This document shows positions 1 through 64,000 of a stretch of 64,000 nt of DNA, in pieces. A model generated the notes under the pieces. The model was given only the letters and a program-made list of their open reading frames with translations. It was not told the DNA's origin and did no database searches. The number at the start of each line of letters is the position of its first letter. Positions within the stretch are counted from its first letter, which is position 1. The translations under genes were made by a program, and so were the position numbers. The stretch covers positions 5,748 through 69,747 of the forward strand of contig CAUWIY010000006.1 of NCBI GenBank assembly GCA_963559065.1, read 5' to 3'. Source of the stretch: an uncultured Clostridia bacterium (lineage in GTDB: Bacteria; Bacillota; Clostridia; TANB77; CAG-508).

Positions 1-9415: not shown

Positions 9416-9661
9416 CTATTTAGAAGCTTTTTCGATTAATGCTTTAACTGTGTCTGTTGGTTTAGCTCCATTTTTAATCCATTGAGAAACTTTTTCCATA
9501 TCTAATACAATTGTAGATGGTTCTGTCATAGGATTATATGTACCTATTTTTTCTATTATTTTTCCATCTCTTGGGCTTTTAGAGTCAGCCACAACAACAT
9601 GATAGAAAGGAGCTCTTTTCTTTCCTTCTCTTTGTAATCTGATTTTTACCATTCTTTTCAC
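9416..9661 (-). CDS. rpsP: 30S ribosomal protein S16
   Basis: [30 protein letters not shown]... canonical S16. Confidence 0.9.
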
Positions 9662-9850
9662 CTCCCAGAAAAAGGTTTTATTCTTTCATATTATATAAAG
9701 TTTAGCTATTTCTTCACTTTAAATAATTTTTGATTGAATATTTCCTTTAATATTTATATAAATTTAAAAATTTAATAACTAATTTAATTTGCTGAATTTG
9801 TAAGTTCTTAATTTCAGTATATTAAAATATATTACAAGTACTCAGCAATT

Positions 9851-11203
9851 TTACATTTTAAAGTTTTTCAAAGCGTTTTCATCAAGTCCATTCATTAATT
9901 TTTTCATTCCACCCTTGTTTTGTTTTAGTTGTTTCATCATTTTTTGTGTCATTTCGTAAGATTTTATAAATTTATTAATGTCTTGGACTGTTGTTCCACT
10001 ACCTTTTGCAATTCTTATTCTTCTACTTGCATTTAAAAGTTTTGTATTTCTTTTTTCTTTTTTTGTCATAGAACAAATAATTGCTTCTATTTTTGTAAAT
10101 TCTTTATCATCAACTTTTAGGTCTTTTATTTGATTCATTCCAGGAATTAGCTTTAATAATGATGAAAATGAACCCATTTTCTTTACTTGTCTTAGTTGTG
10201 CCAAATAATCATCTAAATCTAGCTCATTTTTTCTCATTTTCTTTTCTAATTTTTCAGCTTCTTCTAAGTCAAATGTTTCTTCAGCTTTTTCAATAACTGC
10301 TAAAATATCGCCCATTCCCAAAATTCTAGAAGCCATTCTATCAGGATGAAAAACTTCAATATCACTTAATTTTTCTCCAGTTGCAGCAAATTTAATTGGT
10401 CTTCCTGTTACTTTTTTTACAGAAAGCGCTGCACCACCACGAGTATCACCATCTAGTTTTGTCAAAACAATCCCGTCAATTCCAACTTTTTCATTAAATG
10501 TTTCTGCAACATTTACAGCTTCTTGACCTGTCATAGAATCTACAACCAAAAGTATTTCATGAGGCTTTACACTTTTTTTAACATTCTGCAATTCCTCCAT
10601 TAACGCTTCATCTATTTGTAATCTACCTGCTGTATCCAAAATTATTACATCATTTAATTTTGACATTGCTATACTCATTGCTTGTTTTGCAATATGTACA
10701 ACATCTTTTGATTGTTCATTTGCATAAACAGGTATATTAAGCTGTGCTCCTACAACTTGCAATTGTTTAATAGCTGCTGGTCTATATATGTCACATGCTA
10801 CTAGTAATGGCTTTTTACCTTGTTTTCTAAATAAATTAGCAAGTTTCCCTGCTGTTGTTGTTTTACCAGACCCCTGTAATCCTACTAGCATAATGATTGT
10901 TGGTGGGTTAGAAGAGAAATTGACTTTGCTCTCTGTTCCACCTAATAATTCTATCAGTTCATCTTTTACAATTTTAATAACTTGTTGTCCTGGTGTTAAA
11001 GATTTTAAAACATCTTGTCCTAATGCTTTTTGTTGAATATTAGCAATAAATTCTTTAACAATCTTATAGTTAACATCAGCTTCTAATAATGCAAGCTTTA
11101 CTTCTCTTAGCATATCTTTTAAATCTGACTCTGTAATTCTTGCTTTTCCCTTAAGTTTTCTTGTAATCTCCTGCAACCTAGAAGATAATCCTTCAAAAGC
11201 CAT
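9851..11203 (-). CDS. ffh: Signal recognition particle protein Ffh
   Basis: NG domain (GLQGSGKTTTAGKLA, DTAGRL) plus an M domain with a Met-rich C-terminus. Confidence 0.95.
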   Translation of the reverse strand: MAFEGLSSRLQEITRKLKGKARITESDLKDMLREVKLALLEADVNYKIVKEFIANIQQKALGQDVLKSLTPGQQVIKIVKDELIELLGGTESKVNFSSNPPTIIMLVGLQGSGKTTTAGKLANLFRKQGKKPLLVACDIYRPAAIKQLQVVGAQLNIPVYANEQSKDVVHIAKQAMSIAMSKLNDVIILDTAGRLQIDEALMEELQNVKKSVKPHEILLVVDSMTGQEAVNVAETFNEKVGIDGIVLTKLDGDTRGGAALSVKKVTGRPIKFAATGEKLSDIEVFHPDRMASRILGMGDILAVIEKAEETFDLEEAEKLEKKMRKNELDLDDYLAQLRQVKKMGSFSSLLKLIPGMNQIKDLKVDDKEFTKIEAIICSMTKKEKRNTKLLNASRRIRIAKGSGTTVQDINKFIKSYEMTQKMMKQLKQNKGGMKKLMNGLDENALKNFKM

Positions 11204-11215
11204 ATGTTTACCTCC

Positions 11216-11563
11216 CTAAACTAAACAATTTAATTCTTTTTTGATTGTTTCCAAGATGTTTGCTACTTTTTTATCAGAATAATTTTTTTGAATTTTAGTT
11301 AATTCCAATAAAACTTGTTCAACCTTTTTTTCTTGATTCAACGTCCTTTTCATAAATAATAACTTTTCTTCATATTCGAAAAGCTTATTCTCTCCCTTCT
11401 TTATAATGTCTCTAACAGCTTGCCTTGTAATATTGTTGTTTTCAGCTATTTCAGATAAAGACAAGTCATTATTATAGTAGTCATTTAAGAATTGAAATTG
11501 TTTTTTGGTTAATAGCTTTCCATATAAATCACACAATATACTTACTTTAACGTTTTTATCCAT
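11216..11563 (-). CDS. ylxM: YlxM/UPF0122 family putative DNA-binding protein
   Basis: 115 aa, helix-turn-helix-like (SLSEIAENNNITRQAVRDIIKKG). Immediately upstream of ffh as in Firmicutes. Confidence 0.8.
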   Translation of the reverse strand: MDKNVKVSILCDLYGKLLTKKQFQFLNDYYNNDLSLSEIAENNNITRQAVRDIIKKGENKLFEYEEKLLFMKRTLNQEKKVEQVLLELTKIQKNYSDKKVANILETIKKELNCLV

Positions 11564-11664
11564 AATAACTACCTCTTTTTTGTAATGCTAATATACTTTA
11601 CACCATTTTTGTTCATTTGTCAAGAGTTTTGAGCAATTTAAGTAAAAATTCAGGCTGGCAAAGG

Positions 11665-11900
11665 CGGGTCAAAGGGTCAAAGGTCAAAGGGTCAAAGGGG
11701 ACAGTCTTCAATTGTAACATTTATTTGGTCTATTTTTATCATTTTTTGTCACTTCTTGTATCACTATCTACAACCTTTAATCAGTCAAACACTTTCTGGG
11801 CTTTTTCGACATTTTCCAACATAAAAAGAGAGACAAATAACGACTGTCCCTCTTGACCAACATAAAAAGAGAGACAAATAATGACTGTCCCCCTTGACTT
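11665..11900. repeat. Intergenic repeat cluster: four tandem GGTCAAAG octamers, a 16-bp inverted repeat (GTCAAAGGGGACAGTC / GACTGTCCCCCTTGAC) about 176 bp apart, and a 41-bp tandem duplication (11816-11856 and 11857-11897, 2 mismatches).
   Basis: Read directly from the sequence. It sits between the SDR gene end and the ylxM-ffh promoter region. Confidence 0.6.
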
Positions 11901-11904
11901 CCCA

Positions 11905-12663
11905 TTAGCTTAATTTTCTTTTTTGTACTCTATAAGTAATCTTGGCTATTAAATTGCTTGGTACAAAATGGCTAAAAAATATTCCTGCTTTTACATCTAA
12001 ACCTGGTATAATATAGAATTTACCTTTTAGCAATTTTCTAACAGCATAGTTGGCTACTTCATAGCTGTTTGCTTCTCTCATGTGAAATTTTACATTTGCT
12101 ACCTTGTTGAAATTAGTTTCTACTGGTCCAGGACATAAAATACTAATTTGTACATTTGATTTGTCTTTTTTTAATTCTTCTCTTATTGATTCAGATAGTC
12201 TAACGACATATGATTTCGTTGAGTAATATGTTGCCATTAATGGTCCTGGCATAAATCCAGCAATAGATGCTACATTTAATATTTTTCCACTATTTTTTTC
12301 TTTCATATCTTTTAAATATAATTTTGTTAAAATATGATATGCAACTATATTAGTATTAATCATTTTTAGTTCTTTTTCTAAATCTGTTTTTGTAAATTCT
12401 CCACAATCTCCAAATCCCGCATTATTTACTAAAATATCTACATCTTTTACTCTATTATGAAGTTCTTTGCAATTTTGTTCATTCGATAAGTCCATTGCTA
12501 TTATTTCTATATCTACTGTATTATCTTTTAAAATCTCTTCTTTCACATCTTGTAACTTTTCTTCTGTTCGAGATATTAATACCAAATTATATCCTTTCTG
12601 TGCAAAAACCTTTGCTAAATCTTTACCTATTCCAGAAGATGCACCTGTTATTAAAACTTTCAT
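11905..12663 (-). CDS. SDR family short-chain dehydrogenase/reductase
   Basis: TGASSGIG cofactor motif, NNAG, and a Y-x3-K catalytic motif (YYSTKSYV). Confidence 0.85.
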   Translation of the reverse strand: MKVLITGASSGIGKDLAKVFAQKGYNLVLISRTEEKLQDVKEEILKDNTVDIEIIAMDLSNEQNCKELHNRVKDVDILVNNAGFGDCGEFTKTDLEKELKMINTNIVAYHILTKLYLKDMKEKNSGKILNVASIAGFMPGPLMATYYSTKSYVVRLSESIREELKKDKSNVQISILCPGPVETNFNKVANVKFHMREANSYEVANYAVRKLLKGKFYIIPGLDVKAGIFFSHFVPSNLIAKITYRVQKRKLS

Positions 12664-12728
12664 TTAGTCCTCCTTTAAATTATTTATATATTTTTTATTT
12701 TACCACATTTATAAAAAAAAGAACATGT

Positions 12729-13295
12729 TTAATTCCCATGTCCCTTTTTTAATTTATTTAAAACAATTCCTACATTATGAACTATAACAGTTGAATTTTT
12801 ATTTGCAATATCTTTTCCAAAAGCTTTACAACTAACCGTCATTGCAGAAACTAATGCACTTAAAACAAATTGTATATCAAATGGTAATTGTATCTCATTA
12901 GCTATTTTCAATGAAACTAATGCACTAATAGCACCACTAAGTACACCACATATATCTCCTATAACATCAGCACAAATATTTGCAACTTTAGGTGCGTTCT
13001 TTATTAATTTTATTGAATCTTTTGAACCTTTTACCTTTTTAGTTGCTTTTGCATGGAATTCTTCTTCATTTGCAACAGTTACAGCAACCCCTATAATGTC
13101 AAAAACAACCCCTATTAGTATAACTAAAATTAAAATAAGTAGAGCTGGAACTAAACTTAAATTTGAAACCCCATTTGTTGAAACATATGAAAATATTATT
13201 GATAATACAAATGTTAAAACAAATGACTGAATTACCCAACTCATATTCGAGTGCTCTTTTTTATTTTCTCCTTTTTTACCTTCCATTTTCTTCAT
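12729..13295 (-). CDS. Hypothetical integral membrane protein
   Basis: 188-aa ORF with 3-4 predicted hydrophobic helices. No family recognised. Confidence 0.45.
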   Translation of the reverse strand: MKKMEGKKGENKKEHSNMSWVIQSFVLTFVLSIIFSYVSTNGVSNLSLVPALLILILVILIGVVFDIIGVAVTVANEEEFHAKATKKVKGSKDSIKLIKNAPKVANICADVIGDICGVLSGAISALVSLKIANEIQLPFDIQFVLSALVSAMTVSCKAFGKDIANKNSTVIVHNVGIVLNKLKKGHGN

Positions 13296-13559
13296 TTTTA
13301 TTTTTCTTTCCTTCCCTTTAGCACAAAACGAACTTTAAATTATAGACAAAAGAGATATAATTAAAACCCTTTAAGCATTCATATTATTTGCACATTTTGT
13401 CTTTTTTATAGGTCAATTTTATGCAAAAATTATTTATATTATTAAAAAAGCTCTTTTATTATATCGAAAAAAATATTTCTTTTTATATAATGAATTAAGG
13501 TAAGCATTAGCTTACCTATTATTTCTAAATAATTAAATTGATGGTAAAAACTTAAGTAA

Positions 13560-14090
13560 ATTTTACGGTTTAGGTCTGGTTGAATTTCTCTATTTCCCGC
13601 TTAACATTACTGTTATAGCCGTTTCCGTTTAAGGGAAATAACTAAATATTTTTAGCCACCAGATCGCCACTTAAATCCGTACCTTAATCCTTAAATTTTC
13701 AAGCTTTTGATAAAGCAAACATCCTAGAAGTTTTCCTTAACATACATTGTATAAAGTTACTAGTCTTTTTTGCAAATGCAATTTCATAGTCAAAGTAAAA
13801 AATCTTTGGCCAAAATCTTTTTTACTCAAGATAAAACTAATCCCAATACCTTCACTCAAGACAGGCTACTCTATGTATTTTGTGTCTTGGCACGCAACAT
13901 AGGTTTCACTCAAATTTTTCTATTTAAGTCTCCGCGAAACCAGGGAATCATATATATGCCATTATATACTACCCTAACTCCTTTACTCCCTGCTCACACA
14001 CAAAACTGGCATTCCGCGCATAAACAAGAAACTTCAACGATATGCCCTTTAGTGGATTTTTAGCCCCACCCTCATAACTTCAAGTATGAC
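13560..14090. ncRNA. GC-elevated ORF-free block. Candidate structured non-coding RNA of unknown class, or a degraded foreign remnant.
   Basis: About 530 bp, visibly richer in G/C than flanking sequence. No credible ORF on either strand: the only listed ORF, 13770..14063, has non-protein-like composition. I could not find hallmark motifs of RNase P (GGAAAGTCC), tmRNA or tRNA (GTTCGA T-loop), or the T-box sequence. Confidence 0.3.
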
Positions 14091-14253
14091 TAGAATAATG
14101 CACCATCAATTAATATTATAACAGATTTAGAAAAATATTCCAATTTTTTAGAAGACGGTTTAAGGTTTATTTCAATAATTTATTTCTTTGGTTGATGTAT
14201 TTAATTATTTTTTCTTTCTTTTTCTCACTCTTTTTCATTTTTTATCACTTTTT

Positions 14254-14829
14254 CTAATATTGTAGAAATTCTCTTATCTCTTTTTTTATTTCTTCGATAT
14301 CTTTATCATTAGCTACATTCTTTACATTTATATTTGGATACTTTTCCTTTATCTCATCAGCCATTTTTAAATACTCTCTTTGTTGCTTTATACTACTTTC
14401 AATATTAAATTCTGCTCCTTTAAAAATAGCTTTACCTTCTCGATTTAATCTTTCATAATATTTCATCTCATCTTGTAAATATAATGTTATATAATATATA
14501 TCAAAATCTAAATTAGAAAATTGCTCTAACAGCTTTTCATACACATCTGTGAATATATATTCTTTCATACCTAATCTACAATAATTTTCTTCTGTAAAAA
14601 ATGTTCTATCAAAAATCAAATTAACACTTTTATTTTCCATCTTTTTCATGTATTCCAACAAATCTATATACATGTCCTCTGCCTTTTTCTTTCCTGTAGG
14701 TGTGCTATCCGATGTTCCACATAGTCTATATAAATTTGAGTATGGTAACGTATGTCTTAAAAAATCTGTTATTGTGGTTTTTCCCGCCCCCTGTGGTCCT
14801 TCTACTACTATTATTTTTGAATTTGCCAT
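14254..14829 (-). CDS. P-loop NTPase, deoxynucleoside-kinase-like or AAA-like small kinase
   Basis: Walker A motif IVVEGPQGAGKTT at the N-terminus. 191 aa. Overall architecture resembles dNK/thymidylate-kinase fold kinases. Confidence 0.55.
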   Translation of the reverse strand: MANSKIIVVEGPQGAGKTTITDFLRHTLPYSNLYRLCGTSDSTPTGKKKAEDMYIDLLEYMKKMENKSVNLIFDRTFFTEENYCRLGMKEYIFTDVYEKLLEQFSNLDFDIYYITLYLQDEMKYYERLNREGKAIFKGAEFNIESSIKQQREYLKMADEIKEKYPNINVKNVANDKDIEEIKKEIREFLQY

Positions 14830-14880
14830 TTAAAAATCCTCCTACTATTTTTAATTATTAATTTAACTAATTGTTACATT

Positions 14881-15006
14881 TTATTTGTTTGTATCATTTT
14901 CATTTTTCTCCATTTTGCTTTCATCATCACTGTCTAACATTTTATTTATTGTATTTAATATATCATCACTATTTTCATCAAAATCATCTTTAACTAAATT
15001 AAACAT
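14881..15006 (-). CDS. Small acidic protein (41 aa), not in the ORF table
   Basis: Strong SD, caAGGAGGtcgcaa ATG. Translation: MFNLVKDDFDENSDDILNTINKMLDSDDESKMEKNENDTNK. Lies directly upstream of the kinase gene on the same strand. Confidence 0.35.
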   Translation of the reverse strand: MFNLVKDDFDENSDDILNTINKMLDSDDESKMEKNENDTNK

Positions 15007-15189
15007 TTGCGACCTCCTTGCAAAATATTATACTATTTCACATTTTATATTTCAATCTCTTTTTATGTTTTTTAAAATTGGTAATTATTACTTTTTTAAT
15101 ATTTATGTAGATTTTCATACAATTTTGTTATAAAATATACATATATTTTAGATAAGGAGGTCAGCTAGTTCAAACTAGCCTAAATAGAT

Positions 15190-15981
15190 ATGGATAAAAT
15201 TGCAATAATTTCAGATGTTCACGGTAACATTACCGCACTAAATACAGTATTAGAAGATATTAAAAAAAGAAATATTACAAAAATAATTTCATTAGGTGAT
15301 AACATATTAAAATGCTCTCACCCAGATTTAGTAATAGATAAAATAAAAGAAGTTTGTGACATAGTATTACTCGGAAATAGTGATTATGATATCTGCAAGC
15401 CAGAAGTTAAAAATAGAAATTTTTGGACAAGGAATAAAATAGGAGAAGAACGAGCTAGTTACATGTTAAGTCTACCAAAATCATATGAGTTTTATTTTAG
15501 TGGTCATTTAATAAGACTTTTCCATGCTTCTCCCCATAGTTTAAATGATTTCTTTAATCCTATGTACACACAGAAAAATTCTCAATCATTAGAAATAACT
15601 CCAAGTCAGTTATTCGAAAACAGTCCATTTATAGGAAAAACAAATCAAGACCCAGTTCCTGATATAGTTGGATATGGTCATATTCATACTCCATTTATTG
15701 TACGTTTTAAAAATAAAACTCTATTTAATCCTGGTAGTGTTGGCGTTCCAGTTGAAATGTTAAATGATGATATTAATGATAAAACCAACATATTTTCTAC
15801 AGTTGCATCTTATATTATACTAGAAGGATATTATCAATCAGCAGAACTTTCTCCTATATCTTTCCAACTAGTTAGAGTTCCTTATGATATTAAAAAAGAA
15901 ATTAAAGATTTAGAAGAATCAACTATGCCAGATAAAGAAAAGACAATGAGAAGTTTAATTTCTGCAATATCAAATAGATAA
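15190..15981 (+). CDS. Metallophosphoesterase (calcineurin-like phosphoesterase family)
   Basis: DVHGN, GDNI and GYGHIHTP motifs. Confidence 0.8.
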   Translation: MDKIAIISDVHGNITALNTVLEDIKKRNITKIISLGDNILKCSHPDLVIDKIKEVCDIVLLGNSDYDICKPEVKNRNFWTRNKIGEERASYMLSLPKSYEFYFSGHLIRLFHASPHSLNDFFNPMYTQKNSQSLEITPSQLFENSPFIGKTNQDPVPDIVGYGHIHTPFIVRFKNKTLFNPGSVGVPVEMLNDDINDKTNIFSTVASYIILEGYYQSAELSPISFQLVRVPYDIKKEIKDLEESTMPDKEKTMRSLISAISNR

Positions 15982-16037
15982 TTAATATAAGAAAGGAGTT
16001 TCGTATAAAATTAGATATTTATTATACGAGAAAAAAT

Positions 16038-17288
16038 ATGAAAGATAAGTTGAATCTTGCAAAAAACATATTAGCCAAATATCATCAAGAACATTTATTA
16101 GCCTTTTATGATGAACTTTCTCCTGAACAACAAAATAAATTAATAGAACAAATACTAAATATAAATTTTAATCAAATTTTAACACTATACAAAAACTCTT
16201 TTTTAGAAGATGCAAAATCAACAGTAACTCCTCTGCTCCATATAGAAAAAAGTGCACTTTCTAGTAGAGAAATTGATAATTATATTAAAATAGGCGAAGA
16301 AATTATAAAAAGCAATCATTTTGCAATAATAACAATGGCTGGTGGACAAGGAACACGTTTAGGGTATAAAGGACCTAAAGGCACATACCCTTTAAATTTA
16401 TCTAATGGTACAAAATCATTGTTTCAAATAATGGCTGAAGACATAAAGCGAACAAACAATAAATATAAAGTTATATTACATTGGTTTATTATGACAAGTG
16501 AGGAAAATGATATACAAACAAAAAATTTTTTCCAATTAAACAATTATTTTGACTATCCTAAAGAAAAAATCACCTTTTTTACTCAAGAAAAATTACCATT
16601 AATAGATTTAAATGGGAATTTAATATTACAAGAACCATATATTATTAAAGAAGCTTCTAATGGAAACGGAAATGTTTTCAATGCACTATATAAAAACAAT
16701 ATAATCAACACTTTACTTACAGAAAATATAAAATGGGTTTCTTTTGGCGGAATTGATAATGTATTATTAAAAAATTGCGATCCATTGTTTTTAGGAATGC
16801 TTGTTCAAAATGGATATCAAATAGGTTCAAAATCTATTTTCAAAAAAGAACCACTAGAAAAAACTGCTGTATATTGTAAAAAGAATGGAAAGCCATCAAT
16901 ACTTGATTACAGTGATATTACATTAGAATTATCCGAATCAAAAATTGAAAACACCAATATTTACTTATATAGAGAAGCAAATATGTTATCACATATTATG
17001 AGTATAGATGCTATTCAAAAAGTAAGTAGTATAAATTTAAAATATCACAGGGCTTTTAAAAAGAATGCTTTTGTTAACTTTGAAGGTGTAAAACAAGTTC
17101 CAGACAAACCAAACACTTTTAAATTTGAAAATTTCATTTTTGATGCTTTTTCATATTTTGATGATATGCTTCTTTTAAGAGTTAATGAAAACGAGGAATT
17201 TGCGCCAATCAAAGATTTTACTAGTATTTATAACCCAGATACCGCTATTGAAAAATATGAAAATTACTGGAAACAATTTAAAAAATAG
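16038..17288 (+). CDS. UDP-sugar / UDP-N-acetylhexosamine pyrophosphorylase, eukaryotic-type UDPGP family (UAP1-like)
   Basis: MAGGQGTRLGYKGPKG signature of the UTP--glucose-1-phosphate uridylyltransferase (PF01704-like) family. Confidence 0.7.
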   Translation: MKDKLNLAKNILAKYHQEHLLAFYDELSPEQQNKLIEQILNINFNQILTLYKNSFLEDAKSTVTPLLHIEKSALSSREIDNYIKIGEEIIKSNHFAIITMAGGQGTRLGYKGPKGTYPLNLSNGTKSLFQIMAEDIKRTNNKYKVILHWFIMTSEENDIQTKNFFQLNNYFDYPKEKITFFTQEKLPLIDLNGNLILQEPYIIKEASNGNGNVFNALYKNNIINTLLTENIKWVSFGGIDNVLLKNCDPLFLGMLVQNGYQIGSKSIFKKEPLEKTAVYCKKNGKPSILDYSDITLELSESKIENTNIYLYREANMLSHIMSIDAIQKVSSINLKYHRAFKKNAFVNFEGVKQVPDKPNTFKFENFIFDAFSYFDDMLLLRVNENEEFAPIKDFTSIYNPDTAIEKYENYWKQFKK

Positions 17289-17307
17289 TAAAATTATAAA
17301 AAAACCA

Positions 17308-17358
17308 AATTTAAACTATATCAAATAAATATAATAGTTTTAAAATTTGGTTTTTTAT
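17308..17358. terminator. Bidirectional rho-independent terminator between convergent genes
   Basis: AAACCAAATTTAAA ... TTTAAAATTTGGTTT inverted repeat followed by a T-run. Confidence 0.45.
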
Positions 17359-17364
17359 CAAATA

Positions 17365-17835
17365 TTACTTTCTATTCTTTTTAATTTTTCTTAATTCTTT
17401 AAAAAAATCCTGCAAAATTTTCTCACAATCATTTTTCAAAATTCCATTTTCCACTTCTACTTTATGATTAAACGTATAATCTTCAAATAGATTAAACACA
17501 GAACCTACAGCACCTGTTTTTGCATCTTGTGTACCTATATATACTTTTCTAATACGAGAATTTATCATTGCACCTGCACACATAGAACATGGCTCCAAAG
17601 TAACATACATATCACAATCTAATAATCTCCATGATTTTAATTTTTTGCTTGCTTTTTGAATTGCTAAAATCTCTGCATGTTTAGTCGTATCTGTTTTTGT
17701 CTCTTTCAAATTATGTGCTCTTGCTATAATCTTATCATCTTTTACTATTATTGCTCCAACCGGAACTTCCATCTTGTCATATGCCTTTTTTGCTTCTTTT
17801 AATGCTTCCTTCATAAATTTTTCGTTTTTTTCCAT
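17365..17835 (-). CDS. tadA: tRNA-specific adenosine deaminase
   Basis: HAEILAI and PCSMCAGAM zinc-binding deaminase motifs. 156 aa. Confidence 0.9.
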   Translation of the reverse strand: MEKNEKFMKEALKEAKKAYDKMEVPVGAIIVKDDKIIARAHNLKETKTDTTKHAEILAIQKASKKLKSWRLLDCDMYVTLEPCSMCAGAMINSRIRKVYIGTQDAKTGAVGSVFNLFEDYTFNHKVEVENGILKNDCEKILQDFFKELRKIKKNRK

Positions 17836-17957
17836 ACATAACTCCTACTATCTTTCTATAATAAGTATAAAATATTTGTTATATAATTTTAATAAAATTT
17901 AAATATATTTTACTTTTATTATTTTAACTGTGATTCTATTATAGTTAATTTATTATA

Positions 17958-18116
17958 TCAAATTAATGAATTTTTTTCAAAATTTTTTAAATATTTCATT
18001 TGTAATATATCTTCTAAATATTTTTCTTGATTTATTTTAGATTTATTTGACCCAATTATCAATGACCACAATAGCAAAATAATTATTAGAATAAAAATTG
18101 TATTGAATAAAAACAT
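17958..18116 (-). CDS. Small hydrophobic protein (about 52 aa) between rpoC and tadA, not in the ORF table
   Basis: Strong SD, GAAGAAGGAGGAgcttATG. MFLFNTIFILIIILLLWSLIIGSNKSKINQEKYLEDILQMKYLKNFEKNSLI. Confidence 0.3.
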   Translation of the reverse strand: MFLFNTIFILIIILLLWSLIIGSNKSKINQEKYLEDILQMKYLKNFEKNSLI

Positions 18117-18315
18117 AAGCTCCTCCTTCTTCTATAGTATTCCTCAAATAGTAAAAGAGTTATGTATGAAATTATAATTATTATAATCTTTTTATTTATA
18201 AAAGTCGCAAAAAATATGTCGAATATTTATTTAAATCATTTTTTTCAAAAAAATAATGAAGAAAACCCCATTTAGTTCACTTCATTATTTGTTCTATATT
18301 TATTCTATATCTGTT

Positions 18316-21300
18316 CTATTCTGCAACTTCTTCAAGTTTCTTTTCTGTATCTATATGTGTGTTTTGATATTTTTTCATTCCAGTTCCTGCTGGTATTAAT
18401 TTTCCTATAATAACATTTTCTTTTAGTCCAATTAAATCGTCTGTTTTTCCTTTTATTGCAGCTTCTGTAAGAACTCTTGTTGTCTCTTGGAAAGATGCTG
18501 CTGATAAGAAGCTTTCTGTTGCAAGTGATGCTTTTGTAATACCTAATAATACTCTCTTACCTGTTGCTGGACGTTTACCTTCTGCTATTACTTCATTATT
18601 TTTATCTTCGAATTCATACATATCTACCAATGAACCTGGGAACATATCAGTGTCTCCATTGTCTTCAATTCTTACTTTCTTAAGCATTTGTCTACCAATA
18701 ACCTCAACGTGTTTATCATTAATATCAACACCTTGGTTTCTATAAACTTTTTGAACTTCTGATGTTAAATATTCATAAACCCCTTCTGGTCCTTTTAATG
18801 CTAATATTTCTGATGGATTAATTGAACCTTCAATTAATGGTTCTGCAACATCTACTATGTCTCCATCTTTTACCTTCATTTTAGAACCAAATGGTATTGT
18901 ATAAGTTCTTGAATCATCATTAGATGTAACAATAACTTCTTTCTTTTTCTTTGTTTCTTTAATTTTAACTTTTCCTGCAATTTCAGAAATAATTGCAACA
19001 CCCTTTGGTTTTCTAGCTTCGAATAATTCTTCAACTCTAGGAAGACCTTGTGTAATATCTGCAACACCAGCAACACCACCAGAGTGAATAGTTCTCATTG
19101 TAAGCTGTGTACCTGGTTCACCAATTGATTGAGCAGCAATTATACCTACTGATTCTCCAATTGATACTAAATCTCTTCTTGCTAATCCCATACCATAACA
19201 TTTTTGACATACACCATGTTTTGAACGACAAGCTAAAACTGAACGTACTTCTAGTTTTTCAATTCCACTTGCTACAATTTTTTCTGCAATGTCTTCTGTA
19301 ATCATAGTATTTGTATCAACAATAAGTTCTTTTGTATTTGGATCATATACATCATTTACAACATATCTACCAACAAGTCTTTCTTGCATTTTTTCAATTA
19401 TTTGGTTTCCATCTTTAATATCATAAACAAGTAATCCTTCATGTGTTCCACAATCATGTTCTCTAACAATTATATCTTGAGATACATCAACTAATCTTCT
19501 TGTTAAATATCCTGAGTCAGCTGTTCTTAGCGCTGTATCTGAAAGTCCTTTACGAGCTCCATGGGCAGAAATAAAGTATTCTAACGCATCTAGTCCTTCT
19601 GCAAATGATGATTTAATAGGAATTTCTACCGCTTTACCTGTTGTACTAGCCATAAGTCCACGAATACCAGCAATTTGTCTTAATTGGTTCATGTTACCTC
19701 TGGCTCCAGATTTAACCATCATATATATTGGGTTTAAATCATCAAAGTTATCTTCCATTGCTTGACTAATTTTCTTAGTAGCATCTTCCCAAACTTTGAT
19801 AACTGAATTATATCTTTCATCATTTGTTATTAAACCTCTAGCATATTGTTTTCTAATAGTTTCAATTTGTTTATCAGCTTCTGCTAGTAAGCCTTTTTTA
19901 GCTTCTGGCACTTTAACATCACTCATAGAGAATGTAATACCTGCAAGTGTTGAATATTTAAAACCTAATGATTTAACATAGTCTATTACTTCTGCTGATT
20001 CAACTACACCATGTACACGAATTACTCTTTCAATTATTTGTCCCATTGATTTTTTCATAACTGGGAAATTAATTTCATATTGGAATGGATCTTCTTTTCT
20101 ATCAACAAATCCTAAATCTTGTGGAATTCCTTGATTGAAAATAATTCTACCAACACTTGTCTCTATTTTTTTAGATACTTTTTCTCCATCTATTTCTTTT
20201 GTTATTCTTACAAAGATTTTTGCATGAATACCAACATCATGATTTTCAAAAGCCATAATTGCTTCTTCTGGGTCTTTAAAATATTTGCCTTCGCCTTTTT
20301 CCCCTTCTAAAACCATTGTTAAATAATAACTTCCTAAAATCATGTCTAGTCTAGGCACTGCAACTGGTTTACCATCTTGTGGTTTTAATAAGTTATTTGT
20401 TGCAAGCATTAAATATCTTGCTTCTGCTTGTGCTTCTACAGATAATGGTAAATGCACAGCCATTTGGTCACCATCAAAGTCAGCATTAAATGCTTCACAA
20501 ACTAATGGGTGAAGTTTTATTGCTCTACCTTCTACTAATACTGGTTCAAATGCTTGAATACCTAATCTATGTAGTGTTGGAGCACGGTTCAACATTACTG
20601 GATGGTCTTTAATAACATCTTCTAATATTCCCCAAACTTCTGGTTTTAATCTTTCTACCATTCTTTTTGCACTTTTAATATTTTGTGCAATACCTCTTGC
20701 AACTAATTCCTTCATAACAAATGGTTTGAATAATTCAACAGCCATTTCTTTTGGAAGTCCACATTGGTATATATTTAATTCTGGCCCTACAACAATAACA
20801 GAACGTCCTGAGTAGTCAACCCTCTTACCTAATAAGTTTTGACGGAATCTACCTTGTTTTCCTTTTAACATGTCTGATAAAGATTTTAAAGGTCTATTTC
20901 CAGCACCTGTAACAGGTCTTCCTCTTCTTCCATTATCAATTAAAGCATCTACTGATTCTTGAAGCATTCTCTTTTCATTTCTAACAATGATTTCTGGTGC
21001 TCCTAATTCTAACAATCTTTTTAAACGATTATTTCTATTTATAACTCTTCTATACAAATCATTTAAATCTGATGTAGCAAATCTACCACCATCTAATTGT
21101 ACCATTGGTCTTAAATCTGGCGGAATAACTGGTACTACAGACATTATCATCCATTCTGGTCTTGTATTAGAAATTCTAAAAGCATCTACTGTATCTAACC
21201 TTTTAATTAATTTACTTTTTTTCTGTTCACTAGCACTTTCTAATTCTTTTCTAATTTGTTTTGATAGTTTCTCTAAATCTACTTTTTCTAGTAATTCCTT

Positions 21301-21828
21301 TAAAGCTTCTGCTCCCATTCTTGCTTTAAATGAGCCTCTCCCATATTTTTCTTCTGCTTCATGATATTCTTTTTCTGTCAATACTTGGCAATTTACTAAA
21401 TCAGAAGTACCTTTATCTGTTACAATATAAGAAGCAAAATATACTACTTTTTCAAGGTTTCTTGGTGAAACATCTAAAACTAAAGCAATTCTACTTGGTA
21501 TTCCCTTAAAGTACCAAATGTGAGCAACTGGTGCTGCAAGTTCAATGTGTCCCATTCTTTCTCTTCTAACCTTAGATTTTGTAACTTCAACACCACATCT
21601 ATCACATACAATTCCTTTATATCTAACTCTTTTATACTTCCCACAATGACATTCCCAGTCTTTTGTTGGCCCAAATATTCTTTCACAGAATAAACCATCT
21701 TTTTCTGGTTTTAATGTTCTATAATTAATAGTCTCTGGTTTTTTTACTTCACCTTTTGACCATTCTCTTATTTTTTCATCTGATGCTATTCCTATTTTTA
21801 TTTTATTAAAAATATCTAATTCGTCCAC
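18316..21828 (-). CDS. rpoC: DNA-directed RNA polymerase subunit beta prime
   Basis: NADFDGD catalytic motif, zinc-binding cysteines, 1170 aa. Confidence 0.97.
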
Positions 21829-22000
21829 AATTTTTTCCCCCTACAAATTTATTATCTTCCAAAAGGGATACATTTAAGCTTTACCAAGCATATATCCCTA
21901 ATTGGATTTTAATTGGGTAACTTCAAAACAAATTTTAATGACTATCCACAGCTCTTGCAATTCCTTTTTGTCGCACTAAATTTTTTTGAAGTTTATTTAA

Positions 22001-25000
22001 TTATTCAATAATATCATCATCATTATCTAAATTATCATTTGCTAAATCATTATCAAAAATAGCTTCATCATCCTCGTCATCTAAATTACCAAATAATTCA
22101 TCACTATCTTCAATTTCCTCTTCATCTAACAAAACATCATCTTCTGAATCTTCTCCATATCCGTCTTGTAAGTCATCTTCATTAACAACTTCTTCTCCGA
22201 TATTTTCACCTTCCACAAGGTTTTTATCGTCTTTTTCTGGGTCGTACTCAATGCCATCTTCTATATTTTCTTTTAATTCTAATTCTTGATTATCTTCAGA
22301 ATATAAACGTATATCTAATCCTAAAGATTGTAATTCTTTAACTAAAACTTTAAAGCTTTCTGGAACTCCTGGTTCAGGAATATTTTCTCCTTTAACAATT
22401 GCTTCATAAGTTTTTACTCTACCTACAACATCATCTGATTTTACTGTTAACATTTCTTGTAATGTATATGATGCACCATAAGCTTCAAGTGCCCAAACTT
22501 CCATCTCTCCAAAACGTTGTCCACCAAATTGAGCTTTACCTCCAAGAGGTTGTTGAGTAACTAATGAGTATGGTCCAGTTGAACGAGCATGAATTTTATC
22601 ATCAACTAAATGGTGTAGTTTAAGCATATACATAACACCAACTGTAATTGGTTTATCAAATGGGTCTCCTGTTCTTCCATCATAAAGAATTGATTTTCCA
22701 TCTTCACTCATACCAGCTTGTTTTAATAGTTCTTCAACATCTTCTTGTGTTGCACCATCAAATACTGGAGTTGATACATGCCATCCTAAAGCTTTTGCAG
22801 CTCCTCCTAAGTGAACTTCTAAAACTTGACCTAAGTTCATACGAGATGGAATACCTAATGGGTTTAATAATATATCAATTGGTGTACCATCTGGTAAGAA
22901 TGGCATATCTTCTTCTGGTAAAATTCTAGAAATAACACCTTTATTTCCATGACGTCCAGCCATTTTATCTCCAACAGAGATTTTTCTTTTTGTTGCTATA
23001 TAACAACGAATAATTTGATTTACTCCAGGTCCTAATTCATCTGAATTATCTCTTGTAAATATTTTTACATCTACAATTGTTCCTGCTTCTCCATGTGGTA
23101 CTCTAAGTGAAGTATCTCTAACTTCTCTAGCTTTTTCTCCAAAGATAGCTCTTAATAGTCTTTCTTCAGCTGTTAGTTCTGTTTCTCCCTTTGGTGTAAC
23201 TTTACCAACCAAAATATCTCCTGGTCTAACTTCTGCACCAATTCTAATTATTCCGTTTTCATCTAAGTCTTTTAATACATCATCACCAACATTTGGAATA
23301 TCTCTTGTAATTTCTTCTGGCCCTAATTTAGTATCACGGCATTCACAATCATATTCTTCAATGTGAATAGATGTAAATACATCTTCTTTTACTAGTCTTT
23401 CGTTTAAAAGAATAGCATCCTCGTAGTTATATCCTTCCCATGTTGAGAATGCAACTACACAGTTCTTTCCTAATGACATTTCTCCATCTTTTGTTGATGG
23501 TCCATCTGCAATAGCGTCACCTTTTTTAACAATTTCGCCTTTTTTAACTATTGGTCTTTGGTTAATACAAGTTCCACCATTTGTTCTCTTAAATTTACGT
23601 AATTTATGTACAACTGTTTTTCCATTTTTATATTTTACAGTAATTGCGTCTCCAGTTACTTTTTCAATTGTTCCATCATCTTCTGCTAATATTAAAATTC
23701 CAGAATCTTTTGCAGCTCTGTATTCCATACCAGTTCCAACAATTGGTCTTTCTGTAATCATAAGAGGAACAGCTTGACGTTGCATGTTTGAACCCATTAA
23801 AGATCTTTTTGCATCATCATGCTCTAAGAATGGAATCATTGCAGCAGCGATAGAAACTAATTGTTTTGGTGATACATCTAAATATTGTACTTTATCTTTG
23901 TCAACCTCTATAATTTCATTTTTGAATCTTACTCTTATTCTATCATTAATAAATTCATTGTTTTCATCCATTGGTTCAGATGCTTGAGCAATAATATAAT
24001 TATCTTCTACATCTGCACTCATATATTCTACAATATCTGTAGCTCTATGTGTTTCTGGATCAATCTTACGATATGGAGTTTCAATAAATCCATATTCATT
24101 AATATTTGCAAATGAAGAAAGTGCAGAAATAAGTCCAATGTTTGGTCCTTCTGGTGATTCAATAGGACATAATCTACCATAATGTGTATAGTGAACGTCT
24201 CTAACTTCGAATCCCGCTCTTTCTCTTGTTAATCCACCAGGTCCTAATGCAGAAATTCTTCTTTTATGTGTTAATTCAGAAAGTGGGTTTGTTTGATCCA
24301 TGAATTGTGATAATTGAGAGCTTCCAAAGAATTCTCTAATAGCAGATGTTATAGGTTTTGTATTAATTAAAGTTTGTGGTGTTACAACATCTAAATCTTG
24401 AATTGTCATTCTTTCTCTAACAACTCTTTCTAATCTTGTTAAACCAATTCTAAATTGATTTTGTAATAATTCACCAACACATCTAATTCTACGGTTAGCT
24501 AAATGGTCAATATCATCAATTTTACCAATTCCATGAACTAAGTTTAATAGATAGTTAACAGAAGCTATCATATCTTCTGTTGTAATATGTTTAGGAATTA
24601 GTTCATCCATTCTTTCTTGTAAAGTCTTTAATAAATCTTTTTCATCAGTATTATCAATAATATCTTTTAATACTTGATAATTTACCATTTCTTTAATGTG
24701 TAATGAACCTAATTCAACTGTTGGTAATACTTTATGAATATTAACTGTTCCATTTCCTATAACTTTAACTGTTTTTTCTCCAACAACAACTTCTACAACA
24801 TTAATTCCTGAGTTTTGAATGTCTTCTGCTACATCTTCTGTAATTATTTCATTTGCTTGTACTAAAACTTCTCCTGTTTCATCATCAATAATGTCTTTAG
24901 CAGCCACTTGTCCTGTAATTCTAGTTGCTAAACTTAATTTTTGATTAAATTTATAACGTCCTACTTTTGCTAAGTCATATCTTCTATTATCATAGAATAA

Positions 25001-25783
25001 TCCATCAAATAAATTTCTAGCAGCATCTACAGTTGGAAGTTCTCCTGGTCTTAATTTTTTATAGATTTCAATTAATGCTTCTTCTTGTGTTTTTATTACA
25101 TCTTTTGAAATTGTAGCATTAATTAATTCTTCCTCTCCAAATAAATCTCTAATTTGGTCATCTGTTACAAGTCCAATTGCTCTTAACAAAGTTGTAACTG
25201 GAATTTTTCTTGTTCTATCAACACGTACATAAAAAATATCATTTCCATCTGTTTCATATTCTAACCATGCACCTCTTAATGGCATAACTGTTGATGTAAA
25301 AGTTTTCTTTCCTGTTTTTGTATCAAACTCTTGTGCATAATAACATCCAGGTGAACGTACTAATTGGCTTACTACAACTCTTTCTGCACCATTTATAATA
25401 AATGTTCCACTATCTGTCATAAGTGGGAAATCACCTAAGTAGATTTCTTGTTCTTTAATTTCTCCTGTTTCACGGTTAATTAATCTTACTTTTACATGTA
25501 GTCTTGTAGAATATGTTGCATCTCTTTCTTTTGCCTCTTCCATTGAATATTTTGTTTTGTCTTCCATGTAGTAATCAAAAAACTCAAGAACTAGATTTCC
25601 AGAATAATCTTCAATTGGGGAAATATCTTTTAATACTTCGCCTAACCCTTCTTCTACAAACCAGTCATATGAATCTTTTTGTACTTTTATTAGGTTTGGC
25701 ATTTCAATAAAATCTCCAACTTTAGCAAAATCTTTTCTTGAGGCTTTTTCGTATTGAACGTCTTTAATTTTCAAAAAAATCAC
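22001..25783 (-). CDS. rpoB: DNA-directed RNA polymerase subunit beta, with an unusual poly-acidic C-terminal tail of about 90 aa
   Basis: Full-length RpoB core. C-terminus ..[76 protein letters not shown]. Confidence 0.97.
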
Positions 25784-26258
25784 TCCTTATAAAAATTTGA
25801 AGCAGCATTTAAAATTCTAGGGAAAGTGTAAGAACACCTGACACATCATCTACAATTATTTAATTCAAATAGCATAGTTTATAAATGAATATGCCTAGAA
25901 AATAAAATACAAATCATTAATTTGTATTTTTATATTTATTTTGATTTTAAGAAAAGTCCTTCTTAGAATATAGTTAATATAAAAATCAATTAAAATTGTC
26001 TGCTCATACAATAAAAATTGATATTATTTAAATATATTTAATTCCTCTTTTCTTAAATTTTAAACTATATTGTATTTTAAAAATTCTTTTGAATAAAATT
26101 TAACTTTATGCTTTAATTCATCACATAAATTCACACTATATGATACCATATTATGGTATGAAATGTCAATAATTTTTCCCAAAAAAATCCTTTAATATAG
26201 GTAAAATTTTGACCAATAACAAAATTACTATTTTATTTAATTTTATTTTGCATATATT

Positions 26259-26287
26259 TTGACAATATTTTATTTATATAGTACAAT
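26259..26287 (+). promoter_or_regulatory. Sigma-A type promoter candidate (TTGACA-17-TACAAT) for the DUF368 gene
   Basis: Consensus -35, 17-bp spacer, near-consensus -10, about 35 bp upstream of the start codon. Confidence 0.4.
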
Positions 26288-26321
26288 GTAACAGTCAAAA
26301 AAATTTAAAAGGAGAAAACAT

Positions 26322-27224
26322 ATGAAAAAACTAAAAGAACTAATTATGAACTTTATTCAGGGATTTTGTATGTCATTAGCAGACAGTGTTCCTGGTGTGT
26401 CTGGTGGAACAATAGCCTTTTTATTAGGATTTTATGACGAATTTATAGGTTCCCTAGATAATTTATTTAGAGGAAATCTGGAAGAGAAAAAATCAGCCTT
26501 AAAATTCTTAATAAAATTAGGTGTTGGCTGGATAATTGGTTTTGGAATAGCTTCAACAATTTTATCTAGTCTATTCCATACACAAATTTATGCCATGAGC
26601 TCTTTATTTATAGGTTTTATTATATTTGCTATTCCTATTGTTATCCATGAAGAAAAAGAAGTATTAAAAGGCAATTACAAAAATATTATTTTTACAATTT
26701 TAGGAATCGCCTTTGTTGTTATAATCACAATGTTAACTTCTTCTAATGGTCAAGGAGTTAGCCTTGCTAATCCAAATATAGGAACTTATATTTACATTTT
26801 TATAGCAGCTGCAATTGCTATTTCTGCAATGGTTTTACCTGGTATATCTGGTTCTACTCTTTTATTAATATTTGGAATATATATCCCTATAATAAATGCT
26901 GTAAAAGACTTTTTCCATTTTAACTTTTCTAACATAGGAATTTTGATTGTTTTTGGTCTTGGTATGATTGCTGGAATTGTAACTTTTGTAAGACTAATTA
27001 AAAAAGCTTTAAAAAATTACAGAAGTCAATCTATTTATGCAATTATCGGAATGATGATAGGTTCTCTTTATTCTATAGTAATGGGGCCTACTACTTTATC
27101 AGAACCACAAGCTGCTATGTCATTTGGAACTTTTAACTTTTTATTTTTTGCATTAGGTATTTTAATTTTGGTTGCTTTACAAGCATTAAAATTCTGGATG
27201 GAAAAAAGTAAAAACTCAAAATAA
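26322..27224 (+). CDS. DUF368 family membrane protein (PopT-type candidate undecaprenyl-phosphate translocase)
   Basis: DSVPGVSGGT and PGISGST repeats typical of DUF368. Polytopic membrane protein. Confidence 0.75.
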   Translation: MKKLKELIMNFIQGFCMSLADSVPGVSGGTIAFLLGFYDEFIGSLDNLFRGNLEEKKSALKFLIKLGVGWIIGFGIASTILSSLFHTQIYAMSSLFIGFIIFAIPIVIHEEKEVLKGNYKNIIFTILGIAFVVIITMLTSSNGQGVSLANPNIGTYIYIFIAAAIAISAMVLPGISGSTLLLIFGIYIPIINAVKDFFHFNFSNIGILIVFGLGMIAGIVTFVRLIKKALKNYRSQSIYAIIGMMIGSLYSIVMGPTTLSEPQAAMSFGTFNFLFFALGILILVALQALKFWMEKSKNSK

Positions 27225-27228
27225 TAGA

Positions 27229-27262
27229 AAAAACCAATTATTAATCTTAATAATTGGTTTTT
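27229..27262. terminator. Bidirectional rho-independent terminator
   Basis: Perfect hairpin AAAACCAATTATTA-atc-TTAATAATTGGTTTT with flanking T-runs. Confidence 0.55.
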
Positions 27263-27292
27263 TCTATTCTACAAATTACTATATCCTCAAAA

Positions 27293-28516
27293 CTAGTTTT
27301 CCCTTTCTATTTCATTCACAGTTTCTTTTTCTTCCTCATCTTTAATTTTATTTCTATTATCAACAAAATCAGTCAAAATTGTTCTTATAACAACTGCTAT
27401 TGGAACTGCCAAAAACATACCTACAATTCCAAAATATGCTCCACCAATAGAAATTGAGAAAAGAACTAGTAATGGACTTGTTTTTAATGAATATCCTATT
27501 ATCTTTGGATTAATAATATTAGCATCAATTTGTTGTAAAACTATAACAACTATAGCCATAATTAACGCTTGCCCAAATCCACCTGTAATAAATGTTATAA
27601 AAATCCCTATTCCAACAGCTACAATCGCACCAACATATGGTATCATATTAAATAATCCAATAATAAATCCTATTAAAGGTGCATATTTTACTTTTAATAT
27701 TAACATAGCAATTGTAGTTAAAATTCCAACAATAAACGCATCTAACAACTGACTAGAAATAAATGTAAAAAACACCTCATTTCCTTTTGTAAAATATTTG
27801 TTTACAGCTTCATATGTATCTTTATTAAATATTGCTCTTGCAAATCTTCTCAAAAACCTTACAATTGAAGTTCTTTGTAATAATATATACACAGATACAA
27901 CAATTGAAACAAATACATCAAAAATTCCAGAAAATACGTTAATAACACTTTTAACATATTGCATTATTTGTTCATTATTAAAATTCAAGAATTGTTTTAT
28001 ATCTACATTAATAAATTCATTCATTTTTTCTTTTATAATTTCACTTTTAAAAAATGAATCTTCTGGTAATTCATTATATTGTTGTACCAATGTATTATAA
28101 TAATTTGGAATATTTCCAACTAATTCAACAACACTATCTTTTACAAGTGGGAAAATACAATTAATAACAACTATAATAATTATTACAAATATTATATATG
28201 TTGTCACTACAGACAATCCTCTTGCCCTTTTAGAAATAAACTTCACTTTTACCTTTTTATATAAATTTTCCATATTTCTACATGGTATAAATAAAATATA
28301 AGATATTAATAAACCAATTAAAAACGGTTTTAAAATAACAAATAATTGACCAAACCACTCCTGAACACTAGAAAAATTATCTAATAATTTATATACCACG
28401 ACTACTACAATTGCAATTAATAGCCAAGAAGTTCTTTTTTTCCAATTTTGTTTAACTTCACCCATTCTTTTCATTCCCTTCTTATATTTATTACAAATAT
28501 AAATAATAAATAACAA
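27293..28516 (-). CDS. AI-2E family transporter (UPF0118/PerM-like)
   Basis: 407 aa with 8 TM helices and characteristic family topology. Confidence 0.75.
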   Translation of the reverse strand: MLFIIYICNKYKKGMKRMGEVKQNWKKRTSWLLIAIVVVVVYKLLDNFSSVQEWFGQLFVILKPFLIGLLISYILFIPCRNMENLYKKVKVKFISKRARGLSVVTTYIIFVIIIIVVINCIFPLVKDSVVELVGNIPNYYNTLVQQYNELPEDSFFKSEIIKEKMNEFINVDIKQFLNFNNEQIMQYVKSVINVFSGIFDVFVSIVVSVYILLQRTSIVRFLRRFARAIFNKDTYEAVNKYFTKGNEVFFTFISSQLLDAFIVGILTTIAMLILKVKYAPLIGFIIGLFNMIPYVGAIVAVGIGIFITFITGGFGQALIMAIVVIVLQQIDANIINPKIIGYSLKTSPLLVLFSISIGGAYFGIVGMFLAVPIAVVIRTILTDFVDNRNKIKDEEEKETVNEIEREN

Positions 28517-28527
28517 CTTTTATACTT

Positions 28528-29286
28528 TTACAAATTTTCTATTTCTAGTTCAACTGGACAATGGTCACTTCCCATTATTTCTGAATATATACTTGCTTCT
28601 TTTATTTTATCTTCAATTGATTTTGATACAATAAAATAATCAATTCTCCAGCCAATATTTTTTTCTCTTGCACGCCCCATATAAGACCACCAACTATACG
28701 CGTTTTCTTTATCTGGGTATAAAAATCGAAAACTATCTGTAAAGCCAGCATTCAACAATTCTGTCATTTTGTTTCTTTCTTCATCTGTAAATCCCGCATT
28801 ACCTCTGTTATTTTTAGGATTTTTTAGGTCTATTTCCTTATGCGCTACATTTAAATCACCACACATAATTACTGGTTTTACATTATTTAGTTTCAATAAA
28901 TATTTTCTAATTTCATCTTCCCAAATTTGCCTATATTCCAGTCTTTCTAATCCTCTCTTTGAATTTGGTGTATATATATCTACCATAAAAAACTTTTCAA
29001 ATTCTAAAGTAATTACTCTTCCCTCTTTGTCATGTTCCTCTATCCCAATTCCATATGTTACATTTATTGGTTCTATTTTAGTAAATATTGCTGTTCCAGA
29101 ATACCCCTTTTTTTCTGCACTATTCCAATAGCTTTTATATCCATCAAAATTTAAGTCTACTTGATCTGGCTGACATTTTGTTTCTTGAATACAAAAAATA
29201 TCTGCATCAACTGTTTTAAAAAACTGTTCAAATCCTTTTTGTAAACACGCTCTTATTCCATTTACATTCCATGATACAAATTTCAT
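28528..29286 (-). CDS. xth: Exodeoxyribonuclease III
   Basis: MKFVSWNVNGIRA.., and the C-terminal SDHCPV motif of the ExoIII/APE family. Confidence 0.9.
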   Translation of the reverse strand: MKFVSWNVNGIRACLQKGFEQFFKTVDADIFCIQETKCQPDQVDLNFDGYKSYWNSAEKKGYSGTAIFTKIEPINVTYGIGIEEHDKEGRVITLEFEKFFMVDIYTPNSKRGLERLEYRQIWEDEIRKYLLKLNNVKPVIMCGDLNVAHKEIDLKNPKNNRGNAGFTDEERNKMTELLNAGFTDSFRFLYPDKENAYSWWSYMGRAREKNIGWRIDYFIVSKSIEDKIKEASIYSEIMGSDHCPVELEIENL

Positions 29287-29432
29287 TAAAATCTCCTTTC
29301 TACTTTTTATTCTGTTTTACATTATATAAAAATAAAAGTGCACTCTAAATGTCAAATTTTGCTTAACATTTGAGGTACACTTAATTTTTATAATTTTTAA
29401 TCATTATATTTAAACCATTTGCTATATTAAAA

Positions 29433-30395
29433 TTATTTAGCAACACTAACTGGTAAATATCTGACACCCCATGCTAATGCTTCTGCATGTGAGTTTACAA
29501 ATATATCTATTTTATTTCCTTTAATTGCTCCACCTCTATCTTGAACTGTATATATATGCCCATTAATGTTTAACTTTGTTCCAAAAGCAAATTTTGATGA
29601 AGCCGCTACAGTTACACCAGCAGTAGCTCTTGCCCCTGAAGCAGTAATTCCGTTAGTTTTACCACAACATTTTGTACAAGGACAATATGCTGTTATTTTA
29701 TATATTTCTGTACCACTTCCACTTGGTACATTTGCTGTTCTTTCATTAATTCCAGACCTTGATGTTACAACTTTTTTATTTACTTGAACTATTTTGTTTA
29801 CTGGTTCTTTAATAATTTTTTCTGATAATTGAACTTTTTCTATTTCAACATCATTTTGATATTTTACTTTATAAGTTATTTCTTTTAGTCCGTCTTTTCC
29901 TTGTTTAATAACTTTATTTGTAGTATTTGTTGATGTCCCTGCTGTATTTTTTGTAATTGTTTCAAATGGTATAGCAACTTGCTCAACAACTATTTTTTCT
30001 GTAATTGGTGCATAATTATTCATTAATTGTTCTAATGTTGTTTCTACTCCTGTTTGAGAAACTTCTGCTATTTGTACTTCTGTATAAGATTTATCTACTA
30101 TTTTTATAATAGTACCTTCTTCTACTGTTTCTTCTAAATCTGGTAAAGTCTTTTCGTTTTCTTCTAATATAATGTTATTTTCTTTTAATATATCTTGTAC
30201 TGTAGATTTAGATGTCAAAGTTGTTAATTCATATCCGTTTTTTAAAATAATTTTAATATCCTTTAAGTTTGTATTAACTGCCATAACTCCTATTCCTGAA
30301 AGCAAAATTAAGATAAGACTAATACACATAATTTTCATTATAGAAATTGAAGCTTTTTCTTGATTTTTCATAAAAATATTTACCTCCTTTGGCAA
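29433..30395 (-). CDS. 3D-domain cell-wall protein (YuiC/MltA-like stationary-phase survival protein)
   Basis: C-terminal 3D domain (ITAYCPCTKCCGK...GAIKGNKIDIF) and an N-terminal signal anchor. Confidence 0.7.
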   Translation of the reverse strand: MPKEVNIFMKNQEKASISIMKIMCISLILILLSGIGVMAVNTNLKDIKIILKNGYELTTLTSKSTVQDILKENNIILEENEKTLPDLEETVEEGTIIKIVDKSYTEVQIAEVSQTGVETTLEQLMNNYAPITEKIVVEQVAIPFETITKNTAGTSTNTTNKVIKQGKDGLKEITYKVKYQNDVEIEKVQLSEKIIKEPVNKIVQVNKKVVTSRSGINERTANVPSGSGTEIYKITAYCPCTKCCGKTNGITASGARATAGVTVAASSKFAFGTKLNINGHIYTVQDRGGAIKGNKIDIFVNSHAEALAWGVRYLPVSVAK

Positions 30396-30684
30396 TACAA
30401 TTTATATTATATCATTTTTTTGCATTTTTGTCAAATTTGTCCAAAAACCGGATAGTGTCAATTTATTTCGGGAAATTTATTAAATTTTTCACATTTATTT
30501 TTTCAAAATTTTTTAGCTTGTTTCACTGAAGATTGTATATCATTCTGTTCTATTATATTCTTATTTACTAAAACTAGAACAGATTTTATAAATTAATATA
30601 TTTTTTAACAAAATGAATAAAAACATTGTATAATAAGTAATAATATGTTATGATATTTTCATAAATAAAAAAGGAGGCAATAAT

Positions 30685-31245
30685 ATGGGTTGGATTATAT
30701 TAATTATAGTAATTGCATTAATTATCTTTGTAATTTCAATGTACAATGGATTAGTATCTGCAAGAATAAAAGTAGATAATGCTTGGAGTCAAATTGATGT
30801 ACAATTACAAAGAAGATTTGACTTGATTCCAAATTTTGTAGAAACTGTAAAAGGATACGCATCACATGAAACTGAAACACTTGAAAAAGTAACAGAATTA
30901 AGAACATCTTGGACAAATGCTAATACAATTTCAGAAAAAGCAGAATTGGATAATCAATTATCAAGTGCGTTAAAAACAATTATGGCTGTATCTGAAAACT
31001 ATCCTGATTTAAAAGCAAATGAAAACTTTGCTCAATTAGCAGAAGAATTAAGAAATACAGAAAATAAAATTTCTTTCTCAAGACAATTTTATAATGATAC
31101 AGTAACAATGTATAATGAAAAATTACAAATTTTCCCTTCAAACATTATCGCTAATATGTTCCATTTTACTTCTCGCGACTTATTCACAACAGATAGTGAT
31201 GAAGCAAGAAAAAATGTAAAAGTTGATTTTGGAAAAAACGCATAA
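30685..31245 (+). CDS. lemA: LemA family protein
   Basis: N-terminal TM plus a LemA-conserved region. Followed by htpX, the usual pair. Confidence 0.85.
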
Positions 31246-31342
31246 ATAAAATTTTAGAAATTAAAATTTAAAAAATATCGCAATTTAAATATAGATAGGG
31301 GGTACTTTTTAAGTAGCCCTTTTCTGTAATAGGAGGTGTAAC

Positions 31343-32248
31343 ATGTTTAATTCAATAAAAAGAAATAAAAGAGAATCTGCAATAATTATCGGAATTTTTA
31401 TTATAACTATAACATTAATTGTATATTACATTTGTAATGCTCTTAATTTAGGTATGTTCTCTATAATAATTGCTCTAATGTTTTCAATAGGTAGTGCATG
31501 GGCTTCTTACTACTACAGTGACAAAATTGTATTAGCCTCTTGCAAAGCAAGACCAGCAACCAAAGAAGAAGATTTAAAACTTGTTAATATATTAGATTCT
31601 TTAATGGTTACAGCAGATTTACCAAAAAAGCCTGATTTATATATCGTTGAAGATTCTCAGCCAAACGCATTTGCAACAGGAAGAAATCCTGAGCACGCAG
31701 TTGTTTGTGTAACAACTGGATTATTAGAAAAATTAGATTACTACGAACTAGAGGGTGTTTTAGCTCATGAAGTTAGCCATATAAAAAATTATGATATTCT
31801 ATTAAGTGCTGTCGTTTCTGTTTTTGTAGGATTTATTGTTATGATTTCTGACTTATTCTCAAGAGCTGTTTTTTGGGGAGGTTTAAGAGATAATGATGAT
31901 GATAATAGCAAAGCAAACGGTATTTTAATGTTATTAGGTCTTGTTTTCTTAATATTATCACCAATATTTGGTACACTAATGCAATTAGCACTATCTAGAA
32001 AAAGAGAATTTTTAGCAGACAGTACTGCTGTTCAATTAACACGTAACCCTGATGGGCTAATATCAGCATTACAAAAATTAGAAAGTGACCCAAATGAACT
32101 AGAAGTTGCAAATTCTGCAACAGCAAATATGTATATTGTAAATCCATTTAAGAAAAATGGTCAAAGAGGAAAAAGAAAAACTTCTAACATTTGGTCTACA
32201 CACCCAAGTACAGCAGATAGAATTGATGCTTTAAGAAATATAAACTAA
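31343..32248 (+). CDS. htpX: Zinc metalloprotease HtpX (M48 family)
   Basis: HEVSHIKNYD HExxH motif and TM topology. Confidence 0.85.
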   Translation: MFNSIKRNKRESAIIIGIFIITITLIVYYICNALNLGMFSIIIALMFSIGSAWASYYYSDKIVLASCKARPATKEEDLKLVNILDSLMVTADLPKKPDLYIVEDSQPNAFATGRNPEHAVVCVTTGLLEKLDYYELEGVLAHEVSHIKNYDILLSAVVSVFVGFIVMISDLFSRAVFWGGLRDNDDDNSKANGILMLLGLVFLILSPIFGTLMQLALSRKREFLADSTAVQLTRNPDGLISALQKLESDPNELEVANSATANMYIVNPFKKNGQRGKRKTSNIWSTHPSTADRIDALRNIN

Positions 32249-32329
32249 ATTTTAAAATTTTATATAAAAAACCAACACTAAATTCTAATAGTGCTGGTTT
32301 TTATTTTGTTTTAATTTTTTTATATTTTT

Positions 32330-33154
32330 TCATATATTTTTAATATTAAATACTTTACATGTATTTTCAAAAGTCACTTTTGCAATTTTTTCAATTGGTT
32401 CTTTTTTTACATCAGCAATTTTCTGTGCAACATATTTTACATTTGCTGATATATTTCTTGTCCCTCTAACAGGTTCAGGAGCTAAATATGGGCTATCTGT
32501 TTCTATTAATAATTTATCTTCAGGAACTAACTCAATAATTTCATTAGCATTTTTTGAATTTTTAAAAGTAATTGGCCCAGCAAAAGATATATAAAACCCA
32601 AGTTTTAAAGCCTCTTTTATTAGTTCTCTATTCTGTGGGCAACAGTGAAATACTCCTCTATTTCTTACTTCATTATTTTTCAACACATCGATTGTATCCA
32701 TAACAGCTTCTCTTGTATGAATAACAATTGGCAAATCAAATTCATTTGCTATTTTTATTTGTTCCACAAAAGCTTTTTTCTGCAATTCTTTGTTATCAGT
32801 ATTCCAATAGTAATCTAAACCAATTTCTCCAATAGCTATAACTTTATCTGTATTTTGACTTACTATTTCTCTAATTTTATCAAGCTGTTTCCACAACTCT
32901 TCCTCATTTTGTGGAATATCATTTGGAGAAACGCCACAGGTTGTGTACATAAATTCATATTCTTTAGCGATTTTAAGTGCTTTTATTGAACTTTCTACAC
33001 TATATCCCGCTGTTATTAAATTAGTCACATTATTTTTTAAATTTTCTTGTATAACTTCTTTTATATCTTTATCAAATTTCTCGTCATTTAAATGACAATG
33101 ACTATCAAATAATTTATACATAATTTTTATCCTTTCTACTTCTTGTTTATTCAT
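32330..33154 (-). CDS. tatD: TatD family metal-dependent DNase/hydrolase
   Basis: N-terminal FDSHCHL and TIM-barrel metallohydrolase motifs. Confidence 0.85.
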   Translation of the reverse strand: MNKQEVERIKIMYKLFDSHCHLNDEKFDKDIKEVIQENLKNNVTNLITAGYSVESSIKALKIAKEYEFMYTTCGVSPNDIPQNEEELWKQLDKIREIVSQNTDKVIAIGEIGLDYYWNTDNKELQKKAFVEQIKIANEFDLPIVIHTREAVMDTIDVLKNNEVRNRGVFHCCPQNRELIKEALKLGFYISFAGPITFKNSKNANEIIELVPEDKLLIETDSPYLAPEPVRGTRNISANVKYVAQKIADVKKEPIEKIAKVTFENTCKVFNIKNI

Positions 33155-33521
33155 ATAAAACAGTCACATTAGCCACTGCATAACTTTTACAATGTGAAAT
33201 ACTTACATCAATATCCTTCAGCCTATTACCAAAGTCATGATTTATATTTATTTTAGGTTTTCCATCTAATTTATTTGTAATCTCAATATCTTTCCAATTA
33301 ATCTGATATTTATTTTCTAATAAATTTGCAACAGCTTTCAATGTTGCCTCTTTTGCCGCAAATCTCGCTGCATAACTTTGATATTTTTGTATTTTTTTAC
33401 TTTCACAATATGCTATTTCTTCATCTGTAAAAACTCGATTTAAAAATCGAGTTTTTAACTTTTTTATACAGTTTTCTATTCTATCTATTTCAATAATGTC
33501 AATTCCACAACTAATTTTCAC
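33147..33521 (-). CDS. acpS: Holo-[acyl-carrier-protein] synthase
   Basis: GIDIIEIDRI and SISHCKSYAVA motifs, 124 aa. Confidence 0.85.
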   Translation of the reverse strand: MKISCGIDIIEIDRIENCIKKLKTRFLNRVFTDEEIAYCESKKIQKYQSYAARFAAKEATLKAVANLLENKYQINWKDIEITNKLDGKPKININHDFGNRLKDIDVSISHCKSYAVANVTVLYE

Positions 33522-33537
33522 TAATATTCTTCTCCTA

Positions 33538-35061
33538 TTATTCTTGATTATAGTAATTCATATTAATATCTGCACCTAAATGCCATCTTCCAATAAAATC
33601 AACTAATAAATAATTATCTAAATTATAAGTTGGTTCTTGAATAACTTTACCACTACTATTAATAGAGCCCCATTTTCCGTCTTTTTTTATTCCTGCAAAT
33701 CCATAGTCATTTTGTTCTGTTGCATCATCATAATTATAGTCAACTATTACTTTTCCATTTTTATCTACAAAACCATATTTTCCATCTTTTTTAGATAAAT
33801 ACAAAGTTTTATTTGGATAGAAATCCGCTTCTGATTTTTCTTCAAATTTAAAGTTATAGTACTTATAATTATCTTCTTGTCTTAACTTAAGATAGCCTTT
33901 TTCACTATTAAAATCAACTAATATTCCTGAAAGTTTATTTTCTAAATTATTATTTAAAATATTAGCATTACCTTCACTATCTTCTGCAATATACAAATCA
34001 GCTTTTTCTTGATAAGTGATATTTTCATATATAAACGGAATTTTCTCTTCATTAGAAATATTAACAATTCCATATTTTCCATCTTTTTTTGCTATAAAAA
34101 TTCCTGTTTTAGTTTCTTTTAAGTCATCATATTGCACTGCCATAATAACATTTCCTGTAAAATCCATAATTCCATATTTTCCATCTTTATTAAAAATAAC
34201 AGCATTTTCTTGACTAGATAACACTTGAGTAATATCAGTAAATCCTGATGTTAACACATCTACATTACCTTTTTTAACCAATTTTTTTATTCCATTTTCC
34301 ACAACTACATAACAATCATTTCCATAGACTTTTGTGATTTCATCATATTTTATATTTAAAATAATATTTTTAGAATAATCTAAAATTCCATATTTATTAT
34401 CATTTTTAACTATATATCCAGATTTATTATCTTTTCCTAATATTCTTACATCTGTGTATTCTGGAGATAATACTATTTTTCCATCTCCATCTGCAATTCC
34501 TATTTTTCCGTCTTTTTTTATCTTATAGCAATTTTCTATTCCTTCCATTGCAGTAATCTCATCATATTGAATTGGAAGAATTTCTTTTCCTGAAAAATCA
34601 ATTAATCCATATAAATTACCTTGTTTTACTTTTAAAACATCTTTTTCATACCATAAACTAGAACTTTCGTTTTTATTTTGTACAGCTTCTACTTTATCAT
34701 AGTTTTTTAATATTTCTTCATTTTTTTCATTTAAAACTTTAGTATTATATTCACCTGTTTCATAATTTACATCATATGTACAAATAAATACACCTGCTTT
34801 ATTATCTGGAACTACTATCATCTCTCTATAAGAAGGATCTATTACTATATCCCCATTAGAATCAATTACTCCCCACTTATTATCCTTATAAAAACTAAAA
34901 TAACTTAAACTACTTATCTTTTTAGAATCTTTGTTAGTAAAAATTCTTCTTATCATTAGAACACACATAATTACTACAATTATTGCAATAATAACTGCAA
35001 AAACCTTTTTTATATTTAGTTTTGGTTCTTTATCATATCTTCTTCCTCTACCTCTACTCAT
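33538..35061 (-). CDS. WG/KWG-repeat-containing membrane-anchored protein
   Basis: Repeated ..KWGVID/KYGI(L/M)D..G..VI(P/E)..YD.. modules (more than 8 copies) and an N-terminal TM. Confidence 0.65.
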   Translation of the reverse strand: MSRGRGRRYDKEPKLNIKKVFAVIIAIIVVIMCVLMIRRIFTNKDSKKISSLSYFSFYKDNKWGVIDSNGDIVIDPSYREMIVVPDNKAGVFICTYDVNYETGEYNTKVLNEKNEEILKNYDKVEAVQNKNESSSLWYEKDVLKVKQGNLYGLIDFSGKEILPIQYDEITAMEGIENCYKIKKDGKIGIADGDGKIVLSPEYTDVRILGKDNKSGYIVKNDNKYGILDYSKNIILNIKYDEITKVYGNDCYVVVENGIKKLVKKGNVDVLTSGFTDITQVLSSQENAVIFNKDGKYGIMDFTGNVIMAVQYDDLKETKTGIFIAKKDGKYGIVNISNEEKIPFIYENITYQEKADLYIAEDSEGNANILNNNLENKLSGILVDFNSEKGYLKLRQEDNYKYYNFKFEEKSEADFYPNKTLYLSKKDGKYGFVDKNGKVIVDYNYDDATEQNDYGFAGIKKDGKWGSINSSGKVIQEPTYNLDNYLLVDFIGRWHLGADINMNYYNQE

Positions 35062-35123
35062 GGTATCCTCCTTTTACGTATCTAATATAGCACAAAACAT
35101 TGACTTTTTCAAGTGATATAAAA

Positions 35124-37628
35124 CTACAATGTAATTTCTGGATTATCTTCTAATATTTTATCTACTATATTTTCACCTATTTTAAAAGCTGTAACATATC
35201 CTTGTAAATAATTTGCTTTATCTTTTAAACTCTCATTTTGAACATTGACATATATTTTAGATTTTCCCTTTCCATTTTTAGCCTCTTGCACTAAATTTAA
35301 TACTGGAGAATTACCATCAAGAGCTATAACAATTGAACTTCTTCTTTCAAATATTTCATAGTTAAAACTCTTATATATTCCAAATTCTTCACTTTCAGTT
35401 GATATTCGTATTCCATCTACTCCTTCTCGCATTAGCTTCATAGCATTTTCCATTAATATCATTTTTGGAGCAACTGCATATATCTCAAATTTTTTGTCTA
35501 TTTTCTTTGCAATATCTACTATTGCCTTTTCATATCCTTCCATTTTATGTCCAATTACAAAATACGCTTTGTTATTATCTACTTTATTCATTAATTCTTC
35601 TAATACAGAAATTTGATTATCATCTAATAATGTCTTTACACCTTTGGCATTAAAACTTCCTCCAGCAATAATTATAGGAACTTTATCATCTGGCAATTCT
35701 CTTATTTTTTTCTTTAATATTTCTTCTGATTCTACCTTATTGTTTAATCTTAGTTTTATTTTACGATTTTTACTTTGAAAATCAATTTCTTCTTCTAAAT
35801 CTAATAATGACTCTCTTATTGTTCTTCCCGCTAAGAATTCCTCGAACTTTTTACTTTTTTCTTTAAAGTATTTTTCGGAATTTGCTATAATTTCATTTTC
35901 AACAGTTCTCATTTTTTGAAAATCTTCATACTGTAATCCCAATAAATTTTGCAATGCTAATTGCTCATCAATAGTATCTATTCCATAAAAACCGCATCCA
36001 TCTGTACCTTGTACACATTTTATATCATTTTCCAAATATGTTTTTAAAGGATGATTTTCTAATGTAGTTAAATTATTTAATCTTACATTAGATGTTAATT
36101 GAAACTCAAGCACTCCTCCTGTATTTTTTATCTCTTTTATTAGTTCTTTACCCTCTCTTGAATTTAAATCAGCTGTGTAAAGTCCATGTCCAATTCTGTA
36201 TTTTGGCATTTTCTGACCAGGCTTTAAGCTTTCTTTTATACATTGTATTGATTTTGACACATTGCTTCTTAAACTATCATTTTCTCCCGCATGTATTCTA
36301 ACTGTAAAATCATTATCTTCGGCACATACATACTGCACTATTTCTTCTATAACCGGCTTTAATTCAGAAATATCATTAATTTCTTCTCCTATGAAATCAC
36401 TTCCTACTACATATGGACTTTTTGCAATTGCTTTAAGTACATTTAAGTTTTCACGCAAATATGTATCACTTGTTTGTATATCTTTTATTATAGTAAGAAT
36501 AATTCTTCTTATTCCAATTAAAAATCTAAGTTTAACACCTGTTTCTTCTTCTATTTTAGGCATTATTTCGTGTATTTCTTCTAATAATTCAATAGCTGGT
36601 AATCCTTTTTTAGCCAAAGTTGTGTCTGTTATTTCAGAATAATAAATACCTTGTTTTTTATATTCTCTCGCAATCCACAATAATTTATCTTGCATTAAGG
36701 AATTATCTTTATATATGCTGTCATTTGCTTCATCATCTAACATTTTTAACAATGTTTGTTTAATACTATTATCTGGTATATTTAAATATTTATATATGTC
36801 TACATCTATTTTTTCTTTACTTTCAATCCCTTTTGTAAAAACATACCTATATATGTACAGTTTTTCCAAGTTTGTAAAAACCGCTTGACCATCTTTAAGC
36901 ATTTCTAGGCTTTTACTTATTTTTCTTATATTTTCTTCAGCATTATCTAAATTATTTAAAATTAAATCTGCAAAATTAATAAATGTATTATCATCTATTT
37001 TTCTTGTTAAGTATTTTCCTTTTAATTCTGAATTCTTAAATAATTTTGCAACTTCTTCTCTTTGCTTATAAATTTTTTCTTCTTGCTCTTGTGTTAAAAC
37101 AATATTTAATTTCTTTACATAATACAGTGGATATTGGATTTGATGTTTTAGTCCCAATGCTATTAAACAATCTGATGGTAAGTTTGCATTCATGTGTGTA
37201 TGTAAATCAGTTCTAAATTTTAGTTTTTTTAATATATATGATTTTACTATTGTTTTGTTAATATCTAGTTTATAGTTTTTAGTTTGAGACATTAGAACCT
37301 TACTAATTGTCGGAATTTTTGCTTTTATTTCTATCTTTCCATTTGTATAAATATTTGCAATTTTTATTCCTCCTAGTCTAAATATGTAAACTTCTTCATT
37401 GTCTCCATTTATACTTAATGGTATTGTCCCTGATATTATTTTCATACCTTTTTCGTTTTTTATAGTTTTTACATCACAGATTTTAGCTATATTCGTTATT
37501 AAATTTCCGGTGTTGTGATTTGGCGTTTCTAATATATACTTTAGTTCATCATCTTTTTCAAATAAGTTTACTACTATGTCTTTTTCTTTGTCTAAGTAAA
37601 ATTTTCCCTGTATTTTGCTTTCTTTCAT
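35124..37628 (-). CDS. Adenosine/AMP-deaminase-fold (metal-dependent amidohydrolase) fusion protein with an N-terminal extension and a C-terminal Rossmann-like (SLOG/LOG-like) domain
   Basis: ADA catalytic motifs in the correct order, DLHTHMN (HxH), VRIHAGE (HAGE) and QGTDGCG (catalytic Asp), with extra domains of about 130 aa at the N-terminus and about 270 aa at the C-terminus (PIIIAGGSFNAKG..YFVIGHKMEGYE). Confidence 0.55.
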   Translation of the reverse strand: MKESKIQGKFYLDKEKDIVVNLFEKDDELKYILETPNHNTGNLITNIAKICDVKTIKNEKGMKIISGTIPLSINGDNEEVYIFRLGGIKIANIYTNGKIEIKAKIPTISKVLMSQTKNYKLDINKTIVKSYILKKLKFRTDLHTHMNANLPSDCLIALGLKHQIQYPLYYVKKLNIVLTQEQEEKIYKQREEVAKLFKNSELKGKYLTRKIDDNTFINFADLILNNLDNAEENIRKISKSLEMLKDGQAVFTNLEKLYIYRYVFTKGIESKEKIDVDIYKYLNIPDNSIKQTLLKMLDDEANDSIYKDNSLMQDKLLWIAREYKKQGIYYSEITDTTLAKKGLPAIELLEEIHEIMPKIEEETGVKLRFLIGIRRIILTIIKDIQTSDTYLRENLNVLKAIAKSPYVVGSDFIGEEINDISELKPVIEEIVQYVCAEDNDFTVRIHAGENDSLRSNVSKSIQCIKESLKPGQKMPKYRIGHGLYTADLNSREGKELIKEIKNTGGVLEFQLTSNVRLNNLTTLENHPLKTYLENDIKCVQGTDGCGFYGIDTIDEQLALQNLLGLQYEDFQKMRTVENEIIANSEKYFKEKSKKFEEFLAGRTIRESLLDLEEEIDFQSKNRKIKLRLNNKVESEEILKKKIRELPDDKVPIIIAGGSFNAKGVKTLLDDNQISVLEELMNKVDNNKAYFVIGHKMEGYEKAIVDIAKKIDKKFEIYAVAPKMILMENAMKLMREGVDGIRISTESEEFGIYKSFNYEIFERRSSIVIALDGNSPVLNLVQEAKNGKGKSKIYVNVQNESLKDKANYLQGYVTAFKIGENIVDKILEDNPEITL

Positions 37629-37829
37629 ATGACATTCCCCTTTTTATAATTTTATAAATTGTTAATTCAATATTTTATCATATTTTATTAAGTTTTTCAA
37701 TTATTTATGTTGACTTTTAAAATTAATTTAGAACCATTTGTGTTGTTATATGTTCAAATAATAATAAAAAAGAATCAAGTTATATAATAATTTCTATTAT
37801 ATAATTGACTCTTTTTTATTGTTTTATTT

Positions 37830-39233
37830 TTACCAATATGTCTGCACTTCACTTAGGTCATCATCAGAACACCAAAGTTCATATATATTAAATGTTCCTG
37901 TACCTCTGCTTCCATAACTAGACATACTAAATTTACATTTTACAGCTCCTTCTGGAACTATATGGCTAACAGTTGTTAATTGATCTAGCTTTGTATATGC
38001 TGCATTTCCCCAACCGCCACCAGATAGTACCTTTCCATTTTTATCTTGAAAATACATAAATCCATATAGACCTCCTTTCCATAATCCTGATGCTTTAATC
38101 GTCATGTATTTCCCCCAACATGAGGGGTCTATATTTAGATAGTAAATTTGTTTTGATGAATTTAAGTAAAAGTCTGTTGTTTCATTTTTATCATAAGCAA
38201 ACTTACCTAGTGCATCTATAGCTAACTCTTCTGGTTCAACGACTCCGTCAGATGTTAATTTTGCATATTCTCCCGTTAGTGTCGTTACATTAATCGTTTT
38301 TGATTGTGTTTTATTTCCAGCTTTATCATATGCTATAACATATATGTTATAATTAGTATTTCTTGATAGTTCCTTAAACGAATAATTTGTTTCATGTGAT
38401 TCATATTTTCTATAATTAGATACTGTAGCTTCTTTTATATAATATTCATACTTATCCATTCCACTTTTTGCATATTCTGCAGTCTCTTCTGTATCTTCTG
38501 TATTAATACTAATGTTAATATATTTACTTCCAGTTTCAGAGACATTGACTGTAACGTCTTTTGGGGCTAATTTATCTATTTTGTTTACCTCCACATTTTT
38601 AGTTAATGTTGCCCCTGTAGTATCTGTTATTGTAAATTCATAACTTCCATTTTTATTTATTGTATATGTTCCATCACCATTACTAGTTAGTCCTTCCGGT
38701 GCTTGTATTTTTGTTATTTCTCCATTTGAAGACGATACATCTATTGTTAGTTTTACATTTTCACTTGTAAACACTTTCGGTTCTAATTTGTAACTAAATC
38801 TTATTCCTTTTATTTTACCTTCTATTGTTACATTTAGATTTTCGTCTATACTATAATTATAGTCCTTATATTCTCCTATTATCTCATTATTGGATAATTC
38901 TGCTGTTATTCCATCTAATTTTTCTTGTAATTGTCCTCCTACCAAACTTTCTAATGTCACTTCATTTCCTTTTGGCACTTGATCAATTTGAATATCCATT
39001 ATTGCCATATCAATTTCTTCTTTTAATTGTCCTTTTATTGTTTTTTCTTCTGCTTCCTTTGCTCTTGCAAACAAACCATTTTCTCCTGTTAATGTCGCTA
39101 TTGTTATTCCTGCTAAAATAAGCAAAATTATTATTGTTATTACTAGAGCAATTAGTGTTATTCCTTTTTCTTTATAAAATTTAGTATATTCTTTGTCCGT
39201 ACTTCTACTTAAACTTTTTCCTATGTTTATCAA
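37830..39233 (-). CDS. Surface-protein paralog with prepilin-like N-terminal anchor, shared 130-aa module, FN3-like domain and a C-terminal beta-sandwich domain
   Basis: N-terminus KGITLIALVITIIILLILAGITIATLTGENGLFARAKEAEEKTIKGQLKEEIDMAIMDIQ... is nearly identical to the 39263 gene in protein and DNA. Has an SD with an apparent TTG start. Confidence 0.6.
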   Translation of the reverse strand: MINIGKSLSRSTDKEYTKFYKEKGITLIALVITIIILLILAGITIATLTGENGLFARAKEAEEKTIKGQLKEEIDMAIMDIQIDQVPKGNEVTLESLVGGQLQEKLDGITAELSNNEIIGEYKDYNYSIDENLNVTIEGKIKGIRFSYKLEPKVFTSENVKLTIDVSSSNGEITKIQAPEGLTSNGDGTYTINKNGSYEFTITDTTGATLTKNVEVNKIDKLAPKDVTVNVSETGSKYINISINTEDTEETAEYAKSGMDKYEYYIKEATVSNYRKYESHETNYSFKELSRNTNYNIYVIAYDKAGNKTQSKTINVTTLTGEYAKLTSDGVVEPEELAIDALGKFAYDKNETTDFYLNSSKQIYYLNIDPSCWGKYMTIKASGLWKGGLYGFMYFQDKNGKVLSGGGWGNAAYTKLDQLTTVSHIVPEGAVKCKFSMSSYGSRGTGTFNIYELWCSDDDLSEVQTYW

Positions 39234-39262
39234 TTTTCAACTCTCCTTTTTATCCTATTCTA

Positions 39263-40915
39263 TTAATATTCCCATGAATATTCTCCACCATATACTCCTA
39301 AGTTTGATTGACTTCCATCTGGATTTACTCCTGTTCCAACATTTTTCCATTTACTTTCATCATCTGTTATTCTATATGTTGATGTATCTACTTTTGGTGT
39401 TGATGTAATATAATTTGTTTTGTAGTTCCACTTATCATCTGTTGTATCTCCATATACTGAAGAAGTAAATCCACCATAACAATTTGTTAGTTTTATTGAA
39501 CCTCTATCTGTTCTAATCATTGAAGATACATTATTTAAAAGAGTACAATTATTCAATTTATAAGATGATTCCCATGGTATAAAATATGATGCACCTGCAT
39601 TATTTGGCATATTTCTTAATATAACAGCATTTAAAGCAATATCATTCTTAGTAAATATTGCATTTCCTGTAGTAAAATCTTTTGCATCCCATATTAATCT
39701 ATAAATATTTACAGAATAATCTCTACTTCCTCCTCCTTTGTTTGCATATAATCCATTTACTTTTAATATCGTTTTTTCTTTTTGTCCGTATATATTAATA
39801 CTTTGATTACAATTAAGTTCAAATAATCTAGTATTTAAATTGTATTCTCCTTCATTTAGCTTTATATCATATTTTATACCTCGTTCTACAATTCCATTTT
39901 GTGCTATTTTATCTAAAGTTGAATATGGTTTTTCTTTTGTTCCATCACCATTCTCATCACTACCATTAATAGCATCTATATATATTTCTTTAAAACCTAC
40001 CTCTGTATCACAAAATACAATCTCAGAATTTTTACTATTATTTGCCCTATCATAAACAACAACATATATACTATATCTAGTACCTGGTTTTAAATTTGTT
40101 ATACTATATTTTGCTTCATTAGTTTCGTATTTAGTATAGTCCTTCTCTGTCTCCTCTTTTATATAATATTCATATTTTTCTATTCCACTTTTAACATTTT
40201 CACTATCTGCTTCCGAATCCTTTGCATTTGCAGTTATTGTTACACTATAACCATTTATATGTGCTTCTGGGGTAAAATCTACTGGTTCTAATTTATCTAT
40301 CTTATTTATATTTAATATTTTTGTCAGACTTTCTCCTATACTGTCTGTTATTGTAAATTCATAACTTCCATTTTTAGCTATTGTATATGTTCCATCATCA
40401 TTTGCAATTAATCCTTTAGGTACTTCTATATTCGTTATTTTTCCATTTGACGATGACACCTCTATCGTTAGTTTTATATTTGCATTTGTATATCCTTGTG
40501 GTTCTAATTTATATCTAAATCTTATTCCTTTTATTTTATCTCCTATTGTTACATTTAGTTTTTCATCTATGCTATAATTATAATCCTTATATTCTCCTAT
40601 TATATCATTATTGGATAATTCTGCTGTTATTCCATCTAATTTTTCTTGCAACTGTCCTCCTGCCAAACTTTCTAATGTCACTTCATTTCCTTTTGGCACT
40701 TGATTAATTTGAATATCCATTATTGCCATATCAATTTCTTCTTTTAATTGTCCTTTTATTGTTTTTTCTTCTGCTTCCTTTGCTCTTGCGAATAATCCAT
40801 TTTCTCCTGTTAATGTCGCTATCGTTATTCCTGCCAATATTAATAAAACTATTATTGTTATAACTAGAGCAATCAGTGTTATTCCATTTTTATTAAAAAT
40901 ATTTTCTCTCATATC
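39263..40915 (-). CDS. Surface-protein paralog (same N-terminal 190 aa as the 37830 gene) with a different C-terminal domain. The likely true start is at 40915; the ORF-table start at 41002 is probably too far upstream.
   Basis: SD AGAGGGGtagat ATG immediately before MRENIFNKNGITLIALV... The C-terminus is rich in Tyr/Asn/Gly (jelly-roll/lectin-like?). Confidence 0.6.
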   Translation of the reverse strand, partial: DMRENIFNKNGITLIALVITIIVLLILAGITIATLTGENGLFARAKEAEEKTIKGQLKEEIDMAIMDIQINQVPKGNEVTLESLAGGQLQEKLDGITAELSNNDIIGEYKDYNYSIDEKLNVTIGDKIKGIRFRYKLEPQGYTNANIKLTIEVSSSNGKITNIEVPKGLIANDDGTYTIAKNGSYEFTITDSIGESLTKILNINKIDKLEPVDFTPEAHINGYSVTITANAKDSEADSENVKSGIEKYEYYIKEETEKDYTKYETNEAKYSITNLKPGTRYSIYVVVYDRANNSKNSEIVFCDTEVGFKEIYIDAINGSDENGDGTKEKPYSTLDKIAQNGIVERGIKYDIKLNEGEYNLNTRLFELNCNQSINIYGQKEKTILKVNGLYANKGGGSRDYSVNIYRLIWDAKDFTTGNAIFTKNDIALNAVILRNMPNNAGASYFIPWESSYKLNNCTLLNNVSSMIRTDRGSIKLTNCYGGFTSSVYGDTTDDKWNYKTNYITSTPKVDTSTYRITDDESKWKNVGTGVNPDGSQSNLGVYGGEYSWEY

Positions 40916-41047
40916 TACCCCTCTTTTCTTTTGAATATCTAAAATAATTCTATCACACCAATTTTTCCTTTGCAAGCATTTTGCAATTGTTTTTAAGTGC
41001 ATATTAAAATACTTTTTTATTATAAAATACGTGCAGGAGGTAAATTT

Positions 41048-41239
41048 ATGAACAAATTAAAAATTCCAGAAAACCATAGTGGTATAAGTAAAACTCTTCG
41101 CCTACCTGAAAATATTGTTGATGACGTACAACGTTTAGCTGATTTAAAAAATTTGTCTTTTAATAAAACTATTATTTCATTAATAGAATTTAGTCTTGAC
41201 AATTTAGATGAAAATGACAAGATAAAAATACATAATTAA
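41048..41239 (+). CDS. Small ribbon-helix-helix (CopG/Arc-like) DNA-binding protein, 63 aa
   Basis: SD GCAGGAGGtaaattt ATG. A beta-strand plus two helices (SKTLRLPENIVDDVQRLADLKNLSFNKTIISLIEFSL), divergent from the 39263 gene. Confidence 0.4.
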   Translation: MNKLKIPENHSGISKTLRLPENIVDDVQRLADLKNLSFNKTIISLIEFSLDNLDENDKIKIHN

Positions 41240-41532
41240 ACAAGCACTCTATAGTTTTTTATTTATAATACAATATTATGCTTCTTTATTTTTATATTTC
41301 TATAATTTTAGAGGCTACATATAACATTTCTTAGCTCAATTTTATTTCATGAAATTTGTGTACAATTTTACACAAAAAGAGCATGAAAGTATTTATATAA
41401 AACTTCCGTGCTCTTTCTTTTTCCAACATTCAAAAACGACATTCTTAGATTTTTTATATTTTTAATTTTCAACCATTTAAACAACGTCCACATTGGTTTT
41501 TTATCTTGTTTTTTTATTTTAATTTTATTGCT

Positions 41533-43959
41533 TTATTTTTTTAGGAATTTGCATGTAATTATGCTCATGTCGTCTTTGGCTGTTCCATAGTTGTTATCTA
41601 TTGCTTCTCCCAATATTAGGTCTGATATTTTTTTTGTGTTTGTTGTTTCTATGTCTTCTAACATGTATTTTACCCAAAGTTCTTTGTTTTTGTATTCTAT
41701 GTTTGAGTCTAATATTCCGTCCGAACATAAAAGCATAATGTCTCCTTCTTCTATGTCTTTGTCAAATGATTGTATTTGTACTTCTTTTACTATTCCTGCT
41801 GGTAAAGAATTTGATTTTATAATTTGAATTTTCTTTCCATTTTTAATGTAAGTTGGGCAAGCTCCATTTTTTATTAGTTCTATGTTCCCCTGATATAGGT
41901 CTATTATTGCAACATCTAATGTTGCAAATATTTCTTCATTTTGATTTATTAGACTTGTATTTATTAATTCTAATGATGTTTTTTTGTCAAACCCTGATAA
42001 TAATAAATTTTCTAACATTTTTAAAGCTTTTATGCTACTTTGTTTTGCTTCTTCTCCTGAACCCATTCCATCACTTAAAGCTACCAAATATTTTCCATCT
42101 TTTAAACGAATATTTAAAATACTATCTCCTGACATTTCTGATTTGTCTTTAGTTTTTTCTGCAATTCCAATTGCCATTACATATTTATCATCAGATAAAA
42201 ATCTTAGTCTTGTCCCGATACTTGCTTCTTCATAAAATACTATTGGCTCTTTTAAAATAGTAGAAAGAATTTTTTCAATTGCCTCTATATCTGTATTGTT
42301 TGATTTCTGCATATATATTTCAATTAAAAATCTTTCTTCTTTTTGGATTGATACTTCTTGTATTTCAATTTCTTTTTGCTTTAATAGTTCTACTATTTGC
42401 TTTTTCTCTTGTAAAAATTGTTCTTCGTTTTCTATATTTTTTTCTATATTTTCTGCAATATCAGATATTGCCTTTGAAACACCTTGTAACTGTGTTTCCA
42501 TATTTTTTTTGTTTTCTTCAAATTTCTTTTGCCATACAAAATTAGACTTACTTATTTTATATGACATATTTATAACTCTTACCATTTGCATAATATTTTC
42601 TTCTAAATATTGGCTTATGTTTTTATCATCAAAACCAACTATGTAACTATTACAATCAGCAAAAATTTTTAATAAATCTTCTCTTGTTATCTGTTGTTTA
42701 TCTAATAATAGACTAAATATTTCATCAACAATTTTTCCTTCTGTATTAGATAAATCTTCGTATAACATATTATTTTCATATCCGTTCAAATTATCAAGTA
42801 ATTCATTTATAAAAATATCTTTATTATTAATTATTGTTTGACTATTTTCTATTTCTGCATTTTCTATTTTATAAATACTTGCCATTTCTTGTATTGTTTC
42901 TGAAACATTATTTAGTCTCTCTGCTGTTTCTTTGCTTTTGTTTAAAGCTCTTTCTGGAAATACTGGTAAAAATTTTGAATTTCCCATAAATTCTTCTATA
43001 TCAATTTTCATTGATTTAGGAACTGCCAATAATCCAACTGAAGCAATTAATATTTCTTTGAAGTGAATTAATTCTACTGTATATCCATTAGAAACATATG
43101 CTAACACTACATTTCCTAAGCAAAATCCTACAATTACTCCTATTTTTCCAAATTTATTTAATATTCCGGCTATCATTCCTGATATTGCATATGCTGCAAC
43201 CATAATTGGGTCAGATGATGTTATAACTCCTAGCGTTACTCCAATTGTAACACCTGCTGTTGTTCCAACTAATACCCCATTTTTCCATCCTAACACAAGA
43301 ACAATTAATATACTCAAAATATTTCTAATAGAAAATCCAAAAGCTTGTATATCTCCAAAAGCTGTAACTGCAATTGATAACATCAAACTTGCCCCTAATA
43401 TTTCTTCAATAGAAAAAGCTTTTTGTTCTCCAAACTCATTTACTACAGATATAGAATTTACAAATATTTTATAAAACACTACTATAATAATTGAAAAAGA
43501 AATTAATGATAATATATCATATAGCGTAAACATTGACATTCCTATTTTCGCTAATCCTATTACTATTGTTGAAATAAATAAATTTTTTGCCAATTTTATT
43601 TTTTCATTTTTTTCTTCATCTGTATATCTTGGTTTTATAAAAAACATTGTAACAACAACTAATAAAGTTGTTAATAAATATGTTAAAGCACCACTTACAC
43701 CAAATTTTATTGCATTGCCTAAAACACCAAAAAATACAATTCCTAAAACAGGAACTGAATTTGCTAAACATGCTCCAAATATACTAATACTAAACGGAGA
43801 TAAATCTCCTGTTATTCCTACCATTGATAACATAAATGTCATAATATAAATTGGTATATTTTTTAAATCAAATACATCTGCAAATATATTTGTTTTTTTA
43901 TTTCGATTTTCTTTTATATTTATTGTTGATTCATCTATGTTTTGAAACATCCTTACCAC
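41533..43959 (-). CDS. spoIIE: Stage II sporulation protein E (PP2C-type phosphatase with a 10-TM N-terminal domain)
   Basis: Polytopic N-terminal half plus PP2C motifs (LSDGMGSGEEA, ATLDVAIIDL, KNGACPTY, LLCSDGILD). Confidence 0.85.
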   Translation of the reverse strand: MVRMFQNIDESTINIKENRNKKTNIFADVFDLKNIPIYIMTFMLSMVGITGDLSPFSISIFGACLANSVPVLGIVFFGVLGNAIKFGVSGALTYLLTTLLVVVTMFFIKPRYTDEEKNEKIKLAKNLFISTIVIGLAKIGMSMFTLYDILSLISFSIIIVVFYKIFVNSISVVNEFGEQKAFSIEEILGASLMLSIAVTAFGDIQAFGFSIRNILSILIVLVLGWKNGVLVGTTAGVTIGVTLGVITSSDPIMVAAYAISGMIAGILNKFGKIGVIVGFCLGNVVLAYVSNGYTVELIHFKEILIASVGLLAVPKSMKIDIEEFMGNSKFLPVFPERALNKSKETAERLNNVSETIQEMASIYKIENAEIENSQTIINNKDIFINELLDNLNGYENNMLYEDLSNTEGKIVDEIFSLLLDKQQITREDLLKIFADCNSYIVGFDDKNISQYLEENIMQMVRVINMSYKISKSNFVWQKKFEENKKNMETQLQGVSKAISDIAENIEKNIENEEQFLQEKKQIVELLKQKEIEIQEVSIQKEERFLIEIYMQKSNNTDIEAIEKILSTILKEPIVFYEEASIGTRLRFLSDDKYVMAIGIAEKTKDKSEMSGDSILNIRLKDGKYLVALSDGMGSGEEAKQSSIKALKMLENLLLSGFDKKTSLELINTSLINQNEEIFATLDVAIIDLYQGNIELIKNGACPTYIKNGKKIQIIKSNSLPAGIVKEVQIQSFDKDIEEGDIMLLCSDGILDSNIEYKNKELWVKYMLEDIETTNTKKISDLILGEAIDNNYGTAKDDMSIITCKFLKK

Positions 43960-44177
43960 CTCTTAAACTTTTTATAGCATTATTCTACTACTTGTCCTTA
44001 GCAATTTTTGTCTTTTTTAGCACATAAATTTAAAAAAGTTTTTTACAATTTGTGATATTTAATATGAAAAAATCCAAATCTATTCCATATTATGCTCTTT
44101 ATTCTATTATAATTTGATGAAAAAAGCAATATTCTAAGCCAAATTTAATATTTCTTGTAATCTGTGCAACAAAAAAT

Positions 44178-44215
44178 AAGGTTCGAGTTAAAATTATAAC
44201 TCAAACCTTATTTTT
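44178..44215. terminator. Rho-independent terminator after the surface-protein operon
   Basis: AAGGTTCGAGTT-loop-AACTCAAACCTT followed by TTTTTTC. Confidence 0.5.
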
Positions 44216-44240
44216 TCTTATCGATTTTTACAGTCCTTTA

Positions 44241-47200
44241 TTATTTATTATCAATTACTTTTTTCTTGATAATTATAATTCCTACTCCTAAGATTACAAA
44301 AGCCGTTATTCCAATTATAATTGGTGTCACATAATTTCTGTTTTCTCCAGTGCTTGGTATAATTGTAACCTCTTCTGCTTCATCTCCAGGGAAGTATTTT
44401 ACAATACTACCTGTAGGTTTGCTTGAATCTTCTGGCTTATCTATCTTAACAGTTTCTGCCTCATTATCAAATGTCAAATCATCTGTTGTTGTCAATAATT
44501 TAGATATATTCAAATCAACAGTTTTTGTTTCTGTTGGTTTTAATGGTACTGCTGTTTCCTCTGTATATAAAATTGTCTTAGAATTTATATAATCTGGATT
44601 TCCTAGTTCAAATCTTACAGGATTTAATTCTTTTAGTTCTTCTAATGTAATTTGTTTCCAATAAGAATTTTTACTTTGCTCAAATACTAAGTTAGCATTC
44701 AAGTAATCAACTACTGCTGATGGTGTTAAAGTTACAGGATCTCCTGTTATAATTCCATATTTGTAATAGTCTTCTGACATATATTCAACTTCACTATTAT
44801 TAATTGCTTTAATTTTATATACTAACTCTAATGTTGCACCTTCTAATAGTTCATTATCTATCTCAGCTTTTATATATCCATTATCTTTAATTCCATTATT
44901 TACACTAGGTTTCATATAAGTAACATGATTATGAGAACCTTGTAAATTTCCATTTTCATCAATTGTTGCATCTGCTAATATTTGACCATTTGCCAATGTT
45001 ATTTTAAATTTGCTTACTCTTTTTGTCATATCTAATTGTTGTCTTGCTCTTTCCACAATTCCAAAATCAACATTTGGTATTGTAAATTTAATTTCATCTT
45101 TTGTTCCAACAGTTTCTGTTGTTTCATATTCTACACTAAATTCCATTGTTGGTGTAACAGAATTCATAGATGTTATAATTCCATGTGGATTTTCTCCATT
45201 ATATGCTTTTTCTACAACATCATAAACAGTACTGTCTGTATATTCTTTAGCTATTTGCTTATCAATTTCTAGTCTTTCATTGTAATTATCAATTGCATCT
45301 GTATATCTTGGTTCATAAGAAAATTCATTATCTTTATACCAATACATATTTGATTGATTTCTATTAGGTTGATAAATTGTTCCTTTATAATTTTGAACTT
45401 TATATGTTTTATCTCCCCATGTATATGTTACAGTATATTGACCAGGAATATATCCTGTAAATACAAAGTTTCCATCTTCTCCTGTAACAAAAGTCATATC
45501 AGGTATTGAATTATTTAATTCATGTAATGTAACTTTTACTCCTGGAATTGTTTTCTCTCCATTTTCAAATATTCCGCTTCCCTGTCTTATTTCTCCTGTA
45601 AGTAAATTATCATTAGTAGTATCTAAAAATACTGTTCCTTTTATTTCTCTTGCATCTACTAATTCTAATTGGATTGATGGTGCTGCATCAATATCATCTT
45701 CATAAGTATTAACTGTTCCTATAACTGAGTTTCCTGGAACTGAATCCTTATCTATTGCAGCTACTGTCTTTCCATCTTTGTATACTGTATAAGAATTAAC
45801 TTCTGAAACATTATGCAAAGTTTCTTTGTTATTAACTATATTTAATACAGCTTCTCTGTTTAACTTAAATTGTACAAAAATGTAATTTGTACTATTTGCC
45901 TGAATTGTTGAATTATTGTATATTTTAATTTTTTGATAATCATTATTGTACATTTCTGGAGCATCATTGTTAAATCTACCTGTTATTTCATTTCTATCAT
46001 TTACTCCTGTACCTGCTGCTACAAATTCATATCTATTATCAAAATAATCTACAATATTATTAACTCTTGTTACATATGATGATTCATTTTTTAAACCTAT
46101 TTTATAAGTCAAATACACTTGCATTTCTTTGCTTGTATCATTTGGATTTTGGTATTCATAATCGGCTTGATATACAGCTCTTTTATATGTTTCTGAATAT
46201 CTATCTTTAAATTTTACACCAACATTCCAAGAAGCAGAATTATCTGTAAATACCCCATTTTTATTTTGCTCATTAAATCTCTTTCCATAATTATAAATAT
46301 GCCAATATCCATTAACTCCAATATTTACATTTGCTAAATCTTGTGCTAATGCTATATCTGCTTGTGGTTTTTCATATAATCCTAAGTTGATATATTTTAT
46401 TTCTTCCATAGTTGGTTTAAAACTATTGTGAAGATTGTAATTTGCATCTCTTGTATTTGCATGTACAATACAATCACTTTCATCTCTAACAAAATTTACA
46501 CTATTTTGTGTTTTTGTTGTTTTTTCTACTATAGATGTTGCATGATTTACTGTATTATTATAATAAATATTATAAGTTCCATTATTTACATTAACTTGAT
46601 TTTTTCCTGTAGAATCAACACTTGTAAAGTTTCTATCTAGTACTTCTCTTTCTACTCTATCTGTTGCTTTAGATGCGTTATTTTTTAATAAATCAATTAC
46701 TGCTACACTTTGGTAAACCAATCCATCATATTCAAATTCTACATAGTAGTTTGGAAGTTGATCAATTGTAACATATTCAAAAATATATTCTCCACCATTG
46801 ATTTCTCCATACAATCCTCTTTCTCCAGATTTTATCTCTTGATAATTTCCATTTAGCTCTGTACTATGTTTACTTCCTGCTCTTACTATATTTCCATCTT
46901 TATCTTTTAATCTAACAGTAATGTTATTAAAAGGTATATCCTTATTATCAAAATTATCATTTTTATAATATTCATTTCTTACATTCATTTTTTCAGACTG
47001 TATATCATCCCATATATATCCTGATAATTTTACATATCTTTGATAATTAGTAATTTTAGTTATTCCATCATATTGATACGGTATTGTTATAATTTTCTGT
47101 TCTTCTACAACATACCCATAATGTGGGTTTATTACTTCAATTGCTTCATAATTTGCAATTAAAACTCCATCTACTTTTATTTTACCTTTACTATCTGTAA

Positions 47201-48395
47201 AGAAAACTGTTGCACTATCTCTATCAGGTACATATGATATTCTGCCTCCCGTTTTCTTTACATATCTGTTCATTTCCTTATTTCTTAGAATAAATCCTAC
47301 ACCATCTAAAGGAATATTTTCATCTCTTGAGTCTGTTTTTTGGATTTCAATTTCTTTTGTCAAATCAATATTATAGTTAAATTCATTCCAATATATATCT
47401 GGAAAATAACCTTTAACTGGTTTTACTAATAATATATTTTGTCCAGTAGGACTTACTAAAAACCACACATGTGCCTCATACTTAATTTTTATTGGAATTT
47501 TAACCCCTACCCTTACTTTTCCAAGGCTAGTATAATTTTCATCCATTTTTAAATTAATATAAAAATTTTCTTGTGTTTTTATATCATTTTTTCCAAAGAA
47601 GATTTCTGTTGTTCCTTCATATTTGCTAAACACTATATTAGACTCTGGAATTCTAGCACCATCTACTGTATAAATTTCTAAGTCCATAATATCTCCACTA
47701 AATTTCCAGTTAAATGGTCCAATTCTTTGGTATCCTTCTCCATTGTATACATGTGGTACAACTGATAAATTAGAAGTATTTGTGTTATCTGAAATAGTAA
47801 TACCATTTACAGTTACATCATATAATACATCTCCATACTCTTTTGCTTGATCATATAATTGTTGTCCATCTGGTCCTAATTGTACACTTTCATTAGCTGC
47901 AAAAGCCTCTGTAACTGGACCTTGTTGATTATACAAATACAGATTTGGAACTACTATATTTCTATACCATTGATTATATGTGTGATATAAAGCTTGTTGC
48001 CCTGGTCCATATTGTCCAATTCCTGTTCCATATCCATTTCCATAATTAGTACCTGCATATAAAATATATGATAACATAGCACCTAAAGCTGATGGTGATT
48101 TATCAAATGTTGCTGTATCATAACATCCATTAAAGTGCATATATTTTGCAACTCTATATTCTGCAACATTAAATGATACTCCATGCTGAATACAATATAA
48201 GTCATTTCTTGATACAAGTTCTGATTCAGCTATATTAACATATTTTCCAACACTATTATCTGTACCCAAGTTAAAAAGAATTTGATCAAGTGATAAATAA
48301 ACTTTGTCATCCGCATGAACCTTTGTTGCAAAGAGTATAATTGATAATAACATTGTACTTATTAATATTAAAACTCTCTTCATTGTTTTTTGCAT
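44241..48395 (-). CDS. Giant (1384 aa) cell-wall-anchored adhesin-like protein with a signal peptide, a possible N-terminal thioester-like domain, Cna-B/prealbumin-type domains, and a C-terminal sorting signal IPSTGE plus hydrophobic stretch plus KKK tail
   Basis: SD GGAAAGGAGGaaaagaa ATG. Cna-B-like TGEDGNFVFTGYIPGQYTVTY. C-terminus ..IIPSTGENRNYVTPIIIGITAFVILGVGIIIIKKKVIDNK. Confidence 0.7.
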   Translation of the reverse strand: MQKTMKRVLILISTMLLSIILFATKVHADDKVYLSLDQILFNLGTDNSVGKYVNIAESELVSRNDLYCIQHGVSFNVAEYRVAKYMHFNGCYDTATFDKSPSALGAMLSYILYAGTNYGNGYGTGIGQYGPGQQALYHTYNQWYRNIVVPNLYLYNQQGPVTEAFAANESVQLGPDGQQLYDQAKEYGDVLYDVTVNGITISDNTNTSNLSVVPHVYNGEGYQRIGPFNWKFSGDIMDLEIYTVDGARIPESNIVFSKYEGTTEIFFGKNDIKTQENFYINLKMDENYTSLGKVRVGVKIPIKIKYEAHVWFLVSPTGQNILLVKPVKGYFPDIYWNEFNYNIDLTKEIEIQKTDSRDENIPLDGVGFILRNKEMNRYVKKTGGRISYVPDRDSATVFFTDSKGKIKVDGVLIANYEAIEVINPHYGYVVEEQKIITIPYQYDGITKITNYQRYVKLSGYIWDDIQSEKMNVRNEYYKNDNFDNKDIPFNNITVRLKDKDGNIVRAGSKHSTELNGNYQEIKSGERGLYGEINGGEYIFEYVTIDQLPNYYVEFEYDGLVYQSVAVIDLLKNNASKATDRVEREVLDRNFTSVDSTGKNQVNVNNGTYNIYYNNTVNHATSIVEKTTKTQNSVNFVRDESDCIVHANTRDANYNLHNSFKPTMEEIKYINLGLYEKPQADIALAQDLANVNIGVNGYWHIYNYGKRFNEQNKNGVFTDNSASWNVGVKFKDRYSETYKRAVYQADYEYQNPNDTSKEMQVYLTYKIGLKNESSYVTRVNNIVDYFDNRYEFVAAGTGVNDRNEITGRFNNDAPEMYNNDYQKIKIYNNSTIQANSTNYIFVQFKLNREAVLNIVNNKETLHNVSEVNSYTVYKDGKTVAAIDKDSVPGNSVIGTVNTYEDDIDAAPSIQLELVDAREIKGTVFLDTTNDNLLTGEIRQGSGIFENGEKTIPGVKVTLHELNNSIPDMTFVTGEDGNFVFTGYIPGQYTVTYTWGDKTYKVQNYKGTIYQPNRNQSNMYWYKDNEFSYEPRYTDAIDNYNERLEIDKQIAKEYTDSTVYDVVEKAYNGENPHGIITSMNSVTPTMEFSVEYETTETVGTKDEIKFTIPNVDFGIVERARQQLDMTKRVSKFKITLANGQILADATIDENGNLQGSHNHVTYMKPSVNNGIKDNGYIKAEIDNELLEGATLELVYKIKAINNSEVEYMSEDYYKYGIITGDPVTLTPSAVVDYLNANLVFEQSKNSYWKQITLEELKELNPVRFELGNPDYINSKTILYTEETAVPLKPTETKTVDLNISKLLTTTDDLTFDNEAETVKIDKPEDSSKPTGSIVKYFPGDEAEEVTIIPSTGENRNYVTPIIIGITAFVILGVGIIIIKKKVIDNK

Positions 48396-48411
48396 TTCTT
48401 TTCCTCCTTTC

Positions 48412-51400
48412 CTATAACATTCTCTTTCTTAAAATAATTTTTACTATAGCAAATATTCCTACAGCAGCTAGCGCAACAATTAAAAATGTTATTCCTATTG
48501 TTGCAACAATCTCACCTGTTTTTATACTTAAAATAAGTTCTGCTGTGCTCATATCATCTTCATCTTTTGCATGATTATTTACTGTTGAGTCTATATCTTT
48601 TAATCCTAGTTCATTGTAGCTATCTACTATTTCTGCTACATTTGGTATTAGTCCTGTGCTATTTTCATTCATTTTTTTAGTAAGTATTAACTTAACTTCT
48701 TTGCTCTCTCCTGGTTGTATTTTTTCATTTGATAGACTTGTTGTATAAATATCATTTTTTAAACGATACCAATCTGTATTCAAATCAGAGCTAAACTCAA
48801 ATTCTGATGGCAAGTAATCTACAATTTTTCTTGCATATCCTGGCACATCACCTTCATTTGTTACTTTAATAACATACTCTACAACAACTGTTGTTCCATT
48901 TATTAATTTTGCATCAATTTCCTTTTTAGCTAATTTTGAATTTGTATATTCAGTTACATCTGTTCCTTTAGAATTTTGAACTGTTACTTTATTAACAAAT
49001 TTATCAAGTTTTAAATCAAATGTTTTAGCTTCTTGTAAACCTAAGTCTATATTTCCTACATTGCTATTAGTTATTTTTATTAAGTCTGTTGAACCTATAG
49101 TTATTTCTTTTCCATCAATAGTTAATGTTCTTAAAATAGCATTTGAATTATACTGTTCAGATACTCCTTCTTTTTGGTAAGTTGTTAAAATATATTTTTC
49201 CATATCATATTCAAATATAACAACATATTCTCCTTCTGTAATACCACTTAAGCTATAGAACCCTTCTTTATCTGTTACTGATGTAATTTCTTTTCCATCA
49301 CTATTTTGTGCTAATTTATTATTTTTTGCATCAAATAGTTTTACTGTAACACCACTTAATTTTGTTTCATCTGGGTCTCTTTTTCCATCTTCGTTTGCAT
49401 CTAGCCAAGCAACACCAGTAATTATTTTGCTATTCTTATCATCATCTGGGTCAGTTTGTCCTCCGTTATCCCCATTATTGTCTCCATTGTTGTTACCATT
49501 GTCTCCACCACCATTGTCAGGTTTTTCTGCTTCTGGTTCCATAATGTGTTCTATTATTTCTTTTTTTACTTCATTACCAGATATTCTAAATGATGTTAAA
49601 TTTGTAATTTTAATTGCTTCATCATTATTTGGAATAACATTTACAATAACATTTATAACATATTCTTGACTTTCGCCTGGATTTAATGATGTATTAATTT
49701 CTATTTTTCTTTGTTTTAAAGAATAATCTCCTTCTGATAATTTTTTACCATCTTTTTCTATACTCTCTAATGTAGTATAAGATGATATTTCATTCAATAT
49801 AGATAAGTTATTTATTATTGTACTTCCACTGTTCTTAACATTTATTTTATATTTTATTGTATCTCCTGCTTTTACATAATCTCCACTATTATCAGAAGTA
49901 ACATTTAATTCTATATTATATCCTTCTATTGTTCTTATAACTTCATTTGAAAATGTAACATCTTCTCCTATAGTTGCTTTCCCTAAAAGAATAGTGTCTT
50001 TTTTATCTTGAGTAAAGAACTCTTTTGGTGTAATACTTAGTACTATTGTCTTTTCTTCTCCTGGCTCCATACTTTTTATTGTTGCCACATTATTTTCTAC
50101 TTCAACTCCTACATCAGGAATAATATTTGTAGTAACATCTAAATTTTTATTTAGTTCAACTTTTACATCACTTAATTTTTCTTCTGAAATGTTTTTTACA
50201 AGTAATATATATCTATAAGCATATCCTGCCTTAATAACTCCTGTATCATCAACTGGAGATAAAGTCATTTTTAAGTTTGAAGGTATAACTGTAGTAGTAA
50301 CTTCATTTGACTTTTTACTTACTTCTCCATATTCTGTTACAACACTATTTACCAATTTTTTTCCTTCTGTATTTTCATTAACTTTAACTTGATAATGTCC
50401 AGTAAATGTCTCTCCTTTTTTTAGTAAAGGTATTTCTACTTCAACTTGTTTTTTATCTTTATCTTCTATAACTGCATTATAGTTATTAGAACCATAATCA
50501 ACTTTACCTATTTTTACATAAGTAGCTCCATCTGGCACTTGTCCTATTACTTTAACATTTGTTGCATCTTCTGTTCCTGTGTTAGTTATTTTCATTTCAT
50601 ATCTAATAAATGATGCTTCTTTTACAGTTTCATTTTCTTCTCCTGCAACATATGCTTTTAATGTTGTTTCTACACTAGCTCCAATACCTGTTGTTAACTC
50701 TATATTATCCAATTTTACTTGTTTGTCTGCTAAACGGTTATTATCTTTATAATAAACTGTGTATCCCTCTTCTGCTGTCTCATTATATTCCAAATTTGAA
50801 GGAATTGTAATAGAATACTTAACACCAATTTCTTCTAATGCTTGTAACTCATCAATTACTATAAGATATTTTTTAACTAGCTTATTATTTTCTATTGTTT
50901 CTTTCCAGCCATTATTTACATCTTGTAAATTATCTGTTGCATTTGCATTTTCAGAATAATATATTTTTACTCTATTTTTATCTATTCCAGAAATAGATAA
51001 TTCTCCTACTTCTACATCAATATTATTGTTTTCAACTGATTGATGTGTTGGAAATAATCCTAAAATTCTTACATCTGTAATTTTATTTTCACTGTTGTTT
51101 ATAATATTTTTATTAATATCTACTTTTTTAGAATTTGAAGAAACTGCTAACTTAGCACCTTTGTTTCCTTCATTATTAACAACTTCTATTCCATAATCTG
51201 CAATTTGATTTGTTGCAACAACTCCAACATGAGAAACAATGTTAATATCTTGAATTATTTCTCCATTTTTATTGCCATTTGCATATCTAGTAGCATTTTC
51301 ATTTGTATAAGTTAATTTAACTTGTTCTGTACAGCTTGCAATCTTTTTGTTTGCTATTAAATTTGCATTTATAATTAATGTAGCACCTTCAATTGCTTCA

Positions 51401-53256
51401 TCTTTATATTTTGTTTGTTCTCCCTCAAAAACAATTTCAATAATATTTCCATTTAAAGTTGCTTTTTTTATTTTTAACTCTTCTTCATCTATCAAATTAA
51501 CAGAATTAACTTGTATTTCTTGTATTTTTTCAGGTAATTCAATTCTTACTACTGGATTTTTATATAACTCATTTTTTTCATCCCTTGAGTGTAATACAAT
51601 TCTAAATTCAACATTATTATTTGATGTCATTGCTGACAATTCAGTTCTATTCATTTCTAAGCTTGCATATGTTTCTGTATCTTTAAGCTCAATAGTTGAT
51701 AAAACATCCTCATATTTATTTTGAATATCATTTAAAGTATAAGAACTTTTAAACACCATATCAATTTTATTGTTTTCTTTAATCACATTTTTTAAGTTCT
51801 TATTTATTGTTCTTGTTGTTTCCACTTGTATATTTCCCACTTTTTGTGGAGAAGTTATTTCAATTTTAATAGAATATACGTTTTCTGGATAAGTTATTAT
51901 AATATTTCCATATTCATCAGCTTCAGAATCTTTAGTGATACTTGCAATAACACTATCTGTATCTGCATTTTTAATTGTTAGTATTCCTTCATCTCCCAAA
52001 ATGTTTTGAATATTTTCTTTTCTCAATTTTGTTGTTTTATAAACAGATGAAATATTTCTATTATCTATAGTTAATTGTTTTTCTAATATAGAAATTTTTT
52101 CTGTAGTCCCAACTAAATTAAGTTCAATTGTATTTGTATATGTTATATCTCTTCCATATTCAGTATTTAATTTTCCTTTATAAATACTTGCTTCGTTCTG
52201 CATAATATCAAGTCTTATAATAGAGTCTTTTTCTTCGCTATCTAAAATAATTTTATTTTCTGCTTCTATTTGTGTATTTTTTGTATCATAAAGTTCTATA
52301 TTAGAAAAAGCTTCAAAAACTTGATTATCTATTTGAACATCTTTATCAAAAATATATGTAATTATAAACTCGTCTTGTCCATTTTTTAACCAAGATATTG
52401 TGTTATTATCTTGTTTATTTTCAATTTCAATATTTACCAGTCCAGTAGTCTCATCATAATTCCAATTATCTTTAGCCAACTTATTTCCATTTGTAACTAA
52501 ATTCATATTAGAATTAACAAAAACCTCTTCTGGATATTTATCTGAAATTTTAGGAGTTTGAAGTTTAATATTAGCTTTTTTTAATGGAAATGTATTATCT
52601 TTTAATCCTGATTTTACTTCTATTTGTATAATTCTTTTTTCTTGACCATTATAAGAAAGAATTTTATTTGTTATAACTTCTTGTGTTAATATTGAAGCAT
52701 TTTCTGGATTTACAAAGTTTAAAGTTACATTTCTATTTGAATTAATATCAATATCTTTTTCTTGTTGATTCCTATAAGTACCTTCTATACTTATACTACT
52801 TTCAGCATTTATACTGCTTATATCAATTTTCTCTTCTTTCTTTAGTTCAACATTTACTTGTATTTCTTTTTCTTCGCCAGCATTAATTTGGTTTAAATAA
52901 ATAATGTTATCTTCAATTTTATTAACAGCATCACTTAAAATATCTGTCTTTAATTTAAAGTTTGCATCATTTAAAATAATTTTACCATTAAAATACCCTT
53001 CTTGTTTTACAGCCACTTTAAAGTACAATGGTAAAGAATCTACATTTGTGTTTGCATCTATTTCTGTAACATTCTTCCCCTCTCCATCTTTAAAATAAGC
53101 CATAAACTCTACATTTTTATGGTTTGTAGCTTTATTAACATTAACAGCTTCTGCTGCATAAGAAATTGCATTAACACCTAGCAATAAAAAATTTGCAAAT
53201 GTTAATGTTGTTATTAATGAAATTGCTATAACCACTTTAAGAATTTTCTGTCTCAT
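48412..53256 (-). CDS. Giant (about 1615 aa) cell-wall-anchored adhesin-like protein with repetitive Ig-like/DUF11-like domains, a Cna-B (SdrD B-repeat-like) domain, and a C-terminal non-canonical sorting signal SIKTGE plus TM plus RKR tail
   Basis: Start reassigned to MRQKIL.. (SD TTAGGAGGtagtgtt ATG). The ORF-table start at 53325 lacks an RBS. GVAWLDANEDGKRDPDE..DKEGFYSLSGITEGEYVV. C-terminus LSIKTGEIVATIGITFLIVALAAVGIFAIVKIILRKRML. Sits 16 nt upstream of the 1384-aa gene, so probably an operon. Confidence 0.7.
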   Translation of the reverse strand: MRQKILKVVIAISLITTLTFANFLLLGVNAISYAAEAVNVNKATNHKNVEFMAYFKDGEGKNVTEIDANTNVDSLPLYFKVAVKQEGYFNGKIILNDANFKLKTDILSDAVNKIEDNIIYLNQINAGEEKEIQVNVELKKEEKIDISSINAESSISIEGTYRNQQEKDIDINSNRNVTLNFVNPENASILTQEVITNKILSYNGQEKRIIQIEVKSGLKDNTFPLKKANIKLQTPKISDKYPEEVFVNSNMNLVTNGNKLAKDNWNYDETTGLVNIEIENKQDNNTISWLKNGQDEFIITYIFDKDVQIDNQVFEAFSNIELYDTKNTQIEAENKIILDSEEKDSIIRLDIMQNEASIYKGKLNTEYGRDITYTNTIELNLVGTTEKISILEKQLTIDNRNISSVYKTTKLRKENIQNILGDEGILTIKNADTDSVIASITKDSEADEYGNIIITYPENVYSIKIEITSPQKVGNIQVETTRTINKNLKNVIKENNKIDMVFKSSYTLNDIQNKYEDVLSTIELKDTETYASLEMNRTELSAMTSNNNVEFRIVLHSRDEKNELYKNPVVRIELPEKIQEIQVNSVNLIDEEELKIKKATLNGNIIEIVFEGEQTKYKDEAIEGATLIINANLIANKKIASCTEQVKLTYTNENATRYANGNKNGEIIQDINIVSHVGVVATNQIADYGIEVVNNEGNKGAKLAVSSNSKKVDINKNIINNSENKITDVRILGLFPTHQSVENNNIDVEVGELSISGIDKNRVKIYYSENANATDNLQDVNNGWKETIENNKLVKKYLIVIDELQALEEIGVKYSITIPSNLEYNETAEEGYTVYYKDNNRLADKQVKLDNIELTTGIGASVETTLKAYVAGEENETVKEASFIRYEMKITNTGTEDATNVKVIGQVPDGATYVKIGKVDYGSNNYNAVIEDKDKKQVEVEIPLLKKGETFTGHYQVKVNENTEGKKLVNSVVTEYGEVSKKSNEVTTTVIPSNLKMTLSPVDDTGVIKAGYAYRYILLVKNISEEKLSDVKVELNKNLDVTTNIIPDVGVEVENNVATIKSMEPGEEKTIVLSITPKEFFTQDKKDTILLGKATIGEDVTFSNEVIRTIEGYNIELNVTSDNSGDYVKAGDTIKYKINVKNSGSTIINNLSILNEISSYTTLESIEKDGKKLSEGDYSLKQRKIEINTSLNPGESQEYVINVIVNVIPNNDEAIKITNLTSFRISGNEVKKEIIEHIMEPEAEKPDNGGGDNGNNNGDNNGDNGGQTDPDDDKNSKIITGVAWLDANEDGKRDPDETKLSGVTVKLFDAKNNKLAQNSDGKEITSVTDKEGFYSLSGITEGEYVVIFEYDMEKYILTTYQKEGVSEQYNSNAILRTLTIDGKEITIGSTDLIKITNSNVGNIDLGLQEAKTFDLKLDKFVNKVTVQNSKGTDVTEYTNSKLAKKEIDAKLINGTTVVVEYVIKVTNEGDVPGYARKIVDYLPSEFEFSSDLNTDWYRLKNDIYTTSLSNEKIQPGESKEVKLILTKKMNENSTGLIPNVAEIVDSYNELGLKDIDSTVNNHAKDEDDMSTAELILSIKTGEIVATIGITFLIVALAAVGIFAIVKIILRKRML

Positions 53257-53667
53257 AACACTACCTCCTAAAACAAAAAACTTTTTCTTCTTATATATAA
53301 TATTATTTATAGGAATACCTGTCAATAACCATAATAATATATATTTTTACTATATTACGGAAGCTTTTAAAAGAATATTATTACATTTATATTAATTTTA
53401 TATTTCATTATTATTTCAATATTCTAATAATTTCTTTTACATAATATCCCTATAATAGATTATACATTATATTGTCCTATTTTTCAATGGTTTTTAGCGT
53501 TTTTTATGTTTTTTTCTATTTTTTTACAGTTTTTTTGTTTACAGTTTTATTTGTTATATTATTTGCTGTTTTATCAAATAATTTTTAGTAACAATTTTTA
53601 ATTTAAAACATATACTAAATATATATTACATATATAAAATTAAATTTAATATATTATATTAGGGGTG

Positions 53668-54129
53668 ATGAAATTGAATTCTATGAACATAGACGAAAAC
53701 GCTATGAATAACATAAAAAATATGGTTGATAGTGGAAATATATCTGATGCCATTTCTCAAATTTCTCCAGAAATGATTCAAAATTTTTCTAAGATGTTTG
53801 CCGAGCAAAGTCAAAACAATACTGTCTCTCAGCCTTCTGCTAATAATGAAAGTTCAAACCAAACTAGCAATGATAATACAAATTCAAAAAGTAATGAATC
53901 TTTTAACTTAAACGGAATTGATATGAATACTATTATGAAAATGTCTTCTGCTTTTGGTAAAATGAACACAAAAAATGACCCTAGAGCAAATCTTCTAAAT
54001 TCTTTAAAGCCATACTTAAGAGATAATAAAAAAAATAAATTGGATAATTATATGAATCTATTAAATGTAAGCAAAATTGCTGAATTAATGAAAAAGAATG
54101 AGAACAAGGAGAATAATAATAATGTTTAG
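53668..54129 (+). CDS. Hypothetical Asn/Ser/Met-rich protein
   Basis: 153-aa low-complexity ORF, divergent from minC. Function unknown. Confidence 0.35.
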   Translation: MKLNSMNIDENAMNNIKNMVDSGNISDAISQISPEMIQNFSKMFAEQSQNNTVSQPSANNESSNQTSNDNTNSKSNESFNLNGIDMNTIMKMSSAFGKMNTKNDPRANLLNSLKPYLRDNKKNKLDNYMNLLNVSKIAELMKKNENKENNNNV

Positions 54130-54514
54130 GTTTCCATATTTCGGATATCCATATTATTATAACTATTATCCTAGATATCCTAAAAATACAAGTTCAAGTA
54201 CATCTCAAAATGTAAACATCAATAATGCTACTGATAATAGTATTGATATTCGAAATAAGTCCTTAAAAAATACTCAATATTCCAATATGCAAACAAACAA
54301 AAATGCTAGCATTACTACTAAAGAAAATTTTAGTAGTAATACTAGTAATTCTCGTTTTTCTAATTCCAAAGAAGATGTTCCTATATTTGAAATATTAGGA
54401 ATAAAACTATTTTTAGATGATATAATTATTCTTTGTATATTATTTTTTTTATATCAAGAAAAAGTTCATGATGAAATGTTATATATTATTTTATTCTTGT
54501 TATTATTTTCGTAA
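54122..54514 (+). CDS. Small Tyr-rich / Ser-Asn-rich protein with a C-terminal hydrophobic segment. Possibly a spore-coat or cortex-associated protein.
   Basis: SD AAGGAGaataataataat ATG. N-terminus MFRFPYFGYPYYYNYYPRYP. Confidence 0.35.
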   Translation: MFRFPYFGYPYYYNYYPRYPKNTSSSTSQNVNINNATDNSIDIRNKSLKNTQYSNMQTNKNASITTKENFSSNTSNSRFSNSKEDVPIFEILGIKLFLDDIIILCILFFLYQEKVHDEMLYIILFLLLFS

Positions 54515-54556
54515 TAAAATATTATTTTTAGATAAATATCTTAATTTAATATTTTA

Positions 54557-55168
54557 TTATTCTATAACTATTTTTTCATCTACAATACTAACATATGCTT
54601 GTTTATGCAGAATTTCTTCATCACGGTTAATTTCTTTTACTATATTTGAAATTCTGACTTGTACAGCATCTAAAATTCCAGCTGCAATAATTGCTTTTTT
54701 ATTTCCTTTTGCACCAGCATGTGCCAAACCTCTTAAAGTTCCTAATACAACGATATTATCAGAAGCAATTACTTCTGCTCCAGAATTAACATCTCCTAAA
54801 ATAACTATACTACCTTCTGTTTCCAACTTTTGACCAGACCTTAGTGATCCTCTATGGAATTTTGTTTCTGAAATAGCAACTTCTTGATTAAATGTTCTCA
54901 TTATGCTAGATAATCCTAATGTTTTTGGCATATCAAAATTAATTTCTACATCTATATTTTTTTGTATTAATTCCTGAATTTCATCAATTTCTTTATTTTT
55001 TAATACTTTTCCTACAACATTTATTGGTGTTTTTTCATCTTGATACATCTTTTTTAAATCTGGTAATTTTTTCTTTAAAGATTGAATTATATCTTTTTGT
55101 TCTGCATCTTCTACAATTTTAACTACAATCTTATCTTTTCTTAAATTTATACTAACACAATTTTTCAT
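54557..55168 (-). CDS. minC: Septum site-determining protein MinC
   Basis: C-terminal beta-helix dimerisation domain (ILGDVNSGAEVIASDNIVVLGTLRGLAHAGAKG). Confidence 0.85.
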   Translation of the reverse strand: MKNCVSINLRKDKIVVKIVEDAEQKDIIQSLKKKLPDLKKMYQDEKTPINVVGKVLKNKEIDEIQELIQKNIDVEINFDMPKTLGLSSIMRTFNQEVAISETKFHRGSLRSGQKLETEGSIVILGDVNSGAEVIASDNIVVLGTLRGLAHAGAKGNKKAIIAAGILDAVQVRISNIVKEINRDEEILHKQAYVSIVDEKIVIE

Positions 55169-55191
55169 TTAAACATCCTTACCTTTCTATA

Positions 55192-57315
55192 TTAGCGCAT
55201 ACTTTCCACATAAGCTTGAGCACTCATATCCTCATTAACATTTTGTGTATTCATACCAAAATATTCTGCCATAATCTCTCTAACAGCTTCTGCCGTATAG
55301 TTACCATGTCCACCATTTTCTACCATAACAACAACTGCAATTTCCGGATTTTCATATGGCGCAAAAGCAGAAAACCACGCATTTACTAATTGATTTCCAT
55401 TTTCATCATATCCAGCCTCCGCAGAGCCTGTTTTTCCGCCTACCGAAATATTAAAATCTTTAAATCTTACATATGCAGTTCCAGATTCACCACTAGTTAC
55501 TGATTTCATTCCCTCTTTAACCGCATGTAAATATTGCTGATTTAATGTAATTTCTTCTTCAGTATTATCTTCTGTTAATCCTAATTTTTGATTTACAAAA
55601 TTATTAATTTCTTCTCTTGGCACTTCACTTCCATCAGGATTTTGAACTGTTTTTATAATGCTTACATCTAACTTATTTCCACCATTTGCAACCATACTAA
55701 CATATTTAGCCATTTGTAATGGTGTAAATTTATTATACCCTTGACCTATAGCAGCATTAATTACATCCCCTGGTCTCCATGGTTGTCCTATTGATTCTGC
55801 ATATTCTTTACTTGCTAAAACCCCTGCTGTTTCTCCTGGTAACTCTATTCCTGTTTTAGTTCCAAGTCCAAAATATCTTGCATATTTATCCAAAGTATCT
55901 ATTCCCATCCTATCTGCTGTTTCATAAAAGAAATAGTTACAAGATTTTTCTATTGCTCCAATTACATCTAATAACCCATGTCCTCTATGATAATCCGTAT
56001 AATACCAGCACTTCCATGTTGCACCATATTTAGTATATTGACCAGTGTCATAAATTCTTTCTTTTAATGTAATATTTCCTGACTCCAATCCAGCTATAGC
56101 CGTTACCATTTTAAAAATTGATCCTGGTTCATACGCACTTTGAATTGTTTTATTTAACAAAGGATGAGATTTATTATTAGAATAGCTATTCCATTCTTCA
56201 TTACTAATACCATTTACAAAAGATTGTGGATTATAATTAGGATAGCTTGCCATTGCTAATACTTCTCCTGTTTTTACATTCATCACAACACAAGAGCCTC
56301 CAGTAGCATTATATACTGGTCCAAATCCTCCCCTTTTAATTTTTTCTATATTTGCAGCAAGTGCATCTTCTGCAATTTTCTGTAATTTAGAATCAATTGT
56401 TAAAACAACATTAGCTCCCGATACCGCTTCTTCTTCTGTTACTTCAGCAGTTATTGTTCCATCAACAGACATATCAATTTGTTTAGTTCCATCTTTTCCT
56501 TTTAAATACTCTTCAAAAACTGATTCAATACCTGTTTTTCCAATAATATCATTTTGATCATACTTATCTTTTCTAGTTTTATATTCTGTATCACTTATTT
56601 TAGAAGCATAACCCAAAATATGAGAAGCTAATGTCCCCTGGTCATACCTTCTAATAGGTTCTACTGAAATACTAACTCCCGGAAATTCATCTCCACTTTC
56701 ACTAAATTCAGCCACAGCTTCTCTCGGAATATCTTTAGCAATTGTAAGAGATTTTGTACTGCTATATCCTTCTTGTGAAATAGCATATCTTATTGCCATA
56801 ATTTTTCTAGCTTCCTGTATATTTTCATTACTAATTTTATATTTTTCTTTAAATATGTAAAAAGCTTGTTCTGCATTTGCATTTGCATTTTCATCTATAT
56901 CAAATTTTGTCTTCCAAGATTTTAAGCTTTCATCTGATAATTTATATTCAAAAGGTTCTACTGTAATAGGAAAATTATCAACATAACTAATATTGTATTT
57001 TTCCAAAACACTAATGATTTTTAGAATAGAATCATTTAATGTTTGAGTATCAATTTTACTTTTATATAATTCTAAATTAAATTTTTGACTTGAACTTACT
57101 AAACTATTTCCATAGCGATCCAAGATTTTACCTCTATCTGCTTTTAAAGTACTTTCACGAGTCAATCTTGTATTTGATTGTTCTCTATATTCTGCCCCAT
57201 GAATAATTTGAAGGTTAAATAATTGAACTATTAAAACAATACCTATAACATAAGTAAATATAGTCATTAAATTATATCTAAAATTAATGCTTTTTTTATC
57301 AAACTTACTCGCCAA
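55192..57315 (-). CDS. mrdA: Penicillin-binding protein 2 (elongasome transpeptidase)
   Basis: SxxK (SIFK), SxN and KTG(S) motifs (GGKTGSAE). Sits with mreBCD. Confidence 0.9.
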   Translation of the reverse strand: MASKFDKKSINFRYNLMTIFTYVIGIVLIVQLFNLQIIHGAEYREQSNTRLTRESTLKADRGKILDRYGNSLVSSSQKFNLELYKSKIDTQTLNDSILKIISVLEKYNISYVDNFPITVEPFEYKLSDESLKSWKTKFDIDENANANAEQAFYIFKEKYKISNENIQEARKIMAIRYAISQEGYSSTKSLTIAKDIPREAVAEFSESGDEFPGVSISVEPIRRYDQGTLASHILGYASKISDTEYKTRKDKYDQNDIIGKTGIESVFEEYLKGKDGTKQIDMSVDGTITAEVTEEEAVSGANVVLTIDSKLQKIAEDALAANIEKIKRGGFGPVYNATGGSCVVMNVKTGEVLAMASYPNYNPQSFVNGISNEEWNSYSNNKSHPLLNKTIQSAYEPGSIFKMVTAIAGLESGNITLKERIYDTGQYTKYGATWKCWYYTDYHRGHGLLDVIGAIEKSCNYFFYETADRMGIDTLDKYARYFGLGTKTGIELPGETAGVLASKEYAESIGQPWRPGDVINAAIGQGYNKFTPLQMAKYVSMVANGGNKLDVSIIKTVQNPDGSEVPREEINNFVNQKLGLTEDNTEEEITLNQQYLHAVKEGMKSVTSGESGTAYVRFKDFNISVGGKTGSAEAGYDENGNQLVNAWFSAFAPYENPEIAVVVMVENGGHGNYTAEAVREIMAEYFGMNTQNVNEDMSAQAYVESMR

Positions 57316-57330
57316 CTTTTCACCTTCTTT

Positions 57331-57867
57331 TTAAAAATATCTAGTTAAAATTTTATTTCCTTTGTATTCATTTTCAATTACATATCCAAACCTTTGTAAA
57401 ATTGGATATATGATGATTGTTATCATTATATTATAAATAACTTCTACAATTAAAATTCGAATAAATTGCCAAACCTCTACATTAGTTCCATACATAATAT
57501 AATTCATTATAAGAATAACTACTTCAAAAATAATTGTAGCTCCAAATACCATAGACATTATAGTCATTCTACTATCTTTAGAAAAATTTCTATCAAAAAG
57601 AATGGCTAAAAAACCAATCAATGTTAATCCTAATAAATTAGCACCTATTTTTTCACAAAATATTACATCTAAAAACAAACCAATAGATAATCCATACGCA
57701 ATCCCCATTATTCTATTTCCAAACAATCCTATCCATAGAATATAAATAACAAAAAGATTCGGCTTTATTCCAGCTATAGAAAACCAGCTAAAAAAATTAG
57801 ATTGCAAAAAATAAATTACAAAAGCTATAAAAATAAGTGTAATATTAATAAGAACTTTTTTCACCAT
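57331..57867 (-). CDS. mreD: Rod shape-determining protein MreD
   Basis: 178-aa polytopic membrane protein directly after mreC. Confidence 0.75.
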   Translation of the reverse strand: MVKKVLINITLIFIAFVIYFLQSNFFSWFSIAGIKPNLFVIYILWIGLFGNRIMGIAYGLSIGLFLDVIFCEKIGANLLGLTLIGFLAILFDRNFSKDSRMTIMSMVFGATIIFEVVILIMNYIMYGTNVEVWQFIRILIVEVIYNIMITIIIYPILQRFGYVIENEYKGNKILTRYF

Positions 57868-57910
57868 TTCACCTCTTCTTGATATGTTTATAATATAATT
57901 CTACAGTCAT

Positions 57911-58726
57911 TTATTTATTTGTAATAACTAAGACTGTATTTAATTTATCAAAATCTACAGCAGTTTCAACAACAGCATATCTATCCGTAATATTCTGAGT
58001 AGATACAATTGTTTTAATATTTCCAACATGAATTCCTTTTGGATATACCCCACCTAAACCAGATGTCTCTATGCTATCTCCTTGCACTACATTAGCATCT
58101 GTAGGAATATACATAGCCTTTAATTCCGAATCATTGTCTAATGTCCCTCTACAAATAATACTATCTTTGTTAGAACTCATTATACAGCTAACAGAACTAG
58201 CAGTATCTATAATTGTTCTTACTTTTGCAGTACTGTCTGTTACAGATAACACATATCCAACCAAACCTTCATCTGCTATAACTGTCATACCTTCGTCTAC
58301 TCCGTCTTTTTTACCAATATTAATAATAATTGTTTTTGAATAGTTGCTAATATCTTTATTTATAACATATCCTGGTACTGTTTTATACTCGCCATATTTA
58401 TCTGTTAAATTTAAATATTCCTTTAATGTTTCATTTTCTGATCTAATATTCTCAAGTTCTCTTAAGGATTGTTCTAACTCACTATTTTTTTTCTTCAGTT
58501 CTTCATTTTCTGTTTTTAAATTACTAACATCTGTAAAAAAAGTAGTATTTCCACTAATTTTATTTTTTAAATATGTCAAACCGTTTTGTATTGGCATGAC
58601 TAATGTAGTAGCAACATTCTCAAAAAAAGTAGTATTTACATCACGATTTGAAAATACAACAATTAATATCAAAACTATAATTGTAATAACAATTCCTAAT
58701 ACTCCTGATTTCTTATTTTTATACAT
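57911..58726 (-). CDS. mreC: Rod shape-determining protein MreC
   Basis: N-terminal TM, coiled coil, and a C-terminal beta-rich domain. Confidence 0.85.
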   Translation of the reverse strand: MYKNKKSGVLGIVITIIVLILIVVFSNRDVNTTFFENVATTLVMPIQNGLTYLKNKISGNTTFFTDVSNLKTENEELKKKNSELEQSLRELENIRSENETLKEYLNLTDKYGEYKTVPGYVINKDISNYSKTIIINIGKKDGVDEGMTVIADEGLVGYVLSVTDSTAKVRTIIDTASSVSCIMSSNKDSIICRGTLDNDSELKAMYIPTDANVVQGDSIETSGLGGVYPKGIHVGNIKTIVSTQNITDRYAVVETAVDFDKLNTVLVITNK

Positions 58727-58793
58727 ATAATCCCTCTTCCTCTAAATACTACGAGCTTCTTTATTTAAAAATTAATATGATAATTTCACTTTT

Positions 58794-59834
58794 TTATTTT
58801 CTTTTTCTTGAATTAATTAAAACTGTTTTTAGTCTTTCTAAATCTTCTAAAGTTTTTCCTGTCCCTCTAACTACACAATCTAATGGATTTTCTGCAATAT
58901 ATACAGGCATTCCAGTTTCAATACTTAACAATTTATCCAAATTTTTAATTAAAGCTCCTCCACCTGCAAGAACAATTCCCTTTTCCATAATATCAGAAGA
59001 TAACTCAGGAGGTGTCTTTTCTAGTGTTCCTTTTACTATATCTACAATTTTATAAATTGACTCTTCAATTGCCTCTTGAACTTGAGCTGATGTTATCTTT
59101 TCATTTCTAGGTAGTCCATCTACCAAATCTCTTCCTCTTATCTCCATTGACATTTCAGTCATAAGAGGCATTGCACAACCTATTTGCATTTTTATTTGTT
59201 CAGCTGTAGTTTCTCCAATTGCTAAATTCATTTCTCTTTTTATATAATTAGCAATATCTTCATCAAGTTCATCCCCTGCTATTCTTAAAGAATGACTAAC
59301 TACAATACCACCTAAAGAAATAACTGCAACTTCTGTTGTTCCTCCACCAATGTCTACTATTATATTTCCACTTGGTTCTGCAACATCTAAAGATGCACCT
59401 ATTGCAGCAGCCATTGGTTCTTCAATAAGATATACTTCTTTTGCTCCTGCTTGTAAAACTGCTTCTTCTACAGCTCTTTCTTCTACCTCCGTTATTCCAG
59501 AAGGAACTCCTACCACCACTCTTGGTCTTCCTATACTATATCTCTTTTCTACTTTTTGTATTATATTTTTAAGCATTAATTGTGTTGCTGTAAAATCAGC
59601 AATTACCCCATCTTTTAAAGGTCTTACCGCTTTAATTTGCTCTGGTGTTCTTCCTAACATCTCTTTTGCTTCATTTCCAGTAGCCATAATATTTCCGCTT
59701 TTTCTATCTATTGCTACAACAGAAGGCTCTTTTAAAACAATTCCCTTTCCTCTTAAAGTAACTAAAATATTGGCAGTTCCCAAATCAATACCAATATCTT
59801 TTGAACCAAAACTGAACAGTTTCATAATCTTCAA
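58794..59834 (-). CDS. mreB: Rod shape-determining protein MreB (actin homolog)
   Basis: DIGIDLGTANILV phosphate-1 motif and the actin-fold motifs. Confidence 0.95.
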   Translation of the reverse strand: MKIMKLFSFGSKDIGIDLGTANILVTLRGKGIVLKEPSVVAIDRKSGNIMATGNEAKEMLGRTPEQIKAVRPLKDGVIADFTATQLMLKNIIQKVEKRYSIGRPRVVVGVPSGITEVEERAVEEAVLQAGAKEVYLIEEPMAAAIGASLDVAEPSGNIIVDIGGGTTEVAVISLGGIVVSHSLRIAGDELDEDIANYIKREMNLAIGETTAEQIKMQIGCAMPLMTEMSMEIRGRDLVDGLPRNEKITSAQVQEAIEESIYKIVDIVKGTLEKTPPELSSDIMEKGIVLAGGGALIKNLDKLLSIETGMPVYIAENPLDCVVRGTGKTLEDLERLKTVLINSRKRK

Positions 59835-60009
59835 CCCTTTCTAATATAACCTACTATTATATTCTTGTATAAAATTTCTTATTTATTCTAAATTTTTATA
59901 ATTATAAAATTATGAGTCTTCTGTTTCTTTTATTTTTTTCTTAATTTTGTATATTTTTCCATTTTATCTTTAATTATTGTATAAATTTAATTTAAATATA
60001 ATTTAATTC

Positions 60010-60756
60010 TTACTCATTTTTATCATTAGATTTTTCAATTTTATTTTTTAAATCTTCTGCTCTTTTTCTTACCTCCATAAATACACTTTTAAAGCACATA
60101 TTGCCTATTACAACATGGTCTAACAGTGTAATTCCAAACATTTCTGCTGCATTATACAGCTTATCTGTTGTTCGTATATCAGCCTCACTTGGAGTTGGGT
60201 CTCCTGTTGGATGGTTATGTACCAATATCATTTTTGGAGCTTCTATTTTTATCGCTTCTGCTATAATATCTCTAATACTTATATTGGCAAAACCAACCGT
60301 CCCCAAAGAAATATTCATATTTTTTAAAATTTCATTTCTGTTATTAAGCAAAAATAATTTTACTATTTCTCTTTTTTCAAAGCTTAATTCTTGCATAACT
60401 AATTTTGCAAGTTCTTCCGTACAATGTATTTGTATTTTTTTATAATTTGATATTCTTGCCATTCTTATAGATAGTTCACAAACAGCTTTTATCTGTATTG
60501 CTTTTACTCTTCCTATACCCTTAACTTGTTTTAATTGTTCTAAACTTATATTTCTTAAAAAATTAAGTTCACCCATCTGTGGGTCTTGATTTAATTTCAT
60601 AATCTTTTGTGCTATTTGTACTGATGTTTCTTTTTTTGTTCCTGATTTAATAATTATTGCTAATAATTCCGCATTGGATAATGCTTTTTCTCCATATAAT
60701 TCTAATTTTTCATATGGTCTTTCCGTTTCTGGTAATTCTTTTATTTTTAATGACAA
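60010..60756 (-). CDS. radC: RadC-like JAB-domain protein (UPF0758)
   Basis: N-terminal HhH plus a JAMM motif (HNHPTGDPTPSEAD). Confidence 0.85.
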   Translation of the reverse strand: MSLKIKELPETERPYEKLELYGEKALSNAELLAIIIKSGTKKETSVQIAQKIMKLNQDPQMGELNFLRNISLEQLKQVKGIGRVKAIQIKAVCELSIRMARISNYKKIQIHCTEELAKLVMQELSFEKREIVKLFLLNNRNEILKNMNISLGTVGFANISIRDIIAEAIKIEAPKMILVHNHPTGDPTPSEADIRTTDKLYNAAEMFGITLLDHVVIGNMCFKSVFMEVRKRAEDLKNKIEKSNDKNE

Positions 60757-60810
60757 ATTAAAAACTTCCTTTCTTTCTTAATTTGTCCCACTTTTTAACT
60801 TTTTAATAAA

Positions 60811-61068
60811 TTATATTTTTTTATAAATAAATATAGCTAATATCATTCCTATAATACTTGCAATATTAATTTTAACTGCAAATCCAAATGTAATTCTTAA
60901 TACATTTAAATCTAGCATTATTGGATTTTCTAATCCAAATTCTTGCTCATACCCAAGCCACCAAAGCCACGGTACATTACCAGCTAATTTTCCTAATAGC
61001 CCCCCTATAACTAAACCTGATAATATAAATACTAATAATATCCAAAAACTCTTATCTTTTGTTGCCAT
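60811..61068 (-). CDS. DUF4321-like small membrane protein
   Basis: 85 aa with two TM segments. Typical companion of radC/maf in Clostridia. Confidence 0.55.
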   Translation of the reverse strand: MATKDKSFWILLVFILSGLVIGGLLGKLAGNVPWLWWLGYEQEFGLENPIMLDLNVLRITFGFAVKINIASIIGMILAIFIYKKI

Positions 61069-61226
61069 TCTTTTACCTCCAATTTACAATTTCTTACGGC
61101 TACCCATTTTTGATATTGATATTATACCTTGATTTTGTCCTTTTTTCAAGTAAATTATAAAATTTTATAACAATAAACAATATTGTTCATATATGAAATA
61201 TATTTAACTTATACTTCTTTAAAAAA

Positions 61227-61255
61227 TTGTCAAAATTTACAGCTTTTCATATAAT
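61227..61255 (+). promoter_or_regulatory. Sigma-A promoter candidate TTGTCA-17-TATAAT for mecA
   Basis: Near-consensus -35, 17-bp spacer, and a perfect -10, about 45 bp upstream of the start. Confidence 0.45.
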
Positions 61256-61298
61256 ATAAAAAGTAGTATAATAAATTTATAGTACAGGAGGTATCTAA

Positions 61299-64000: not shown

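Follow-up and report, generated by a model that had tools for sequence, protein, structure and literature searches.

The locus and its neighbours

The stretch of DNA analysed here, 64 kb in length and referred to throughout as the window, carries on its minus strand a block of raised GC content that lies between a gene for a membrane protein and an ORF for a kinase-like protein. An earlier reading of the DNA from its sequence only (the sequence-only reading) had placed the block at 13560-14090; it gave no strand, and it left the downstream membrane protein unrecognised as OapA. The genes and features that make up the locus are the following, with coordinates counted from the first letter of the window.

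11905..12663 (-): gene for an SDR-family oxidoreductase (Pfam adh_short, E = 4.5e-47), following oapA
12729..13295 (-): oapA, encoding a 188-aa membrane protein, directly downstream of ole
13498..13517 (-): hairpin AGGUAAGC-UAAU-GCUUACCU, 23 nt past the 3' strand of helix P1
13525..14122 (-): match to the whole of the Rfam OLE RNA model (RF01071), 334.2 bits, E = 1.7e-94
13541..14107 (-): OLE RNA proper (567 nt), bounded by the two strands of P1 (RNAalifold, 70 homologues)
14115..14122 (-): extended -10 box TGnTATAAT of the predicted ole promoter (promoter scan)
14138..14143 (-): -35 box TTGGAA of the predicted ole promoter (promoter scan)
14254-14829 (-): P-loop kinase-like ORF, 191 aa, upstream of ole

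The wider gene order is rpoB, rpoC, deaminase, UDPGP, phosphoesterase, kinase-like, ole, oapA, SDR, ylxM, ffh, rimM, trmD and rplS, and the setting of the ole locus is ordinary housekeeping DNA. The 191-aa P-loop protein showed sub-threshold similarity to dTMP and deoxynucleoside kinases in Pfam and NCBIfam, confined to its N-terminal P-loop region, and its gene is found upstream of ole in 19 related loci. Adjoining the rplS-trmD-rimM-ffh cluster, between 3662 and 7163, are three ORFs that had no Pfam match at E<=1e-5, of 735 aa (4186-6393, minus strand), 177 aa (6630-7163, plus strand) and 159 aa (3662-4141, minus strand).

The GC content of 13560-14090 is 35.4%, compared with 27.2% for the whole 64-kb window, so that the block ranks at the 99.5th percentile among all 531-bp windows of the stretch; in absolute terms the elevation is modest, because rpoB/rpoC and other coding stretches also reach 35-36%. 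The intergenic flanks are GC-poor, at 20.5% (13296-13524) and 19.8% (14123-14253). Across 13525-14122 there are 11-18 stop codons in each of the six frames, and the longest open stretch amounts to 99 codons (a 97-aa ORF with a TTG start on the plus strand). Neither this ORF nor the two shorter ORFs inside the block had a Pfam match at E<=1. The sharp departure from AT-rich surroundings, the lack of a plausible protein on either strand and the position between membrane and kinase genes, all noted in the sequence-only reading, were therefore borne out. The extent that it gave corresponds to a real block but is slightly too small at both ends when set against the Rfam match and the RNA proper. 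Searching AT-rich DNA for GC bumps that hold no ORF is a workable way to find structured RNAs.

Family membership and fold

OLE, the ornate, large, extremophilic RNA, is a class reportedly described by Puerta-Fernandez and colleagues in 2006. It is among the largest and best-conserved of those bacterial non-coding RNAs to which the literature has yet to assign a biochemical function. A scan of the window with cmscan against Rfam 15, a check which the sequence-only reading had proposed, returned RF01071 as the sole gathering-level match in the 64 kb; this match spans model positions 1-616 of 616, and its 334 bits compare with a gathering score of 50 bits. In a permissive Rfam scan (E<=10) of 13300-14260, OLE was recovered at E = 2.5e-96 together with five chance-level matches (E 0.7-10) to unrelated small families. 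The description of the block as an unclassified structured RNA was thus right as to a large structured non-coding RNA, with OLE named first among its candidates, but the RNA is not unclassified.

Relatives were gathered through the 188-aa protein, which has 286 of them in a species-representative genome collection; the best 80 of the 286 were taken as loci (L001-L080). Proteins of these best 80 are 63-89% identical to that of the window, and all are titled as MAGs of uncultured gut Clostridia or Clostridium. Rfam scans of 17 loci found in all 17 a full-length OLE (320-365 bits) that directly precedes the oapA homologue and shares its strand, and an nhmmer search with the window's OLE placed ole upstream of oapA in each of those among the 80 loci that had enough DNA upstream. 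Between the window and its closest locus (L028, Clostridium sp. CAG:575), OLE is 93% identical and the surrounding DNA 79-81% identical, indicating slower evolution of the RNA than of the protein-coding genes around it.

Covariation, a further analysis put forward in the sequence-only reading, was assessed on a MAFFT alignment of 70 full-length OLE homologues (A1), on which the Rfam consensus structure was projected through the row of the window, giving 144 pairs. Standard pairs occupied 91.7% of the cells (144 Rfam pairs, 70 homologues), compared with 33-49% when the 3' partners were slid by 1-3 columns. Double-sided (compensatory) changes were present at 64 pairs, and the observed measures were reached by 0 of 500 column shuffles. 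An independent RNAalifold run recovered the Rfam helices and added long-range helices that are absent from the Rfam consensus line, namely P1, P2, P3, P3.1 and a GGGC/GCCU helix closing P5-P8; the additional P1, P2, P3 and P3.1 covary across the 70 homologues. The ornate fold of about 25 helices that characterises the class is thereby supported by covariation. Measured from P1 to P1, the median length in the clade is 568 nt. The main helices and loops of the window's RNA, apart from three that are treated in the next section, are as follows.

14107-14102 / 13546-13541 (-): P1, GAUGGU/ACCAUC, with five G-C to A-U double changes
14088-14084 (-): P3 5' strand CAUAC, partner GUAUG at 13745-13741 (RNAalifold)
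14080-14074 (-): P3.1 5' strand, 7 bp, partner at 13760-13754, strong covariation
14051..14070 (-): P4 hairpin, A-rich loop GCUAAAAA, loop identical in 70/70 sequences
13986..14031 (-): P5/P5.1 long hairpin, loop UGCCA at 14011-14007, UGCCAG in 68/70
13936..13981 (-): P6/P6.1 hairpin, loop UGGCA at 13961-13957, GGCA in 70/70
13763..13862 (-): P9 long arm, palindromic loop UUGGCCAA at 13814-13806
13593..13640 (-): P14/P14.1, GNRA loop GUAA at 13610-13607, GUAA in 68/70 and GCAA in 2/70

At one pair of P3.1 all four Watson-Crick combinations occur (CG 27, GC 15, AU 14, UA 12). P3 (5 bp) and P3.1 (7 bp) add up to 12 bp that link domain 1 to domain 2, and a 12-bp P3+P3.1 has been described and proposed as a membrane-spanning stem (Lyon and Breaker, PMC12265935). 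Several of the conserved loops have counterparts in the cryo-EM structures, in which the A-rich loop of P4 forms an RNA-RNA dimer contact, the loops of P5.1 and P6.1 form a kissing pair that is likewise a dimer contact, and the palindromic loop of P9 serves as a dimer kissing loop (PMC12265935). In the window, the P5.1 loop UGCCA is complementary to the P6.1 loop UGGCA, and GGCC is present in the P9 loop of the window as well as in the commonest P9 loop forms among the 70 homologues. Two related OLE RNAs (L063:3342-3892 and L073:3375-3936) are without the distal half of P9, the palindromic GGCC loop included.

The reduced form and its protein partner

Three further helices of the window's RNA are reduced or altered.

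13909..13928 (-): P7, 5-bp stem and 10-nt loop (17 bp in the Rfam consensus)
13871..13902 (-): P8, outer 5 bp kept, inner stem about 3 bp (GUG/CAC; RNAalifold)
13641..13657 (-): P13, 6-bp stem, loop AAAUAU, with no GNRA tetraloop and no single-base bulge

In the cmscan alignment, model positions ~205-236 (P7) are deleted. Among the relatives P7 is short (16-23 nt) in 55 of 70 and longer (40-73 nt) in the remaining 15, and P8 (helix 7) is only 62% paired under the Rfam register. A GNRA tetraloop at P13 was found in 0 of the 70 relatives. Since the GNRA tetraloop and single-base bulge of P13 constitute the mapped OapB-binding site (PMC7936274), that site is absent from the window's RNA.

Such a reduction has been described before. 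In the form that Fernando and Breaker (2024, PMC11332333) call variant 1, P7, P8 and P9 are shorter and the OapB-site nucleotides of P13 are often missing; this variant occurs most often in TANB77, a clade of uncultured bacteria of the gut whose reduced genomes are largely without OapB and OapC (PMC11332333). As judged from the predicted fold, the window's OLE fits variant 1 in three of these four features, with P7 and P8 shortened and the OapB-site nucleotides of P13 missing, whereas its P9 is unshortened at 100 nt, as in the Rfam consensus. Like variant 1, it retains oapA, and its relatives are MAGs of uncultured gut Clostridia of very low GC content. The locus thus belongs to a known, curated RNA class in an already described variant, and nothing about it is categorically new.

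OapA, the OLE-associated protein A, was reportedly described by Block and colleagues in 2011. The 188-aa protein of the window aligned with OapA of C. acetobutylicum at 39% identity over 174 aa (BLASTP, E = 1e-30), the reference being taken from Supplementary Table 4 of Kretsch et al. 2025 (PMC12286853) as machine-read text in which small errors are possible. Scans of the protein against Pfam and NCBIfam gave sub-threshold noise only (OPT, pilin, CoxD), because an OapA model is absent from both libraries. Published OapA has four membrane helices and, on the cytoplasmic side, a cluster of basic residues (PMC12265935). A Kyte-Doolittle scan of the window's protein at a cutoff of >=1.6 marked three hydrophobic segments, with a fourth (~residues 139-160) below the cutoff, and the loop at residues 76-103 carries 8 K/R; these predicted segments and the basic loop would be in line with the published description. 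The window's protein also shares with OapA its size (~190 aa), the lysine-rich loop and its encoding directly after ole, and differs in that the fourth membrane segment appears only weakly hydrophobic in this simple scan.

Searches with tblastn found no significant match to C. acetobutylicum OapC or bS21 within the 64-kb window. A particle built on OapA alone is suggested by the missing OapB site, and by analogy with the OLE RNAs studied in Halalkalibacterium halodurans and Clostridium the OLE particle in this lineage probably works with OapA and without OapB.

Compared with the full-length OLE RNAs of Halalkalibacterium halodurans and Clostridium acetobutylicum, the window's RNA has kept a length of ~570-600 nt, helices P1-P6 and P9-P15, the P4, P5.1/P6.1 and P9 loops, the invariant junctions and the 12-bp P3+P3.1. 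As in those bacteria, oapA is the next gene downstream and has the same orientation. The record titles of the relatives point to anaerobic Bacillota. It differs from the full-length form in P7, which has gone from ~17 to 5 bp, in the reduced inner stem of P8, and in P13, where an A/U loop stands in place of the tetraloop and bulge that bind OapB.

Transcription unit and rival readings

The promoter of ole is predicted to be of the sigma-A type, conserved and immediately upstream of the RNA. TATAAT or TATACT is present in 70 of 70 aligned loci, and TTGGAA(TA) stands at a fixed 17 nt from the -10 box in nearly all of the 70, although the sequence of the spacer varies. The predicted transcription start, ~14107-14108, coincides with the first base of P1. 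The -10 box falls within Rfam positions 1-8, so that the first ~15 nt of the RF01071 match would be promoter DNA and not RNA; Rfam-based OLE coordinates overshoot the likely 5' end here (14107-14122).

At the 3' end, the hairpin at 13498-13517 has a weak U-tail, and the terminator scan called it on the plus strand only. We took it as a minus-strand feature, since there is no plus-strand gene whose end it could mark and since the relatives carry hairpins at the corresponding site. There, the best perfect hairpin has an 8-10 bp G+C-containing stem in ~29 of the 70 loci, and the stem sequences differ. The hairpin is a candidate leaky terminator or 3'-end stabiliser. With so weak a U-tail, read-through into oapA is possible.

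Such read-through bears on the strongest of the rival readings, that the element is OLE-like but mainly cis-acting, controlling expression of the oapA(-SDR) mRNA as its long structured 5' leader rather than as a free-standing RNA. The position of ole directly upstream of oapA on the same strand would suit a leader, as would the lack of a strong U-tailed terminator between the two in the window, a gap that shrinks to 6-30 nt in some relatives, and the polycistronic transcript of which ole is part in H. halodurans (PMC12265935). Nevertheless, we consider this reading quite improbable. P1 closes the RNA into a discrete unit, the hairpins past the 3' end recur with differing stems, and in the window an AT-rich spacer of 244 nt separates the RNA from oapA. 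Moreover, the loops for RNA-RNA dimerisation are conserved though a leader would not need them, and published OLE is an abundant RNA that binds the OapA protein (PMC12265935). In contrast to the H. halodurans arrangement, ole in the window has its own predicted promoter and sits among housekeeping genes of the ffh/rpoBC region.

That the block is a decayed protein gene or a foreign fragment of higher GC content without present function, as the sequence-only reading had also entertained, has a negligible chance of being true. Its GC content above that of the surroundings and its lack of an intact ORF are what one would expect of such a remnant, but the block gives a full-length match to a structured-RNA family, changes on both sides at 64 pairs, and is more conserved than the neighbouring genes (93% versus 79-81% identity), which rules out both a pseudogene and foreign DNA. 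Its position and promoter are conserved in related loci, and its internal ORFs are without a Pfam match. Homologous regions that encode a protein in relatives had been named as the sign of a decayed pseudogene; an intact protein at the position of ole was found in none of the 70 aligned homologues.

A group II intron remnant or another large RNA class (ROOL, GOLLD, RNase P, tmRNA), to which only size and host group would point, can be dismissed as practically without likelihood, since none of these models matched at E<=10 in the Rfam scan of 13300-14260, in which OLE alone was significant, ARAGORN found no tRNA or tmRNA in the window, and no reverse-transcriptase ORF lies near the block. The sequence-only reading had reported no hallmarks of RNase P, tmRNA, tRNA or the T-box, and its suggestions of a ROOL- or GOLLD-like class and of a decayed intron are set aside by these scans.

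The best explanation, in which we have high confidence, is that the block is an OLE RNA gene on the minus strand, in reduced form, with its own promoter and with its oapA partner downstream; no observation speaks against this identification. The account of how such an RNA would work is borrowed here from distant relatives. By that analogy, the ~570-nt RNA would fold into domain 1 (P3-P9) and domain 2 (P1, P2, P10-P15) and dimerise through its conserved loops, and OapA would bind it and hold it at the cell membrane. In H. halodurans the OLE particle is required for normal growth with ethanol, in the cold, at high Mg2+ and on poor carbon sources; the ribonucleoprotein of OLE and OapA may likewise help the present bacterium against short-chain alcohols, cold, excess Mg2+ and poor carbon sources. 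The locus is a clean minimal example of the class, in which ole has a promoter to itself, its RNA lacks the OapB site, and oapA adjoins it. It lends support to the view, already in print, that OLE can do without P7, P8 and OapB binding but not without its partner OapA.

An SDR gene stands after oapA, in the same orientation, in 60 of ~71 related loci. It is conceivable, if unlikely in our judgement, that ole heads a compact module made up of its own promoter, an OLE without the OapB site, oapA, SDR and two tandem terminators, with the SDR protein as a lineage-specific partner of the OLE particle; were this so, the enzyme could act on a membrane lipid or an alcohol, for example. All of the loci belong to one clade, and the linkage of SDR to oapA is therefore explicable by shared ancestry alone. 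The 2024 phylogenetic profiling of OLE (PMC11332333) makes no mention of a dehydrogenase, reductase or oxidoreductase, and uses "short-chain" of alcohols only.

Right after the SDR stop codon, at 11816-11897 on the minus strand, are two tandem units of ~41 nt, TCAAG[G/A]GGGACAGTC[A/G]TTATTTGTCTCTCTTTTTATGTTGG, each consisting of a hairpin (GGGACAG/UGUCUC) and a T-run. From their sequence, the two units look like paired intrinsic terminators that close the oapA-SDR unit. A second GC bump, at 11500-12000, had no Rfam family in a permissive scan (best E 0.73); the part at 11500-11900 is accounted for by these terminator-like repeats together with short tandem repeats. The latter include, at ~11660-11700 on the minus strand, 4-5 tandem copies of an 8-9-nt unit, CCTTTGAC(C), placed just upstream of a promoter-like site (TTGACA-17-TAAAGT) for ylxM-ffh. 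This array may be a regulator-binding array or a set of reiterated -35-like boxes.

Follow-up and report, generated by a model that had tools for sequence, protein, structure and literature searches.

An adenosine deaminase barrel joined to a SLOG-like domain: a candidate regulated deaminase of adenine nucleotides in gut Clostridia

The DNA analysed here, a stretch of 64 kb from an uncultured Clostridia bacterium (the window), carries a gene for a protein in which an adenosine deaminase (ADA) barrel is flanked by an N-terminal domain and, at the C-terminus, a Rossmann-like one, and the question that it raises is what such a protein does for the cell. The original prediction left two choices, namely a single-gene nucleotide-modifying protein of defence or signalling and a novel purine-salvage enzyme. 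It was found that the gene context of relatives speaks for a purine enzyme, whereas the defence interpretation gained little support.

The predicted reading frame was recovered as a complete gene on the minus strand with an ATG start (Table 1), and a protein identical to its 834-residue product (P0001) is present on 16 contigs. The gene is preceded by a ribosome-binding site and a promoter-like site, and such promoter-like sites are not enriched in the surrounding AT-rich region (34 observed vs. 43.5 expected). These two signals, the level of identity to the closest relative and the absence of plasmid, phage and viral copies (both given below) were counted in favour of a housekeeping character. 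In the window, the gene is flanked upstream by two genes for fn3-like proteins and downstream by those for a WG-repeat protein, AcpS and TatD; none encodes an AAA-ATPase, in line with the original prediction, and guaA, guaB, guaD, Ham1 and NUDIX genes were not found across the whole 64 kb. An ORF of the CDA fold at 17365-17835 was considered as a displaced GuaD and rejected, because it is TadA. The gene order of the window is retained only in the closest relative (L001), where the ADA-SLOG protein is 82% identical and the syntenic neighbours are 63 to 90% identical, and it is therefore uninformative on function. That the window's own neighbours are not purine genes was counted against the role proposed below.

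Table 1. Features of the ADA-SLOG gene and its product, with positions numbered from the first nucleotide of the window.
Feature	Residues	Position	Strand	Basis or remark
N-domain/ADA/SLOG gene, complete ORF	834 aa + stop codon	35124..37628	minus	ATG start
Promoter-like site TTGAAA-17-TAAAAT, TG ahead (extended -10)		37672..37700	minus	Consensus match only; ~44 nt 5' of ATG
RBS GGGG of the ADA-SLOG gene		37637-37640	minus	
N-terminal domain	1-135	37224..37628	minus	Predicted beta-rich, then helices
ADA domain (amidohydrolase TIM-barrel)	~136-600	35829..37223	minus	PF00962; PDB ADA 6n9m match
DLHTH, two metal-binding His (H143, H145)	141-145	37194..37208	minus	Motif and alignment to 6n9m
HAGE, metal-binding His446 and catalytic Glu449	446-449	36282..36293	minus	H, G, E invariant in relatives
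RIGHG, catalytic His481	478-482	36183..36197	minus	Motif
TDGCG, metal- and water-binding Asp543	542-546	35991..36005	minus	Family consensus GTDGxGxY
Helical linker	~601-632	35733..35828	minus	AF2 secondary structure
SLOG-superfamily domain (Rossmann-like alpha/beta)	~633-834	35127..35732	minus	AF2 and Foldseek

A Pfam scan of the isolated N-terminal (1-136) and C-terminal (585-834) regions gave no meaningful match. The N-terminal domain has no Pfam family, AMP_deaminase is not among the Pfam matches, and the flanking domains are unlike the regulatory regions of AMP deaminase, as had been anticipated. A region homologous to the N-terminal domain was also found in distant relatives. That this domain is one of the accessory families A (PGDYG), B, C and E in fused form was rejected on hhalign probabilities of at most 0.1%. 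The full-length AF2 model, built from a shallow alignment, had a pLDDT of 59, with residues 1-280 unusable and a pLDDT below 60 for the N-terminal domain.

The central domain was assigned with Pfam A_deaminase (PF00962), which matches residues 319-574 far beyond chance (E 2e-17, 63.7 bits, cut-off 27), and the PDB ADA entry 6n9m matches the profile of the ADA-SLOG family with an E value of 4.5e-21. The HxH, HAGE and TDG(C) motifs occur in the predicted order, and with the additional motifs GSDFIGEE (409-416) and LTSN (511-514) the canonical ADA order holds throughout, with an insertion of about 110 aa that separates the HxH strand from the second. The residues of the catalytic motifs are invariant or nearly so among 33 distant relatives, down to about 30% identity. 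Because the barrel retains every catalytic residue, its sequence indicates that it should hydrolytically deaminate the adenine ring to hypoxanthine.

The residues around the substrate are another matter. In canonical ADA, the Asp following HxH (HLDG) contacts the ribose 5'-OH. This Asp is replaced by Asn147 (HMNA) in the window protein and by Ala in the family consensus, and in the canonical TDD motif the second Asp has given way to Gly throughout the ADA-SLOG family. The score with the ADA equivalog TIGR01430 was 58.1 bits and did not reach the cut-off of 216.55, and all seven ADA models, including the TIGR01430 and PRK09358 equivalogs, gave scores far under their cut-offs. AMP_deaminase did not match the window protein in the Pfam scan at E ≤ 1, and the snail AMP deaminase, which is of the ADGF type, was a poorer match to the family profile among PDB chains (3.7e-11) than was ADA (4.5e-21). 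Foldseek with the low-confidence full-length model returned the ADA structures 2qvn, 6n91 and 6n9m and no AMPD structure in the top 50. By sequence and by this low-confidence model, the barrel is nearest to the nucleoside-level ADAs and not to AMPD, Cad1 or RdrB. The replacement of the Asp after HxH and a match of distant members to the deaminase portion of the Cad1 model were counted in favour of a nucleotide substrate.

In contrast to the full-length model, the AF2 model of the C-terminal domain had a pLDDT of 94. The best matches of this third of the protein in a Foldseek search of the PDB were almost all SLOG members, namely DprA (5mll, 1.6e-5), the MHR/LSDAT regions of TRPM8/4/3/2, LOG (5ajt, 1ydh and 5zbk), the Moco-carrier 2iz5 and ShosA (8zva). 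In the predicted structure, the domain has the SLOG fold, so that the Rossmann-like domain of the original prediction can be refined to a member of the SLOG superfamily, which is said to have been defined by Burroughs et al. in 2015. Pfam LSDAT_prok ("SLOG in TRPM") matched 6 of 51 relatives (best E 4.1e-5) and not the window protein itself, and Pfam YAcAr matched one relative (L052) weakly. Glycine-loop motifs of the SLOG type were identified as IIIAGGS (652-658), VIGHKMEGYE (691-700) and ALDGNSPVLNLVQEA (769-783). The catalytic motif of LOG is PGGxGTxxE. It is missing here: the equivalent segment of the window protein reads ALDGNSPVLNLVQEA and that of most relatives GGGxIVxDEIQ, and a single Gly of this segment is at least 90% conserved. 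Relative to the family, the window clade has lost an acidic pair and one glycine from the SLOG motifs; therefore, regulation in this clade may differ from that in the rest of the family.

The N-domain/ADA/SLOG architecture is that of a family without a name in databases and previously undescribed: the literature searched held no description of a family combining ADA with SLOG, LSDAT, NUDIX or PGDYG, and no source gave a functional name, some labelling relatives "adenosine deaminase". At 50% identity the family falls into 773 clusters, and homologues at E ≤ 1e-3 number more than 5,650 (clusters at 90% identity); it ranges over gut Clostridia and several other lineages and is abundant in gut metagenomes. 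Copies of the gene that are 59-82% identical occur in 28 related species, and part of the synteny is kept. The combination of ADA and SLOG holds to about 30% identity, and the SLOG domain is strongly conserved. In 13 species-level groups a NUDIX domain is fused to ADA-SLOG, and it was over the Pfam threshold in both of the two proteins checked. These fusions were retrieved with a profile seeded on an NrtR-type (ADPR-binding) NUDIX and counted from HMM and Pfam results, as a strict regular expression for the NUDIX box missed the fused domains; the window clade has no such fusion. Small conserved partners are found at some distant loci, namely family B and PGDYG family A, the latter fused in some cases.

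The genes beside the relatives bear directly on function. In 11 of the 28 GTDB species (at least 10 species-level groups), the gene immediately upstream, on the same strand, encodes a guanine deaminase of the GuaD type (PDB 1WKQ, E 1e-38, vs. 1e-20 for TadA), and the GuaD/ADA-SLOG pair survives where the flanks are rearranged. The linkage to GuaD may be one inherited arrangement. In one species, the IMP dehydrogenase gene guaB (E 1e-105) and the GMP synthase gene guaA (E 2e-182) lie directly downstream; a recurrent linkage across eight loci was rejected, as all eight belong to this one species at 99% identity, and they were therefore counted once. The order serA, ADA-SLOG, hisZ-like, purA was found in two divergent members that are 44.5% identical. 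A gene for the Ham1 ITPase is present within 6 kb in six species-level groups, adjoining the ADA-SLOG gene in L039 and lying 359 bp from it in L085, compared to a rough chance expectation of 0.34 (P ~1e-6, a rough Poisson estimate from lineage counts that are not phylogenetically independent). At single loci, a Nudt16-like NUDIX gene adjoins ADA-SLOG (L029) and an NTPase_I-T gene is near it (L036). A flanking ORF of 210 aa in L037 was judged spurious on its composition. ITPA, NUDT16 and the E. coli ITPase/XTPase are given as enzymes that clear ITP in the paper on Cad1 (PMC11645235).

The suggestion of a novel purine-salvage enzyme is supported by the context as a whole, that is, by guaD, guaB-guaA, hisZ-purA, Ham1, the Nudt16-like gene, NTPase_I-T and the fused NUDIX. 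The alternative of a well-characterised housekeeping family was half right: the neighbourhoods are housekeeping-like and concern purines, but the family is not a well-characterised one (58 vs. 216.55 bits).

We favour the reading, with a probability of roughly 0.55, that the protein is a chromosomal, physiologically used deaminase of adenine nucleotides that is regulated by its SLOG domain, feeds IMP and is not anti-phage. A conversion of adenine to inosine nucleotides for purine balance is proposed because relatives adjoin or are fused to enzymes of inosine and guanine nucleotides. The substrate would be an adenine nucleotide with a 5'-phosphate (ATP, ADP or AMP) and not free adenosine, and the product would be ITP/IDP or IMP, with an ITP/IDP pyrophosphatase taking the former to IMP. 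Among relatives, that pyrophosphatase may be the neighbouring Ham1, NUDIX, Nudt16-like or NTPase_I-T protein or the fused NUDIX domain, and in the organism of the window it is presumably a housekeeping ITPase encoded elsewhere. The IMP could then enter the GuaB/GuaA branch or cycle via PurA. The SLOG domain is envisaged as non-catalytic, binding a nucleotide-type ligand and gating the deaminase allosterically, by analogy with Cad1. The enzyme would thus be a bacterial functional counterpart of AMP deaminase that sets the balance of adenine and guanine nucleotides. The conversion of ATP to ITP and then to IMP would waste two phosphoanhydride bonds, which is odd for salvage and was counted against this reading, as were the nearness of the barrel to nucleoside-level ADAs, the restriction of guaB-guaA linkage to one species, the altered SLOG motifs of the window clade and the conflict-like surroundings of some distant loci. 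More tentatively, we suggest that the ligand-gated deaminase with its ITPase or NUDIX partner could make up a route, so far unrecognised in bacteria, by which ATP (or AMP) becomes IMP via ITP and in which SLOG reads the nucleotide state and either sets the adenine/guanine balance or throttles ATP in stress.

The best-surviving alternative is an effector of defence or growth arrest like Cad1 or RADAR RdrB, in which the SLOG domain would sense an infection-derived nucleotide signal and trigger mass conversion of ATP/dATP to ITP/dITP and cell arrest, with the ITPase or NUDIX partner serving as antidote or reset. SLOG as a signal sensor has a precedent in Thoeris ThsA, where the signals are reportedly cyclic ADPR isomers. 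Cad1 shows that an ATP deaminase of the ADA fold can be under the control of a Rossmann-like sensor (PMC11645235), and distant members of the ADA-SLOG family match the PADLOC CARF_ADA (Cad1) model over the deaminase part only, with E values of 1e-11 to 1e-16. Some surroundings have the flavour of conflict systems: besides the PGDYG family A and family B partners, recombinases, a ParDE pair or a DNA methyltransferase are near the gene at some distant loci, the region upstream differs among strains of one species, and mobile-element genes are downstream in four close-clade loci. Against these points, PADLOC returned no match for the window protein, with RADAR and CARF_ADA included, or for any accessory protein, and RdrB was undetected by sequence, with no match to the family profile among PDB chains at E ≤ 10. 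No RdrA/AAA+, CARF, TIR, cyclase (CD-NTase) or Cas10 partner was found among the window neighbours or in 12 Pfam-annotated related contexts, and cas-like Pfam domains were absent from the 15 neighbouring ORFs (18.3-48.4 kb) and the 12 annotated related contexts. Searches of 72,556 plasmid records, of 50,697 phage records and of the IMG/VR viral contigs turned up no member of the family. The presence of the gene in 28 related species with synteny partly kept, and its adjacency to guaD, guaB-guaA and hisZ-purA, also argue against defence. A single-gene defence or signalling protein, as originally proposed, consequently has little support, and we consider it unlikely.

It is also improbable, in our estimation, that the protein is an ordinary adenosine/deoxyadenosine (or adenine) deaminase of nucleoside or base salvage, with extra domains that act only in oligomerisation or stability. 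The nearest sequences and structures are indeed bacterial and Plasmodium adenosine deaminases and one adenine deaminase, the naming of relatives in some sources agrees, and the neighbour GuaD works at the base level. However, the shortfall from the ADA equivalog cut-off, the family-wide replacement of two substrate-contacting Asp residues of canonical ADA, and the strong conservation of SLOG with persistence of the ADA and SLOG combination to about 30% identity are not in keeping with this explanation, which also leaves the repeated linkage and fusion to nucleotide pyrophosphatases unexplained. Least probable is a processing of ADP-ribose or NAD-derived nucleotides, in which SLOG would bind ADPR like the related domain of TRPM2, the barrel would deaminate ADPR or a related dinucleotide, and a NUDIX domain of the ADPR-pyrophosphatase type would release IMP and ribose-5-phosphate so that ADPR is recycled to the purine pool: it has in its favour the 13 groups with a NUDIX fusion found from an ADPR-binding seed, a gene resembling NadM-Nudix (CTP_transf_like + NUDIX) at a distance of about 2.9 kb in both L073 and L061, an unfused NUDIX that accompanies a CTP_transf_like gene upstream in the L084-L094 species, isochorismatase and HD genes close by in L032, and the SLOG matches to Pfam LSDAT and to TRPM2/4/8 structures, but Ham1, Nudt16-like and NTPase_I-T proteins are specific for ITP, IDP and XTP and not for ADPR derivatives, the window clade lacks the NUDIX fusion and has diverged SLOG glycine motifs, guaB-guaA, purA and guaD indicate mainstream purine nucleotides, and no ADP-ribosyltransferase, sirtuin or TIR source was seen nearby.

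In the general view, purines pass from the adenine to the guanine side in bacteria as nucleosides or bases. A regulated deaminase acting on nucleotides, as in our preferred reading, would, if true, fill a gap in the purine metabolism of bacteria, with the greatest relevance for the small-genome gut Clostridia and Saccharibacteria, which may be expected to depend on salvage. The natural ADA-SLOG-NUDIX and ADA-SLOG-PGDYG fusions provide ready hypotheses for the functions of the partners, and the uncharacterised PGDYG family (PF14083) gains its first functional association.

Among known systems, RdrB of RADAR is likewise a large divergent ADA-fold protein and reportedly deaminates ATP and dATP, whereas the window protein has no RdrB sequence match, no PADLOC RADAR match and no RdrA AAA+ ATPase gene nearby. 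Thoeris ThsA joins a SLOG sensor to an effector and works with the TIR protein ThsB, whereas no TIR gene was found by the window gene or in the 12 annotated contexts. Canonical Add (PF00962, TIGR01430; 6n9m, 2qvn, 1add) provided the best sequence and structure matches and has the same barrel with HxH, HAGE, GHG and D; the window protein is 2.4 times larger through the N-terminal domain, the insertion of about 110 aa and the C-terminal SLOG domain, has HMNA in place of HLDG and TDG in place of TDD, and lies far under the equivalog cut-off. With the SLOG superfamily (LOG, DprA, TRPM MHR/LSDAT, the Moco-carrier, the ThsA SLOG and ShosA), the C-terminal domain has in common the fold and the glycine-rich loops; it differs from LOG in the absence of PGGxGTxxE, the window clade having LDGNSPVLNLVQ at that position, and no family with SLOG fused to an ADA barrel is described in the literature searched. 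The eukaryotic AMPD of the purine nucleotide cycle would have the same role as that proposed here, an allosteric deamination of adenine nucleotides that feeds IMP; this likeness would be one of function, as the regulatory domains are unrelated, with no AMP_deaminase Pfam match and no AMPD among the best fold matches. Cad1/CAAD, the CARF-fused ADA of type III CRISPR systems (9c67, 9ebt, 8z3k), is the protein whose ADA part distant ADA-SLOG members match, and it is an ATP deaminase gated by its CARF domain and an inter-domain ATP site (PMC11645235). The sensor of Cad1 is an N-terminal CARF domain, whereas that of ADA-SLOG would be the C-terminal SLOG domain; residues 1-136 of the window protein have no CARF Pfam match, the neighbouring ORFs scanned carry no cas-like Pfam domain, the protein misses the PADLOC model, and the family profile matches Cad1 chains at 1e-5 compared to 4.5e-21 for ADA. 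The design principle of Cad1, a Rossmann-like nucleotide sensor that gates an ADA barrel, would thereby be extended to another sensor fold and to an apparently non-defence setting.

The window protein matched Pfam A_deaminase over residues 319-574 (E 2e-17), with DLHTH, HAGE and TDGCG in canonical order, as the original prediction had stated for HxH, HAGE and TDG(C). Its scores against the NCBIfam adenosine-deaminase equivalogs were all far below the cut-offs (e.g., 58 versus 216.55 bits). Therefore, the protein belongs to the ADA superfamily but is not a canonical Add. The best PDB matches of the family profile were bacterial and Plasmodium ADAs (6n9m, 4.5e-21), followed by N6-mAMP deaminase/ADAL (1e-10 to 1e-12), with much weaker matches to chains of Cad1, the CARF-fused adenosine deaminase of type III CRISPR (1e-5 to 0.02); RdrB, the RADAR deaminase, was absent from the profile's matches. 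Foldseek agreed with this ranking when run on a poor full-length model from a shallow alignment (pLDDT 59). In 33 relatives of only ~30% identity, every metal-binding or catalytic residue varies little or not at all, and the ADA active site of the window protein is intact.

Two positions depart consistently from canonical ADA. Where 6n9m has an Asp following HxH ('HLDG'), the window protein carries Asn147 and the family consensus an Ala, and the canonical 'TDD' is 'TDG' across the whole family (ADA-SLOG, the window protein and its relatives). In mouse ADA the corresponding residues, D19 and D296, contact the ribose 5'-OH and purine N7. Loss of the first Asp would fit a 5'-phosphorylated substrate, which is a lead rather than a test.

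A Pfam scan of the regions on either side of the ADA core gave no match. Residues 575-834, modelled from a diverse alignment (A2) with pLDDT 94, had high-probability Foldseek matches in the PDB almost solely to SLOG-superfamily members, including Helicobacter DprA, LOG phosphoribohydrolases, Moco-carrier proteins, ShosA and the N-terminal MHR/LSDAT domain of TRPM8, TRPM4, TRPM3 and TRPM2. The C-terminal domain, described earlier as Rossmann-like, thus has a SLOG fold. Independently of the model, Pfam LSDAT_prok ('SLOG in TRPM') matched 6 of 51 relatives (best E 4e-5), and YAcAr weakly matched one. Within the SLOG domain, conservation of at least 90% across the family is confined to one Pro and three glycine-loop positions. 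PGGxGTxxE, the catalytic motif of LOG, is missing, its position being occupied by GGGxIVxDEIQ in most relatives and by LDGNSPVLNLVQ in the window protein and its close relatives (the window clade), and we therefore infer that the SLOG domain serves to bind a ligand and is not a second enzyme.

Because the window has ~27% G+C and contains rpoB, rpoC and SpoIIE, it represents a low-GC Clostridia-type chromosome. The ADA-SLOG gene is preceded by its own promoter-like element (extended -10) and a strong RBS; two paralogous fn3-like genes lie upstream and WG-repeat protein, AcpS and TatD genes downstream, with no AAA+ ATPase among the neighbours. The original description of the gene was borne out in all particulars. 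Only the closest relative, L001, retains the window's synteny; it lacks, between SpoIIE and ADA-SLOG, the fn3-like pair that lies directly upstream of the gene in the window, and this absence suggests a recent insertion or duplication. Elsewhere in the window, an OLE RNA was the sole Rfam match, and the 1,384-aa ORF, with SpaA and SdrD_B-type domains, is probably a cell-surface adhesin.

More than 5,650 clusters (90% identity) came up in a word-indexed search, whose best 120 matches were all full-length and 72-100% identical. An exhaustive search of 50% representatives gave 773 clusters at E<=1e-3, among which ~45 full-length proteins (750-1,000 aa, 29-37% identity) have ADA and SLOG in common and also share a homologous N-terminal region. 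The three-domain architecture is conserved. Members are named only 'hypothetical protein' or 'adenosine deaminase', and the hosts include gut 'Clostridium sp. CAG:575/440/343'-type MAGs, Christensenellaceae, other Clostridia, gut 'Azospirillum' MAGs, Ignavibacteriales and Candidatus Saccharibacteria. Searches of the IMG/VR viral contigs, of 72,556 plasmid records and of 50,697 phage records found no members, and ADA-SLOG is present on chromosomes across related species.

To compare neighbourhoods, 123 related loci were collected; the first 119 and the window yielded 117 with the family gene in ORF clustering, forming 86 species-level groups. Outside the window and L001, the recurring neighbours are purine-nucleotide enzymes, and ADA-SLOG is repeatedly linked or fused to enzymes of inosine and guanine nucleotides. 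In 11 of the 28 GTDB species of the window clade (10 species-level groups), ADA-SLOG is immediately preceded, on its own strand, by a CDA-fold gene of 153 aa; this gene matches B. subtilis GuaD (1WKQ, E 1e-38) much more strongly than TadA (1e-20), and the guanine deaminase stays paired with ADA-SLOG even in rearranged surroundings. The CDA-fold ORF in the window itself, considered as a displaced GuaD, is TadA, the housekeeping tRNA adenosine deaminase, and is distinct from the GuaD of sister species. One species carries, behind ADA-SLOG and in the same orientation, genes for IMP dehydrogenase (E 1e-105) and GMP synthase (E 2e-182). This species is represented by eight loci (L084, L090-L094, L100, L114; ADA-SLOG 99% identical) with guaB-guaA constant downstream; the upstream region differs between strains: L091 and L100 carry a cassette with Ham1 there, and L084, L092 and L094 encode a 777-aa HopA1-like protein. 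A common set of serA, ADA-SLOG, a tRNA-synt_His-like gene (probably hisZ), purA and Pkinase occurs in two members that have just 44.5% identity and whose genomes have 36% and 51% G+C.

In 6 species-level groups, ADA-SLOG has Ham1/RdgB no more than 6 kb away; in the Saccharibacteria locus L039 the two genes are divergent neighbours, and in L085 359 bp separate them. For this linkage a rough Poisson estimate, uncorrected for phylogeny, gave P ~1e-6, on the assumption of one Ham1 per 2,000 genes, flanks of 12 genes and sufficient flanking sequence in 56 groups. A Nudt16-like NUDIX adjoins ADA-SLOG in L029, and L036 has a nearby NTPase_I-T, the family of the E. coli ITPase/XTPase, YjjX. ITPA, NUDT16 and E. 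coli ITPase/XTPase remove ITP, as cited in the Cad1 paper (PMC11645235). A C-terminal NUDIX is fused to ADA-SLOG in 13 species-level groups, mostly from high-GC environmental metagenome contigs; L056 and L052, the two proteins checked, both exceed the Pfam threshold for this domain. Free NUDIX genes occur nearby in 8 further groups, some next to, or fused to, a CTP_transf_like (NMNAT-type) gene.

Other partners also recur. The uncharacterised PGDYG family (PF14083), of which no mention was found in the literature searched, adjoins ADA-SLOG in 4 groups and is C-terminally fused in 3. A conserved protein of 80-155 aa (family B), with a conserved ~80-aa N-terminal region and a Lys-rich tail, neighbours it in 6 species-level groups and had no Pfam or PADLOC match. 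A two-gene module with His/Asp-rich motifs (HLxxA…APD…H…HLxTDY) recurs nearby and, in one lineage, is fused to the ADA-SLOG N-terminus (L042:2434-5370). A PHP phosphoesterase adjoins ADA-SLOG in L123, and recombinases, a ParDE pair or a DNA methyltransferase occur near it in some loci. Four loci (L002, L006, L007, L028) have a common downstream five-gene set, mobile-element-like by sequence, with a relaxase-like 400-440-aa protein and small DNA-binding-like proteins, which suggests an integration hot spot in some species.

Features of the window protein (residues), the window (nucleotides) and collected ADA-SLOG loci (L numbers)
Feature	Position	Strand	Detail
ADA-SLOG ORF	37628 to 35124	minus	834 codons
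DLHTH	residues 141-145		ADA-superfamily motif
GSDFIGEE	residues 409-416		ADA-superfamily motif
HAGE	residues 446-449		ADA-superfamily motif
RIGHG	residues 478-482		ADA-superfamily motif
LTSN	residues 511-514		ADA-superfamily motif
TDGCG	residues 542-546		ADA-superfamily motif
fn3-like tandem paralogues	37830-39233, 39263-41002	minus	467 and 579 aa; 69% identical over 303 aa
TadA, next to rpoC	17365-17835	minus	156-aa CDA-fold ORF; PDB 7cph, E 2e-48
OLE (Ornate Large Extremophilic) RNA, full-length	13525-14122	minus	RF01071; 334 bits versus gathering score 50
Giant ORFs	44241-48395, 48412-53325	minus	1,384 and 1,637 aa
ADA-SLOG-NUDIX triple fusions	L056:6689-9337, L052:464-3226, 11 further species-level groups		870-1,070 aa
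PGDYG, adjacent	L029:7082-7750(-), L030:7414-7929, L036:7333-7977, L039:2002-3351(-)
PGDYG, fused to ADA-SLOG C-terminus	L045, L046, L048
Family B	L036:10445-10885, L037:10501-10959 and 6341-6781, L033:11900-12367, L029:6825-7067(-), L088, L101
Two-gene module	L033:10532-11900, L037:5446-7088		58-96 aa and 290-425 aa

Our best model, with a probability of roughly 0.55, is that ADA-SLOG is a SLOG-gated adenine-nucleotide deaminase feeding IMP. The barrel would deaminate an adenine nucleotide, an ITPase or NUDIX would convert the product to IMP, and the IMP would pass to GuaB/GuaA or be cycled through PurA. The SLOG domain may bind a nucleotide ligand and thereby gate the deaminase; we propose this because Cad1, whose activity is controlled by a CARF domain and an inter-domain ATP site (PMC11645235), provides a precedent. 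A growth-arrest or defence effector of the Cad1 kind seems unlikely, as the window protein has no detectable link to known defence systems. The weakest link of the nucleotide-deaminase model is the nucleotide-versus-nucleoside step because the nearest relatives of the barrel are nucleoside deaminases; this kinship favours a plain adenosine/adenine deaminase with structural appendages, which we consider more doubtful still. The fused NUDIX resembles the NrtR/ADPR-pyrophosphatase type, as a deaminase of ADPR or NAD derivatives coupled to an ADPRase-type NUDIX would have it, and this is the least probable reading.

No description of the ADA-SLOG or ADA-SLOG-NUDIX architecture was found in the searchable literature, a scope outside which the founding SLOG paper lies. 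The family is of moderate interest, being abundant and unnamed, and simple enzymology offers a direct test of it. When tested for membership of the RdrB, LOG and ThsA systems, ADA-SLOG fell outside each. It is likewise a member of neither Cad1 nor AMP deaminase, but it is closest to Cad1 in design, a sensor joined to an ADA, and to AMP deaminase in its proposed role.

Follow-up and report, generated by a model that had tools for sequence, protein, structure and literature searches.

Two tandem genes beside spoIIE

The window considered here is a stretch of 64,000 nt, and two genes within it, A and B, lie head to tail, both on the minus strand. The host is an uncultured, spore-forming gut Clostridium with a GC content of 27%. 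The neighbors of the two genes are spoIIE, a small gene encoding a probable ribbon-helix-helix (RHH) regulator, a gene with a deaminase domain, and a gene with WG repeats. The features of the locus, in the order of transcription of A and B and with coordinates of the window, are:

41048–41239, plus strand: small divergent gene encoding 63 amino acids, probable ribbon-helix-helix (Arc-like) regulator, from weak PHROG matches to Arc-like repressors
40947–40975, minus strand: promoter-like site, TTGCAA-17-TAGAAT with an extended TG, found by a consensus scan about 35 nt upstream of the ATG of B
39263–40912, minus strand: gene B, open reading frame of 549 amino acids (short leader, N1, Ig-like domain, FN3 domain, C-terminal module of 243 amino acids)
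39234–39262, minus strand: spacer of 29 nt between B and A, holding the ribosome binding site AAAGGAGAG for A and no terminator
37830–39233, minus strand: gene A, open reading frame of 467 amino acids (leader of 22 amino acids, N1, Ig-like domain, FN3 domain, C-terminal module of 146 amino acids)
37760–37825, minus strand: AT-rich inverted repeat followed by a run of T, directly 3' of the stop codon of A, read from the sequence

B begins with ATG, preceded by AGAGGGG, and public gene calls record it in its 549-residue form rather than as the open reading frame of 579 residues. A begins with TTG, 8 nt 3' of its ribosome binding site. Since the spacer contains no terminator, B and A are probably co-transcribed as one operon. 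The operon probably terminates at the inverted repeat and T-run beyond A, where sequence alignment gives a self-complementary match at 37760–37823; a scan requiring a G+C-rich stem found no terminators at the locus. The promoter-like site is weak evidence for a start of transcription, as sites of this kind are not enriched relative to shuffled sequences.

Architecture of the proteins and extent of the family

The two proteins are built in the same order: a leader ending in glycine, an invariant-rich hydrophobic segment of about 21 to 22 residues (ITLIALVITIIILLILAGITIA), a head of helices and beta structure called here N1, an Ig-like domain, an FN3 domain, and a C-terminal module that differs between them. 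The leader of B, MRENIFNKN-G, has nine residues plus Gly. That of A has 22 residues plus Gly, which is atypical, the norm of the family being 6–14 amino acids. A first-pass annotation of this DNA had described A and B as tandem paralogs that begin with the same anchor and module but end in different domains, a description that the minus-strand reading frames bear out.

An AlphaFold2 model of A (mean pLDDT 87) has helices at residues 23–49 and 54–88, and in it the C-terminal module of 146 residues is a beta-sandwich. The Ig-like and FN3 domains of A and B would form a stalk after N1. Matches beyond these folds are few. Foldseek, run with the full model of A against PDB and BFVD, retrieved nothing beyond generic Ig/FN3 matches, and Pfam and NCBIfam gave only FN3- or Ig-type matches below threshold for A and B. 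Sequence searches with the C-terminal module of B yielded no match in PDB or Pfam, but homologs of it occur in 10 of the 120 family members listed (48–64% identical in those tabulated), and its first residues resemble the start of right-handed beta-helix proteins. From the types of domain present, we infer that A and B sit at the cell surface, kept there by the N-terminal segment, which may be a membrane anchor or a substrate of prepilin peptidase. At the end of the Ig/FN3 stalk, each protein would then carry its own binding or enzymatic module.

The family is very large. There are more than 4000 matches, with variable C-terminal domains (e.g., DUF6273, RCC1, and LamG-type), and 32,791 representative clusters, or about 22,000–33,000 clusters at 50% identity. 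Three copies lie within the 64 kb of the window. Wherever the sources name family members, the name is "hypothetical protein", and a literature search found no paper on the motif ITLIALVIT. A literature search on gene conversion in tandem pilin genes of Clostridia turned up nothing relevant, and scans of JGI metagenomes with A and B as queries revealed no close relatives. Matches in PHROGs were only weak and to small hydrophobic proteins, and a scan of viral contigs found the N-terminal motif at only 12 loci. On these grounds the family is taken to be mainly cellular, and the idea that it is phage-borne was rejected.

DNA shared by A and B

The two genes share DNA over most of their length, with a tract of higher identity inside the shared region:

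40048–40904, minus strand: full homologous region, copy 1 (in B), from BLASTN, covering the parts encoding the anchor, N1, Ig-like domain, and FN3 domain
38324–39182, minus strand: full homologous region, copy 2 (in A), from BLASTN, with a gradient of identity
40542–40789, minus strand: putative gene-conversion tract of high identity (96%), copy in B, whose 5' 84 nt (40706–40789) are identical to A
38821–39068, minus strand: putative gene-conversion tract of high identity (96%), copy in A, within which 38985–39068 is identical to B

The copies are in register, with an offset of 1721 nt. The first-pass annotation had put the identity of the 5' parts at about 95% and the extent of sharing at the anchor plus about 130 amino acids. 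The near-identity is real, but the figure is 92.4% for 38800–39180 against 40521–40901 (29 mismatches in 381 nt), and the sharing, also real, goes considerably further: BLASTN aligns 38324–39182 with 40048–40904 over 863 columns at 80.8% identity. Identity of the DNA drops to 72–83% on the 3' side of the core (defined below) and continues so for about 480 nt more. At the protein level, A and B are 69% identical over residues 19–321 of A. Since similarity runs well past the core, the unrelated part is confined to the last 146 amino acids of A and the last 243 of B.

Between 38985–39068 and 40706–40789 there are 84 nt of 100% identity, far beyond chance: none of 100,000 shuffles of the whole alignment reached such a run, and when the first 480 columns alone are permuted, p = 0.0024. 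The same region stands out at synonymous sites. In the core (residues 58–137 of A), dS between A and B is 0.118, and none of about 23 synonymous sites is changed over residues 60–99. Upstream of the core, dS is 0.455, and downstream it is 0.83, near saturation (Fisher test of the core: p = 2e-6 against downstream, p = 0.018 against upstream). Protein identities give a similar picture. The N1 heads of A and B are 91–92% identical, and outside homologs reach at most 76%, whereas the Ig/FN3 parts of A and B are only 54% identical, equal to what is found with outside homologs in other species. The low identity of the Ig/FN3 parts and the near saturation of their synonymous sites imply that A and B are old paralogs. 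The low dS of the core (about 0.12, against about 0.46 upstream and 0.83 downstream) indicates that a putative tract of about 250 nt within N1 was recently homogenized between them by gene conversion. The shared DNA had been proposed as a substrate for gene conversion, and the patch of near-zero synonymous divergence supports that proposal.

One might suppose instead that strong purifying selection alone keeps the 5' modules nearly identical, owing for example to a common interaction surface, with no conversion at all. Conservation within the family is indeed strongest in N1, which has many invariant residues. But the synonymous sites match too (dS 0–0.12 in the core), and the membrane segment just upstream, though invariant in amino acids, has a much higher dS, 0.43–0.46. 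Nor are the N1 heads of outside homologs held to anything like the same identity. Selection alone is therefore a very improbable account. Homogenized N-termini are not a general rule of tandem pairs in this family; the pair at locus L039 is the opposite, with similar C-termini and diverged N-termini.

A one-gene allele in a sister strain

In four public contigs from a sister strain (L100–L103), spoIIE and the RHH gene are accompanied by a single, chimeric gene. All of its informative sites are of B type down to 40790 and of A type from 38984 on. The switch lies between 40790 and 40705 in coordinates of B, equivalent to 39069 and 38984 in coordinates of A, placing the crossover within the identical tract of 84 nt. 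A search for recombinant junctions and a comparison among strains had been recommended at the outset, and the chimera in these four assemblies is what they brought to light. Relative to the window, the one-gene allele lacks exactly the 1.72 kb from one repeat to the other. The remaining differences in the chimera are 8 SNPs and a frameshift, arising at one further feature:

38612–38615, minus strand: run of four G in A, which is five G in the one-gene strain and frameshifts the chimera

Over 1.7 kb of the spoIIE flank, the one-gene strain and the window show about 8 mismatches, and the flanks are about 99.5% identical. The four contigs are mutually 100% identical, so they may represent one clone or even four assemblies of one sample. 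As for the two-gene allele, A and B are residue-identical on at least 15 public contigs, and the DNA of six aligned contigs of this type, from three accession series, is 100% identical to the window. The deletion chimera is the only variant among the contigs compared.

Turnover of the site

The A/B pair lies in a variable islet between spoIIE and the conserved WG-repeat gene. In 44 of 60 related species, spoIIE is directly adjoined by the WG-repeat gene. The genome nearest to the window, that of the sister species Clostridium sp. CAG:575, has at this site a truncated RHH gene and a remnant open reading frame of 117 amino acids from another family member, and its homology to the window resumes at 37729, past the putative terminator. 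The RHH gene, which public gene calls list with its 63 amino acids, is 84–86% conserved and stands beside a family member in L017, L005, and L006 as well. Across species, the same unit of promoter, RHH gene, and N-terminus bears different C-terminal modules at the site. None of the proteins tested with PADLOC (A, B, the RHH regulator, the protein with the deaminase domain, and further neighbors) gave a match, ruling out that the locus is a known defense system.

Comparison of the N-termini with pilins

Modular type IV pilins such as PilB and PilC of Streptococcus sanguinis have a leader ending in Gly or Ala, about 21 hydrophobic residues, and grafted functional modules, and they are widespread and diverse (Raynaud et al. 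2021, PMC8179133). The A/B family shares with them a short leader, a hydrophobic segment, and a small N-terminal module to which varied modules are joined. The N-termini of 81 family members were compared, 80 of which were suitable for scoring. Position -1 is Gly in 68 and Ala in 12, and the leaders, mostly of 6–14 amino acids, are hydrophilic, as in a class III signal (PMC8179133). The cleavage site would be followed by about 21 mainly hydrophobic residues, from an invariant I-T-L, that start a long helix. Glutamate at mature position 5, a mark of pilins, is found in none of the 80: position +5 is Ala in 71 (as in A and B themselves) and Ser in 7, hence one or the other in 78 of 80, with Val and Thr once each.

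Profile searches lean toward pilins without reaching them. A scores 16.3–18.5 bits with the N-terminal methylation motif (Pfam PF07963/IPR012902), below the cut-off of 21.2. Out of 36 N-termini from the family, 33 match the N_methyl model at E ≤ 0.1 (best 3e-5), and the commonest NCBIfam matches are pseudopilin or pilin models, far below their cut-offs. In the N-terminal model, secondary structure runs in the pilin-like order of a long helix, a short helix, and a four-stranded sheet, but Foldseek with the N-terminal 145 residues against PDB found no pilin (best E = 0.5). Genes encoding prepilin peptidase, assembly ATPase, and platform protein are absent from the window, and around the family members examined elsewhere no pilus genes were seen out to 10 kb. 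Two loci of short members that consist of N1 alone were looked at, and neither supported the notion that such members reside in pilus operons.

Perhaps A and B are nonetheless true type IV pilin-like subunits, cut after Gly by prepilin peptidase and situated on a type IV filament or at its tip, where each paralog would offer its own tip module. The class III-like leader and hydrophobic segment would fit, as would the order of secondary structure elements, the prominence of N_methyl, GspG, PilA, and ComGF among the model matches, and weak matches to the N-termini of geopilin and MshA. The lack of Glu5 would be that of a capping subunit: tip complexes have a cap without it, the minor pilins of GspK/PilK type (reviewed in PMC10191384), in which, as in A and B, a pilin-like N-terminus without Glu5 is combined with a bulky extra domain. 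The family has no sequence or fold similarity to GspK, however, A and B have no partner minor pilins nearby (equivalents of H, I, and J), and each genome has many paralogs. Three copies in 64 kb and some 33,000 clusters would be unusual for minor pilins. Furthermore, every HMM score is below its curated cut-off, Foldseek finds no pilin fold, no family locus examined has pilus genes beside it, and a plain, uncleaved N-terminal membrane anchor fits the data equally well. That A and B are pilins is thus a possibility, but a doubtful one, and true membership of the family among the pilins is unproven.

A broader suggestion is more speculative still: that the N-terminal module marks a very large, unnamed class of carrier subunits with class III signals lacking Glu5, displayed at the tip of a type IV filament or in a surface assembly like the bindosome. 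According to this suggestion, prepilin peptidase would process the proteins in their gut Clostridia hosts, and N1 would have a dual role, as an assembly interface and as a handle for homologous recombination through which C-terminal modules for binding or enzymatic activity might be gained, lost, and exchanged between paralogs and between strains. The archaeal pilin-signal system offers a parallel, in that its signal tethers or assembles diverse extracellular proteins by means of a dedicated assembly system and with no need of Glu5. A and B resemble it in having a pilin-type signal without Glu5 on diverse extracellular proteins, but no equivalent assembly system was found at their locus.

Discussion

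The explanation that best fits these observations, to which we assign a probability of about 0.72, is that B and A form an accessory operon for modular envelope proteins, made up of old paralogs that have recently undergone conversion through ordinary recombination, with no programmed switch. According to the model, unequal homologous recombination of the RecA type, with the tract common to A and B as the site of crossover, would have removed the body of B and the head of A from a rapidly changing accessory islet, leaving in the sister strain a single gene with the 5' part of B and the 3' part of A, joined in the stretch of 84 nt. Decay may have followed, as the frameshift in the chimera and the truncated remnant of another family member in CAG:575 would suggest.

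The direction of the event, and indeed its reality, can be questioned. Assemblers might have collapsed the repeat, jumping from B to A via the identical tract. Repeats do break assemblies here (contigs L099, L105, L107, and L113 start or end within A or B), and one of the one-gene contigs has a coverage of 2.8x. But four assemblies, each labeled with a different sample or assembly accession, have the same junction, and to judge from the names of the contigs more than one assembler was used, one of them with k = 141, longer than the tract of 84 nt. Moreover, the one-gene contigs have SNPs and an indel of their own relative to the two-gene strain, and no fragment of the body of B was recorded from the four one-gene samples, the fragments of B coming from other samples. 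The chance of an artefact is accordingly slight. Somewhat more credible, though still unlikely, is gain rather than loss. The one-gene allele would then be ancestral, and the window strain would have gained the body of B, along with another N-terminal head, when a circularized DNA fragment recombined with the homologous N1 sequence (Campbell-type integration), much as in module displacement. The chimera looks exactly as the gene before integration should, the leader of A is atypical (22 amino acids from a TTG start), and the site is a hotspot of insertion, with an IS91-like transposase in L017. Gain requires more steps than one unequal crossover, however, and it is the one-gene lineage that exhibits decay. 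Also, the end of the leader of A (KFYKEKG) resembles the normal, short leader of the relative P0033 (MKFYKKNKG), suggesting that A formerly stood as a gene in its own right, translated from its own start.

The first-pass annotation raised cassette switching for antigenic or adhesive variation, in which the 5' module would be the handle for programmed recombination that switches the C-terminal cassette expressed. Several observations could be read this way: a conserved 5' part with variable 3' parts, the conversion tract, a chimeric allele in nature, and the display of differing modules behind one promoter/RHH/N-terminus unit across species. But systems of the pilE/pilS or vlsE type have an expression site served by truncated, silent cassettes, and here A and B are both full length and point the same way within a single operon, each with its own ribosome binding site and start, while tblastn found no further partial copies of either in the window. 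Such systems also have dedicated machinery or cis elements. None is seen near A and B: no recombinase, invertase, invertible repeat, or long simple-sequence tract lies nearby, the only run noted is the G4, and a repeat scan found no invertible element, the sole inverted repeat being a weak 37-nt pair with 73% complementarity. The expressed gene should vary within and among closely related isolates, yet in assembled contigs the two-gene allele is invariant (at least 15 contigs). Finally, recombination of direct repeats gives a deletion of 1.72 kb, irreversible without the excised DNA, and the one recombinant gene found is frameshifted. Programmed switching is therefore very improbable, and the rearrangement of A and B is inferred to be ordinary recombination between paralogs.

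Ordinary recombination has familiar counterparts. The locus belongs to concerted evolution and unequal crossing-over of tandem paralogs, and nothing essential sets it apart from them. A mosaic of identity and a tract of near-zero dS set in older paralogs, low relative to both flanks, are as expected from generic RecA-dependent conversion and deletion between tandem paralogs, and the deletion allele in L100–L103, with its junction in the longest identical stretch of the shared tract, is as expected from unequal crossing-over. Other likenesses are partial. Neisseria pilE/pilS relies on promoterless silent cassettes, an initiation site dependent on G4 and sRNA, and non-reciprocal transfer into one expression locus. 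It resembles A and B in the homologous recombination of pilin-like paralogs with a common, conserved 5' sequence, but A and B have neither promoterless silent cassettes nor a single expression locus. Polymorphic toxin loci of the Rhs/CDI type undergo C-terminal displacement, leaving tandem remnants, with fast turnover between strains. The A/B locus likewise has exchangeable C-terminal modules behind a conserved N-terminal region, remnants in tandem, and fast strain turnover, but it has no toxin or immunity genes, and its downstream gene, A, retains a full N-terminus and its own translation start.

The recombination side of the story is textbook: tandem paralogs swap sequence and sometimes collapse. 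The useful result is that a predicted junction was located in public data and mapped to an interval of 84 nt. The broader point concerns uncultured gut Clostridia, in which a huge, unannotated family of modular envelope proteins is carried in fast-turnover islets between core genes. If the family mediates adhesion or substrate capture, then the gain and loss of modules at the level of strains would add to niche differences in the gut. And if its members are substrates of prepilin peptidase, the known repertoire of modular pilins would expand considerably.

Gene layout and protein architecture

Genes A and B, which encode putative modular surface proteins, are complete, co-oriented and arranged head to tail on the minus strand, next to a small divergent gene for a probable ribbon-helix-helix (RHH) regulator.

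37830-39233, minus: gene A, 467 aa; TTG start 8 nt past AAAGGAGAG
39263-40912, minus: gene B, 549 aa; the real start is the ATG at 40912, with AGAGGGG before it
41048-41239, plus: RHH gene, 63 aa

Public gene calls include exactly the 549-aa B and the 467-aa A; a longer, 579-aa ORF for B is absent from them. The 29-nt spacer between B and A carries a ribosome-binding site and no terminator, and an AT-rich hairpin with a T-run lies 3' of A.

At the N-terminus of both proteins, a hydrophilic leader whose last residue is Gly precedes ITLIALVITII(I/V)LLILAGITIATL. An AlphaFold2 model of A (mean pLDDT 87) predicts the following parts.

N1 head: helices 23-49, 54-88 and 94-105, then a four-stranded sheet, 112-140
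Ig-like domain: residues 144-216
FN3 domain: residues 228-317, supported also by PDB profile search and Foldseek
C-terminal beta-sandwich: residues 325-456

The C-terminal module of B found no match in Pfam and PDB searches; its first residues may resemble the start of right-handed beta-helix proteins. A third family member in the window (4186-6393, minus, 735 aa) has Ala, not Gly, ahead of its hydrophobic segment, and its long C-terminal region is repetitive and beta-helix-like in appearance. Close variants of it (proteins P0127 and P0128) occur in other samples.

A probably homogenised tract in old paralogues

The first-pass annotation described tandem paralogues with about 95% identical 5' DNA and different C-terminal domains. 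The arrangement is confirmed, with unrelated sequence confined to the final 146 aa of A and the final 243 aa of B. The near-identical stretch is real, but 38800-39180 and 40521-40901 are 92.4% identical, with 96% in 38821-39068, and homology extends beyond them: the copies, in register with an offset of 1721 nt, can be aligned over 863 columns (38324-39182 and 40048-40904; 80.8%). Downstream of the near-identical core, DNA identity drops to 72-83%; in the proteins, A residues 19-321 share 69% identity with B. Within the core, 84 nt (38985-39068 and 40706-40789) are identical, a run never produced when the alignment columns were shuffled 100,000 times (p = 0.0024 when shuffles were limited to the best-conserved 480 columns).

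Synonymous divergence (dS, Nei-Gojobori) along the A/B codon alignment
A residues 19-57 (leader and membrane segment): 0.455; amino acids almost invariant
A residues 58-137: 0.118; no synonymous changes in residues 60-99
A residues 138-321: 0.83; several 20-codon windows saturated

The dS of the core differs from that downstream (Fisher test, p = 2e-6) and upstream (p = 0.018). In N1, A and B are 91-92% identical and any outside homologue at most 76%; in the Ig/FN3 part they are 54% identical, no closer to each other than to homologues of other organisms. The simplest reading of these sequences makes A and B old paralogues whose N1 tract, about 250 nt, was recently homogenised. Selection on the protein alone would not suffice, since it cannot remove synonymous differences.

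A natural one-gene recombinant

Exact look-ups found the window's species in public assemblies. A contig of 93 kb, L098, matches window 37000-44000 at 100% identity, and on four others spoIIE and the RHH gene are accompanied by a single family gene.

L100: ERZ27274745
L101: GCA_022675345.1
L102: SRR16235408
L103: ERZ25038820

In a three-way alignment, the single gene is B-type at essentially every informative site from the RHH gene to 40790 (A coordinate 39069), a few sites in this part matching neither copy, and without exception A-type from 40705 (A coordinate 38984) onward, so the crossover falls within the 84-nt identical tract. What separates the one-gene allele from the window is the 1.72-kb stretch lying between the repeats. 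With about 8 mismatches in 1.7 kb of spoIIE flank and 8 substitutions in the roughly 1.3-kb A part, the four contigs come from a sister strain and, being identical to one another, from one lineage. All end just past the probable A terminator (window 37669-37783), where homology to Clostridium sp. CAG:575 resumes (boundary of locus L030, window 37729); this is perhaps a further strain-variable junction, or else a break in the assemblies.

A recombinant junction of the kind proposed for checking is present in four public assemblies, and two independent observations, the dS profile and the natural chimera, support the shared 5' DNA as a recombination substrate. Could the junction be an artefact of assembly? 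This is unlikely: it is identical in all four assemblies, whose contig names point to more than one assembler and to settings that include k = 141, longer than the identical tract; the contigs have private SNPs; and fragments of the B body are recorded only from other samples. As to direction, crossing-over between the repeats would turn the two-gene allele into the one-gene allele in a single step. A Campbell-type insertion through the same homology would yield the same sequences, and the leader of A (39183-39233, minus), with its TTG start and 22 aa where 6-14 aa is usual for the family, fits a secondary 5' end. However, the end of this leader, KFYKEKG, resembles the normal short leader MKFYKKNKG of a relative (P0033), which suggests that A was formerly an independent gene that lost its original ATG (now ACT) and adopted the upstream TTG.

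The further proposal, cassette switching for antigenic or adhesive variation, found no backing: no feature of a switching system turned up in the sequence or the assembled contigs. There were no truncated A/B copies in the window to serve as silent cassettes, no meaningful inverted repeats in a repeat scan and no recombinase among the neighbours of A and B. A crossover between direct repeats removes what lies between them, a loss that cannot be undone unless the excised DNA is still available. On all 15 contigs that carry the two-gene allele, its proteins do not differ by a single residue, and six such contigs that were aligned (three accession series) are 100% identical to the window in DNA. 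Judging from these comparisons, two tandem paralogues in an accessory islet have probably undergone ordinary gene conversion and unequal crossing-over.

Turnover of the site

The chimeric gene has G5 where the window has G4 (38612-38615), which splits it into ORFs of 227 and 254 aa. Among 80 related species, spoIIE and a WG-repeat gene are both visible in 60, and in 44 of these the WG-repeat gene lies within 400 bp after spoIIE. In the window the two are instead separated by a 6.5-kb islet (35062-41532) made up of the RHH gene, B, A and a gene for an 834-aa deaminase-domain protein. CAG:575, whose genome is the nearest (SpoIIE 90% identical), keeps the deaminase gene; in place of window 37730-41152 it has about 970 bp, in which the RHH gene is truncated and a different family member survives as a 117-aa remnant. 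Other species have at this site the RHH gene and a family member with another C-terminal module (L017, and L005 and L006, which extend off contig ends), L017 with an IS91-like transposase too (15538-16710). At L115 there are two short genes, the first a family member, and no RHH gene is called. Elsewhere, family members stand singly between housekeeping genes. The A/B site, then, looks like a fast-turnover accessory locus.

Only residues 319-574 of the deaminase-domain protein (35124-37628, minus) match adenosine deaminase; its N-terminal 300 and C-terminal 250 residues have no assignment, and it has no PADLOC or PHROG match. Since among the 80 species its gene lies beside spoIIE only in the window and CAG:575, it is a second accessory gene of the islet. 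Just upstream of spoIIE are two giant proteins (44241-48395, 1384 aa, and 48412-53325, 1637 aa, both minus) with SpaA, SdrD_B and DUF11 domains, conserved in position across related species at only 27-63% identity. A tandem family pair in a related species (L039, 9250-10617 and 10814-12256) is a mosaic opposite to A/B, its C-terminal FGE/SUMF1-like domains 82% identical in DNA and its N-termini only 72%. The sole match of a 479-aa protein at 2126-3565 (minus), which has no PADLOC match, is a sub-threshold PYRIN/DAPIN death-fold (E = 6.5e-4; 20.3 bits, cut-off 22.9).

A large family with pilin-like N-termini

A class III signal peptide is a leader ending in Gly or Ala, then 21 hydrophobic residues (PMC8179133), a definition that the family N-terminus fits except for Glu5. 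Of 81 N-termini taken, 80 were scorable: position -1 is Gly in 68 and Ala in 12, position +5 is Ala in 71, Ser in 7 and Glu in none, and positions +1 to +3 read I-T-L in all or nearly all. Glu5 is also missing from the subunit that caps pilus tip complexes (PMC10191384). The profile matches all fall below curated cut-offs: Pfam N_methyl hits 33 of 36 N-termini, and GspG, ppd pilin, PilA and ComGF are the NCBIfam models hit most often. Foldseek with the N1 model gave no pilin match, and pilus genes were found neither in the 64-kb window nor near the family members examined in other genomes. The N-terminus thus appears pilin-like in sequence, yet it is doubtful that A, B and their family are true prepilin-peptidase substrates; that the segment is simply an N-terminal membrane anchor is no less likely.

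A search with A gave more than 4000 matches, with the N-terminal 300 residues in common and varied C-terminal domains (DUF6273, RCC1, LamG-type and FGE-like among them). A profile of the N-terminal 145 residues matched 32,791 representative clusters at E <= 1e-3 and 21,897 at 1e-10; among 2.9 million viral contigs there were only 12 loci. Wherever sources give names, the members are called 'hypothetical protein'. The most interesting by-product of the analysis is this combination of size and anonymity in one protein family.
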